64,000 nt of DNA, from NCBI GenBank assembly GCA_020137815.1, contig CM035360.1, positions 248,001 through 312,000 of the forward strand, in the 5' to 3' direction. Positions 1 through 64,000 of this stretch are shown one piece after another; the first letter of the stretch is position 1; the number at the start of each line of letters is the position of its first letter. Made by a program: the position numbers and the translations under genes. This stretch comes from Hormiphora californensis. Taxonomy: Eukaryota > Animalia > Ctenophora. The notes beneath the pieces are model-generated. The model was not told the origin of the DNA. It did no database searches and saw nothing but the letters and a program-made list of their open reading frames with translations.

Positions 1-425
1 AAGCGAACTTTGACTTTTTGCAGTATTTATGCTAAAAAATCGCTTTCCAGCGCCAATTTTATGTGTAAAACGCGCAACAGGGTCGAGATTTGAAGCTCTG
101 TTGCGCGTTCTGGGGCCATAAACACGGCATCTCGCGAGCTGACCGGAATTGACCCCATAGTGCGTTATGCCGTTATTTGCATATTTATGCACCGGTTCAT
201 GATTTAATGCATATTCTTAATATTTCCACTTCGGCTGGTCCTAGAACGTTTTCATGGACATATTCCGGCGCAAAATAGTCGATTTATGGGGGGTCGTCCC
301 CCCAACAAAAAGTCGTATCTCTCACCGTTTAGTCGTTATTCGTATATTTATGAATTATTCAAATTCGAAAATATGCAGAAATCAGAAAAAATAGATTTTT
401 CTATTTTACACCAAAAAGAACAGAA

Positions 426-847
426 ATTAAGTCCAAAAACCAATTAAATAAATTAGTTTGGATGCCCGGGCCCATGTGGTGTCACGGGGGTAACACCTTT
501 AGGCTACTGTCGTAAATGATGGATATCGGGAGAGATAAAGGCAAAGGAAATTAGGATAGAAAGAGTGTGATATAATCAAGTAAGACGAAGAGATAAATAA
601 GAGGAGAAAGAAAGAGAGATGAGTGAAAGAAACAGTGAGAGAGAAAGCGAGAGAGAGAAATAGTGTGTGAGAGAGAGTGAGAGAGAGACTGAGAGAGATA
701 GATAGAGATAGGCAGATTGAAGGATAACAATTAACAATTAACGAGATATGCCGTTAATTATGGCAGTAGCCTAAAGGTGTTACCCCCGTGACACCACATG
801 GGCCCGGGCATCCAAACTAATTTATTTAATTGGTTTTTGGACTTAAT
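426..847. mobile_element. Foldback/MITE-like element with ~85-bp inverted arms and an AG-rich loop
   Basis: attaagtccaaaaaccaattaaataaattagtttggatgcccgggccc...aggctactg at 426-509 is the reverse complement of ~764-847; TTAA at both edges (427-430, 843-846). Confidence 0.8.
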
Positions 848-1801
848 CTATATTATATTTGTTTTTACCCATGATATCTTCTGATCTAAAATTCGTGCCT
901 TATTCTTTAATAACTACACGTACTGGACTGAAGGTATATAATGCATAGGACATCTAAGGTCTTTAAGAGTTTAAGAAAAATCCAAAAACCAAAGATTCTC
1001 CTCCACGCCCCACGATTCAGTGATTCACTTCCTGATTTGGCAGCCAACGACGTCGGAGTCATGTTCGAGGGTGGTGCGAATTCGTCACGCGCTACGTACA
1101 GGGGATTGCGTGACGTGCCCAACTTCCTGACGGTGATTTTTTGGGCAACTATGGCACCAAAAACGAACGTCTATGTCACAAAAGGTTTTCTCCTGGCTTA
1201 CCCTAGCTGTATATTATATCCTAGATAGCTCTCTTTTCCACACACACTCTCGCTCTCCGTGACACACATTGCCCATTGTTAGACAGTATAATAAGGTGAG
1301 GTAACTGATGGCTTGCTAGCCTGTCTGTCACCATCAATGTTAAAGCTTTCTATCGTTCTCTCTCTCCCTCTCTCTCGCTCTCTCCCTCTCTCTCCCTCTC
1401 TCTCACTCACTCGCTCTCGAACTATAATTTCCTTTGCGGCTTTGAGATTGCGAGAGCTAAACGGGAAAATCTTTTATAGATCACTGTGCTTTTAGCTGTA
1501 CTTGGAATCTTGGATTTGTGCCATTTTAAGATATAACGTTATACTAATGACATTGTGTTTAATCATAACATTCATGAATTTTCTAAATTTCCTATCTTTT
1601 ACCCATTACCCATTACCCAACCTTTCGTCTTCTGGGGAGTACAAAGACAGATATGAACAGTTCAAAGAAAAAATCCTTCAGTTCTCTTAGACTTTACAGT
1701 TACAATACATATTTTGTGCTTGTTTGAATTCAAAAACACTATTTGGTTTCTCTTGGACAGCACGTTGCATGTGTGACGACCCTTGATAGCTAATTTAAGC
1801 C

Positions 1802-2348
1802 ATGTTACCATGTGCCATTCTTCTCATCCTGCTGCGGTCTGGTTTGGCTGCATCTGACACAGGTTTGTCGGGGGGGGGTGTGGTTTGTCCAATAAAGATC
1901 TTTCAGAGCATTAGCCTGGCAAATATAAACGAAGGATAATATCTGACAGGCCTGAGCTTCGTTTGCATTCGAGTCTGTACTGAATTCAATATATACAACT
2001 CAGTTTTAATATCTCTCTAGGTTGGACGACGCTCAACGAAAACAGCACGAATTCTCTCGATTTCTCCCAGTATTTCCTGCAAATTAGAACCTCAGGAGAG
2101 AAGGGAGTGGCAAATACCGATGAGAAACGGATCAGGTTTTCTCCTGAGTTGGCTGATGGGTCGAAAGTGGGCGGATTTCAGATCGCTATAACTGTTGGCT
2201 CTGCAGTAACATTTAGTTATTGTGATTTTGCAAAAGTTGGTTTTGAACTTCCGGATGGTTTCGAAGATGGAGTAAGTAGAAAGGAGAGTCACCTTGGAGA
2301 TTCTTCGGTCGTAGCGACATCAGGCTAACGGACTGCAGACCGCGCCTT

Positions 2349-2432
<84 letters not shown>

Positions 2433-2702
2433 GGAGAAAGCTATGGGTTAAACAAATATTTTCAGGATAACGAATGGACGTTTAAAGTAATAAACGAGAG
2501 AGCGATGGTCTACTTGAATGACATTAAAATTGCAGATCACGACATTACCTCATGTAAGGGGTATAACACCAACTGGTTGAACTACCACCAGGCAACTCGG
2601 TTCACCTTGGCGAACAGTGCTACTACTCACGGAGGGGACACTGCAAGCAAGGCCTATAGAGGCATTACAATCAATAATAATAACTTCGACCAAAGTAGGT
2701 AG
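1802..2702 (+). CDS. Small secreted protein (182 aa), three exons 1802-1862, 2021-2271, 2466-2702; ctenophore-type 'WT..L.I.T...GG...W.....DTAS..YR' domain
   Basis: Signal-peptide exon MLPCAILLILLRSGLAASDT ending ag|gtttgt; acceptor ctctag|gt; donor gga|gtaagt; acceptor ttcag|gat. Phases 1 and 0 are compatible and join track ORFs 2107-2328 and 2505-2702. Domain identity is recalled from ctenophore proteins, not searched. Confidence 0.75.
2354..2428. repeat. (AG)n microsatellite in intron; similar tracts at ~6878-7003, 9597-9696, 10383-10479, 24329-24395, 36978-37096, 43201-43508, 50480-50676, 53909-54114
   Basis: Direct reading of dinucleotide runs. Confidence 0.95.
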
Positions 2703-2726
2703 ATGACTAAAAGACGAACCTGACTA

Positions 2727-2891
2727 AACCACTGCACAACATGTTATTGTAAAAACTGTACTGAACCACTGCACGACATGTTATTGTAAAAACTGTACTG
2801 AACCACTGCACGACATGTTATTGTAAAAACTGTACTGAACCACTGCACGACATGTTATTGTAAAAACTGTACTGAACCACTGCACGGCATG
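2727..2891. repeat. 37-bp tandem repeat, ~4.4 copies
   Basis: aaccactgcacgacatgttattgtaaaaactgtactg starts at 2727, 2764, 2801, 2838, 2875. Confidence 0.95.
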
Positions 2892-2974
2892 TTTGTCAAC
2901 TGTACTGTTAAAATACGGCAGGGCGTATTTTAATGGAAAGTGTCTGTTTTTCTGAACTATTTCCCCCTTCAAAG

Positions 2975-3079
2975 CTGTCGGCGCCGCCGACCCCATCTAA
3001 GCAGTAAGCGCTTACTGCTTAGATGGGGTCGGCACACTGATTTGATATATTCAAATTGGGGTCTGGCACCTCCAGACAG
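2975..3079. mobile_element. Tiny MITE, CTGT...ACAG termini, 8-bp TSD, internal 48-bp palindrome
   Basis: TSD cttcaaag at 2967-2974 and 3080-3087; gccgaccccatctaagcagtaagcgcttactgcttagatggggtcggc is self-complementary. Confidence 0.8.
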
Positions 3080-3086
3080 CTTCAAA

Positions 3087-4739
3087 GGGTGGAAGAACTA
3101 CGTTGCTAAGGGTGGGGGAACTACGTTGCTAAGGGTGGAAGAACTACGTTGCTAAGGGTGGGGGAACTACGTTGCTAAGGGTGGTGGAACTACGTTGCTA
3201 AGGGTGGGGAACTACGTTGCTAAGGGTGGGGGAACTACGTTGCTAAGGGTGGGGGGAACTACGTTGCTAAGGGTGGGGGAACTACATTGCTAAGGGTGGG
3301 GGAACTACGTTGCTAAGGGTGGGGGAACTACGTTGCTAAGGGTGGGGGAACTACGTTGCTAAGGGTGGGGGAACTACGTTGCTAAGGGTGGGGGAACTAC
3401 GTTGCTAAGGGTGGTGGAACTACGTTGCTAAGGGTGGTGGAACTACGTTGCTAAGGGTGGGGGAACTACGTTGCTAAGGGTGGGGGAACTACGTTGCTAA
3501 GGGTGGTGGAACTACGTTGCTAAGGGTGGGGAACTACGTTGCTAAGGGTGGAGGAACTACGTTGCTAAGGGTGGGGGAACTACGTTGCTAAGGGTGGGGG
3601 AACTACATTGCTAAGGGTGGGGGAACTACATTGCTAAGGGTGGGGGAACTACGTTGCTAAGGGTGGGGGAACTACGTTGCTAAGGGCTCTAGGACTGTAA
3701 CTCACCTGGACTGTAACTCGAAAGTGAGTTATTGTCCGAAAATTGGCGTCGACTTTTTATTTTTTGGTGACTTTCTGTCCGCTTTATTTTCGACTTTTTG
3801 CTAGGACAAAAAGTCGATAGCTAGGACAAAATGTCGATATTGAAACTCACCTGGTTTTTACCGTAAAACCCAACCCAACCTTAATACAGCCCTAACCTCG
3901 AACCCAAACAATAACCCTAACACTACTATTAAGGGAATATAAACCAGTGAACTCTCGTTTCCGGCCTATCGGCCGCAATCTCGAGTTCCCATGAGAGGTG
4001 AGTTAATGTCCTTTTGGACTCTAACTCACCCTAAATAGTGGGGCGGACAAAAAGTCACCAGATCCGGACTATAACTCACCTAGATTCGAGATTTTCAAAA
4101 TGTGAGTTATAGTCCGAAATTTTCGAGTTCGAGTTCGAGTTATCGTCCATTCGAGTTTTTGTCCGGTACCCGTTGCTAAGGGTGGGGGAACTACGTTGCT
4201 AAGGGTGGGGGAACTACGTTGCTAAGGGTGGGGGAACTACGTTGCTAAGGGTGGGGAACTACGTTGCTAAGGGTGGGGGAACTACGTTGCTAAGGGTGGG
4301 GGAACTACGTTGCTAAGGGTGGGGGAACTACGTTGCTAAGGGTGGGGGAACTACGTTGCTAAGGGTGGGGGAACTACGTTGCTAAGGGTGGGGGAACTAC
4401 GTTGCTTATGGTGGGGGAACTACGTTGCTAAGGGTGGGGGAACTACGTTGCACAGGGTGGGGGAACTACGTTGCTAAGGGTGGGGAACTACGTTGCTAAG
4501 GGTGGGGAAACTACGTTGCTAAGGGTGGGGGAACTACGTTGCTAAGGCTGGGGGAACTACGTTGCTAAGGGTGGGGGAACTACGTTGCACAGGGTGGGGG
4601 AACTACGTTGCTAAGGGTGGGGGAACTACGTTGCTAAGGGTGGGGGAACTACGTTGCTAAGGCTGGGGGAACTACGTTGCTAAGGGTGGGGGAACTACGT
4701 TGCTAAGGGTGGGGGAACTACGTTGCTAAGGGTGGGGGA
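3087..4739. repeat. G-rich 23-bp minisatellite (gggtgggggaactacgttgctaa)n, interrupted by an insertion
   Basis: Roughly 50 near-identical units; G-run length varies by one base. Confidence 0.97.
3684..4171 (+). mobile_element. Non-autonomous DNA element, GGG...CCC termini, 8-bp TSD, dispersed ggacWRWaactc motifs
   Basis: TSD gttgctaa at 3676-3683 and 4172-4179; both ends match the element at 36503-38158. Confidence 0.88.
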
Positions 4740-5355
4740 GGGTAACACTTGTTTCAGATTGGTCGTAAGAATTATGAAGACATCCTGCTGAGGAAAACAA
4801 CGCCAGCAGCTATCATTTAACTAGTGGAAACCCAAATAATGTTCGTTCACAAAACTTGATCTGTCGCCGACCCGATGTGATGACTGCAGCAGGACTCAGG
4901 AGACAGGTATATACTAATTCCTTTATTACCTATTCTACGTATTGGTCGTGAAAGTCGGCATTTTCTCACCACCCACCCTCCCTACTTGCCAAGTTAGACT
5001 GTTTTTCTAAAATAAAATAAAAGAGTTTGAACAAAACAACTCCCTACAGGTAGTGGTACAATTGGGAATGGGAATGCGAACGAGAGACCAGTTATTCGCG
5101 ACGAGTGAAATTATCAGACGTACCGACACTGCACAGCCGTCCTAACCAAACTTTCTGGACTTTTCTTAGATCTAGGGTTAAATTATTTCTTTTTAGTAAG
5201 AACTGGGTTGTGTTTTGAAGTTGCTCTAGTTGTTGTGGGCAATTTTTTCCCTGTATCCGCAGGAGAAAATGCGTTGGCAAGTTTATTCTTTATGGGAATC
5301 TCTCCAGGTTTTCAATCGTTTATCTCATTTACCAAAGAAAAGTTGGTCCAAATTG

Positions 5356-6598
5356 GGCAGGTGCACAGTTGCTCGACAGTCTATTTCTGGCTGCTATTTC
5401 TGGCTGCTATTTCTGGCTGCTATTTCTGGCTGCTATTTCTGGCTGCTAAACCTATTTCTGGCTGCTAGACCTATTTCTGGCTGCAAGCAGCCAGAAATAG
5501 ATTTTAGCAGCCAGAAATAGGGTCTAGCAGCCAGAAATAGGGTTTCTCTCACGTGATCTCTCTATCTCTGTATGGGATACGAGAGACGAATCGGTGAAGT
5601 GATTTGGTATCTGTAACTGTAATTGGGTATGGGATACGGGAGACGAATCGGTGAAATGATTCGGTATCTGCAACTAATTTGGTATGGGATACGGGAAACG
5701 AATCGGTGAAGTGATTCGGTATCTGCAACTAATTGGGTATGGGATATGAGAGGCACCTCTTTTGTTTTACCGGTCCCCTAGCTCCCAACTTGAAATTTAC
5801 GCCATCGAATATGTGTTATCACACCTATTGCGTCAAATCACTGATAAACTGATCTCATATCACGCTGTGTAATATGTCGGGATAGCATTACCGATAAACA
5901 GATCTCTTATCGTGTAACTTTTCATGCCTCGTGTCACAAACAAGGCGGGTGGGACCCATCGCAATCAATTATGCCGTCACCGGACAGTTCCTATACCTTC
6001 TCTCCCACGAAACGACAAAACCACGAACACTCCTTGATCGGGGACAACATCGAGGAGGAGCCTCGACATTTGCTCCCTCTGTATGGAGGGAAGACACCAG
6101 CTTCAGGCCTGCCCTCTGAACAGGCCCACATCTCCGCTCCGGATCCTGCGGCGTTTCAACCTGTGTGCCTGCCGGGAGGTATCGAGGACAGTAAACCTGG
6201 ATCCGAATACGCACCATAGTGGACCAGTTCCTATGCGACCACCATCTTCCTCGCCAACACGTCCAGCAGCAGCGCCCGACTGAGGACAACACCATACTCG
6301 ATATGCAACTAATTTGGCAGGTCCCGTATCCCATACCCAATTAGTTGCAGATACCGAATCATTTCACCGATTCGTCTCCCGTATCCCATACAGAGATAGA
6401 GAGATCACGTGATTTAGCAGCCAGAAATAGCAGCCAGAAATAGATTTTAGCAGCCAGAAATAGATTTTAGCAGCCAGAAATAGGTCTTGCAGCCAGAAAT
6501 AGGTCTTGCAGCCAGAAATAGCAGCCAGAAATAGCAGCCAGAAATAGCAGCCAGAAATAGCAGCCAGAAATAGACTGTCGAGCAACTGTGCACCTGCC
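5356..6598. mobile_element. Foldback element, GG termini, 8-bp TSD, subterminal 13-bp tandem repeats (ctatttctggctg) and a second inner inverted pair; Merlin/Mutator-like
   Basis: TIR ggcaggtgcacagttgctcgacagtctatttctggctg; TSD ccaaattg at 5348-5355 and 6599-6606; inner inverted blocks ~5548-5745 and ~6303-6412. Superfamily inferred from termini and TSD only. Confidence 0.85.
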
Positions 6599-6700
6599 CC
6601 AAATTGTCGATGGCACTAAATATTTGACCTGCTGCAATTTGCTTAGCAACATTGAAACAAGTCCACGTTCAAGAGAAAGCGTGTATTGTTCATACTATTA

Positions 6701-7116
<416 letters not shown>

Positions 7117-7119
7117 TTT

Positions 7120-8844
7120 AGGTCCCTTTTTGGTTTCTAATCGCAGCATGACATTATTTCATGATGTAATATTGTCGAAATGATGCGCTATATGAGAAAC
7201 GAGACGAATTTCTGTGAAAATCGTATTTTAGACGTCATAATGACGTCATTTGACGTAATTAGTGACGTCGTAACGACGTAATTGCATCACGATATATTTT
7301 GAATCAATACCCCAAAGGAGCTTGTAAAGTGTCATTGACCACAGTGGTCAGGAAAGGGAGTTTTTGCTCGAAAAACGTTCAATTTGCTGAATTTTTCGTC
7401 AAATTTTTGACTTCCGACGCGATTTAAAAGGGCTCAAAATGATAAGCTACGAAAATTTGATATATAGTATCTAAAAGTTCAGACGATTTGCCGGTAACGA
7501 TTTTTCGTCAAATCAGAAATCGGAACACGTCTTCAGGGTGCTAGAGGCGTTTGAAAAAAGTTAGTCGGTCTCGCGCAATGACGTCACTCGTGACGTCATT
7601 GCGCGCGTCATAGGTAAGATGGAGAGTCGCCACCCAGATGGGTACATGCACGAGACAATTGTCTGTCGAATGCCGCTTGGTTTAAGGTCGTACGATGTCT
7701 GGTTCGTCTCAAACTGGGACCAAACGGAAGGTAACAAAGCGTCTATACATCTATCTATCAACCTAGTTATCCCCACACTGAATTTTCTGTTTTGGGGGTG
7801 GTGTTATAACTTTTGAACAAAAAGAGCTAGCCACTTGAAATTTTTACCATCGATAGAGGTCTACAAGAAGCTTCTAAGTACAAAATTTCAGCTTCCTAGC
7901 TCTTCCGGTTCGGGAGTTATGGCATGTCAAAAAGTGCCAAAATGGGCTAAAAGTATGAAATCACTGCGCTGGCAAGCGCAAAGGTTGCCATTCCCCCTCC
8001 CCAAAAAAAGCGCCGCCAGAAACGCAGTTATACGTTTTATGGGTGTTTTGGCTGAAAACCCAGATTTCAAAAGGCTATAGCGTGGCTCTCTTTCATCCGT
8101 TTGACTTGAAATTTGGAATGTATACCCGGCTTGGGGTCTTTGACTCAAGTTCAAAATTTGAAGTCTCTATCTCATCTGGAACCGAAGTTACAGACAGGTC
8201 CCATTTGCCCTAAATTCAGTGTAACAGGCATGCGCGCGCGCACGCGCGTAGGAGAGACGCTTTTTATAAGTGAATGTGACGCCAAACGAAAAGAGATAGA
8301 GACTTCATCTTTTCACAGCTAGTAGATCTACTGGATGTGTGTGCATTAGTCGTAGTGGGGTCCGTTTTCATCGCCAGGAACGTCCTACAGAACGTCTTAA
8401 AGTCGTCATTTTTCAGACTCTAACCAAATTTCTTTGAGCTCAATTTACACCCTGAAAACGGATTCTAATCGAAAAACGAAGACTATATCATGGAAAGAGA
8501 ATTGTCTGAACTTTCAGAAACTATATCCCGAATTTTCAAAAATAGATGTATAAGGGTCTTGAAACGCGTCGGAAGTGTTATGACTGTTTAAAAACGGATA
8601 TGACTTTATGGGTTTTTCGCTATAGCGGACTCAAATTTCATCCAATCGATCTCAAACTTGGTCAGTATCTTCATCTAGGTGGGCCCGATAATATGACGTC
8701 ATAATTTTGACGTTACAACGTCTTGACGTCATTTTATGACGTCAAAATGACGTCAAAAATGAAAATTTCTCAATTTCGCGATTCTAACCTCTCTGTACCT
8801 ATTCTACTAAATCTACATGGATAAAAAATCCCCAAAATGATGCA
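7120..8844. repeat. Probable non-coding interspersed repeat rich in short stem-loops and tgacgtca motifs (unclassified, possibly Helentron/HINE-like)
   Basis: Recurrent gaaattt...aaatttc hairpins and gacgtc palindromes; related sequence at 19550-21700; a 28-bp block at ~7958-7986 is inverted at ~9119-9147; no credible ORF. Confidence 0.4.
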
Positions 8845-9049
8845 TATTATACCAAAACTAATTGAAATTAGTAGGCCGGAAAGGTTGCCTTAAGATTTGA
8901 GCTACCTTTGGCACCGGTACATTCCCTTTCGAAGATAAACGAAGCATCTGTACCCTGTCTATACCCCGTGAAAGTTACGGTGCCTAAGGTAGCTCAAATC
9001 TTAAGGCAACCTTTCCGGCCTACTAATTTCAATTAGTTTTGGTATAATA
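8845..9049. mobile_element. Short foldback element sharing the CCAAAA(A)CTAATTGAAATTAGT terminal motif
   Basis: tattataccaaaactaattgaaattagtaggccggaaaggttgccttaagatttgagctacc is inverted at ~8978-9049. Confidence 0.8.
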
Positions 9050-9613
9050 ACTATATATACGCTGTGAGCAAGCGGGCCGTTTTTGGGGGAAATTTTTTTC
9101 GGGGGGTTGGATGGGGTCACCTTTGCGCTTGCCAGCGCAGTGATTTTATATTTTATATTGTTCGGGGGCGGTGCAACAGCACAAGAGAAAGCCGGAATGC
9201 TGTTAAGATCTGGGTGACCCTTGTTGACTTTAAGCCAGAAATAACACTGCATTATATACTATGTAGCTATAATAGTGTAGCATCTCTAGGGCGTATAATA
9301 TAATCCTACACATATCTAAATATCTTTCTTATGACTTCTACGGGGTTAGTACATATAGCTATTGTCAGGCCTCCCGATAAATAATATCTTTCTTATAGCT
9401 ACTTTGTTTGTTCTTAAACTTTATGTTAATTCTTCAAATTTATTTGGTTGTTTGTTCTTAACCACTTACTCTTAGTAAACTAGGAATTATAGTGATGGGT
9501 CGCACAACACACGTATAACAGCTTACACTTCATACATGCTTTATGTGTGACGTCACACGTGTACACTGCAGCTGGCCACATGCCACAAAGAATGAAAGAG
9601 AGAGAGAGAGAGA

Positions 9614-9659
<46 letters not shown>

Positions 9660-10379
9660 GAGACAGAGAGAGAGACAGAGAGAGAGACAGAGAGAGAAAT
9701 GAAAGCTTTTAACGTGGATCGTAAGGAAGGAGAGTTATTGTAGTATTCTTCTAGCTCTTCTTGGCTGTGTTTGAACATTTTGTTGTCAGAGCATTGGCCG
9801 GCCCTATTCGGAGCGTGTGAGAACCATGTGGTCAGAGCATTGGCCTGACAGGTAATGTCTGGATTATATACGTTTTTTAGTTTTAATCATCTGGGCGTGG
9901 AAGAGAGAGATAAATAGAGAGAAATAGAGATAAATAGAGCGAGAGAGAAAAGAAGAAAGTAAGAAAGTGAGAGAGCGACACGTGGCGAAAGATCATAATA
10001 TTTGATTTATCTTCATGATGCAGTACTGCGTGTATAATAATGATATGTTAGTTGTACCTGCCACGCCCCGTTAGCTGCATGTATATGTGCTCCTGTTAGA
10101 AAACAAAATATACGTCACCATGACGGTGTGTAATTGTATTAAGTGTTCTGTTTCTGAAGAAAGGCACGTGGCTGGAACAGCTGTATTATAGGGGTTATTG
10201 TTTTTTATTGGTTAGTTATTAGTTAGTTAAATAAATACCTATAGCTTCCCAAATGATGTACTATTTTTAGTTTTGTTGTGTGCCAATAGAACACTTTGCC
10301 AAACATCCATCGAATTCAATGACTATACATATCATGTGTTAGCTGATCACTCCAGTGGAGAGAGAAAATATATAAGATA

Positions 10380-10482
<103 letters not shown>

Positions 10483-10742
10483 TTTACTGTTTTTAGCTTA
10501 TACATTTGCTGTTATGATACGTTGTAAGTCGCTCTAGTTAGTCTTTGGTGTTGAAACTGACGCTAACGCGAATTGAAATGTTCGGCGACAGAATTCAAAC
10601 CATAACCTAATTTTGAAAAGTTTTATAAAGGAGCAAGAATTTCGAATGTATGTTTAAAGTTGCTGTAACACCCTCAATTCTTGTAGGACTGATCTACACA
10701 GAACGTTTTCTTTTCCACATCCCGCTATGTCACCAATGCTAA

Positions 10743-11378
10743 ATGGTTAGTGGCGGTATCGGCTCAATCATCTGTACCTGCTCTATCGTTCTCCTCTACA
10801 TAAACATCATTGCAGTTTTGTTCATGTCCAAATCGCTCATCTCAACTACAGAATGGAATCTACCCTCCTCTTCCTCAGCTTCAATTTTCTCTCAGTACTA
10901 TGACTTTCGAACGAGGCTCCTTCACAGTGCTAATTACTCCTGTACATTCTCCCAGAACAAGGTGGTGATTGTCCAACACTTCACCCTAACATACCCAGAG
11001 TTCTTCTTTGTTTCCTTGGTAATCCTCCTCAGCGGGGTGTACTGTACAGTGAAAATTACACAAAACATTCTCCGACTATTTAATGGACTCGGTATCCTAT
11101 GGGTGAAGGAAGATGATGCAGACTGTCCAATCTGCATGGAGAGTATGAAACGGTTCGTCCTTGTCTCGTCCCTGCCGTGTGGACATCACTTTTGTAGGAC
11201 TTGCCTCAAATTGTGGCTGGAGAAATTCCGATATCGGACGTGCCCATTGTGCCGACAGAACGTTGTTCCAGATCGACCCGATGATGAGGAATATAGAATC
11301 AGTTATTTTACTACCTTTTACAGGCTCATTCTTGTTGAACTGTCTGTAGAGGACTATGGAGACAGCTTTTTGTATTGA
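10743..11378 (+). CDS. Membrane-anchored RING-HC (C3HC4) finger protein, putative E3 ubiquitin ligase, single exon
   Basis: CPIC-x11-PCGHHFCRTC-x11-CPLC, preceded by two hydrophobic segments (IICTCSIVLLYINIIAVLF; FFFVSLVILLSGVYCTV). Confidence 0.8.
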   Translation: MVSGGIGSIICTCSIVLLYINIIAVLFMSKSLISTTEWNLPSSSSASIFSQYYDFRTRLLHSANYSCTFSQNKVVIVQHFTLTYPEFFFVSLVILLSGVYCTVKITQNILRLFNGLGILWVKEDDADCPICMESMKRFVLVSSLPCGHHFCRTCLKLWLEKFRYRTCPLCRQNVVPDRPDDEEYRISYFTTFYRLILVELSVEDYGDSFLY

Positions 11379-11919
11379 AAATGTTGAATTAAATTCTTAG
11401 AGTATAGTTTTAGTTTTCCAAAATTTTACCTTTCTTTTACTTTTGTAAAATGTTAATTTACTTTGAACATGAATGTATTGTGTCAAACCATGAGTCTCAA
11501 TATTTGTTGGGTTGCGGAGGAAGGATCTGTTTAGGGTTCAATGGAAAAGGCAGCGGAGGAGGTAGGAGGCATGGGGAGCTTGAGTACTAGTAGGAGTAGG
11601 GTAATGGGTGAGCAAAAGCCAAAAGAGATGGGTCATGGGAGAGGTCGAGTGGATTTTACAATCATGGAAAATTAAACAAAGTTTTTGTAAGGAAACTGGG
11701 TTAATACGGATCACATGGATGTTATAATGGGTTTAAAAAATAAACCCATAATTCACAATGCAATTGTTAATTACATTATTGAAAACACGCCCATAAATAG
11801 GTTCCAAGCCATATCCCTCTCAAGTTATCCTGGAAGCAGTTGATAATTTGGGTTGAGCAGTTCGTTGTTATCTGTGGACTGTGACGGACATTCGATTGTA
11901 GAAGTGTTGGGCTGTTGTA

Positions 11920-13614
11920 CTAAGGCGGGGATGGGCTGTTGGTTGATATTTTGGATAACACGTGTGGGTTTTCAGTCTTTATACCCTCTTGATGGGAGTT
12001 CACAAGCTTATTACCGAACCCCAATCCTTGATTGGCTTTGATGCAACTTTGCAGGGAATTGATTTGTCCTTTAATTGAAGACCCAACGCGATAGCCTTGT
12101 TCAGTTGAAGATCCTTTGAGATTAGACTTTGTATCTTGTTTAGTTTTTACTAGCTTGATCCCGGTATACGCCCCACACGGTCCAGTTGCCGGCTTGTTAG
12201 AAAGGGGTTTCTGTGGAAATTGCTTTCTTCTTTTTCGCTGTCGAAGAGGCGGGTTTGGAAAGGTTGGAGGAATAAGCAACTGAAAGTCTTCTTTTTCACT
12301 CGATCCTTCGACCATCTCGTGTTCAGAAGTTCTGATTTCCTTTTCAACGCCAGAATCGCTAAGAGGTTCCTCTTTTATGTTCAAAGGGCCACCTGAAAAA
12401 TGATGAAAATTTAAAAGTTAATAGTCCAGATCAAAATGAAACATCTCTCTATCTCGCAATTGAGCAAAACTTGAAGACGCTTGAAAATTACCATTATCAT
12501 TGGAAGAAACACCAATTAGTGACGGAACAGGAACTGAATCATAGTAAAAAGGATCAATATTTTCCAGCTTTACTGAATCCAAAACAGTTTCATCCAAAGA
12601 TCCATCCTCAGCTCGAATCTCAGCGACATCTGACCCGGTTTGAGTTCCAACTTCCACCAACACGGCTGTTTTAACAATTTTGTATCCCGAACCCAGAAGG
12701 TAACTACCTGGTTTCCCACAGTCATTACAAATTATCAGAACTGTGTTTCCATCGACGCCTGATATTGTCGGAATCTTGGAGACTGCGTCAGGTGAGTGAA
12801 TCTCAGGTTTGATATTACAATCCACCTCAATTTGTTCGGTTTTCAGAAGGGGAGGAATTTCAAACCTTTTACCAGCTTTAGTGACGGGTGTTTCTAAAGT
12901 ACAACTACTGGATCTGTCAGGTCTTGCTACGTTATCACCTGTATGAAAAAGAGAGTTTGTTGTTACCATGTTCAGGTGACTTGAATTAATCAGGTCTATA
13001 ATTGCACATGTGCAAAATGATTGTCACTCACTGATGTTAGGAGTTCTAGCAAGTGAAACCGAAACAGTGGTAGGTTCTGGTACAGTAACTGGTACCAGAG
13101 GAGCATCGTCAACTTCCTTTTGGCTTCCAGCGTGGAGAACAGACAAGTTGATGTCGAAGTTAGATTTCCAAAACTCCTCGGACTTTTCTGTTTTTCGTGA
13201 ATTATATTTCCTGGCCAACTTTCTGTGGCACATTTTTAGAATGTGACTCAATTTATTACGTTTTTCCCTGTCCATGAGAACCATGTTAAGATCAAACTGG
13301 TTTACTCCTTCACACTGTTGATAAATGACAAAGAGGGTGCTGGCCAAGAAATCTAGCGTCGCTCTAAACCGTTTATTAGTCCCAAGGTACTTGTTTTTAA
13401 ACACTTTTGCTCTCCGGATGGTAAAATGAAAATCAAGTAATTTCAAAATTTGCCTGTTGCTTGGAAATACACCAGTACTGGATACACCAAGATGACCGTC
13501 TTTGAGAAAAGGCTCGCTGAATAACAGTGCAGTATTTTCCACCGTGAAAAACGTACTAATCTGAGACAAAAAATCTGCAAACGATTTCATACGTACAATA
13601 CTGTCAACATCCAT
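11920..13614 (-). CDS. Uncharacterised 500-aa protein, three exons (13614-13032, 12938-12492, 12392-11920), probably nuclear
   Basis: Three adjacent minus-strand ORFs join in frame through a 93-nt intron (a|gtgagt...ttcatacag|gt) and a 99-nt intron (g|gtaatt...tttttcag|gt), both phase 1. Basic RQRKRRK cluster and several psi-K-x-E motifs. Confidence 0.7.
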
Positions 13615-14064
13615 ATCAGCACCAAAAATTGCTCACGGGTCACCTCTTCTTGGGACTTGGACTAGCGTTAGGGAATAGGGGTACGGGTTAAGTATGGCAT
13701 GGCCTTGTATTCGTGTAACTTTGTAATCAAATTCATATATCAACATAAAATGGTGTCAGAGATCGAACATCCCCCACAGAAGTAGTCCCACGGGACCACT
13801 CCAGAATTGAATTATTGTTTTGGCGGCTGTATGTAAGTGGGTATCATAGGACATGGGTTTAGTTTGTAATATAATCATTTATAATACCACTTTATAGTGT
13901 AAATTAATGGAGCACGCACCAACAACCTACGCTTGACATACTCGCTCACATTCAAAAGTGGTACGGATACAAAACACGAGCATAACAAAACACGTTAACA
14001 CGAACATACAAACACGGACATTCACACGAACATACAAAACACAAACATACAAAACACGAACATA

Positions 14065-15350
14065 TAACACGAACATTCAAAACACGAGTCACGAACATAA
14101 CAGTTGCTAGAACATCAGTTTGGACCTTGGAGGTTTTCCGGGTTCCTTATCAACCCCTTAACAGTTTGAAACACATCACAGGGACGGCGCTCGTGTTGAC
14201 ATGTTCCTGGTCTGTCAGCTCTCACACCGGGCCGAAGGCCCGGTGTGAGCTTACGCGAGCGTAAGTGCCGATAGACAGACTGCGTAGCATGGCAACGCTC
14301 GTGGGTTTCTGGGTGTCCACGGACACCCAGGCCAAAAGGATGATGAAAAAAAACGAGAAATGGGGGAAATATCGCCAAAACCGAGCAAAACTGCGAAATT
14401 TCGGATTTCCGTTGGCATACGTTGCAGGGTGCGCGCATGAGGGGGCTGCAGCGCATTCCAAGGATTTCCGCGTTGGTTTTCCGGCGCGGAACTCTGCCGG
14501 AAACATGACCAGGTTCACTGCGCGCATCTGTAACGCGCGGCAGAGCATAAATAGAGTTTTTTCGCGCGTCACAGTACAGTTCGACATGACCAAGGCGCGG
14601 CGCGGATGATTTTTTCTGGTGAAAAATTTCTCGTGATCAAGTTGAAAAGCGCGGCCAGCGTGAAAATCGGAAAACGTTAAAATCTGGGTGCCTTTCATTG
14701 CTAACAATTCGTAGTTTTAGTGCGCGCGACGGGTTAGGGCTATCCGTTAGGGTCTGGTTAGGGTTCGGTTTAGGGTTATCGGTTAGGGCTATCGATTCTC
14801 TAACAGATACCGTTTAGTTTTCTCAAATTTGGACACTGTGTTTGGACCAAGGGTGTAGTACGGGCCAGATTTTTGAATACGTTTAAACGTCCGGTTAGTG
14901 ACTTTGTTTGTTACCGCTGCCACTGTAAACTAGTTCTGTGTCCAGGCACCAGCACATATAAATAATCCGGCCCTGAAAATCATTGTGTGTTCTAGTGCGA
15001 ACAAATCAACTCAAAAGGTTGTATTAGTGGTTAGGCTAAAGTAAGGGTTAGGGACTCTAGGATGTTTGGGTTGGGTATGAGGTTAGACATAACATTTCCT
15101 ACCAGTAACACTTTGAATTAGCACAACACGGTTTAGTCGGTTGGCGTATAGAGTGGATATTTAGTGACATCAACTTCTTGCGCCAGTCAACACACTGTTA
15201 AGCCACGAAACCACCACAATGTTAACGGCGACCCGAGATAAGCCGTGACCTACCACTTGAAAACTCTGCACATATCACGCCGTTGCCAACCTTATCCAGC
15301 AACATTTCAATGCATCAAAACTCTGCCACGTTAATAAAAAACGCCTATCC
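14065..15350 (+). repeat. Copy A of a dispersed repeat with degenerate TTAGGG tracts (copy B at 20844-22330); noisy after ~14830
   Basis: 14065-14680 is near-identical to 20844-21468 with indels; 14680-14830 matches 21690-21792; the remainder matches 21800-22330 only loosely. Confidence 0.85.
14412..14461. mobile_element. 50-bp mini-element with imperfect 16-bp TIRs and 9-bp TSD
   Basis: ggatttccg duplicated at 14403-14411 and 14462-14470; the insert is absent from the paralogous site at 21182-21190; TIR ttggcatacgttgcag / ctgcagcgcattccaa. Confidence 0.75.
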
Positions 15351-18300
15351 ACCGCAGCAACTAAAGTCGTGTCACACATCACTTTACATGCAATCAACAT
15401 GACACACTAGGACATACTCAGGTCCTACACCCGCCCCTTCCTCAGAGGAAAGCGGTGCTATCACATACTCACACTCACATACTCACACTCACTGTGCATC
15501 ACACTGAAGATCACATCACACCCAAGCTCACATCACTATCGCACTGCAACACACACTATACTGCATCACTATATCACACTGCAACACACTCACACTGCAC
15601 CACACCGTTCCTTCAAGAATAAAAATCAAATGTCTGTTTCTCTTGCTATCATCATAGTGTCTCTGACAGTCCGGGATAACACATGTACAGGATCACTCCA
15701 GGTCACGCCAGAAAACTCCAGGTCACACCAGAACAGTCCAGGTTACACCAGAACCAGCCAGGTCACGCCAGAAAACTCCAGGTCACACCAGAACAGTCCA
15801 GGTTACACCAGAACCAGCCGGGTCACGCCAGAAAACTCCAGGTTACACCAGAACAGTCCAGGTTACACCAGAACCAGCCAGGTCACGCCAGAATACTCCA
15901 GATCACACCAGAACAGTCCAGGTTACACCAAAACCAGCCGGGTCACAACAGAATACTCCAAAGCACACCAGAATAGTCACTGGTACTCAGAAAACAGAAA
16001 CACCTAAAACAGACTTAAACCTCTCTCTTGATGTTGAGAGAAACATTAAAAAGCTTAAAATAAATCAAAATAAACGTGCTGCTAAAATCAGTTGCTCATA
16101 TCACACAATCACATATGAGAATCAAATGACAATCAGAATAAATCAGAATAACTGGAACTAAACTAGAAACAGAGAAACTAAGGACAAGTCAGGAATCAAA
16201 CAGACTATGACTTCACACTAAAATGCTTTCAAAATTACTACATTGCTACAAAGATGACACGTAAATATACTTTGCTTTTCAACAAGCTAATAAGATAACA
16301 GGTATTTAATCTACAGAAAAGTCGTCAATAACACTTACTGGGGAACTGAGAGAACTAACCTTGTAAAATCAAAATCTTAATCATGATAAAATCAACATAC
16401 ACGTGCTCATGATGCACTTGCTAAAATCAAAATTCAGCTTCTTCATAATCAATAGCAAAGATAAACAAGCGTACAAAATAAGAATCAAATCAAGCTAACA
16501 GTAAGACTAAAGCCAAGAATACTTTAAAATACGACGAATAGAAAGAATCTAAACAAAGACATCAAAACTAAATCTAAATGCAAAACTAGAACTAAAGCTT
16601 TTCTAATTCTAACCAAAACTAAAATAAAAGTCAAACGTGTGCATCAAGCACATCCCGCCCCTCAGACAGCAATTATAGGGGGTTTGCCTGTATCAGCATG
16701 CTGCTAAAACGACTCTGTCGTGTCCAATTTCGCATATTACAGGTCTTCTGTTTGTGCGATTCGCAGTCCAATTCTAACTTCCTCTTCTTTCTTCATCACA
16801 ATCATAGCTCTTCTGTGCCGTACCGTCGCCAAGTGCCTCCTGTGCCATTACACATTGTTCAAATTATCCATTCTCTTTCCAAGGGGAGCCATTTTATTTC
16901 GATTTAAATAAATGGTTGGGCGGTTAAATTGCCACAAAACTCCAGAAAAGCCAGCTTTTAGGTTTCTTTGGGAAAACCGCTTTGATAAGCTGGTCTCAGC
17001 GATCTAGCCCATTGAGTGACCTTCATTCCAAGAGTTCCGCGTCACTCCCAACCAAACCGGTACTTGTAACTGGGACAGTGGGACCATTAATATAATTCTC
17101 AGAATTCAGACAATCTTCATCACAGCCGTGGTATAACCACTCATTAATGAGGCCTACATTTGAAAGTGGTCACAACTGGAATCTAATCCTGATTCTCTCA
17201 GTCTGAGGCAATCGCTCTTCTCAGGGGCGTCTTACTACCGCACCCTACAAGCATCAACCAGTACTTGCAACTGACTTTCAAACTCACGTTATTTTTATTA
17301 AGAAAACATATCCGTCTAGCATCCATAGCTTTATCCATTATCATTTCAATATCTGTCCCAGTCTGAGGCATTCGCTCCTCTCAGGAGCGTCTTACACTGC
17401 ACTCTACAAGCACGGCCCGTGCGCACGGCTTATTCAATATTCCACTGTCATAACATTCTCATTTCTTGATCCGCATCCCCATCAATAATCCCGTTTTCTC
17501 AAACACACCGTAAACAACGTCAGTAGGGCTGTGTATTCTCATCGCCTGGCACTTTTTCTTCTTCTTCTTCTGGAACTGCTTCTGTTGGCAAATCAATCGT
17601 CTGTAGGCATATTCTCACTGTAGGCAAGCACTCACTACAGGTGTCTTCTCACTGCAGGCATCTTCTACTGCAGGCACGGCGTTTCATCGCTTGGAAATTC
17701 TCACTGCAGGCATCTTCCACTGCTTCTCCTCACTGTAGGCAAACACTCACTACAGGTATTTTCTCACTGCAGGCATGTCCCACTGCAGGCTTCTCCGTAT
17801 ATCGGAGGGTTAGATATTGGACTGCTGTGTCCATGGGAACCATCGTCTCCTTGACATACCCCAGAACCAAGGTCAAAACTAAATGCAAATCAAAAACTAA
17901 ACTAAACCTAATCTAAGAAAATCAATTACGCAGAGAAAAATCTAAATCTCCATTAGGGAAAGAAGCAAGTAACATACTAAATCAAAAGCACGTTACTGAG
18001 TAGTACTCCTACTATCAAAGAGGGTACACATAACCATGATCTGATAGCATGTTATGTACATGTCACGGTTTTACTGCTTCCTCAGGCCCATATCATCCAA
18101 CGTTTGCATATCCAACGTGGGCATGTAAAAATAATATCCTCTTCTCGGCTTTCTGCAAACAAACCTCGGTTTGTGGCTCAAGCATCAAAATCCTACCAGA
18201 ACTCCTGTCTGAGTCTCCTTCTGCATACAAGTATTAACTTGTGGCTCAGGTATTGACATCCTGTCAAGACTCCCAGTGGGGATATCCGAGTCTTCCCAGC

Positions 18301-19547
18301 AGTGTCAAAACATTTTCCCATTCTGCTTACAAACAACTGTTTGTGGCTCAGGTTGTGACGTACTGCTTTAGTAAAATCTTTCCCATTCTGCATACAAACA
18401 TAGGTTTGTGGCTCAGGCAGAAGATTCTTCACCAGACTGCAGTTGTTCCCCTTATAAACATCAATTCCTCAGTGACCTCCAACGTTTTCCATATTCAACG
18501 TGGGCAAGAATAACTGTCACTATTGCTATCCAATATTCCAATATCCAACTTCTCAACACCCTAACCGCGGTGGAGTATTTAAACCATTTAATTTTCAACG
18601 CTTAGGCAACGCCTAGCAAAATATTCCAACATCCCATTCCAGTTCGACAAGGTACGATCAGCAGCTCGGGGCGATCTTATTCTGCCCTGCAAGTGTTCCT
18701 CCAATACACTGCAACAATCCATTGCCCAGCTCTCGGGTGCTTCTTGATGTTGTACTCCGTGACAGTACAAGATGGGTTAATGGCCCAGGTCCTCCTATCC
18801 TGGTTACAGCACCATTTGTGCGTGACATCCTGGTCACAGCACCATTTGTGAGTGGATCCTGGTCACAGCACCATTTGTGGGTGTCTCTCTGTGTCTTCGA
18901 GCCTATCTGTAACCTTGACCTTCTCCCGTGGTCCCAGGCTCACACAGCACACTACACAATATATCCCGTGTCACTGCACCTCATGTGTGTTACACCCAAC
19001 ACCACATGTCAACTCAAGTCAAGGCTGTATTGGCTGTATCGTATAGTCATATCCTCCAAGTCCTAACCGGTATTCCCATAGTGGCAGAACAAAGTTCTAA
19101 ACAAGTTGACTGTTTTGTGGGTAAAGATAAAAGAAGGTAATAGAACAGATCAACTTCCTCACGTCACACTATCACTTGCACAACCAGATATTCAGTACAA
19201 GGGGGAAGATACCGGGAGAGCCAGCTCTGACCATGAACTCCATATGGCGCTCCAGAGTGCTCTAACAATCACAGTTAACTCACAGCTTAAATACTCAACC
19301 ACAATGGCTTTCGCATTCAGACTCCGAGGTACTGCAAGCCCGATAACCACCAACTTGCACCAAACATGCTGACATCTCACACCTCGCTATCACTATCACA
19401 ATCATACAAATGCAACTCACAATCTCATGCACTGAATAATAAACAAACGGACAAACATACTCGTACCGCAACAATCACACAGTTCACACATTCACTCACA
19501 ATGCAATCACACATGACACACTAGGACTGACATACTCAGGTCCTACA
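15350..19547 (-). mobile_element. Decayed non-autonomous LTR retrotransposon (5' LTR ~19547-19007; 3' LTR begins 15429, distal part unresolved); no pol detected
   Basis: Minus-strand TGTAGGACCTGAGTATGTC...CTAGTGTGTCATG at both 19547 and 15429; polypurine tract GAGGAAGGGGCGGG (15443-15430) abuts the second copy; candidate LTR end ...TTGACA then TG-TGGTGTTGGG (PBS-like) at ~19004; broken, repetitive coding-like sequence at 18800-17200. Confidence 0.7.
15696..15975. repeat. 60-bp higher-order repeat of three 20-bp variants, inside the LTR element
   Basis: ccaggtcacgccagaaaact / ccaggtcacaccagaacagt / ccaggttacaccagaaccag recur in register every 60 bp. Confidence 0.93.
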
Positions 19548-19581
19548 ACGTCACGGGGTGACGTCATTGCGACAAAAAGAC

Positions 19582-20722
19582 TTACATTTTTCAAACGCTT
19601 CTAAGACCCTGAAAACGGCTCTAAATCAAAAAACTAACGCAATAGTGCGGAAAGAGAATCGTTTGAACTTCATTTTACATGATAGCGATTTCCCGTAACT
19701 CAATGTTTAAGGGTCGTAAATCGCGTCGGGAAAGTTAAAAATGCCAAAAATACGATATTTTTCACCGTAGCCACCCAAAATCTTATCCAATCGATATGAA
19801 ACTTGGTCGTTATGTGAATTTTAATGTCCTTTGGCCAGGGGTTCCCGGAAGACGGATTGGCAAGATGAGAACTGGCCGGAGTTCTTATAATTCACGAATT
19901 TGGAATTTTTCGTAGACTTTTTTTGGCGACATAAAACGCGAGGAAATTTTCAATGAATTTTAAAATTTTACACTGCGCGCGTAGTTTTAGGTTCAGCGCG
20001 CGGCGTAAAAAAGCAGCGCTTTTTTTGGGACAATTCGCGCGTTACAGTAAATGATCATTTTCCAGGTCACGGGTTCCCAGCAAACGGGTACTCTAGTCCA
20101 TATAATAATTTCCAAAATGTTAGTCCGATAATTGTTTTCTCCCTACTCCTCCTACAGTTTTTGAGCTAGACCCCTGAAAATTTGTACACTGGTACTTTGG
20201 ACCAAGGCGGGTGTAAGTACGGGCTCAGATTTTTGATCCGATCTTTACATTTTTCAAACGCTTCTAAGACCCTGAAAACGGCTCTAAATCAAAAAACTAA
20301 CGCAATAGTGGGGAAAGAGAATCGTTTGAACTTCATTTTACCTGATAGCGATTTCCCGTAACTCAATGTTTAAGGGTCGTAAATCGCGTCGGGAAAGTTA
20401 AAAATGCCAAAAATGCGATATTTTTCACCGTAGCCACCCAAAATCTTATCCAATCGATATGAAACTTGGTCGGTATGTGAATTTTAATGTCCTTTGGCCA
20501 GGGGTTCCCGGAAAACGGATTGGCAAGATGAGAACTGACCGGAGTCGGGAGTTCTTATAATTCACGAATTTGGAATTTTTCGTCGACTTTTTTTTGCGAC
20601 ATAAAACGCGAGGAAATTTTCAATGAATTTTAAAATTTTACACTGCGCGCGTAATTTTAGGTTCTGCGCGGCGTAAAAAAGCAGCGCTTTTTTGGGAAAA
20701 TTCGCGCGTTACAGTAAATGAT
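19582..20722 (+). repeat. Direct duplication of ~475 bp (19582-20055 and 20246-20722)
   Basis: Both begin ttacatttttcaaacgcttctaagaccctg and end gttacagtaaatgat. Confidence 0.9.
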
Positions 20723-20843
20723 TTACCCGCCTCGCTGTTTTTCAAAAACCCAATGTGTATGATAGTAGGAGCGGTTAGATCACCACGTGGTTAAAGTCGC
20801 GTGCCACCCCTTTTTGCGCATTGTCATAGCTCGGGTACTCTAG

Positions 20844-22580
20844 TAACACGAACATTCAAAACACGAGTCACGAACATAACAGTTGCTAGAACATCAGTTT
20901 GGACCTTGGAGGTTTTCCGGGTTCCTTATCAACCCCTTAACAGTTTGAAACACATCACAGGGACGGCGCTCGTGTTGACATGTTCCTGGTCTGTCAGCTC
21001 TCACACCGGGCCTTCGGCCCGGTGTGAGCTTACGCGAGCGCAAGTGCCGATAGACAGACTGCGTAGCATGGCAACGCTCGTGGGTTTCTGGGTGTCCACG
21101 GACACCCAGGCCAAAAGGATGATGAAAAAAAACGAGAAATGGGGGAAAGATCGCCAAAACCGAGCAAAACTGCGAAATTTCGGATTTCCGCGTTGGTTTT
21201 CCGGCGCGGAACTCTGCCGGAAACATGGCCAGGTTCACTGCGCGCATCTGTAACGCGCGGCAGAGCATAAATAGAGTTTTTTTTTCGCGCGTCACAGTAC
21301 AGTTCGACATGACCAAGGCACGGCGCGGATTGAAAAGCGCTGCCTTATCCCGCGCTGCGCGTGGCACAGCAACGTTTGCCAACGGCGCGGATGATTTTTT
21401 TTCTGGTGAAAAATTTCTCGTGATCAAGTTGAAAAGCGCGGCCAGCGTGAAAATCGGAAAACGTTAAAGTCGGATTTTTTGAAACTGTCACCCCCCTGAA
21501 ATAACAAAATTTGTCATATCTCCGGTTCCTGATAAGATAGAGACTTGAAATTTGGAGGTTCGGAAGAACTTAGCAAGATCTTCGTAACCTCCAAATTTCA
21601 AGTCTCTATCTCATCAGGAACCAGACTTATGGTCATTTAAAGAAATTTGAAAACTCTAAAAAACGACAGTTATTTAAAATCAGACTATAAAATCTGGGTG
21701 CCTTTCATTGCTAACAATTCGTAGTTTTAGCGTGCGCGACGGGTTAGGGCTATCGATTCTCTAACAGATACCGTTTAGTTTTCTCAAATTGGCCATGTGG
21801 TTGCGTGGCTATAGCCGTTTGAAAAAAGTCGGTCTAAGTGTACTCTTTTGGTAGCGCGCATCTGTAAACAGGCTGCAAGGCACCCAGATTATAATCGCGC
21901 CCGTGAAAATCTTGGTGTTTCGTGAGTGCTGACAAAACTCAAAAGTTTTATTAGGGTTAGGGCTAAAGTAGGGTTAGGGACTAGGGTTAGGGTTGGGTTG
22001 GGGTTAGGCCTTGACATTTCCTACCAGATAAACTTTGAATTAGCCAAAACGGTTGAGTGGTTTGGCGGTTAGAGTCATTTTAGTGAATCAACTTTTTTGG
22101 CAGCACGCGCCTGTAAATAGGCCACGAAACACCCAGATCGTAACGGCGCCCGAAAAGCGCTGCCTTATCCCTTGAAAATCTCTGCCATATCCCGCGTTTG
22201 CCAACCTTATCCCGGGCAGCATTTGCCAAGTGATCAAGAAACTTTCGGCCAACGTTCAAATAAAAAGCGCTGCTTTATCCCCAGCAGCGTTTGCCAACGT
22301 TAAAGTCTGGGTGTTTGGGGTGTCAGCACTCACGGTTTTTTAGGGCTAGGGCTAAAGTAGGGTTAGGGCTTGGGTTTTGGTTGGAATTAGGGCTTGACAT
22401 TTCCAATTGAATAAACTTTAAAATAGCCAAAACGGTTGGGTGGTTTGCAAAAAAATTAGAGCCGTTTTGTTTTAGTGCAGGGTACTATTTTGGCAGCACG
22501 CACCTGTAAACAGGCCACCAAACACCCAGATCGTAACGGCGCCCGAAAAGCGCGGCCAGCGTGAAAATCTGGCCAGCGTT
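20844..22580 (+). repeat. Copy B of the dispersed repeat with degenerate (GGTTAG)n tracts and internal sub-repeats
   Basis: Matches 14065-15350; internal duplication of ggcagcacgc...ggcgcccgaaaagcgc at ~22099 and ~22492. Confidence 0.8.
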
Positions 22581-22702
22581 AAACCCAGTTTTAGTCTCTA
22601 ATCTTTCTAATGTTTTAGTCTCTCTAACTTATCGTTTCCAGCAGCCGATGATAATATGGTCTGAAGAATAAACAAGGACACGGAACACGGGAAGTAGGGA
22701 CA

Positions 22703-23758
22703 ATGGAAGATAGTATGTTTAGTATTCTCGGGGAGTCGCTGATTGCCGAGAGCTCCGAGGCAGTCTCGCATTGCTCCAACTCCTCGCAACCCTTTACCCC
22801 GAATATTGATGATAACGATCATTGGATGAGGTCGGTGTCACAACAAACTGACTCCCCCGGCGGAACACCTCCCATGATGGTTGACAGGAATAACTTTGAA
22901 GATCTAAGTACATTGAATTACAATTGCCGATGTGCTTGTCATCTCTTCAGAAATGGCCAAGTTTCCGATGAAACACCCTGTTCAGGTTCGGCGGCTACTT
23001 ACAATATATACTTGTCACTCGAACTTGTTAATTAGATTCTTTTTGTAAAATATTTTAACCCATTATATATATATTCGATGCATGCCCTTAGTTAACCATA
23101 GCAACCCCCATAGCAACCCCTATTTTCAGTTTGTTGTCTGGAGAATTCTAACTTCACTAGCTCCGTCTCAGAAATGGTATCCCGTCCCTCACCCCGCAAT
23201 AGTCGACACTGCTCAAACGGTGAGTTTTAAAGCTACTCAGTGAGCAGTGCTCACTATAATTGCAGCTATCACTGAATATATTCACATACCCCTCAAACGG
23301 TGAGTCTAACTCAATATACTACTCACTATAATTGCAGCTACTATAATCACTGAATTCACATTTCATTGTCAGAACATTTCACTTTGCAGATTTTAATGTA
23401 GTGCCGCTCATTTGACATTTTATTTTGTCCATGTTGAATGAATCCAGGACCAAATCAAATCAAATTAGTCTGTATTGAGTATTGCACAGCTATATGCAGC
23501 AATTGTAATCACACACTGGGATCTGCAGAACTGTAGACCTGTGGGAGATGACACACACACACACACACTGATGACACGCACACACACATCTGCAGAACTG
23601 TAGCCTGTGTGGGATGGATGACCTAGGAAATTCTCTTGCTTTCTTCAAACAAGGCACATTATATTTTCTCACAGTATTTCCCTTTGTCAGCAGGCAGCAG
23701 TAGTCACAAAATAACGACCCCACCGAATTCAATCGTCTCGGAAAATCTGTCAGATGAG
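22703..23758 (+). CDS. Candidate 5' part of a Ser-rich spliced gene (exons 22703-22985, 23130-23219, 23691-23758; continuation not found)
   Basis: ATG-initiated ORF; donor cag|gttcgg, acceptor ttttcag|, donor acg|gtgagt, acceptor ttgtcag|, donor gag|gtgaga; phases 1/1/0 give an open frame. No recognisable domain. Confidence 0.4.
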
Positions 23759-23894
23759 GTGAGAGAGATTGTTATATTAACTAGAGAGAGATTGTTATAT
23801 TAACTAGAGAGAGATTGTTACTATAACTAGAAAGAGATTGTTATATTAACTAGTGAGAGATATTGGTACATTAACTAGGGAGAGAGAGGGAGAC

Positions 23895-24325
23895 TTTTTC
23901 TTTAACCCCATTTTATTGTCAGGTGATAGTATTGTCTCATAGTGGTACACCACCCTACCCACCACCGCACCTTCTTTAACCCCATTTTATTGTCAGGTGA
24001 TAGTATTGTCTCATAGTGGTACACCACCCTACCCACCACCACACCTTCTTTAACCCCATTTTATTGTCAGGTAATAGTATTGTCTCATAGTGGTACACCA
24101 CCCTACCCACCACCACACCTTGCCTTCTTTAACCCCATTTTATTGTCAGGTGATAGTATTGTCTCATAGTGGTACACCACCCTACCCACCACCACACCTT
24201 CTTTAACCCCATTTAATTGTCAGGTAATAGTATTGTCTCATAGTGGTACACCACCCTACCCACCACCACACCTTGCCCAATGGCACGCCCGGGGTCAGGA
24301 TTGGAGAGAGATTGTTATATTAACT

Positions 24326-24399
<74 letters not shown>

Positions 24400-24878
24400 C
24401 TTCTTTAACCCCATTTTATTGTCAGGTGATAGTATTGTCTCATAGTGGTACACCACCCTACCCACCACCACACCTTCTTTAACCCCATTTTATTGTCAGG
24501 TGATAGTATTGTCTCATAGTGGTACACCACCCTACCCACCACCACACCTTCTTTAACCCCATTTTATTGTCAGGTGATAGTATTGTCTCATAGTGGTACA
24601 CCACCCTACCCACCACCACACCTTCTTTAACCCCATTTTATTGTCAGGTGATAGTATTGTCTCATAGTGGTACACCACCCTACCCACCACCACACCTTCT
24701 TTAACCCCATTTTATTGTCAGGTGATAGTATTGTCTCATAGTGGTACACCACCCTACCCACCACCACACCTTCTTTAACCCCATTTTATTGTCAGGTGAT
24801 AGTATTGTCTCATAGTGGTACACCACCCTACCCACCACCGCACCTTGCCCAATGGCATGCCCGGGGTCAGGATTGGAT
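23895..24878. repeat. 74-bp tandem array in two blocks (5 and 6 units)
   Basis: Unit cttctttaaccccattttattgtcaggtgatagtattgtctcatagtggtacaccaccctacccaccaccacac; each block ends tgcccaatggcaYgcccggggtcaggattgga. Confidence 0.95.
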
Positions 24879-25161
24879 TTGGGATTGGAGTAGCAGACCA
24901 GAAGCCTACCCTCCTAAGGTAAGATGATGATTCCTAGGGGGTGGCAATATGGAATTGTTTGCCTAGCTCGACCCTCTTTTCGCGAGTCTAACCATGGGAA
25001 ATCAGTGTCCCTCATCTGTATAGTACAATTATAAATACAGGCTACACTGCTAGCCCTGTTGGGGGATCGAGAGTGTAGTAGCCCTGTATCATGGGGGGGG
25101 AGTGTAGCCTGTCAATAAAGTTTGTGTTGTTTTGGCTTGCACAAAATCCTGGCAGTCACCT

Positions 25162-28100
25162 GTAAACATCACACATGAAGACACACACTAGTAAACAGCA
25201 CACATGAAGACACACACTAGTAAACAGTGCACACATGAAGACACACACTAGTAGACATCACACATGAAGACACACACTAGTAGACATCACACATGAAGAC
25301 ACACACTAGTAAACATCACACATGAAGACACACACTAGTAGACATCACACATGAAGACACACACTAGTAAACATCACACATGAAGACACACACTAGTAAA
25401 CAGTGCACATGAAGACACACACTAGTAAACATCACACATGAAGACACACACTAGTAAACATCACACATGAAGACACACACTAGTAAACATCACACATGAA
25501 GACACACACTAGTAGACATCACACATGAAGACACACACTAGTAGACATCACACATGAAGACACACACTAGTAAACATCACACATGAAGACACACACTAGT
25601 AGACATCACACATGAAGACACACACTAGTAAACATCACACATGAAGACACACACTAGTAAACATCACACATGAAGACACACACTAGTAAACATCACACAT
25701 GAAGACACACACTAGTAGACATCACACATGAAGACACACACTAGTAAACAGTGCACATGAAGACACACACTAGTAGACATCACACATGAAGACACACACT
25801 AGTAAACATCACACATGAAGACACACACTAGTAGACATCACACATGAAGACACACACTAGTAGACATCACACATGAAGACACACACTAGTAGACATCACA
25901 CATGAAGACACACACTAGTAGACATCACACATGAAGACACACACTAGTAAACATCACACATGAAGACACACACTAGTAGACATCACACATGAAGACACAC
26001 ACTAGTAGACAGTGCACATGAAGACACACACTAGTAGACAGTACACATGAAGACACACACTAGTAGACATCACACATGAAGACACACACTAGTAAACATC
26101 ACACATGAAGACACACACTAGTAGACAGTGCACATGAAGACACACACTAGTAAACATCACACATGAAGACACACACTAGTAAACATCACATATGAAGACA
26201 CACACTAGTAGACAGTGCACATGAAGACACACAAAAGTAGACAGTGCACATGAAGACACACACTAGTAAACAGTGCACACATGAAGACACACACTAGTAG
26301 ACATCACACATGAAGACACACACTAGTAAACATCACACATGAAGACACACACTAGTAAACATCACACATGAAGACACACACTAGTAGACATCACACATGA
26401 AGACACACACTAGTAAACATCACACATGAAGACACACACTAGTAAACATCACACATGAAGACACACACTAGTAGACAGTACACATGAAGACACACACTAG
26501 TAGACATCACACATGAAGACACACACTAGTAAACATCACACATGAAGACACACACTAGTAAACATCACATATGAAGACACACACTAGTAGACAGTGCACA
26601 TGAAGACACACAAAAGTAGACAGTGCACATGAAGACACACACTAGTAGACAGTGCACACATGAAGACACACACTAGTAGACAGTGCACACATGAAGACAC
26701 ACACTAGTAAACATCACACATGAAGACACACACTAGTAAACATCACACATGAAGACACACACTAGTAAACATCACACATGAAGACACACACTAGTAAACA
26801 TCACACATGAAGACACACACTAGTAGACATCACACATGAAGACACACACTAGTAAACATCACACATGAAGACACACACTAGTAGACAGTGCACATGAAGA
26901 CACACACTAGTAAACATCACACATGAAGACACACACTAGTAGACAGTGCACACATGAAGACACACACTAGTAAACATCACACATGAAGACACACACTAGT
27001 AGACAGTGCACATGAAGACACACACTAGTAAACATCACACATGAAGACACACACTAGTAGACAGTGCACATGAAGACACACACTAGTAGACAGTGCACAT
27101 GAAGACACACACTAGTAAACATCACACATGAAGACACACACTAGTAGACATCACACATGAAGACACACACTAGTAAACATCACACATGAAGACACACACT
27201 AGTAAACATCACACATGAAGACACACACTAGTAAACATCACACATGAAGACACACACTAGTAAACATCACACATGAAGACACACACTAGTAAACATCACA
27301 CATGAAGACACACACTAGTAAACATCACACATGAAGACACACACTAGTAAACATCACACATGAAGACACACACTAGTAGACATCACACATGAAGACACAC
27401 ACTAGTAGACATCACACATGAAGACACACACTAGTAGACAGTGCACATGAAGACACACACTAGTAGACATCACACATGAAGACACACACTAGTAAACATC
27501 ACACATGAAGACACACACTAGTAAACATCACACATGAAGACACACACTAGTAGACAGTGCACACATGAAGACACACACTAGTAAACATCACACATGAAGA
27601 CACACACTAGTAAACATCACACATGAAGACACACACTAGTAGACATCACACATGAAGACACACACTAGTAAACAGTGCACACATGAAGACACACACTAGT
27701 AGACAGTGCACACATGAAGACACACACTAGTAAACATCACACATGAAGACACACACTAGTAAACATCACACATGAAGACACACACTAGTAAACAGTGCAC
27801 ATGAAGACACACACTAGTAGACATCACACATGAAGACACACACTAGTAGACATCACACATGAAGACACACACTAGTAAACAGTGCACACATGAAGACACA
27901 CACTAGTAAACATCACACATGAAGACACACACTAGTAGACAGTGCACATGAAGACACACACTAGTAAACATCACACATGAAGACACACACTAGTAAACAT
28001 CACACATGAAGACACACACTAGTAGACATCACACATGAAGACACACACTAGTAGACATCACACATGAAGACACACACTAGTAAACATCACACATGAAGAC

Positions 28101-29387
28101 ACACACTAGTAGACAGTGCACACATGAAGACACACACTAGTAAACAGTGCACATGAAGACACACACTAGTAAACATCACACATGAAGACACACACTAGTA
28201 AACATCACACATGAAGACACACACTAGTAGACATCACACATGAAGACACACACTAGTAGACATCACACATGAAGACACACACTAGTAGACATCACACATG
28301 AAGACACACACTAGTAACATCACACATGAAGACACACACTAGTAAACAGTCACACATGAAGACACACACTAGTAAACAGTGCACACATGAAGACACACAC
28401 TAGTAACATCACACATGAAGACACACACTAGTAAACATCACACATGAAGACACACATAGTAGACATCACACATGAAGACACACACTAGTAGACAGTGCAC
28501 ACATGAAGACACACACTAGTAAACATCACACATGAAGACACACACTAGTAAACATCACATGAAGACACACACTAGTAAACATCACACATGAAGACACACA
28601 CTAGTAAACATCACACATGAAGACACACACTAGTAGACATCACACATGAAGACACACACTAGTAAACATCACACATGAAGACACACACTAGTAAACATCA
28701 CACATGAAGACACACACTAGTAAACATCACACATGAAGACACACACTAGTAAACATCACACATGAAGACACACACTAGTAAACATCACACATGAAGACAC
28801 ACACTAGTAAACAGCACACATGAAGACACACACTAGTAAACATCACACATGAAGACACACACTAGTAAACATCACACATGAAGACACACACTAGTAGACA
28901 TCACACATGAAGACACACACTAGTAGACAGTGCACACATGAAGACACACACTAGTAAACATCACACATGAAGACACACACTAGTAAACATCACACATGAA
29001 GACACACACTAGTAAACATCACACATGAAGACACACACTAGTAGACATCACACATGAAGACACACACTAGTAAACATCACACATGAAGACACACACTAGT
29101 AAACATCACACATGAAGACACACACTAGTAAACATCACACATGAAGACACACACTAGTAAACATCACACATGAAGACACACACTAGTAGACATCACACAT
29201 GAAGACACACACTAGTAAACATCACACATGAAGACACACACTAGTAAACATCACACATGAAGACACACACTAGTAAACATCACACATGAAGACACACACT
29301 AGTAAACATCACACATGAAGACACACACTAGTAAACATCACACATGAAGACACACACTAGTAGACAGTGCACACATGAAGACACACA
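25162..29387. repeat. 29-bp satellite array, ~145 units
   Basis: gtaRacatcacacatgaagacacacacta, with a cagtgca variant, repeated over ~4.2 kb. Confidence 0.98.
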
Positions 29388-29399
29388 GAGTGCAGTTTA

Positions 29400-30607
29400 A
29401 TTGTTTTCATAGCACACAATCTGGCACACTCTGTTTTTTTGTATAGGGTAAAAAGGTCTGAAATCGGTGCCGGTTTCTGTTTTTTTTGTTTGTTGGTTTG
29501 AAACCTGGTAAATACAAAATATAAAGGGCCCAATCGGGTTCTAGGATGATTTTTACTCATCTCTCTGTCCCAAAAGCCAAAAAATGTCAGCATGTCAAAA
29601 TTAGGAAAACCCCTTTAGTTTTCTCTTCTTGCTCTTGACTTCTCGGCTTTTCCTCCTCTTCCTTCTCTCCTCCTCCCCCTTCTCTCTCTTTCTCTCTCTC
29701 TCCCTCTCTCTCTTTTCTCTCTATCTCTCTCTCTCCCCTCTCTCTTTCTCTCTATCTCTCTCTCTCTATCTCCCTCTCTCTCCCTCTCTCTCCTGCGATG
29801 AAGAAAGCTGGAGGGATCTAGAGGGAGTTTTAACAAAACTGCATGAGGGAAAATTGGTTTTTTTGGGGGGGGGTTTTCCCAAAATTTTGAATTTTATCCA
29901 CACTATCCCCAAAAAAAACATTTAAAAAAATTTTCCCACAGGCGGGCCGGGGTTTTTTGATCCCCCCCTTGACTGCGCCCCCCCCAACCCCCCTTTCACC
30001 AAACTTCACCCCCCGGGGTTGTATGTTCCCACCCCCTAGCTCTATCCTGGGGTTTTTATATGGGACAAAGGACTAAAGAACCCCCTGCAGAACTGAAAAT
30101 ACCCGGGATAAAAAACTCAAAAATGTGACATGTTTTGGGTAACGAAAATTATCTCAGACCCTTTTCCAGAGCGCCTTCGTGGGGCCCACGTTTTTGTGCG
30201 CCGGAAAGGGGGGGAAATTTTGTTCCCAAAAGTGTGGGGTTCGTGTGTGTGTATGAAAAGGAAGGGGTAAAAATTTTCATTTTTTTTTTAAACTGCAATT
30301 TTTCTCTTGGATTCAAAAGAAGGGCCGAGAGATTTGAAAAATAAATCATTTTAAAAACCCATCTTTTCCCCATTCTCTCTGGATTCAGAGTGATACCGAG
30401 AGGTTGTTCTCTATTTTTTATTTTTCCTCCGTGGGGTTTTAAATTTTTGTCCGCAGGATTTAAAAATCAAATTTTTTTTTTTAATATATGGTCGGGGGCA
30501 AACCAAAAAAGTTTTCCCGTTTTTTTGGGTTTTACTTTAAAAATTTTTTAAAATTAAAACACCCAAAACGAGGAGGGGGTTGGTTTTTTTTTTGGGGGGG
30601 TTTTTGT

Positions 30608-30638
<31 letters not shown>

Positions 30639-31925
30639 TTTTGGGGGTTTTTGTTTTGTTTCCATGGTAACTTGATGAATTGTTGTCATATAAAACATCA
30701 AAAAACCTGGAGTTTTTGACGTCATATCTTTCTGGTCACTAAATCTTTTGTGTTTTTTTTTCATCAAGCAGGGGTCCTCGGGGAGGGGACCACTCCCCCT
30801 TTTACCACGAAACACCACTGAGGGGAGGGGAAAGGGGGGGCCGGGAAGGGGAGGGGGGAAAAAAGGAGACAGAGGAAACATTTGAAAAAGGGGGGAGATA
30901 AAGAAGGAGAGAGAGAGGGGGGAGAACGAAGGGGGAGAGAGGGAGAGGGGGAGAAAACAGAAGGAGAGAGAAAAGGAGAGAGAGGGGGAGAGAAAAGGGA
31001 AGAGAAAAGGGGAAGAGGGGAGATACAGAAGGAGAGAGAGTGAGAGGGGAGATACAGAGGTACAGTGAGAGAGAGGGGAGATACAGAAGGAGAGAGGAGA
31101 GGTGAGATACAGAAGGAGAGAGTGGGAGATAGAACAAGAGAGATGGGGGTGGAGAGAAATACAGAGATATGCTATGAGGGGTGAGACCAGAAAGAAAACA
31201 TCATGGGGCATGTACTTATTGACTACAGGGGAATGGGGGGGGGGAATAAAATTTTTTTTTGGGGGGGGGGGGGGAATATTTCTTGGGGGGAAAAATTTTT
31301 TCCTTGGGGGTTTTATCTGACTTTTCTAAAAGGGTTCCCTTTTGTGCTATAAAAAAGTGTTTTATAAATAGCAAGAGGGCCCGCCCCCGGGGGACTATAA
31401 AGGGGAGGAGAAAAAGGGGCCCCCAAGGGTTTAAAAGTCTAGAACATTTTTACGCCCTTCGAGAACAAAAAATTTGGAGGTTGGAAGGGGCCGGGGAGAG
31501 TACCGGGGGGGGGGAAATTTCAGGTACTTTAAAACATACTGCGTGCTGAACATTATAAAAGGGGGGGGCTAAAATATTATGGGGAAATGGGATCTCCGGA
31601 AATTAGCCCTACAAATATAAAAAGGTGGGGGCTGTTCACATTTTTTCCCCAACGTAGAAAATTTCTTTTGCAGATCATAAAAACACTGGAAAACTGAAGT
31701 TACACTCCCCCCCTTTGGGGGAATGGAACAGTTGTTTTTTTTGGGAAAAGGATGAACTGATCGGGTTGTCGTGGAAAGTTAATTTGGGCCCCGGGCCCCC
31801 TTGATATATCTTTAGAAAGGTAAGATGAGTTATTTTGAGCTATTATGGTATTTCACACTTTGTAACGGCCCATCTTCACACTTTGTAACATTTCACCCAC
31901 TACACGTCGTCCCACAGTCTCCTTT

Positions 31926-31970
<45 letters not shown>

Positions 31971-32252
31971 GTGGTGTTACATTTGTTACAACACTGGCAA
32001 ATAGCTAAAAGGGAAATCCACGTTTATTTTTTGGCCCTTTTATTTCCCCTTTTCCCCACCCCTCTAATTCTTTCTGCCTGTCCCCCACTTTTTCTACAGG
32101 GGGGGGGAAAAAAAGGGGGAAGGGGGCCCAGGGAAAAAAAAAAACCCGAAATAGGGGACCCCCCCCCCAAAGGGGGGGGGTTTGGGGGGGGGCACGGGGG
32201 TAGCCCCCCCCCCCGGGGGGGGGGAAAACCCCCCCAAAATTTTTTTTTCCCC

Positions 32253-32293
<41 letters not shown>

Positions 32294-32480
32294 CTCCTCT
32301 TTTTTCTCTTTTCCCCCTCCTCTCTCCCCCCCTCTCCCTCTCTCTCTCCCTTTTTCTCCCCCTCCTTCCTCCCCGCCTTTTTTCTGGGGCCGTGGTGCAG
32401 AGAAATTGGCCGTATTTTCTGGCACACTGTTTTTAGGAAAAAGCACACTGTTAGAAAGGGGTAGCCCCCCCCTGCCCGTT
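29400..32480. other. Homopolymer-inflated low-complexity sequence, probably low-quality consensus
   Basis: Abrupt excess of G/C/A/T runs; same texture as 56630-57530, which is a corrupted copy of a clean paralogue. Confidence 0.65.
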
Positions 32481-34043
32481 AGAACCCTGTAGCGAAATTC
32501 TGTTTTTAAAGAGTAGCGAAATTTCTTAGACGTAGTAGCGAAATGCTGTTAGACTAGTACGAAAGCTGTTTTGAAGTATAGCGAAATGCGGGTTTTAAAG
32601 TGTAACGAAATGCGTTGACCCAGTACGAAAAGCTGTTTGACGTAGTAGAAAATGCTGTTTGAAAGTACAAAAAATAGTACACAAACCCCCCATGATCCCC
32701 TTTTAAAATCCCATTATTAGGGTTGTTAGCCCGCAATATTTATCCGAAATATGTCTAGAATTCCCATGAACATCACTAATTATCACTCAATGTCAGCAGG
32801 AGTGTGTCTCATTATTGTCTGTGAGATGATAATAAGTCATACTCCTGCTAAGTAGAGCTACATTGCGGACACACAGTGTCCTGTGTCAGGAAACTGTGTT
32901 CTCCTGACTCCTGTGTCATGCGACTCAAAAGTAGAGCTGTTGACACTGTTCTCTGTTTAAAACCCCTCTCACTACTGCTGCAGCTGTACAATGGGTGGTG
33001 TGTGTGTCTAAAATCGATCAAGGTTAAACCGGTATAATTGCTCTGTGCTCTCTGCTCAGTGCTCTCTATGTTGGGGGTTTCTCAGTAAAAGTGCACTGAC
33101 AATATTCCTGGTTCTTTTGTCACATTGAATCGAGTATTGTTGTCCCCTTTTATATTAGGGTGTTTAATAACGTTTTATGTTAAGGAATGGGTCACATTTG
33201 ACATGTGGTTTAACACATTAGAGAGACATTAGAGAGAGAGAGAGAACTTGACCGTGGAAGGAACGTGAGAGAAGAAGAACCACACTGTGTGTCAAAGCAC
33301 ATGATCACGCGGCGTTGTGTGCATAACAAATGTAGCGCGCGGTCGATGTGCGCGCTAAAACTATACAAAGCTCACTATCTTCAGCAGTAGTCATAACACA
33401 CTGGATCTCTTGTCAGCGCTTTCAGCCGGGTTGGGATATGTCTTGATCACTTGACTTGTCCAGGATATAAATCGATAGGATTAGATTTTCCTGCTGATTA
33501 TGACCAGTTAGTACCATTGTCCACTTCCTAATATTTCAATGGGATTCCAATTTACAATTGATCCAGACAACCGATGCTATGTCACTTTATCACATCCAAT
33601 TTATAGTTAACTATTCTTTTCCATCGACTTGTAGACTTGTAGACTTGTAGACTTGTAGACTGGTGAGTTCATCCATATGTGGGGGGGGGGGGCCTGCCGC
33701 AAAAATCTCAGCTACCCTCTTTTCGGCCGATGAGATTTTTGAGATTTTTGGGAAAATTTGCTCAATTACGTTTGAGATTTTTGTGGTAAATTGGCACAAT
33801 TTTGGCTGCCAATACTCAGTTTTTCGACATATTTTTAGCTTAAAACTGAATCATAATAGCAGTTTAGTAATTTAAATAGGTAGATTTCATGTTTTAGCTT
33901 CACATTAACTTTTGTACTAGAACACAAGGAAAATTTCTATTCAGAATTTTGATTTTTGGTAGAAAAACACAAGGATTGTTTCTATTCCAAATTTTCGAAT
34001 GAAAATTTTTCCTTTCTATGAGATTTTTGAGAAAAATTTGCGG

Positions 34044-34085
34044 GTTTCAAACTTTTCAACACTACTTTAAACAAATTAATTTGAG
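34044..34085 (+). other. Retroposed spliced-leader-like sequence forming the 5' end of the LINE
   Basis: GTTTCAAACTTTTCAACACTACTTTAAACAAATTAATTTGAG matches, from memory, the ctenophore trans-spliced leader ending AATTTGAG. It starts at the insertion junction and is followed by TT, not a GT donor. Confidence 0.8.
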
Positions 34086-34124
34086 TTTCAGAAAGCCATG
34101 TACAAGTGACCACCCCTGGAAACT

Positions 34125-36191
34125 ATGACTGAAGCCAAGGAGAAAGCTATCCTGGGGAAGCAGAAGGCTATCCTGTCAGAGCTAAGTAAGGATTCTGATT
34201 GTGGTGATGAGGTTAAGCGAGTCCTGAAGGCCTACAACCCGGCAGCAAAGAAATATCAGACCAACCTGAACAACCTGGATAAGTTTGATGCCCCCGTTCT
34301 GGAGGAGGCCGCTGTTTTCCTGGGAGGTAAGCCCCGGACCGACGATGGTGTCAGCATAAGGTACCGTAGCAAATCTAGCCTCATTGACTGGCTAATCATG
34401 GCTATCGAGGGTCTCTTCCCTCAGTTTTGCGAGGCCTGTGAGTTAGATTACTCATTGAAACGAGGAGAAAAATCCAGGTTTAACTGCAGTAGCTGTGGTG
34501 GTGGTAGCCACAACTGCCACCTAATCCAGGAGCAGCCTAAGTGTAGTGTCCCTGGTTTTGTTTGGATTTGCTCAGGCTGTATGAAAAAGAACAGACTGGA
34601 AACTTTCTCTGGCGAAAACGGGGAGTTTGCCAGTCCTCCTAAAAGTGCAGCTAGTGAGGCAAATGATGACAGTTTGAGGAGGAAGTTCAGTTTCTTGTCG
34701 ACGGCTGACTCAGCCGCTGAGGTTAGCGAGAAACCAGGGGAGGTGACCACAACCGGTGATAAGAAGGAACTACCCAAGGAAAAAGAGAAACAGATCGATA
34801 GTGAGTCAGACAAACCAATTCCAGTGTGCCAGCAATACCTTCAACATCGCTGCAAGCATGGTCGTGCTGGAACAAAGTTGGTCAACGGAGTTGCTTGCCA
34901 GAAGTCACACCCTCCACTGTGCCGGAAGTACTGCTCACACGGATCTATGAAGAAGTACGGATGTCAGCTGGGTAAGGAATGTCGATATTTCCACCCACCC
35001 CTGTGTCGTTCCTCACAGTTCAGTCATCAATGTCTCAAGACCGACTGTCGTTTTCAACATCTGAGGAACACACGTCGTGCTCCTGCCAACGTGAAGGGAA
35101 ATAACACCCAGCCAACCGACGTGGGTAGGCCGAGAACCATGTCATCCTATGCTACAATAACTACGGATAGTAGTACTAATATGCCACGGTCCCAGCAGCC
35201 GAGCTCCAATGCAGCACGTGAGCCAGCCCCATTTGGGGGGGGGCCGGCTGAAGTTTTTGAAGTTTGAAGTTTTCCACCCTACTTTTTGAGTTTTTGAAGT
35301 TTTTGAAGTTGACTTCAAAAACTTCAAAAACTTCAAAAACTCTAAAATACTTTTATATGCTATCAGTGACTATTATTACACTTGTTTAGGTTAGTTTCAT
35401 GCTTAATACATATTGTGGCAAAGTTATCCGTCCTTGTCTTCCCTTTTTCTACCACAAATTAGGATATTTACAATGATTCCTAGCCATGAAATCCATGGCA
35501 CAATTTGGTGTAAAAAATTTAAATTTTTTGTAAAAACAGATTTTATTTTCATTCTATAACTCAAAAAATTGCCTAGAAAATGCTAAGAAAGTGTTTAAAA
35601 GTTATGAAGTAAATTTTCAAAAAAATTTTTTGGGGCCACACCCTTTTTGCCAGTCTCACAAAATGCAAATTTTTTATGAAGGGAGTAGTGAAAAAAATAT
35701 GGACACCAAAATCATCAGCGGCCTCGAGTTAGTGGGGGTACGTGCCAAAATGAAGTCTCCACCTCATCTAATTCTAGGGATAATGGGATATTTTCATAAT
35801 TTTGTGTGTGCGCATGACTTTTTTTGGGCTAGACCAGTTTTAATGGTTTATGAGTGACTATAGGCTTTTTAAAGGGGTGCATCTTGTTCGGAATATGCAA
35901 GTTTATATAAGAGTTATGAAGCAACATAGGGCCTATCTCCAACGGTTTAGGAGATATGAGTTTTTGAAGTTTTTGAAGTTTTTGAAGTTTTCCACCCTAA
36001 GTTTCGCTTTGAAGTTTTTGAAGTTGACTTCAAAAACTTCAAAAACTTCAGCCGGCCCCCCCCCCCCCCCATTTGATGAGCAGGCTTTTTTCGAAAGACT
36101 CTTGGGTGCGATGGATGCGAGAATGGACGCGAAAATGAGAGAAATGCTAGACGTGAGACTAGAACCGAGACGAACGTGGAGGGATCGTTAG
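34125..36191 (+). CDS. LINE ORF1p with PHD finger and three CCCH-type zinc fingers (408 aa after removing the MITE; segments 34125-35234 and 36075-36191)
   Basis: CEAC...CSSCGGGSHNC...WICSGC; CQQYLQHRC...CQKSH, CRKY...C.....CRYFH, CRSS.....C....CRFQH. Excision gives in-frame ...REPAPF|DEQAFFER...WRDR*. Confidence 0.88.
35235..36066. mobile_element. MITE with poly-G/poly-C termini and (gaagttttt)n subterminal repeats, inserted in ORF1
   Basis: Gn-ccggctgaagtttttgaag ... cttcaaaaacttcagccgg-Cn; (cccc)attt(g) duplicated on both sides. Confidence 0.9.
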
Positions 36192-36502
36192 GGCCTGTTT
36201 CGCCTACGAGCAAGCTGTTACTGCTTAACGCAAGGAGCTTAAGTCCAGCAGGTGATACAGGCTGGAAACTCGGTCTTATAAGAGACTATGTTACGCAAGA
36301 GAAAACTCCCATAGTAGCCATTGCAGTAACTGAGACTTGGTTTAAGGGTTATCATTCTGATGCTCAGGTTCAGATACCAGGGTATGACGTATATAGAAGT
36401 GATAGAGAAAACCGAGTTGGCGGAGGCTGTGCCTTATATGTTCAATGTTCGCTGGCTGTTTCTGACAGTATATATTTTGCGAGTGCGAATAACAATATGT
36501 GT

Positions 36503-38158
<1,656 letters not shown>

Positions 38159-39775
38159 ATATGTGTGCTGTCTATGTTGAACAAATAAACACTATTTATG
38201 CTGCTGTGTATCGCTCCGAGTCAAGTGTGTTAGACTTTCAAAAGCTGATGGACAATTTACAGACTTTTATAGATAAACACAGTGATGGACGATTATCAGA
38301 GGTCGTAATTTCTGGGGATTTTAATCTTCCTCTTTTTCAGTGGTCTGATGGCTCGTCTGTCCCGGTTGATCAGCCTAACTACAATGTTGTTGCTGATTTC
38401 ATGGACGCAAACTTTCTATCCCAAGTTGTTGAGGGCCCTACAAGAGGCAACAACACGCTAGACCTTGTGTTTACCAACCGTCCAGAATATTTCAGCGATA
38501 TTGTTATTACGGATGGGGGTATCTCGGACCATTCCTGGGTATCATGTGAACTATCTTTCAATCCTCTCGGTCCTAAAAGTTTATTTCTTCCCAGTACACT
38601 TGAGGGTTATCGTCAATTGGATCTTCAGTCAGCTGACTTCACTAGTATTGATGCGGAACTAGCGGCTACTGATTGGGATCGAATGTTGACGGAATGTGAA
38701 GAACTGGGAGACGAGGATGGTTCCCTTTTTGTGGAGGCCATGCGTGACAAAGTGTTCAAAGTTGTAAAGTCACACTGTCGGTTGAAGAAAATCAGGAAAG
38801 AGTTTGTGGACAAAGAACTGAAACACTTAACCAGCAGGAGACGGAAATTGGTTAAACGAAAGGACGATTCAAACAAATGGAAGTCACTGATGGACTGTAT
38901 TATTGGAAGGATAAAGGACCATTTGATATCAAGGGACAAGAAGGCAGAGAGGAAGGCTGTCGACGTAATTAAAGAAAACCCGAAGTACTTTTATTCACAC
39001 GTCAAGAGGAAATCAAAGGTTAAATCTTCAGTTGCACCCCTTGAGCGTGAAGATGGTTCACTAACTGTGGATCCTCAAGAGAAGGCTGGATTACTCCAAC
39101 ACCAGTTTTCCAGCGTTTTTAGCGACCCTTCCGCTATCGACCCCGCAGAGGCAGCTGGTAACGTGGAGGACCTTGGGGAGATCCTGACAAGTTTGGAGTT
39201 TTCCCAGGAATGTATCCAGACTGGCTTGAAGGAACTTAAGCCATTCTCAGCATCCCCTCCTGACTGCATTCCTTCTTTTGTTCTGAAACAGTGCAGCAGT
39301 AGCCTGGCATACCCGATTTGGATGTTGTGGAACAGGTCATTTGAAGACGGATCTGTCCCTAGTTGCTTAAAGCAACAGTTCATAACACCATTATTCAAGA
39401 AGGGGGCTAAATCGAAACCTGTGAACTATCGCCCAGTGTCTATAACAAGTCACCTGTCTAAAGTGTTTGAGCGGCTGGTGAGGAAACGGATCAGTGACTA
39501 CTTGGACGAGATGGAGTTGCAGAGTGACACTCAGCATGGGTTTAGGAAGGGGCGCAGTACGATGACACAGCTACTAACCCATGTTGACATCATCCTATCT
39601 GATCTATGCGGTGATCAGGAAGTCGATGCTATCTACTTAGATTTTAGTAAAGCATTTGATTCCGTGGATATCAATGTATTGCTAGCTAAATTGAGGCGAT
39701 ATGGTATTGGAGGTCAACTCCTTCAGTGGATCAGTGCGTGGATCCTGGGCAGGAATCAGTGTGTAATGGTGGATG

Positions 39776-40147
39776 GGTAGGCGGTAAATGTTAACCAGAT
39801 CTGAGAGAAAACGTACGTGCAAAACTACGTTTTTGCCCATAACTCAGCCATTTCTTGACCAATTTGCAAGATCTTGGGTGCGTTGGAAAGAGGACATTGA
39901 GATCTTTCAAATGAGCCCAATAAAACTAAAATCGGCGGAAAATGCGCGGCGTCATGGCGCAAAATGCGCGTTTTCGCCACCACGCCGCGCAATTTGCGCC
40001 AATTTTCATTTTCTTGAGCTCATTTGAAAGATCTCAATGTCCTCTTTCCAATGAGCCAAGGATTTTGCAAATTGGTCAAGAAATGGCTGAGTTATGGGCA
40101 AAAACGTGCGAAATTCTCACAGATCTGGTTAACATTTACCGCCTACC
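39776..40147. mobile_element. Palindromic MITE, GG termini, 9-bp TSD (Mutator-like), inserted in the RT domain
   Basis: TIR ggtaggcggtaaatgttaaccagatctg; TSD tggtggatg at 39767-39775 and 40148-40156. Confidence 0.9.
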
Positions 40148-41481
40148 TGGTGGATGGAGTGAGGTCACCCTGGGCCGAGGTACTTAGTGGGGTTGCCCAG
40201 GGTAGTGTGCTCGGACCACTTCTTTTCCTCATATATATTCTTGACCTGGAGTCAGTGCTAGACGGTAGCATGTGTCTAACTTTTGCTGACGATACTAAGT
40301 TGGTAAAAGCTATTTCAGATATGTCTAGCCAGGCGTGCCTACAGAACGATCTTTTAAGTGTGGCAGAATGGGCAAAGAAGAACAATATGAAGTTACATGA
40401 GGATAAATTTCAGCTCTTGAGCTATAGTCTGAATAAGTCTGCTATCCTCAGACAGTTTCCTTTCGCAGCTGAAGTGTTTTCATATACTACAAGCTCAGGT
40501 GTGCAGTTGACCCCCGAACCTGATGTTCGTGATCTGGGTGTCCAGATGTCTGCAGATGGGTCATGGACGAGGCACATTTCTATCATAGTGCGGAAGGCTT
40601 CCCTCTTGAGTGGCTGGATATTCAGCGTTTTTTCGGGACCGTTCTCCGGAGGTTATGGTACAGCTTTTCAAGTCCTTGGTCAGGCCTATTCTTGAGTACT
40701 GTTGCCTAGTCTGGAATCCTTCCAAGGCTGGTGATATCAAGGCTATTGAGAATGTCCAACGTTGTTTCACCAGACGTCTTGATGGTATGCAGGGTCATGA
40801 CTATTGGGATAGACTGAAATTGCTCAATCTTATGTCCCTTCAGCGTCGGAGACAGCGCTACATTCTGATTCATGTGTGGAAGACGATTCATGGTTTTGTA
40901 CCTAACTCTGCCAACCTAGTATTTCAACAGCACGCTAGACTGGGTATGCGGATAGTCCCACCACCTTACCCCTATAGAGCAGAAACGAAAAGAGCTAATC
41001 AATTTCACTGCTCATTTGGTCCAAGAGCAGCTCATTTATGGAACACTCTACCTGCTGCTGTCAATTCTTGTGTGAGCTTGAATCAGTTCAAATCATCATT
41101 GGGCAATTACTTGACAGGATTTCACGATCGTCCTCCAGTCAGAGGGTACCCGCCACTTCCAAATGACCTTTCGCCTCAATGTGCTGTGCTGTGCTGATGA
41201 GTGTGAGTGTGAGGGATAGTTTTTCAACTTGATTTTATTTAGGTGGACCCATTCAGGGAAGGCCTGTTTCTTTATAAATAAAACTTTAATTGTAAACTTG
41301 TAAACTTGTAAACTTGTTTTCCCTGAAAAATCGCAAATTTGCCTCAAAAATCTCAAAAATCCCACGTTTTTTAGCCAAAAATCGAAAATCTCAAAAATCC
41401 CAGCTACCCTGAAAATCGCCAATGAGGCATGAGGTTCTTGCGGCAGGCCCCCCCCCCCCCCCCCCCCCCATATGTATATAT

Positions 41482-42830
41482 CACGGCGTGCCTGGTGAAA
41501 TTTTAACACGACCTAGCATGCTGCGGGAAACCACCACTTGTACGTGGTAGCTGAGGGTCTACAGAATGGCGCTACGGTGCGGGAAAAAACATTCCATTGC
41601 CTAAAAAAATTTTTTTTACGCTTTTTTGATTTGGGTCAAAATTGGGTATATTAAACGTGGTCCCGAAAAATCCATAATGACTTAGCACACGAAATATGTC
41701 ACCCCCACCTATTTTTGCACGTAGAATCGATTGCCGTTGAAGTCGAATCTCTAAAATGACTGTAAAATGGTCAAAAGTTGATTTTTTTACCATTTTTTGG
41801 AGGTTTTTGGCCCCTAAACCATTGAAAACGTTGAGATAGGAATTTGGAACTAGTGCCAATCGTTAAAATGGTCATTTTTCTACCAAGAACCAAGTTTTCG
41901 TGTATATCCGATTTATGGTTAGATTTGGGCAAATTGTTGAAATCTGCCAACTAGGAGAACCGTAACTTGATTTTTTCCTTTTTTTATATTTTGGCATTTT
42001 TGACAAACTTCGGATTGAAATGGCCAGTCGGGACCATGCTTAAGTTGTTTATGGGACAATTTCCGACTAAAATCCAAGATTTCATACCAATCCAATAACA
42101 GATCGTTGATTTATAGAAAATTTAAGTAGGCAAAACGGTCAAAATAAGCAAGAAAAGTTGTTATTTTGACCATTTTGCCTACTTAAATTTTCTATAAATC
42201 AACGATCTGTTATTGGATTGGTATGAAATCTTGGCCTTGGATTTTAGTCGAAAATTGTCCCATAAACAACTTAAACATGGTCCCGACTGGCCATTTCAAT
42301 CCGAAGTTTGTCAAAAATGCCAAAATATAAAAAAGGAAAAAATCAAGGTACGGTTCTCCTAGTTGGCAGATTTCAACAATTTGCCCAAATCTAACCATAA
42401 ATCGGATATACACGAAAACTTGGTTCTTGGTAGAAAAATGACCATTTTAACGATTAGCACTAGTTTCAAATTCCTATCTCAACGTTTTCAATGGTTTAGG
42501 GGCCAAAAACCTCCAAAAAATGGTAAAAAATCAACTTTTGACCATTTTACAGTCATTTTAGAGATTCGACTTCAACGGCAATCGATTCTACGTGCAAAAA
42601 TAGGTGGGGGTTACATATTTCGTGTGCTAAGTCATTATGGATTTTTCGGGACTACGTTTAGTATACCCAATTTTGACCCAAATCAAAAAATGGTAGAAAA
42701 AATTTTTTTAGGCAATGGAATGTTTTTTCCCGCACCGTAGCGCCATTCTGTAGACCCTCAGCTACCACGTACAAGTGGTGGTTTCCCGCAGCATGCTAGG
42801 TCGTGTTAAAATTTCACCAGGCACGCCGTG
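41482..42830. mobile_element. 1.35-kb near-perfect palindromic foldback, CAC...GTG termini, 4-bp ATAT flanks (Chapaev-like)
   Basis: cacggcgtgcctggtgaaattttaacacgacc... mirrored at the right end; ~665-bp arms with ~13-bp spacer near 42148-42160. Confidence 0.88.
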
Positions 42831-43194
42831 ATATAGGAATTCTTTATACTAATATTTTATAGCTAGAGACTATGCTATAGTTCTTGAAGTCAGGCCACAC
42901 CTGCCCTAGTGACCGATTCAACGCAGGAGCTGTTCTATTCTTTTTCAGTAGGGCGGGGCCTCATCGCCATAATTTTGTTGTTGTTTAATGGGGGGGGGGC
43001 TTGCTAAAGAGGAGAAGAAACTGCTATTTTCTCCCAACTTTCGGCTATCGAAGGAGAGCAAGAACCACTTGTAAACAGAGAGGAATCTAGCAATTGTAAT
43101 TGTGCAACTAATAGTTGCCAACTAAGAGAGCCAAGGAGAATTCGGGGGAATCAGATGCTAACCTCCATGACAGAGTAGCTGCTGGCTGACAATT

Positions 43195-43279
<85 letters not shown>

Positions 43280-43321
43280 CTCTCTCTCTCTTTCTATCTA
43301 TCTATCTATCTCTCTCTCTCC

Positions 43322-43362
<41 letters not shown>

Positions 43363-43417
43363 TCTCTCTCTCTCTCGCGCTCTCTCTCTCTCCTCTCTCT
43401 CTCTCTACTCTCCTCTC

Positions 43418-43479
<62 letters not shown>

Positions 43480-43918
43480 TCACTCTCTCTCTCTCTCTCT
43501 CTCTCTCTCCCATCTCTACAGGTGTCTTCTGTCACGTGTTGCGGTGATCTCTGTTCTTCTCGAGATGGTGGATATGATAATGACAGTCCGGTGTCTGTCA
43601 CCCTTATTTTTATAGCTCCGCCTCCATAGCTCATTTCTTAAGTTCTCGCTCAGTTAGTTAATACATGAGTTTTTTTGGTAGGCTGAGACATGTCTGTTTA
43701 GACTAGGAAGCGGCGATTATATCGAATCGAGAACAAAATATCAAATATCGCCGGTTCCTAGTTTAGACATCACAATCTTTCCTTGTCCAGCCATATTCAA
43801 GGCCGCATACCCTGCTTGTTGAGTAACCCTCGCTCGATAATACCCTGCAAGAATTGAAATAAAAAGTATTTCAACTTACAAAAATTCCCGGCTGTTATTT
43901 TTATGTAGTGTGGTAGAT

Positions 43919-44767
43919 ATGCGGCTGTTTTCTGTGTTCCTGGTGGTGCTGTTGTCTGGCTGCTCTGGCTGCTCTGGTGATTGGGGCAAACTGACAACTG
44001 AGAGTTATAGAGGTAGGTATAATACATGGTCGAAACTCGGAACCCTATTTCAATTTACAGTGCTGCTTGTAGTCAAATTACCGTTATGAAAATACAGTAA
44101 GGAGACGCGCACGGTGCACAACGCGCGGCAAAAAGTTCATGTGTCAGCACGTACTAGCGCCCTGATTGGTCACGGTTGCGCGTCGTCTTACTGTATCTTC
44201 GTTTTCCATTACCGTTTTCCCACTACAAGCGACCGTGTTACTGGAGCCCCAATTTTCTTGACGTTTTCCCTTTTCTCAGATCAGACAAGCTCAAACAGCT
44301 GTGCCACTGTTCCAGCCGAGAAAAGGTGGAGTTTCAGGAATGAGACACTTGTTATTAAAATAAAACGTGATGTCAATCAGAAAACTATCGAATCAGATGA
44401 GTTGAATAAGGCAGGAACCATTACAGCCGTGGTAGCAAATAAAACGATTGAGATTACAATATCTGAGAAAAGACTATCAGTCAGTTGTTATGGTAATTGC
44501 GGGGCTATGCATGGCGATTTGTCCAGACTTGTTCATTACCAGGAAAACTTCCTCACTTTAAAGTCACAGCAGAGTGGTCATGTGTTTGATAAAATTGAGA
44601 TCGAATGGAGAAGCAGGATCAATCAGAACTCGGAAGATTATGTCGTAACAGTCCTTGGTCAGTGTCCATTCAATTCTTCTAACTATGGGAATAAACTTGA
44701 TATTAAAGTTGATGGAAATCTCTTTGATTGCGTCGAGGAAGTGGAAGAGGAAGAAAAGGGTCAGTAA
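43919..44767 (+). CDS. Secreted-protein array copy 1 (type A), exons 43919-44012 and 44280-44767, 193 aa
   Basis: MRLFSVFLVVLLSGCSGCSGDWGKLTTESYR; donor ag|gtaggt; acceptor ttttctcag|at; phase 1 joins track ORF 44114-44767. Confidence 0.85.
44058..44237. mobile_element. ~180-bp insertion with imperfect TIRs and TTA duplication in the intron of copy 1
   Basis: caattta|cagtgctgcttgtagt...actacaagcgaccgtg|ttactgg; paralogous introns read caatttactgg. Confidence 0.75.
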
Positions 44768-44864
44768 ATAAATAAATATTATATGCCAGTAACTATGCTA
44801 GTACTTTTAGACGCCGTCTAGCAGAAAAGGTAGTACTTAGTAGGGTATAATACCCGGTATATCC

Positions 44865-44936
44865 CTGTATGGCGGCGCCCATACCCCAATTTGATTCTCG
44901 ACAGTGCGCTCAGATGGGGTCGGCGGCGCCAGACAG
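44865..44936. mobile_element. 72-bp CTGT...ACAG MITE with 8-bp TSD; co-duplicated copies at 53019-53090 and 56314-56385
   Basis: gtatatcc flanks both sides at 53011/53091 and 56306/56386 (one mismatch in this copy). Confidence 0.82.
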
Positions 44937-45560
44937 GTATATCATACCCTATAAGGTAAAAGGTAAAAGGTGCTGTATATATAATAAGGTAAAAGTTTGG
45001 TATTGTCGGTACACTGTAGGCAGGGACTTTAGCCTAAGGTTTAGGGGCTGATGGGACTGGGTCTCTGGGCCCTGGCGGCATGAAGTTCTTATCAGTTATG
45101 ACCAGAGTCCCTTGTTTTAGGGAGTCTGCTTAATGTTTTATCATTTGTCTCTGCTCCAAATTCAATCACATATTGTTTGATACTACATCTGCATATGTGC
45201 TGCTACTGCTAGTGCTATTAATATTCCTGATTCAACTTCTTCATTCAACTTTATGATTCCTTATTCTCTATTTGATCCATTTCCACGTTGCAGAAGCTGC
45301 TTCATTTGATATGTTGCACTGTAGGCTACTACACTATAGTATCTGAAAAGTTACTCCACCGTAAGTAGGATATTGAACAAGGGTCAAACGCAGGATTTTA
45401 ACGTTTTTCCGTACGGCTTCTTCAGAAACTGAACTCAAATTAATTTAAAGTAGTGTTGAAGAAACGGCGAAACGTCAAAATCCCGCGTTTGACCCTTGTT
45501 CAATATCCTATAGGATAGGCCTACTCACGGCGGAGTAACTTTTCAGCTACTATAGTGTAG

Positions 45561-46971
45561 CTGAAGGTGCTCGTCACCTAGGTGCTTCCATAGGATCTGA
45601 GACCTTCAAGCAAACATTTGTTTCTGCTGCAGTTTCCAAATGGTGCGTTGAGCTGGAAAATCTTGTGGCTATTGCCAAAGCCCATCCTCATTTGGCGTAC
45701 AGCAACTTTGTGAGAAGCTTCCGATTCAAGTGGGCCTTTCTCCAGCGAACAGTTCCAGACATCAGTGATCTGTTTGATCCGCTTGAACACACCATCCGTT
45801 CACAGTTGATTCCATGTCTGGTGGGCCGTCAAGTGTCCGACCTAGAACGGGAGATACTGGCACTCCCCTCTGGGAAAGGTGGAATGGGAATTGAGAACCC
45901 CGTCAAAACCTCTGACAGATCATACAGCAACTCCCGAGCATTGACGAAGCCCCTTGTTGATTTGATACTATGCCGTAACGAAGAAGAAATAGAAATGGCT
46001 CTAGTGGAGAAGAATGCAAGAGAGGCAAGGAACAAGATAGCAAAGGAGAATGAGGACCACCACTCAGACACTCTCAAAGAGTTACTCACTAGAATCAGAT
46101 GCCCAAAGCTAGTGAGATGTCTAGAGCTCGCTGGAGAGGCCGGAGCATCTGTATGGCTCACGGCAACACCCTACCCTCACCTGGGCTTCGAACTGAATCA
46201 ATTGGAATTCGTCGACTCAGTGGCACTGCGATACGGGTTTGAGGTCAAAGATTTGGGCGCGACATGCGTATGTGGAAAACCAAACAATGCGGACCATACC
46301 TTGTCCTGTTCAACCGGGGGCTATTCCATCCTCCGTCACGACAACATCAGGGACCTAATGGCGGAGATATGCTCGTATGCGGGCCTCAAAGGTGTGGAAA
46401 CAGAGAAGCTACTTCTCCCTTGTCCGGACGGCATACACTTTCACCCTTCGGCAAACACAGCCCCTGATGCAAGGATGGATGTGGTCGCACTTGACATGTG
46501 GCGAAAAATGCAGCTGGCTCATATGGATGTGCGAATTTTCCATGCCAATTCGCCCTCCTATATCGACACGCCCCTCGACCAACTCTACCGAAGAAACGAG
46601 GCTAGCAAGAAGCAGTCGTACGGAAAACGTGTACGAGAAGTTGAAGGGGGTGCCTTCTCTCCGCTGGTTATGAATACAGCAGGTGGAATAGCCAATGAGT
46701 TCCAAAAGGTGCTAAAGACTCTCTCACACCGAATCTCCACAAGAACCGGAGAACCGTATAGTGAAGTTATGGCGCACCTGAGGACGAGAATACGATTCTC
46801 CCTCCTGAGATCATGCCTTATTGCATTAAGAGGAAATCGGAGGAAGATTGCTATCACTAGTCTAACAAATACTGAACTGGTGACCTGAGGAAGAGAGGAA
46901 TGAGAAGAACTTGAGGATCCGAGGATGATTTGATCCGAGGATGAATTGATTTATTGTTTTGTTTCTTTCTT
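45561..46971 (+). mobile_element. 5'-truncated CRE-like non-LTR retrotransposon with 15-bp TSD
   Basis: TSD gctactatagtgtag at 45546-45560 and 46972-46986; empty site at ~53729-53743; T-rich 3' end. Confidence 0.88.
45665..46888 (+). CDS. C-terminal part of CRE-like ORF: RT thumb region, CCHC finger, restriction-like endonuclease
   Basis: LP..KGGMG; GASVWL; CVCG-x6-H-x3-C; RHDNIRD; RMD; DVRI; KKQSY; FSPLV...AGG. The frame continues upstream (HLGASIG). Confidence 0.85.
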   Translation: MAIAKAHPHLAYSNFVRSFRFKWAFLQRTVPDISDLFDPLEHTIRSQLIPCLVGRQVSDLEREILALPSGKGGMGIENPVKTSDRSYSNSRALTKPLVDLILCRNEEEIEMALVEKNAREARNKIAKENEDHHSDTLKELLTRIRCPKLVRCLELAGEAGASVWLTATPYPHLGFELNQLEFVDSVALRYGFEVKDLGATCVCGKPNNADHTLSCSTGGYSILRHDNIRDLMAEICSYAGLKGVETEKLLLPCPDGIHFHPSANTAPDARMDVVALDMWRKMQLAHMDVRIFHANSPSYIDTPLDQLYRRNEASKKQSYGKRVREVEGGAFSPLVMNTAGGIANEFQKVLKTLSHRISTRTGEPYSEVMAHLRTRIRFSLLRSCLIALRGNRRKIAITSLTNTELVT

Positions 46972-47701
46972 GCTACTATAGTGTAGTAGCCTACAGTGCA
47001 ACATGTCGTTGATCCCCGCCCTGGTCGCCACCACAATCATTGCTTCATTTGAGTTCGAATCGAACTCACTAGCCCCGTGCGTCCTCTCCTAGAATATTCG
47101 AAATTATTATCTGAAGGGCATCGGACGGGGATGGGTAAGTGGGAAAGGGTGAAAGCAGGATGAGACGAGAGAATCGGGAGGGGGGAGGGCCAGAGAGATT
47201 TGATGTGGAGTGGTAGAGCGAGCCCTTTTGGAGGATGAAAGAGCGAGGAAGGGAAACGAAATGAAAAACCCCCCTCCTCCCTCTCTCTCTCCCTCTCTCT
47301 CTCTCCTTCTCTTCAGGACACAGGTGTTTACTGTCACGTGTTGCGGTAATCTCTGTTCTAGCTCTATCGTCCATCTATTATATATGATTGCTCTATAAGT
47401 ATATAATGGCTCATTTTTTTTGCCCACTACCTGTTAAATAGTAGTAGTTTTTTTTCTCGATAGGCTGAGAGATGTCTGTTTAGACTAGGAAGTTCGGGGG
47501 AACCGGCGATTCCTAGTTTACTTTTAGATTGTTTAGACATCACAATCTTTCCTTGTCCAGTCAGATTCAAAGCCGCATACCCTGAGGGGTCCCACTCACT
47601 CGATAATACTATGCAAGAGTTGTAACAAAAGTATGCCAACTTAGGGGCCAACTTACAGAAGTTGCCGGGTATGTAAGAGCTCTTTATGTAGTGTGGTTGA
47701 T

Positions 47702-48250
47702 ATGAGACTGTTTTCTGTGTTCGGGTTCGTGCTGTCATCTGGTTGTTTTGCTGATTGGGACGAACTGACAACTGAGAGTTATAGAGGTAGGTGTTATACA
47801 TGGTCGGATCTCTATTCCAATTTACTGGAACCATAACTGGCAAACCAAACCATAACTGGCAGATCTCAACCGAAAGATTTTTCTCAGATTATACTACCTC
47901 AAACAGCTGTGCTCCTGTTCCAGTCAAGAAAAGGTGGAGTTTCAGGAATGAGACACTTGTTATCAAAATAAAACAGGATATCGATCTTAATGAACTTAAT
48001 GGTACCATATCAGAGCAGTCTCAGAATCATTCTTTTTTGATAATGATTGAAACAAATCGACTTGGTTCAGTCCGCTGTTCATGTTATGGTGATCAAAAAA
48101 GTTATCGGGAATCAGTTTTCTTTAAAGACGTGGATAACTTCGTAGAGTTCACTTTCGAGCCAGCGAAGGGTCTTAACGAACAGAGGATTGATATCCAGTG
48201 GAAAAGCAGGATCTCGGAAGATTTTATCAAAACTAAACTTGCTCGTTGTC
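47702..48250 (+). pseudogene. Secreted-protein array copy 2 (type B), exons 47702-47786 and 47888-~48250, truncated by L2 insertion
   Basis: MRLFSVFGFVLSSGCFADWDELTTESYR; KRWSFRNETLVIKIK...IQWKSRI; similarity stops where L2 RT begins. Confidence 0.8.
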
Positions 48251-49945
48251 AAAAGGGCAGCCGCCAGCTAATGATTACCTTGAACGGAATTCTCTTTTGG
48301 GCAAGCACCAGTCTGGTTATCGTGTTGGGCACAGCTGTGAAACTCTGTTAGCCAGCATGTTTGATGATGTATTAGGCGAGATGGATAAAGGAAATGTAGT
48401 GGCTCTCATTGTTTTGGACATGAGTGCTGCATTTGATACAGTGGATCATCGAAAGTTGTTGGAGGTGTTGCAGAATCGGTTGGAGTTGATGGCGATCCTC
48501 TTCAATGGTTTAAGAGCTACCTGAGTTCCAGATCTTCAGAGTCTCTGTGGGTGATTTGTCTTTCGGAAACCCTGGCCTTACTATGTGGAGTACCCCAGGG
48601 GTCCCTTCTTGGTCCAATTTTGTTTCTACTATACATTGAAGCTGTGCACATTGTGGAGCCTTATGGTCTTCGGATAAACATACGCGGATGACTCCCAGCT
48701 CTATGTGAGTCTGGTTCCTACGGTTTCTACTGGCTGGTCGGAGGCAAAGGTGGATATTGAGGAATGTCTGGCAAAGGTGAAGAGGTGGATGGTAGGACAG
48801 TGGTTGAAGTGCAACGAGGCTAAGACAGAATTCATCCTCCTTGGAAAACGCAGTTCGTTAAGTAAAGTCACTTTCGATCCAGTAATCAACTTCGGTGGAA
48901 CTGAAATCTTCCCTAGTGAATGTAGTGGAACAGATGGTAAGACACTAGGAATCTCTTGGATCACAATCTAAATCTTGAACGACAGGTTAATAATGGGAGG
49001 AACAGTGTGGACTGATATTACGGAATCTTTGGCAATTACACAAGTGTTTTGATGTTACAACAAAGATCATGTTGGTGAAACAGTTGATCATTTCCAGAAT
49101 TGATTACAGCAATATTTGTATTGTGGACTTCCTGGCCGAGTTCTGAGCGGGCTCCAGAAACTTCTCAATGCCTGTGTTTCGATTTGTATTTAACCTCCAT
49201 GGACACCAGGACAACTATATGGAGTATTTCAGGCAGTGTCATATTTTACCGATCTCCTACAGGCTGGACTTCAAGCCTGTTGATTGCCTATAAAATAGTC
49301 ATGGAACAGCCCCGTGTTATCTCCAGGATTTGGTGCCACGTGATGAGACTTGGGAACCTCTAGGACTACGAGGATGACTAATGTTCCGGATCCCTATAGG
49401 TTAAAACATCCAAAGATGACCAGTATTAATGCCAACTCTAAGTTGAGACGTAGGAGGTTATCGTATTCCTGCCTTCTGTCTGGAATGAGCTCCCTTGAGC
49501 TCAGGTCAATCCCCAACGTGGAAACCTTCAAAACCCGGCTGAAAACACATCCTTCGTTGGTGCATTTGGAGTGGGTGATGGGGAACCCATGGCTGAGTTG
49601 TAATGTTTTTTGTAGTTGTGGGGCCTGCGGGCAATCAGTGTCATCCTCTCTCTAGCCATGTTATTATTTCACTACCTAGTATCCTTTTTCCTAGCAGGTG
49701 TAAGTAAGTGTTTTTGAATTTATATCCAGGTTTATGGGACCAGTTATTCCTTCAGTTTTATAAGTCCAGTTAGTTTAGTCTTACAATATCTGTTCTTTTT
49801 TCACCAGAGTGTTCGTGTGTGTCATATATTTAATCGAGGATATCCCGCTCTGATGACTCGTCGGAGCATTGCCAATATTTGACATGTTTCCGTCGGGTAT
49901 GGGCGGTATATAAGCGCGGAATATTATTATATATATTATTTTATT
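48250..49945 (+). mobile_element. 5'-truncated, frameshifted L2-clade LINE
   Basis: HQSGYRVGHSCET, LDMSAAFDTVDH, GVPQGSLLGPILF, YADDSQLY, KTEFILLG, FKTRLKTH; AT-rich tail. Confidence 0.85.
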
Positions 49946-50222
49946 AGATTTCATGTTTTAGCTTCACATTAACTTTTGTACTAGAACACAAGGAATATTC
50001 TATTCAGAATTTTGATTTTGGTAGAAAAACACAAGGATTGTTTCTTTCCAAATTTTCGAATGGAAATTTTTCCTTTTTATGAGATTTTTGAGAAAAATTT
50101 GCGGGTTTTCCCTGAAAATCGGAAATTTGCTCAAAAATCCCACGTTTTTTAGCCAAAAATCGAAAATCTCAAAAATCCCAGTACCTGAAAATCGCCAATG
50201 AGGCATGAGTTCTTGCGGCAGG
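49946..50222 (+). mobile_element. Partial second copy of the host MITE, lacking the CR1 insertion (empty site)
   Basis: Continuous match to 33882-34047 joined directly to 41317-41447. Confidence 0.88.
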
Positions 50223-50475
50223 TTCTTTTTCAGTAGGGCGGGGCCTCATCGCCATAATTTTTTTGTTGTTTAAGGGGGGGGGGGCTTGCTAAAGAGGAGA
50301 AGAAACTGCTATTTTCTCCCAACTTTCGGCTATTGAAGGAGAGCAAGGACCACTTGTAGACAGGAGGAATCTAGATGTAATTGTGCAACTATGAGAGCCA
50401 GGGGGAATTCGGGGAGTCAGATGCTAACCTCCACGACAGAGTAGCTGCTGGTTGACAATTACTATTTCTAAAGAG

Positions 50476-50542
<67 letters not shown>

Positions 50543-50595
50543 TCTCTTCTCTCTATCTCTTTATCTCTATCTCTCTCTCTCCTTATCTCTCTCTT

Positions 50596-50649
<54 letters not shown>

Positions 50650-51145
50650 TCCTCTCTCTCTCTCTCTCTCTCTCTCTTCCCATCTCACAGGTGTTTTCTG
50701 TCACGTGTTGCGGTGATCACTGTTCTTTCTCGAGATAGTGGTTATGATAATGACAGGCCGGTGTCTGTCACCCCTATTTTATTTTTATAGCTCCCGCCCA
50801 TAGCTCATTTCTTAAGTCTCGTGCTCAGTTAAGTGTAGTTAATACATGAGTTTTTGTTTGGTAGGCGCCCAGAAATGTCCTGTTTAGACTAGGAACAGCG
50901 GCAGATAATCGAAAACGAGAACAAATATCAAATATCGCCGGTTCCTATTTAGACAATCACATCTTTTCCTTGTCCAGCCATATCAAGGCCGCATACACCT
51001 GGCTGTTGAGTAAACCCCCTGAGGGGATCCCACTCATTTACTCACTGAGGGGTACCTCACTCGATTAATACCCTGCAAGAATTGAAATAAAAAGTATTCC
51101 AACTTACAAAAGTTCCCGGCTGTTATTTTTAGTAGTGTGGTAGAT

Positions 51146-52929
51146 ATGCGGCTGTTTTCTGTGTTCCTGGTGGTGCTGTCATCTGGTTGCTCTGGTGATT
51201 GGGACAAACTGACAACTGAGAGTTATAGAGGTAGGTATAATACATGGTTGAAACTCGGAACCCTATTTCAATTTAGGGGGGGTGACACGTAACACTTTGT
51301 AACATGTAACGCGCACAAAAAGTTTTCTGCACATGTTACAAAGTGTTACAAAGTGTTACAAAATGTTACAAAGTGTTACATATTTTATATGGCTTAAAAC
51401 CGGTCCGTACACCCGATTTTGAGCTGATATGTTGCATTTGGTGACATTGACACCTAGTGCGTGCGAGATCGAGCTCGCACATAGGTGTCCGCTCCGCCCC
51501 CTAAAAAAGGGTCGTGTCTTTCAAGCCAAATTGCACGTGATCCACTGGACCGATTTGCATCCGGTTTGTCGCAAAAGACTACAAATTGGTCCTAGTTTAC
51601 TGGAAAATACCCGAGAAGCTTGTCTGTCAACAGGAAGTGGGTCAAAATTGACACTGAAGTCAAATCTATAATCTGGCTTCCGAGCCTTTTTGCACCACTC
51701 CCAGACGGTGTAGAATGCATCTGAGGGTATCAGAAGATAGGCTGAACTCTTGTAAGTACTGGAAAATACCCGGCATTAATAGCTGATGCTAATTGCATCA
51801 ACATATCTCCCAATATCTTCTAAATTGCATGGGCGTAGTGCAGAAACTCTCGGAAGCCAGATTATAGGTTTGACTTCAGTGTCAATTTTGACCCACTTCC
51901 TGTTGACAGACGAACTTCTCGGGTATTTTCCAGTATGTTAGGATCATTTGTAGTCTTTTGCGACAAACCGGATGCAAATCGGTCCAGTGGATCGCATGCT
52001 ACATCCCTTGAAAGAAACGACCCTTTTTGAGGCGGAGCAGACACCTGTGTGTGAGCTCTTGGTCGCGCACGGTGTCTATGTCACCAAATGTTGCATAAAA
52101 CACCATGAAATAGTGTCTTAGGTTCAGCCGAATACGAATACGTAAAATTTATTTCGGTATTTTACGCTAGAAAAAATTTTTTGGTCACCTTTTGTAACAC
52201 TTAGTAACAATTTGTAACACTTTGTAACAATTTGTAACACTTTGTAACAATTTGTAACACTATGTAACACTTTGTAACACTATGTAACACTTTGTAACAC
52301 TATGTAACACTTTGTAACATGTAACGTGCACAAAAAGTTTTCTGCACATGTTACAAAGTGTTACAAAGTGTTACGTGTCACCCCCCCCCCCCCCCCCCCA
52401 ATTTACTGGAGCCCCAATTTTCTTGACGTTTTTCCTTTTCTCAGATCATACAACATCAAACAGCTGTGCTCCTGTTTCAGTCAAGAAAAGGTGGAGTTTC
52501 AGGAATGAGACTCTTGTTATTAAAATAAAACGTGATGTCAATCCGACAACTATCGAATCAGATGAGTTGAATAAGGCAGGAACCATTACAGCCGTGGTAG
52601 CAAATAAAACGATTGAGATTACAATATCTGAGAAAAGACTATCAGTCAGTTGTTATGGTAATTGCGGGGCTATGCATGGCGATTTGTCCAGACTTGTTCA
52701 TTACCAGGAAAACTTCCTCACTTTCAAGTCACAGAGTGGTCATTACGAACATGCATTTGATATCGAATGGAGAAGCAGGATCAATCAGAACTCGGAAGAT
52801 TATGTCGTAACAGTCCTTGGTCAGTGTCCATTCAATTCTTCTAACTATGGGAATGAACTTGATATTGAAGTTGATGGAAATCTCTTTGATTGCGTCGAGG
52901 AAGTGGAAGAGGAAGAAAAGGGTCAGTAA
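51146..52929 (+). CDS. Secreted-protein array copy 3 (type A), exons 51146-51230 and 52445-52929, 189 aa
   Basis: MRLFSVFLVVLSSGCSGDWDKLTTESYR; same phase-1 intron; joins track ORF 52348-52929. Confidence 0.85.
51276..52397. mobile_element. 1.1-kb foldback element with poly-G/poly-C termini and (tgtaacactt)n subterminal repeats, in the intron of copy 3
   Basis: G7-tgacacgtaacactttgtaaca ... tgttacgtgtca-Cn; caattta duplicated on both sides; inner inverted arms ~51436-51682 and ~51850-52090. Confidence 0.88.
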
Positions 52930-53905
52930 ATAAATAAATAAATATTATATGCTAGTACTTTTAGACGCCGTCTAGCAGAAAAGGTAGTACTTAGTAGGGT
53001 ATAATACCCGGTATATCCCTGTATGGCGGCGCCCATACCCCAATTTGATTCTCGACAGTGCGCTCAGATGGGGTCGGCGGCGCCAGACAGGTATATCCTA
53101 CCCTATAAGGTAAAAGGTAAAAGGTGCTGTATATATATAATAAGGTAAAAGTTTGGTACTGTCGGTACACTGTAGGCAGGGACTTTAGCCTAAGGTTTAG
53201 GGGCTGATGGGACTGGGTCTCTGGGCCCTGGCGGTATGAAGTTCTTATCAGTTATGACCAGAGTCCCTTGTTTTAGGGAGTCTGCTTAATGTTTTATCAT
53301 TTGTCTCTGCTCCAAATCCAATCACATATTGTTTGATACTACATCTGCATATGTGCTTCTACTGCTAGTGCTATTAATATTCCTAATTCAACTTCCTAAT
53401 TCAACTTCCTGATTCAACTTTATGATTCCTTATTCCACGAGCTCTATTTGATCCATTTCCACGTTCCACAAGCTGCTACATTTGATATGTTGCAATGTAG
53501 CCGTACTATAACACTATAGTATCTGGAAAGTTACTCCGCCGTGAGTAGTAGGATATTGAACAAGGGTCAAACGCAGGATTTTAACGTTTTTCCGTACGGC
53601 TTCTTCAGAAACTGAACTCAAATTAATTTAAAGTAGTGTTGAAGAAACGGCGAAACGTCAAAATCCCGCGTTTGACCCTTGTTCAATATCCTATAGGATA
53701 GGCCTACTCACGGCGGAGTAACTTTTCAGCTACTATAGTGTAGTAGCCTACAGTGCAACATGTCGTTGATCCCCGCCCTGGTCGCCACCACAATCATTGC
53801 TTCATTTGAGTTCGAATCGAACTCACTAGCCCCGTGCGTCCTCTCCTAGAATACTCGCCAGTTCTATTATTCTGCAGGGCGTCGGCTTGTAATCTTGTAA
53901 TCTTG

Positions 53906-54064
<159 letters not shown>

Positions 54065-54083
54065 TCTCTCTCCCTCTCTCTCT

Positions 54084-54121
<38 letters not shown>

Positions 54122-54248
54122 GGTGTTTACTGTCACGTGTTGCGGTAATCTCTGTTCTAGCATAAGTATATAATGGCTCATTTTTCGCCCACTACCTGTT
54201 AAATAGTAGTAGTTTTTTTTTCTCGATAGGCTGAGAGATGTCTGTTTA

Positions 54249-54500
54249 GGGCCCAGTTAGAGATTTTACTACTGGAGCCAGGTTCTTGATGCCAGCTGGC
54301 GCCAGAGAACTACTCTGCTGCTGACACTGTCGCGCGGCGCTACTTTCAATGCAATTCACATCGGAATCCCTGCTAGTCATCGAAGATGTCGCGCGCAGCA
54401 TGGTTCATAAGGATTCTCCCAGCTAACTCCTGGTGCCAGTTTACAATCCTGGTGCCAGTTTCCAATCTGCAACTGGAGCGTAAGACTAGGAAGCTCGGAG
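54249..54500. mobile_element. ~250-bp insertion with imperfect TIRs and TWA flanks (PIF/Harbinger-like)
   Basis: tta|gggcccagttagagatt...aatctgcaactggagcg|taa; paralogues read tctgtttagactagg. Confidence 0.65.
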
Positions 54501-54608
54501 GAATCGCCGATTATATCGAATCGAATCGAGAACAAAATATCAAGTATCGCCGGTTCCTAGTTTACTTTTAGATTGTTTAGACATCACAATCTTTCCTTGT
54601 CCAGTCAG

Positions 54609-55417
54609 CACAATTCATCAGGAAATGAGACCTAATTAGAAAAAATGCCCGAAGTGGGGTTCATTTAGTCCTAATTAGGAACTTCCTCATACAACTTGGC
54701 ATGAAAATGTCCCGATTTATAGATAGAGAATCGTTCAAGCTACCACCTGGCATTTTATTTTAGGCCAAAACTTTATCAGGCTTGTCGCTAGGAAGCCTCA
54801 AACTTTTGGACATATATGACCCTCTGGGCCTCAAAGGGTTAAGGACGTTCAACCTCGACCGAGTCCCCCAGCAAAACGAACGGTTGTGTGACTTAAAGGG
54901 GACCTCTGGGAACTACGCAGGGCCGTGGGGGAAAAGATATGAAAGTAGCCAAAGGAGAAAATCGCATTTAGGGCAAAAAACGCCATTTTAACAATGTTGC
55001 CGTGGATTTAGAGTTCCAATTCCAGCGGCAATCGATTCGGCTGGAGTGACTTGATTTTGGTTGAAAAATAAATAGATTGGAAAATTTGGAATGTAGAATT
55101 TGGTCATTTTTCTCACATTACATTCCAAATTTTCCAATCTCAAATCTATTTTCTTTTTCGACCAAAATCAAGTCACCCCAGGGTTTTTTAACACGCCGAA
55201 TCGATTGCCGCTGGAATTGGAACTCGAAATCCACGACAACATTGTTAAAATGGCGTTTTTTGGGTTTTTTGCCCTAAATGCGATTTTCTCCTTTGGCTAC
55301 TTTCATATCTTTTCCCCCACGGCCCTGCGTAGTTCCCAGAGGTCCCCTTTAGATCACACAACCGTTCGTTTTGCTGGGGGACTCGGTCGAGGTGGAACGT
55401 CCTTAAGGGGCACCGTG
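54609..55417. mobile_element. Composite insertion: CAC...GTG ends with TCAG duplication, containing a TTAA-flanked palindromic MITE (~54843-55402)
   Basis: ccagtcag|cacaatt...caccgtg|tcagattc versus empty site ccagtcagattc at 47557-47568; inner ttaa|ggacgttc...gaacgtcc|ttaa. Confidence 0.75.
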
Positions 55418-55565
55418 TCAGATTCAAAGCCGCATACCCTGAGGGGTCCCACTCACTCGATAATACTATGCAAGAGTTGTAACAAAAGTATGCCAACTTA
55501 GGGGCCAACTTACAGAAGTTGCCGGGTATGTAAGCAGTAAGAGCTCTTTATGTAGTGTGGTTGAT

Positions 55566-56225
55566 ATGAGACTGTTTTCTGTGTTCGGGTTCGTGCTGTC
55601 ATCTGGTTGTTTTGCTGATTGGGACAAACTGACAACTGAGAGTTATAGAGGTAGGTGTACATGGTCGGATCTCTATTTCAATTTACTGGAACAATAACTG
55701 GCAGATCTCAACCGAAAGATTTTTCTCAGATCAGACAACATCAAACAGCTGTACGCCTGTTCCAGTCGAGAAAAGGTGGAGTTTCAGGAAGGAGACACTT
55801 GTTATTAAAATATCGGGTGATATCAATCTGACAACTATCGAATCAGATGAGTTGAATAAGGCAGGAACCATTACAGCCGTGGTAGCAAATAAAACGATTG
55901 ATATTACAATATCTAATAAAACATTATCAGTCAGTTGTTATGGTACTATCAAGGTTAAGCAAGGCGATTTGTCCAATATAGTTAAAGGCCAGGACAACTT
56001 TCTAGTGCTCACTTTCAAGTCACAGAGTGGTCATTACGAACATGCATTTGATATCGAATGGAGAAGCAGGATCAATCAGAACTCGGAAGATTATGTCCGT
56101 AACAGTCCTTGGTCAGTGGTCCATTCAATTCTTCTAACTATGGGAATGAACTTGATATTGAAGTTGATGGAAATCTCTTTGATTGCCGTCGGAGGGAAGT
56201 GGAAGAGGAAGAAAAGGGTAGTAAA
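55566..56225 (+). CDS. Secreted-protein array copy 4 (B-type 5' end, A-type 3' end), exons 55566-55650 and 55730-~56225; single-base insertions after ~56097 may be sequence errors
   Basis: Same signal exon and intron phase; extra bases relative to copy 3 (gtccgtaac, gtggtcc, tgccgtc) lie just upstream of the low-quality stretch. Confidence 0.7.
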
Positions 56226-56629
56226 TAAATAAATAAATATTATATGCTAGTACTTTTAGACGCCGTCTAGCAGAAAAGGTAGTACTTAGTAGGGTATAAT
56301 ACCCGGTATATCCCTGTATGGCGGCGCCCATACCCCAATTTGATTCTCGACAGTGCGCTCAGATGGGGTCGGCGGCGCCAGACAGGTATATCCTACCCTA
56401 TAAGGTAAAAGGTAAAAAGGTGCTGTATATAATATAATAAGGTAAAAGTTTGGTACTGTCGGTACACTGTAGGCAGGGACTTTAGCCTAAGGTTTAGGGG
56501 CTGATGGGACTGGGTCTCTGGGCCCTGGCGGTATGAAGTTCTTATCAGGTATGACCAGAGTCCCTTGTTTTAGGGAGTCTGCTTAATGTTTTATCATTTG
56601 TCTCTGCTCCAAATCCAATCACATATTGT

Positions 56630-57530
56630 TTGATATACATTGCATTTTGGTTTTTCGAGTGCTATTTAAATTCCAATTTTAACTTCCTAATTCAAAATTC
56701 CTATTCAACTTTAGATTCCTTTTTCCCCGAAACCTATTTTCCTTTTCCCCGTTCCACGCTTTACTTTAATGTTTTTTTTAATGTAGCCGTACTAAACACT
56801 ATATATCTGGAAAGTTATCCCCCCGTGATTAGATTTAACAAGGGTCAAAACGCGGGTTTTTTAAACTTTTTTCCGTAGGTTTTAAAACCAACTCAATTAA
56901 TTTAAAATATGTTTAAAAAAACAAAAACCCCCTTTTCCCGTTCAAACCTTAGGGGCCAAGGGAAATTTTTCACTATATAATTAGAGCCCTTTTTAACAGG
57001 TTTTCCCCCGTTTGGTCCCCCCCCTTTTTTCCCTTTTTTTTTTAAATTTGTTTTAAAACCACACCCCGTTCCCGCCGGAAATATCTGAGCTTTTTCGGGG
57101 GTTTTGTTGTTAACTTTACAATTTTTTCCCCCAAAAATTTTTTCCCGTTTTCCCCCCTCTTTTTTTCTTTTACCCCCTTTTTCCCTTTTTAAATTTTCCC
57201 TTTTTTCTCCCTCTTTCCTTTTTTTCTTCTCTTTCCTCTTTAAATTTTTTCTTCTTTTTTTTTCCCCCGGGTTCCCCCCCCCCCTTTTTTTTCCCCCTTT
57301 TCCCTTCCCCCTTTCCCCTTTTCCCCTCCTCCCCTCCTTTTTTCCCCCCTTTTTCTCGGGGGGTAATCCGTTTGTTTGGCCCCATCTATTATATATGATT
57401 TTTTCAAAAATTTATAATCTTTTTTTTTTCCCCCACCGTTAAATAGTGTAGTTTTTTTCCGATAGGCGAGAGATGTCTGTTTAGACTGGATTTTTTGGGG
57501 AAAGGCGTTTTATTTTTCTTTTAATTTTGT
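56630..57530. other. Corrupted, homopolymer-smeared copy of ~53330-54250
   Basis: Collinear remnants (tatctggaaagtta, aacaagggtcaaa, catctattatatatgatt, gttaaatagt) between clean matching flanks. Confidence 0.8.
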
Positions 57531-57706
57531 TTAGACATCACAATCTTTCCTTGTCCAGTCAGATTCAAAGCCGCATACCCTGAGGGGTCCCACTCACTCG
57601 ATAATACTATGCAAGAGTTGTAACAAAAGTATGCCAACTTAGGGGCCAACTTACAGAAGTTGCCGGGTATGTAAGCAGTAAGAGCTCTTTATGTAGTGTG
57701 GTTGAT

Positions 57707-58454
57707 ATGAGACTGTTTTCTGTGTTCGGGTTCGTGCTGTCATCTGGTTGTTTTGCTGATTGGGACAAACTGACAACTGAGAGTTATAGAGGTAGGTGTA
57801 CATGGTCGGATCTCTATTCCAATTTACTGGAACAATAACTGGCAGATCTCAACCGAAAGATTTTTCTCAGATCAGACAACCTCAAACAGCTGTGCTCCTG
57901 TTCCAGTCGAGAAAAGGTGGAGTTTCAGGAAGGAGACACTTGTTATTAAAATATCGGGTGATGTCAATACGACAACTATCGAATCAGATGAGTTAGATAA
58001 GACAGGGACCATTATAACAGATGTGGGCCAAGATACACCGATTGTCATTGAGATTACAATATCTCAATCTGAATTACTATCAGTCCGTTTTGGAAACTTG
58101 GTTTATGTATATAGCGATTTGTCCGATTTTGTTCATGGCCAGGACAACTTTCTCACTTTAAAGCAGAGTGGTCTTTACAAACATGCGTTTGATATCGAAT
58201 GGAGAAGCAGGATCGATCAGAACTCGGAAGATTATGTCGTAACAGACCTTGGTCAGTTTCCATTCAATTCTTCTAACTATGGGAATAAACTTGATATTGA
58301 AGTTGATGGAAATCTCTTTGATTGTGTTGAGGAAGTGGAGCAGGAAGAAAAAGGTCAGTCGATCAATTATTTACTAATTAGGACTAAGCTTCTAGTTCCG
58401 GGGTGCGAAATTTCTTGCGCGAACAGAGGAGCGAGACGTGCCCAAGGCTTCTAG
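57707..58454 (+). CDS. Secreted-protein array copy 5 (type B), exons 57707-57791 and 57871-58454, 222 aa with C-terminal extension
   Basis: MRLFSVFGFVLSSGCFADWDKLTTESYR; phase-1 intron; the open frame runs into track ORF 58023-58454. Confidence 0.82.
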
Positions 58455-58811
58455 AAGCCGTCTAACCGCGGTGGTCAGGTAGTTTTAGTAATGTACGAAA
58501 CAAGCTAAAAGCTTGGTTGTGCAAGTTTAAAAAGCTAATTCAGTCAGCAGATTGTGATGTTGGGTATCTCGCTGACCCCTTCTCGCACGCTCAGAGCGAG
58601 GAAAGTTTGCTCAGGTATCAGATAATATCTACCTGTATCTTGCTGACACTGTCAGTGACAGGTAGATGGTTCATGGTGAAAACAGAATGATGTTAATTCA
58701 TCGACTGAGTTAGCTTCCATGTCGCTTCTCACTTTGAAGATATAATAGTGGTCTGCTGCGCCAGACAATTCCATCCCAAAGATAGTGCATTGCATCGATT
58801 AATATCTCAAG

Positions 58812-58894
58812 TAAACAACCAATCAGAACTCGTTATTTAGGTCACGTGACTGGTTATCAGCCAATCAGGGACCAGTATTTCCTGATTCGGTCGG
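58812..58894. repeat. Fragment of the abundant ctenophore short repeat (translates as KQPIRTRYLGHVTGYQPIRDQYFLIRSV), flanked by a 13-bp direct repeat
   Basis: ttaatatctcaag at 58799-58811 and 58895-58907; family identity recalled from Pleurobrachia gene models. Confidence 0.75.
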
Positions 58895-59035
58895 TTAATA
58901 TCTCAAGATCAAATGAAGCTTCATGAAGATCATGTTATGATTAGATCTAGGTCTGTTCTTGGAGCATTGCGAGCTGAGAAATACACACGGCATATCAATA
59001 AATCCGATTCTTTAATGCGAATCCTTCTTTCCCTT

Positions 59036-61964
59036 TGCTGCTACCTGATTCCAGATTAATCTGCAGATTGTTCAAACTCTTTATCGCATAGAATAGAGTT
59101 GATATTATGGAAGCTGAACAACTATCTTTACCTTGCAAGGCCTTGAAGCTTTTAGCTCCTTCATACCGTCAATTTACAGTTCTACTATAATACTACTGGT
59201 TACTTGTCGTTCATACTTTCTAGACAGTAGTAGGCAAGCTGGCAAGTTCTTGTGTGGTATGAAATCGAAGGCAATCAACAGTATTGGTTCTGGTTCTGGA
59301 CCAGTATGTATGTACTGTCAGGCCAATGCTCTGACCACAGTTCTCTGACACTCTGACAGCTAATGTAGCTACATACATGTAGTAGACAAGTTCATGAAAT
59401 ATAAAATAAGGTAGACAGATCATTGGGCTCTAAACTAAATCATTTGAGAGGTAACTGCTGGCGTCGTATACCAATGACTCTTAAAACCGTTCCTAGCTAT
59501 ATTATAGAATCTGAGGTGAGGCCCCCTAGCCTAAACACACAAAGTGGCCTGGGTCTCCTTGCTTAGAGTTCCTTAGACCTATCTTAGACTCCTTCCTAGA
59601 CATACCTTATTGCTATACTTAGACATGTCCTGTTGAGTCATGATGATACCATAAACTTCATCACGCCATTTTAAAACACCTTCCTCTTATTAGTGCTGTT
59701 GAGGGTGTTAGTTTTAGCATCAATTAAATTACAACTCTACGACCACTAATGTTCACCCTATTAAAACAGTGCCCCCATCTTACTCGAGATAGTTCCAATG
59801 ACTCATCGGGCAAATATTTGGGATTTTGTTTGGATTTCCTTCTTCGTCCTTCTTTTGTCTGGATCACATGCTGCCCAAGGTAAAGATCCTCATAAAACCA
59901 GTATCTTGCCTTGATCGACCCTCTTGTATCTGGAAGGGTCTGAGGGGTATCTAATGGGGTTTGATGGGTATCTAGTAGGGTCTGAGAGGTATCTAATAGA
60001 GTGTGATTGGTATCTAAGAGGGTCTGAGGGATATCTAGGAGGCTCTAAGGGGTATCTAGAAGGGTCTGAGGGAAATCTAATGGGGTATGAGGGTAACAGT
60101 AGAGTCTGATAGGTATCCTGGAGGGTTTTAGGGGCATCTAGAATTGGGTCTGAGGGGTTTCTAGGATGGTAGTAGGGTGATATAGGGAGCTATGAGGGAT
60201 ATTTAGGAAGCTCTAAGGGGTATCTAGAAGGGTCTGAGGGGAATCTAATGGGGTATGAGGGTACCTAGTAGAGTCTGATAGGTATCCTGGAGAGTTTTAG
60301 GGGCATCTAGAAGGGTCTGAGGGGTTTCTAGGATGGTAGTAGGGTTATATAGGGAGCTGTGAAGAATATTTAGGAAGCTCTAAGGGGTATCTAGAAAGGT
60401 CTGCGAGGAGTATAATGGGTTCTGAGGGTATCTATAAAGATCTGACCTGTATCTAGCAGGGTCTGAGAGGTGTCTAGGAGGGTACTAGGGGATTGTAGTA
60501 GGCTCTGAGAGTCTGAGGGGTATCGTATATAATGCTCCATGGCATATCTAATAGGCTAATACAGTTATGCACACATCTAATTATCCAATTAACCAATTAA
60601 CTAAATGAGATAGGAACTTCTCATGGGTGTCTACCCCCACTTATGCGAGGACGCTACACATTTTAGTGTCCTTATTTTCATCTTTACTCCTATTTTGAAA
60701 TGATAAGTATTTAGCACTCATGCGCAGCATAAATTATCCAATTAATTCAATTATCTCGATTAGTATTGGAGATATCGACTCAGTAATGGTCTCTACCCCC
60801 TATAATGTGATGATTCTGCACATTTTAGTGTCCTTGTTTTTGTCTCTACTCCATTTCTAAGCTAAGTTATGGGAATATCCAGTTAGTGCCAATTAAGGCC
60901 AATTATAGGGGTCTTCCCCACCACTTCAGATTTAAAACTTTTTTTTGGTGCATAAGGACCTCTTAGACTAACTATTAGTGAAGGAATTAGCCGTCCCCCC
61001 CAAAATTCCTGGTTCACTCGATTATTTACCCAAATCACATGTATTAAATGCTGCTACCTGATTCCAGATTAATCTGAAGATTGTTCAAACTCTTTATCGC
61101 ATAGAATAGAGTTGATATTATGGAAGCTGAAGCGTATGGGCTGAACAACTATCCTTGCAAGGCCTTGAAGCATAAACTTTTAGCTCCTTCACACCGTCAA
61201 TTTAAAGTTCTACTACTGGTTACTTGTCGTTCATACTTTCTGGACTGTAGTAGGCAAGCTGGCAAGTTCTTGTGTGGTGTGAAATCGAAGGCAATCAACA
61301 GTATTGGTTCTGGTTCTGGACCAGTATGTATCTAGCTACATACATGTAGTAGACAAGTTCATGAAATATAAAATAAGGTAGACAGATCATTGGGCTCTAA
61401 ACTAAATCATTTGAGGGGTAGCTGCTGGCGTCGTATACCAATGACTCCTAAACCCGTTCCTAGCTATATTATAGAATCTGAGGTGAGGCCCCCTAGCCTA
61501 GACACACAAAGTGGCCTGGGTCTCCTTGCTTAGAGTTCCTTAGACCTATCTTAGACTCCTTCCTAGACATACCTTATTGCTATACTTAGACATGTCCTGT
61601 TGAGTCATGATGGTCCATCAACTTCATCACGCCATTTTAAAACACCTTCCTCTTATTAGTGCTGTTGAGGGTGTTAGTTTTAGCATCAATTAAATTACAA
61701 CTCTACGACCACTTGCACTGTTGTTCACCCTATTAAAACAGTGCCCCCATCTTACTCGAGATAGTTCCAATGACTCATCGGGCAAATATTTGGGATTTTG
61801 TTTGGATTTCCTTCTTCGTCCTTCTTTTGTCTGGATCACATGCTGCCCAAGGTAAAGATCCTCATGAAACCAGTATCTTGCCTTGTTCGTCATTCCTCAT
61901 GACCAGTATCTTGCCTTGATCCTGATTCCTAATAAGACCAGTATCTTGCCTTGTTCGACCCTCT
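59036..61964 (+). repeat. ~880-bp direct duplication (59036-59924 and 61049-61964) around a degenerate gggtctgaggggtatcta minisatellite block (59925-60525)
   Basis: Both copies begin tgctgctacctgattccagattaatctg and end gtatcttgccttgWtcgaccctct. Confidence 0.9.
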
Positions 61965-62095
61965 CTCCCCGGCCCTAGCGCTCCAATTGAACAATTCTCA
62001 TTCCTCATAAGACCAGTATCCTAGGACCAAGGGTTCCGACTCTTGCCTAGCTCGCACCCTTCCTGATCCTAAATAGTAAACATGCTTTGTTTCAG

Positions 62096-62574
62096 TCTGC
62101 ACCAAGATTTCAGAACACAGTTCCCTCGTTTTCGATTGGAACTTGAGTGATGGCCCTCTTATCATCAAGATATCTCAGTCTCTCAGTGGTGCTGGTTGGA
62201 AGGGTGAATCAGAGGTACAACTTGGAGAACTCGCCAAGATTTGTCTCCTCAAAGATTCAAACGGTCTATCAATTAGAATCAACACCGAGACAGCTTGCAG
62301 CTTCAATGACATCAGCAGTGGCGAGTCTTGGAACACCTACCCTTTATCTGATTTGTGGAAGTCAGGTGCTAAACACGTGATTGAAATACTTTATGACCAA
62401 GACAGAAAAAGTCTGGAAGTGGAATGGAACAACTCAGAATCACAGAAACTCCTCATCTCGGAGGTGCTTCAAGACATGCCTCTTGAGGGGTCTGTGAGGG
62501 TCATGGGAGCCGTCCTTGATTGTGTTTATGGGGTGGATGACAGTTTCATTGAGGGTAGGTTTACAGTTTTATAG
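62096..62574 (+). CDS. Terminal exon of a distant relative of the secreted-protein family (first exon not identified)
   Basis: Acceptor ttgtttcag|tc (phase 1) then CTKISEHSSLVFDWNLSDGPLIIKI...LEVEW...VMGAVLDCV, paralleling KRWSFRNETLVIKI...IEIEW...VDGNLFDCV. Confidence 0.7.
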
Positions 62575-63200
62575 TTGCGATGTATCTATCTGAATTTGAT
62601 GCTTGCATGGAATTGGATCTAAACTAACTTGTGGAAGCTAATTGCTGTAAATTGCAAGACGCATGGCTGCTTCTAGTCGAATGAAAGGGTGGTACGGGAT
62701 TAGTGGTTGGTAACAGCTCAGGAGATTTTAATTCAAGGTCTTATATGACACTTACGTCTTAGAATTTAGGGCAAGGTTTACGTTTTGTTGTCATTAAAAG
62801 GTCCAGGTAACAGGTTTTGTCTTTACTCAATTGTCTGTTTTCACATTTTATAACCTTCTCCCACCGTTTCAGGTTGTCTAGTTTTTATTCTTCTTCACAT
62901 TCACTCGCTACTCTCTGAGAGAATTGATCAAGAAGGGTACTAACTAGACAATAGTTGGCTGAGCTTGTGCTGTCTCGCGAGTGTCGTTAGGACTGTGATC
63001 AGGCATCTGACAGACTGCATGTGTGGGTTGTAAGGAATGAGCATGTGTGCAAGATGTGTGAGCATGTACAAGATGTGTGAGCATGTGGAGTACGTACTAC
63101 TTTACCTATAGTTCGAATTCCTTAACTGAGATATAAAGTTTTCTTTTAACTGTTCAGACTCGTAAAATGGGGGGTGAACTGTTGAAAAAAATGGACTTTT

Positions 63201-63391
63201 CAAGGTGTTCATGTGGGATCTTTACGAGCGTTGAACTTCAAGCAGAAAAGTTTACAAGATTAGCTTATGAACCACCAGAAACCTTGAATGAGGGTAAAGA
63301 ATAGTCCAAGTATGAAGTTTCATAACAAGCCAATCTTGTAATATTTTTTCTGGGCGAATTCAATTGTAAAGATCCCACACGAACACTCTTG
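63201..63391. repeat. Short element with ~25-bp imperfect inverted ends
   Basis: caaggtgttcatgtgggatctttac vs gtaaagatcccacacgaacactcttg; no TSD seen. Confidence 0.5.
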
Positions 63392-63480
63392 TCAACAACT
63401 TCCCACTTCCTCCCTTCCCCCTTACTCAACAAGGTTACCTAGTATCTCCTTCTGGAAAAGTTGGCATGCGCTGCAGTCCC

Positions 63481-63551
63481 CTGTCTGGCGCCGCGACCCA
63501 TCTGAGCGCACTGTCGCTGAGAATCAAATGGGGTATGGCGCCGCCATACAG
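63481..63551. mobile_element. CTGT...ACAG MITE with 8-bp TSD, nested in a ttggcatgcgctgcag-type mini-element (~63461-63616)
   Basis: gcagtccc at 63473-63480 and 63552-63559; opposite orientation to the 44865 copy. Confidence 0.82.
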
Positions 63552-64000
63552 GCAGTCCCCGGGTACTGCACACGCTGTTGACGGCATTTGATAAAGGGGG
63601 CTGCAGCGTATGCCAGCAAGAGAAACTAGAGACTGCAGAAAATAAAGTTCTAATCAATAAATAAAAGGTTCCGCGATGCCTAACCAATGACTGACGAGTA
63701 GCAGCGTTCATCCCTATCCATGCTACGCAGTCTGTCTGTTCGGTCCGGTGTGAGAGCTGACAGGCAAGGAACATGCCAGAGTTCATCCCTCTCCATGCTG
63801 GACACCTATCTCTCCTAGCGATTCAGAGCCTGGATGGAGTACTCTTGGAGATGTTGCCACTTCAACAGCTGCACATACTTTATGTATCAAATGGTAAGAA
63901 CAGTCCAGGATCTCCCCAGTAATTCATGCACGATCTAAAAGGGACATCGAGAAGGGAACAAACGGTGAAGTGAGGACGAGACGAGACGAGACGAGAGGAG

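Follow-up and report, generated by a model that had tools for sequence, protein, structure and literature searches.

A LINE must rebuild its full 5′ end in each new copy. Some non-LTR elements, i.e. SLACS, CZAR and CRE, are specific for spliced-leader genes. NeSL elements likewise insert into leader genes and carry a restriction-like endonuclease (excerpts of PMC4640811). In dinoflagellates, retrogenes carry relic leaders and are re-spliced inside the old leader, which is described as DinoSL/DinoRL recycling (excerpts of PMC12014239). Leaders are present on approximately 30% of the Iso-Seq reads of Hydra transposable element transcripts (excerpts of PMC12220107), and six transposon or retrotransposon genes of Schistosoma mansoni hold the leader in their DNA, a case for which the authors leave assembly chimeras open (excerpts of PMC5832876). 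In R2 and Perere-3, ribozymes cleave the co-transcripts and thereby define the 5′ end of the element (excerpts of PMC8501958).

Analysis of a 64,000-nt stretch of the Hormiphora californensis genome (contig CM035360.1, referred to here as the window) revealed a LINE whose 5′ end is a copy of the host spliced leader. Features of this locus are summarized in Table 1. The 42-mer at the 5′ end of the element had been recognized as the ctenophore leader, and this identification proved correct: window positions 34044-34085 are identical at 42 of 42 sites to nt 3-44 of the printed 44-nt H. californensis leader (PMC8527503), a match with a chance expectation of about 1e-19 within the window. The sequence 3′ of the leader opens with TT at 34086, contains no GT donor and leads over 39 nt to the ORF1 ATG at 34125, exactly as first read. 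An SL RNA gene is distinguished by a GT donor and an intron behind the leader; behind 34085 there is TT instead.

Contigs from six of the 18 listed public sequencing runs were compared with the window, their depth not being a copy number. In run X2, a GT donor opens the consensus built from 34 other contigs downstream of 34085. The RNA contigs of runs X7 and X18 (the latter taken to be RNA by guess) exit the leader into unlike sequences, which places the leader on the 5′ ends of unrelated mRNAs, as the initial annotation had expected. The same is indicated by the published data, with the leader found on 56% of H. californensis Iso-Seq reads and in 718 copies in the genome (excerpts of PMC8527503).

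Table 1. Positions of the LINE, its component parts and the related host element within the window.
Feature	Positions	Strand	Basis
Host foldback (MITE-like) element, LINE inserted inside	33681..41467	.	8-bp duplication at 33673 and 41468
LINE 5′ end, a retroposed copy of nt 3-44 of the published spliced leader	34044..34085	+	Sequence match
Conserved head block with acceptor-like TTTCAG, 3-codon upstream ORF and CACCC box; putative promoter or RNA element	34086..34121	+	Conservation against L001
Upstream mini-ORF, ATG-codon-AAG-stop	34098..34109	+	L001 keeps ATG, AAG and stop (TAA for TGA); single comparison, a lead
ORF1 (approximately 410 aa in relatives), conserved Cys/His clusters with PHD-like and CCCH-like spacing; split by insertion 1	34125..36191	+	Homologue alignment
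Nested insertion 1, terminal inverted repeats	35236..36066	.	9-bp target duplication, 35227-35235 and 36067-36075
ORF2, apurinic-type endonuclease and reverse transcriptase; split by insertions 2 and 3, frame change near 40625-40650	36176..41197	+	Pfam Exo_endo_phos_2 and RVT_1; tblastn pieces
Nested insertion 2	36504..38158	.	9-bp target duplication, 36495-36503 and 38159-38167
Nested insertion 3, palindromic	39776..40147	.	9-10-bp target duplication at 39767 and 40148
Tail at the 3′ end, an 8-nt unit in triplicate without poly(A)	41291..41317	+	
Empty paralogue of the host foldback element, without leader	49945..50222	+	Junction 50101-50114

The insertion site could be defined with the aid of an empty paralogue located further along the window, the junction of which begins at 50101. 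The paralogue aligns with both flanks of the LINE, with 96% identity on the left (33881-34047 against 49945-50108) and 97% on the right (41352-41447 against 50130-50222). Because it matches both flanks yet has no leader, the leader came in with the LINE insertion, in agreement with the initial annotation. The motif GTTT occurs at both insert ends (34044-34047 and 41316-41319), and the 5′ junction is therefore fixed only to 34044-34048, the interval originally given. GTTT may represent either a target duplication of 4 bp or the initial bases of the leader itself, and the microhomology joining suggested earlier is indistinguishable from a 4-bp duplication.

Several other repeats surround the locus. 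Just upstream of the host foldback element (33627-33658) there are four copies of an 8-nt unit, one base off the LINE tail unit, which are perhaps the tail of a related LINE; no ORF2 match was found upstream of these repeats. A 1.37-kb near-perfect palindrome (96%; 41477-42835) lies immediately behind the foldback element. On the minus strand, two identical 32-nt shortened leader relics (45434-45465 and 53617-53648) were identified in the loop of a palindromic MITE-like element. Both are followed by TTCAG and neither by a donor. A non-LINE repeat carries the leader too. The window also contains a 334-aa ORF without a Pfam match (45884-46888) and a fragment of another reverse transcriptase (48273-48640).

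When the three nested insertions are subtracted, the LINE is approximately 4.4 kb long. It had been described as full-length; both ends are indeed present, but the element is not intact. With three nested insertions and a frame change this copy is dead, and its ORFs being broken in this manner, it cannot be a master. The ORF1 methionine at 34125 lines up with the first methionine in 13 of the 15 homologues, the other two being N-terminally partial. Those homologues that carry a species name come from Pleurobrachia bachei in the case of ORF1 and from Mnemiopsis leidyi in that of ORF2. There is no Pfam family for the ORF1 protein: zf-CCCH_4 was recorded in two of 16 members at E 0.007, and the Cys/His pattern is conserved but none of the 16 has a PHD match.

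The endonuclease and reverse transcriptase of ORF2, together with ORF1, the repeat tail and the empty site, identify the element as a non-LTR retrotransposon of the apurinic-endonuclease type. Like CR1-group LINEs, it has two ORFs, a cysteine-rich ORF1, an endonuclease and reverse transcriptase, and a 3′ tail of short tandem repeats; in the CR1 comparison, it shows 30% identity to a bird protein. This anatomy and the bird match suggest the CR1 group, a tentative placement based on anatomy. A host leader as the 5′ end is not known as a feature of this group.

A search of metagenome contigs with the ORF1 alignment revealed two loci, L001 and L002, among 41 candidate stretches. None was found among 34 candidate stretches of viral contigs, and a leader pattern search gave no matches in the viral contigs or in the genome contigs collection. 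L002 has a repeat array in place of its 5′ end and is uninformative on the head. L001 is a LINE with ORF1 and the beginning of ORF2. Its ORF1 shares 42% identity with that of the window LINE in the best segment and about 48% over the whole alignment (160 of 331 residues), and the fourfold sites agree at 22 of 62 positions. The leader of L001 (352-393) is identical to the window leader at all 42 sites and starts at the same base in an unrelated flank. The initial annotation had suggested counting the copies that begin with the leader; the same head was found in this distant family as well as in the DNA-run contigs described below, and the leader head is, as judged from these matches, a trait of the lineage common to a distant LINE family.

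The resemblance to NeSL, SLACS, CZAR and CRE elements lies in a LINE adjoining leader sequence (for NeSL, excerpts of PMC4640811). Unlike NeSL, SLACS and CRE, the window LINE has an Exo_endo_phos_2 domain and not a restriction-like endonuclease, and it carries the leader to unrelated sites. Neither of the two copies that could be placed is an insertion in a leader gene: the window copy lies in the foldback element and L001 in another flank.

Behind the leader, the 36-nt block of the window is identical to L001:394-429 at 32 of 36 sites, against 22 of 62 fourfold sites in ORF1. Leader and block together are apparently an old head under selection, and the block may be a promoter or an RNA element. 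The initial annotation regarded the element as promoter-less. As these 36 nt are conserved far beyond silent sites and could themselves be a promoter or RNA element, that claim is disfavoured under every mechanism considered. No second copy of the block was found in the window at a threshold of at least 22 of 36 identical sites. An Rfam search with the head gave eight matches, all far below the gathering score, and no ribozyme family was matched. Folding produced weak and dissimilar structures in the two families (-5.6 and -9.7 kcal/mol, calculated with no shuffle control), and no RNA structure is claimed. A Pol III promoter in the head was rejected by reasoning only, T runs being present inside the leader.

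The conservation of the leader (42 of 42 sites) also differs from that of the adjacent block (Fisher p 0.041, or 0.007 on the assumption of equal rates of change in leader and block); this is a comparison of one pair over 78 sites, and strong selection on a fixed leader would produce the same picture. Given these values and the fourfold sites, the leader seems to behave as if it were swapped in from the host pool.

The junction between leader and element was followed in the DNA runs X1, X3 and X4, in which the interval 34070-34140 is covered by 40 contigs (10, 5 and 25, respectively), 21 of which were listed. Exact-match contigs pass unbroken from the leader into the element in each run: 34072-34127 in X1 (depth 320), 181 nt from 34072 in X3 (depth 515) and 34072-34119 in X4 (depth 1033). 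A six-difference contig assumed to represent a single locus has depths of 71, 208 and 346, which the exact junction exceeds by a factor of approximately 2.5 to 4.5; X3 may be the run from which the window DNA derives. The block is also present in further contigs with 3-6 differences, which diverge from the window sequence at 34114-34120 and need not be LINEs. Two related blocks are preceded by apparently shortened leader forms. In one contig of X4 (depth 175), 6 nt are missing at 34084, as in a leader joined behind TTTCAG; this form is not present in X1 or X3 and could be slippage between two similar hexamers. At 34044 the leader exits into unlike flanks in 19 contigs of X4 and 35 of X2, which need not be LINEs. 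The contigs break at the leader and so do not show the sequence upstream of other copies.

Within 34070-34140, the depth in X4 climbs from approximately 1000 near the junction up to 3567 by 34130. In this run the element also exceeds its flank in depth far more than it does in X2; a library bias is the likely cause, at least in part. Two X4 joints (34063-34587 and 34393-34472) were disregarded because one side was short. One X2 contig joins ORF1 at 34503 to the leader start at 34045 with 14 letters between them, and is perhaps a leader-headed insert within another copy.

Parts of ORF1 are covered by the RNA run X7. There is no RNA depth at 34120-34146 in X7 or X18, and neither an unspliced precursor nor a spliced head was seen in their contigs; the missing cover in this region does not speak against expression. 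One joint, represented by a single X18 contig of depth 4.8 whose shorter arm measures 28 letters, links the end of the leader to 34308 in ORF1, behind a GAG; neither X4 nor X2 shows it. Element RNA may have been trans-spliced here with GAG as the acceptor, or the template may have been switched at the three shared letters.

The presence of the leader on the copied RNA is close to certain. The template of reverse transcription would have been a capped, leader-bearing RNA, with synthesis reaching within 2 nt of the published leader start. We propose that a genomic copy headed in this way would be transcribed from upstream by read-through, possibly aided by the conserved block as a promoter element. 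The old leader would then fall in the discarded outron, and its terminal AG would accept a fresh leader, regenerating the same capped unit-length RNA. Occasional use of TTTCAG as the acceptor would give a head shorter by 6 nt. Renewal by trans-splicing would explain why the leader stays identical to that of the host while the block drifts, why related blocks carry varied leader forms, and how the 6-nt-short form arose; the common start base of the window copy and L001 in unrelated flanks also speaks for it, as do the unbroken junction contigs, the X18 joint and the leader splicing described for Hydra transposons and dinoflagellate retrogenes. On the other side stand the RNA contigs, none of which spans the head. 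The weak point of the model is the acceptor, as the terminal GAG of the leader is required to beat TTTCAG located 6 nt downstream, two sites that the initial annotation did not distinguish. GAG is a poor 3′ splice site, while TTTCAG fits the usual consensus. Preferred use of TTTCAG would delete the first 6 nt of the block at once, yet both families keep them, which counts against renewal.

The window thus holds a dead copy of a ctenophore LINE lineage with leader and 36-nt block as its head. Re-supply of the leader by trans-splicing in successive rounds of retrotransposition is the mechanism that we favour among those considered, although the arguments for and against it appear to us evenly balanced. 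More tentatively, and with slightly more doubt than conviction, we suggest that the lineage renews its 5′ end at the last AG of the leader in each cycle, the block tuning this step or starting upstream transcription.

This proposal resembles dinoflagellate recycling in that a leader copied into DNA marks the reverse transcription of a trans-spliced RNA, the dinoflagellate copy being re-spliceable at an AG of the old leader (excerpts of PMC12014239). As described in the same excerpts, the dinoflagellate cargo consists of host genes and the relics are stacked behind the new leader, whereas here the element is autonomous and a conserved block follows the leader. With the final AG of the leader as the acceptor proposed here, no such stack would form. 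Among the joints listed for four runs none connects one leader to another, which also counts against re-splicing, and the sole match to the leader start is a stub of 5 nt following the leader. As in R2 and Perere-3 (excerpts of PMC8501958), a defined 5′ end would be obtained from a longer transcript, but the host spliceosome would both trim the RNA and add the cap, and no ribozyme family matched the head. Hydra and S. mansoni likewise provide examples of transposon RNAs that use host leader splicing; unlike the ctenophore case, the excerpts on these two hosts describe no LINE families whose genomic 5′ junction holds a fixed leader (PMC12220107 and PMC5832876).

A leader captured only once, by an ancestor, is an unlikely but by no means negligible alternative. 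Leader and block would then constitute a fixed internal promoter and 5′ UTR, transcription would begin on the initial bases of the leader, and fresh splicing would be unnecessary. The retention of TTTCAG in both families is expected if it is unused as an acceptor, and the strongly conserved block holds a CACCC box. At the leader/element junction, the 8-mer 34083-34090 matches the published leader exactly over its nt 1-8, which would fit an old capture history. The Ascaris leader exon has internal promoter elements. A promoter role of the retroposed leader has also been proposed for dinoflagellates (excerpts of PMC12014239). These points are opposed by the 42 leader sites, all unchanged although the block acquired four changes and silent sites approach saturation, by the identity of the leader with the current main leader of the host, and by the occurrence of related blocks behind different leader forms.

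It is improbable that active masters reside inside SL RNA genes at the exon end in the manner of target-specific elements, borrowing the snRNA promoter and cap, and that their co-transcripts insert elsewhere as leader-headed copies. Such an arrangement would account for an up-to-date leader and a kept TTTCAG without splicing, and the upstream regions of other copies are invisible in the contigs, the leader exceeding the contig word in length. Insertion of site-specific non-LTR elements into spliced-leader exons is known (excerpts of PMC4640811). However, those leader-targeting elements use a restriction-like endonuclease and the window LINE is of the apurinic type; moreover, the window copy and L001 both lie in unrelated flanks, and there is no GT donor behind the 3′ end of the window copy.

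Still less probable, and in our opinion very doubtful, is a leaderless master whose own promoter, outron and acceptor yield a trans-spliced RNA, the leader-headed copies being dead-end daughters. This is the ordinary route for trans-spliced genes, and a single non-leader entry at 34105 in X1 (depth 52), as well as the rise in X4 depth across 34090-34100, could be taken in its favour. The search for such a master, suggested in the initial annotation, revealed none in three DNA runs: of the 13 loose-end rows of X1, X3 and X4, none falls at 34084-34091, the place expected for a leaderless (outron) branch, contigs being prone to drop rare variants. The junction contigs are unbroken over 34084-34089 in all three runs and to at least 34127 in two of them, with no loose end there, and each divergent family would need its own hidden master. 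A one-off chimera, formed by a template switch between SL RNA or mRNA and LINE RNA, or an assembly artefact is hardly credible, since, although small-RNA/LINE chimeras are known in mammals, the same junction occurs in three DNA runs at several times the presumed single-locus depth and also in L001, a member of a distant family on an independent metagenome contig.

Among the full-text papers searched, no report of leader-headed LINE families in ctenophores was found. If renewal by trans-splicing is true, host trans-splicing would be a third answer to the 5′-end problem of LINEs, beside internal promoters and self-cleaving ribozymes. If it serves a lineage old enough to saturate its silent sites, it would provide a precise, capped and host-like 5′ end from any upstream transcription. 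Leader variants tag whether the leader of an RNA came from its own locus. The finding bears on the nature of the hundreds of genomic leader copies in ctenophores: if the proposal is true, part of the 718 copies in H. californensis would be LINE heads and not SL RNA genes.

Follow-up and report, generated by a model that had tools for sequence, protein, structure and literature searches.

Tandem signal-plus-domain cassettes with mosaic cores ahead of a single downstream exon in the ctenophore Hormiphora californensis

Results

Organization of the array

Five tandem copies were found at 43919..58454 of the window (the whole stretch of H. californensis DNA that was analysed, 64,000 nt of contig CM035360.1). 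Each consists of a signal exon of phase 1, closed by a GT donor, and a second exon that follows an AG acceptor (Table 1). Re-checking of the sequence placed the five copies where the original prediction had put them, recovered the KRWSFR.ETLVIKI motif in 5/5 copies and reproduced its four variable-core strings letter for letter. Copies 1, 3 and 4, whose 3' flanks it had called near-identical, differ there by 0.9-3.3%. No sixth copy was present in the 64-kb window, as searched by tblastn and with a six-frame HMM.

The signal exons (85-94 nt, phase 1) encode a hydrophobic leader, and the ATG, the leader and the GT donor are intact in every cassette (5/5). The second exon encodes a domain of ~160 codons, termed A. 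In copies 1, 3 and 5 the A exon terminates at a phase-1 GTCAGT donor, and in spliced models these three cassettes join an exon downstream of the array (exon B), and then the exon at 62873 (exon C), in frame. Copy 2 has lost this donor; the LINE fragment that breaks it gave a reverse-transcriptase match (RVT_1, E 5e-5, below the Pfam cut-off). The description of the copies as two-exon paralogues was thus right for the signal and A exons and wrong for complete two-exon genes, and its gene model lacked the shared downstream exon. Each array copy is a 5' cassette, made of a signal exon and one A exon, and not a complete two-exon gene. The tail of copy 5 up to 58454 is likely to be intron read-through.

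Table 1. Features of the array and of the downstream exons (window positions).
Feature	Position	Strand	Description
Pyrimidine tract + CAG, acceptor-like	43778..43790; also 47548, 50965, 54592, 57546	+	
Cassette 1	43919..44759	+	alpha 5' lineage; signal exon 43919-44012, intron, A exon 44280-44759
Cassette 1, 3' end	44760	+	donor 44760, then in-frame stop; AATAAA at 44767
Cassette 2	47702..48297	+	beta 5' lineage, body deeply diverged; signal exon 47702-47786, A exon from 47888
Cassette 2, 3' end	~48298	+	broken by LINE fragment
Cassette 3	51146..52921	+	alpha; signal exon 51146-51230, 1214-nt intron, A exon 52445-52921
Cassette 3, 3' end	52922	+	donor 52922, stop; AATAAA at 52929 and 52937
Cassette 4	55566..56217	+	mosaic; 5' end beta, middle alpha-like, core its own, 3' end and flank resembling copy 3
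Degraded assembly stretch	56640..57480	.	copy 4-copy 5 spacer, homologous to other spacers
Cassette 5	57707..58353	+	beta; signal exon 57707-57791, A exon 57871-58353
Cassette 5, 3' end	58354	+	donor 58354; no AATAAA within next 600 nt; predicted splice to exon B; junction matches P0001
Exon B	62096..62554	+	single-copy, phase 1-1, 153 codons; distant paralogue of A by sequence; no signal exon of its own
Exon C, predicted last exon	62873..62943	+	acceptor and first five residues match P0001; later frame not conserved

An acceptor-like block (pyrimidine tract followed by CAG) is the only exact match of at least 11 nt common to the upstream DNA of all five cassettes, and is a candidate 5'-UTR or leader trans-splice acceptor. 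The 17-base core of the ctenophore spliced leader (sequence from the portion of PMC8527503 available) occurred 3 times in the window against 0.02 expected; this and the two EukProt homologues described below both indicate ctenophore DNA.

Exons B and C and the predicted junctions

Exon B lies 3.7 kb downstream of the array and gave a single tblastn match in the window. Global alignment of A with B returned Z values of 6.2 and 7.4, and 0/1000 shuffles scored as high; hhalign gave a weak match (probability 2%, E 0.025) and the in-window HMM scored exon B at E 2.9. On the shuffle test, the exon phase and the exon length, B is taken to be a distant paralogue of A. No clear transmembrane segment was found in exon C in the window to 64000; the best 19-residue hydropathy, 1.69, falls in the tail whose frame is not conserved.

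All splice and polyadenylation events at the locus were predicted from sequence. An in-frame stop follows directly behind the donor in copies 1 and 3; the chance of a stop after a phase-1 GTCAGT donor is 3/16. An AATAAA lies behind the donor position in copies 1, 3 and 4, inside a (TAAA)n run, and none occurs there in copy 5. The pattern of stop and AATAAA favours a two-domain product for the last cassette and one-domain products for those upstream of it. The GTCAGT donor departs from consensus at +3, and six other donors compared read GTAGGT. Homology of the upstream copies to copy 5 stops exactly at the sixth base of this donor, which is intact in copies 1 and 3.

Assembly and read contigs

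The window has 43% GC and contains no N. The frameshift ascribed to copy 4 was examined in contigs assembled from DNA runs. The two extra bases (56097/8 and 56118/9) are assembly errors, and the breaks near 56186-56217 lie outside the read-contig cover. In the two runs of the sample that matches best, every contig covering these sites lacks both bases (156.4/156.4 of the depth in X2 and 98.3/98.3 in X1), and that at 56118 was absent from X5 and X6 too; contig depths were not taken as copy numbers. Sample contigs did not cover the last 30 bases of copy 4 and its donor. The bin 56846-57139, within the copy 4-copy 5 spacer, had zero depth in 3/3 DNA runs. The order of the copies rests on an error-prone assembly, since no contig spans the array. 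Sample S1 held four core types plus two copy-2 alleles, and sample S2 at least five core types.

Relatives

The only homologues found were two unannotated EukProt gene models, sb/3464702 (P0001) and sb/3471329 (P0002), whose identifier style we take to be that of Pleurobrachia bachei gene models. In libraries whose eukaryote share is not stated, homologue searches returned 1 match among 366 candidates, 1 among 712 and 1 among 234, and a HMMER scan of 1.84 billion representatives returned P0002 alone. No mention of these identifiers together with 'Pleurobrachia' was found in the literature searched, and searching by position and by sequence turned up no previous finding on the locus. Both are gene models and not transcripts, and P0001 contains a repeat-derived stretch.

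As modelled, P0001 reads A fragment, junk, A, B; it fuses A directly to a homologue of B, and the spliced model of the window reproduces both junctions in frame. P0002 consists of a signal and A and ends two residues past the donor position, like copies 1 and 3. The first 37 aligned residues of P0001 are identical to the end of P0002, from which it follows that the relative has at least two cassettes, one of them ahead of the cassette linked to B. The upstream cassette of P0001, as modelled, is spliced from a donor at the corresponding position. Identity to the relative is 52-60% for A and 74-79% for B (74% to P0001 by BLAST). Copies 1, 3, 4 and 5 are mutually 71-89% identical, closer than to P0001 or P0002, which indicates that the arrays of the window and the relative were homogenised or expanded separately.

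Mosaic structure of the copies

Two 5' lineages were distinguished, {1,3} and {2,4,5}, which are 21-26% apart in the proximal upstream DNA and 29-35% apart in intron 1. The original prediction held that coding sequence diverges faster than the adjacent non-coding DNA. That is so relative to the 3' flank, but not relative to the upstream DNA and intron 1, whose divergence is as high as the pN of the core (0.18-0.38 for pairs 1-4, 3-4, 1-5 and 3-5). Copies 1 and 3 differ by 3-9% in non-coding DNA. The upstream DNA of copy 2 is 0-2% from that of copies 4 and 5, and its body stands at ~50% protein identity.

Copy 4 tracks copy 5 to about codon 31 and copies 1/3 to codon 59, carries a core of its own, and then follows copy 3 through the flank. 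In the upstream DNA and exon 1, 35 sites split copies 1 and 3 from 4 and 5 and zero sites support other splits; codons 32-59 separate copy 5 alone (14 sites), and codons 100-114 separate copy 1 alone (9 sites). Differences were clustered beyond chance (p<=0.003) in 5/6 pairs. By these site patterns the copies are mosaics, which have likely traded pieces of the variable middle. Synonymous divergence is raised in the core as well (copies 1-5, dS 0.50, against 0.06 and 0.14 at the ends), and old conversion tracts, which had been offered from the start as the alternative to diversifying selection, do explain much of the pattern. Homogenised ends together with moved tracts account for much of what had been called a hypervariable core; homogenised flanks can pass for diversifying selection and call for caution.

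Exchange was also seen between samples. A contig present in both S2 runs combines a copy-5-type loop, the copy-4 core and a copy-5-type 3' part, and S2 also holds the copy-1/3, copy-2 and copy-4 types. A further S2 core matches no window copy; 15 of its 26 differences were listed, and 11 of the 12 listed changed codons were non-synonymous. The corresponding comparison of exon B gave 2 non-synonymous among 5 listed changed codons.

Selection on the A exon

Indels in exon 2 were in multiples of 3 in 22/22 pairwise cases, against 0/15 upstream (counts from non-independent pairs; assembly error may lie behind some of the 1-bp gaps upstream). By this pattern the reading frame of A is protected. Likelihood fits were made without copy 2 and with copy 4 only to 56097; the first alignment had misplaced codons 51-75 of copy 5, and the tests were rerun on a codon-aware alignment. 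No pair was significant in NG86 pairwise tests. Overall omega was near 0.8; M0 omega was 1.2-1.6 in the core, not different from 1, and 0.54-0.56 at the ends. Comparison of M1a with M2a on a single tree of copies 1, 3, 4 and 5 gave p 0.0014 and 1e-4. Single-tree tests of this kind are inflated by tracts that differ in age and were not relied on. With tract-specific branch lengths p was 0.28 on the MAFFT alignment and, on the codon-aware one, 0.036 with an omega2 of 3.3 for 29% of sites, for 4 sequences and with no simulation control.

The core changes at a rate close to neutral or a little higher, on a protected frame, and positive selection on it is suggested at a borderline level and not established. 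The hydrophobic N-terminus, the in-frame indels and the identities of A and B (55-60% against 74-79%) support the original prediction of a secreted family in which the frame is constrained and the core changes fast; its further claim of diversifying selection is not established.

Fold and probable function

As the original prediction had stated, no named domain was recognised: there was no Pfam match above cut-off for the array proteins and none for P0001 or P0002, and the best PDB match by sequence had E 0.1. Ig/FNIII and cadherin Pfam domains were absent at E<=1 from four A exons and B and at E<=0.01 from P0001 and P0002, and the VWD profile PF00094 matched neither the array proteins nor the two relatives. 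The structure prediction that had been proposed as a check yielded all-beta AlphaFold models for A and B at low confidence (pLDDT 41 and 47). Both domains are of ~150-160 aa, and the terminal cysteines are conserved in the intact A copies and in B.

The language-model lead for A was to the VWD clan (0.92; low recognition, 1259; 131 features shared), and those for B were to LamG/CBM-type clusters (0.91-0.93; recognition 2377, better recognised than the lead for A). The two leads conflict. Atlas leads for B were a Sialidase-like CBM and Laminin_G_3, the latter in 10% of one cluster. In a structural search with the pLDDT-47 model of B the best listed match was FAIM (Z 5.6, rmsd 3.8, 87 aligned), and every listed match lay below Z 8; mucin, VWF or FCGBP entries made up 9 of the 50 matches listed (Z 3.8-4.5), and galectin-3 was also among them (Z 3.8, rmsd 3.6, 85 aligned).

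With modest confidence, these models suggest a secreted all-beta extracellular binding module, lectin-like more likely than VWD-like. Its most likely role would be that of a lectin-like or adhesive recognition module in which the variable core sets ligand specificity. Among the colloblast candidates of Mnemiopsis, lineage-specific genes and genes of vWD or lectin type are enriched in the portion of PMC6278862 available, which makes an adhesive role plausible and is no test of it. Nothing at the locus points to a toxin.

Discussion

The reading that we consider somewhat probable is that front-half tandem duplicates stand before a single B exon, the last copy being spliced to B and the upstream copies yielding short one-domain variants. 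The ancestor would have been a gene for a predicted two-domain secreted protein, of which the signal plus A unit was duplicated in tandem, presumably by unequal crossing-over. Gene conversion would keep both ends of A alike and let old and new core variants move between frames. Copy 5, spliced onto B, is predicted to give the two-domain secreted form, and the upstream copies, ending just past the same donor, short secreted variants; the locus would then yield diverse secreted binding proteins that belong to no named family. Spliced-leader addition, seen in at least 56% of H. californensis cDNA reads according to the part of PMC8527503 available, could supply the 5' end of each cassette.

A doubtful but possible alternative is one variable-constant gene, in which each cassette has its own 5' end (a promoter or a spliced-leader acceptor), skips the cassettes downstream and is spliced to B, giving two-domain isoforms. 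It would fit the common phase-1 donor of copies 1, 3 and 5, all in frame with B, a B exon that is single-copy and more conserved than A, the acceptor-like block upstream of all five cassettes, and a relative of the same layout in which P0001 uses the donor of an upstream cassette. The donor in copies 1 and 3, with homology to copy 5 ending at its sixth base, looks as if still used, but conversion alone can keep a donor intact. In sDscam-alpha, moreover, a cassette is likewise a leader-bearing pair of exons, and the intron that follows it is often retained (PMC4835542, in the portion available). What speaks against such a gene is the stop and AATAAA directly behind the donor in upstream copies only, the off-consensus +3 position of a donor that differs from the GTAGGT of six others, and the lack of a membrane anchor in the window. 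Rather unlikely, in our judgement, is the broader proposal that a ctenophore independently evolved a protocadherin- or sDscam-like variable-constant gene from a secreted beta domain, with any cassette first (chosen, perhaps, by a spliced leader added at its own acceptor rather than by a promoter), followed by B or a stop, and with conversion swapping cores among cassettes and individuals.

The phase 1-1 of all A exons and of B would keep any series in frame, and P0001 as modelled runs through two A segments into B, so that a long multi-domain protein, with A exons spliced in series (A-A-...-B) and internal signal exons skipped, has some appeal. Every cassette keeps its ATG, hydrophobic leader and GT donor, however, and copy 2, being truncated, no longer has its A donor; we hold a serial protein to be very improbable. 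Copies 1-4 might instead be silent duplication debris, or haplotypes put in tandem by the assembler, with copy 5 and B as the sole gene. Assembly errors do occur here, copy 2 is disrupted, omega is near 0.8 overall, and the non-coding difference between copies 1 and 3 (3-9%) resembles ctenophore heterozygosity, which is ~3.2% in H. californensis (PMC8527503, in the part available). Yet the core types and copy-2 alleles of S1 and the types of S2 are too many for one diploid locus unless the samples were pooled, open frames and in-frame-only indels persist across deep divergence, and the relative has the same layout, which leaves debris or haplotypes an improbable account.

The locus holds an apparently undescribed, lineage-restricted family, unusual in its layout of cassettes plus a shared exon, with cores that recombine. 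The immune and adhesive repertoires of ctenophores have been surveyed through named domains, to judge from the portions of PMC11797021 and PMC6278862 available, and named-domain surveys cannot see this family because it has no Pfam match. The locus is compact and a candidate for encoding a secreted recognition protein that is polymorphic, with recombinant cores that differ between two samples. Should it prove true that the cassettes are spliced to B, the variable-constant design of vertebrates and chelicerates would extend to Ctenophora, and a diversity-generating recognition locus would be placed in the earliest-branching animal lineage; no report of such a design in Ctenophora was found in the literature searched.

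Several known systems share parts of this organization, and two marks of genes with multiple variable 5' cassettes were found here: tandem 5' units with their own start and leader, and a shared single-copy exon in frame with copies 1, 3 and 5. In chelicerate sDscam-alpha, tandem two-exon 5' cassettes (leader plus one extracellular domain) likewise precede common exons, with a retained intron (PMC4835542; PMC9258826, both in the portions available). The present locus differs: it has only five cassettes, gave no match to Ig/FNIII, showed neither a transmembrane nor a cytoplasmic part within the window, and has a splice to B that is predicted. Clustered protocadherins, UGT1 and GCNT2 also place variable 5' units before shared 3' exons and show species-specific duplication (PMC1885805). 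Conversion among units, as proposed here, is reported for Pcdh and not stated for Ugt1 in the available part of that source. Their vertebrate units are single first exons, however, with no sequence relation to the locus, in whose upstream units the donor is followed by a stop and AATAAA. ConA-like/LamG beta-sandwiches and VWD domains resemble A and B in size (~150-160 aa) and in their predicted all-beta make-up, but not by Pfam or PDB sequence match. P0001 and P0002 have the same signal-A and A-B layout as the window. Judged by sequence, the locus falls outside the Dscam and protocadherin families; it may nevertheless work like a variable-first-cassette gene.

Predicted last exon and the predicted intron ahead of exon B

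The predicted last exon (62873-62943) was compared with P0001 (EukProt gene model sb/3464702), a homologue in which an A domain like that of the cassettes is joined to the counterpart of the single-copy exon B. Past the first five residues, the P0001 tail was matched in shifting frames only; the tail encoded by this exon is therefore likely unconstrained. A direct duplication of about 0.9 kb (59036-59917 and 61049-61889; 88%) was found upstream, and both of its units fall in the intron predicted to separate copy 5 from exon B.

Sequences surrounding the cassettes

The remaining features of the window are collected in the table. The spacers between cassettes (the tandem 5' units, or copies) contain a palindromic element at two sites, each time enclosing one spliced-leader-like motif, and both motifs are antisense to the cassettes.

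Features recorded in the window
Feature	Position	Strand	Basis or context
Two open frames	1984-2702		Open-frame listing
Long tandem array, 23-nt units	about 2977-4400		Repeat listing
211-aa open frame with RING finger	10743-11378		Pfam search, zf-RING_2, E 9e-12
Long tandem array, 29-nt units	from 25085		~139 overlapping copies among matches listed
Spliced-leader-like motif	34055-34071	+	Motif search of window
Open frames resembling LINE ORF1/ORF2 pieces (endonuclease, reverse transcriptase)	34110-41197		By-eye call from frame listing
Palindromic, MITE-like insert	41477-42835		5' of copy 1
Spliced-leader-like motif	45444-45460	-	Motif search; within palindromic element 45329-45560
Insertion	45561-46971		449-aa open frame, 45539-46888; target-site duplication ~15 bp
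Decayed LINE fragment	48298-49600		Interrupts copy 2; Pfam search, RVT_1, E 5e-5
Palindromic, MITE-like insert	51435-52090		Within copy 3 intron 1
Spliced-leader-like motif	53627-53643	-	Motif search; within palindromic element 53484-53764
Palindromic, MITE-like insert	54839-55406		5' of copy 4

Other open frames and retrotransposon-like sequence

The two frames near the start of the window look like exons for extracellular beta-rich domains; neither scored against the A-domain profile in the six-frame HMM search of the window. In the 211-aa frame, a hydrophobic N-terminal part precedes the RING finger. The 449-aa frame gave no match in the Pfam search, and by its motifs we take the insertion to resemble a non-LTR retrotransposon that is truncated at its 5' end and encodes a restriction-like endonuclease.
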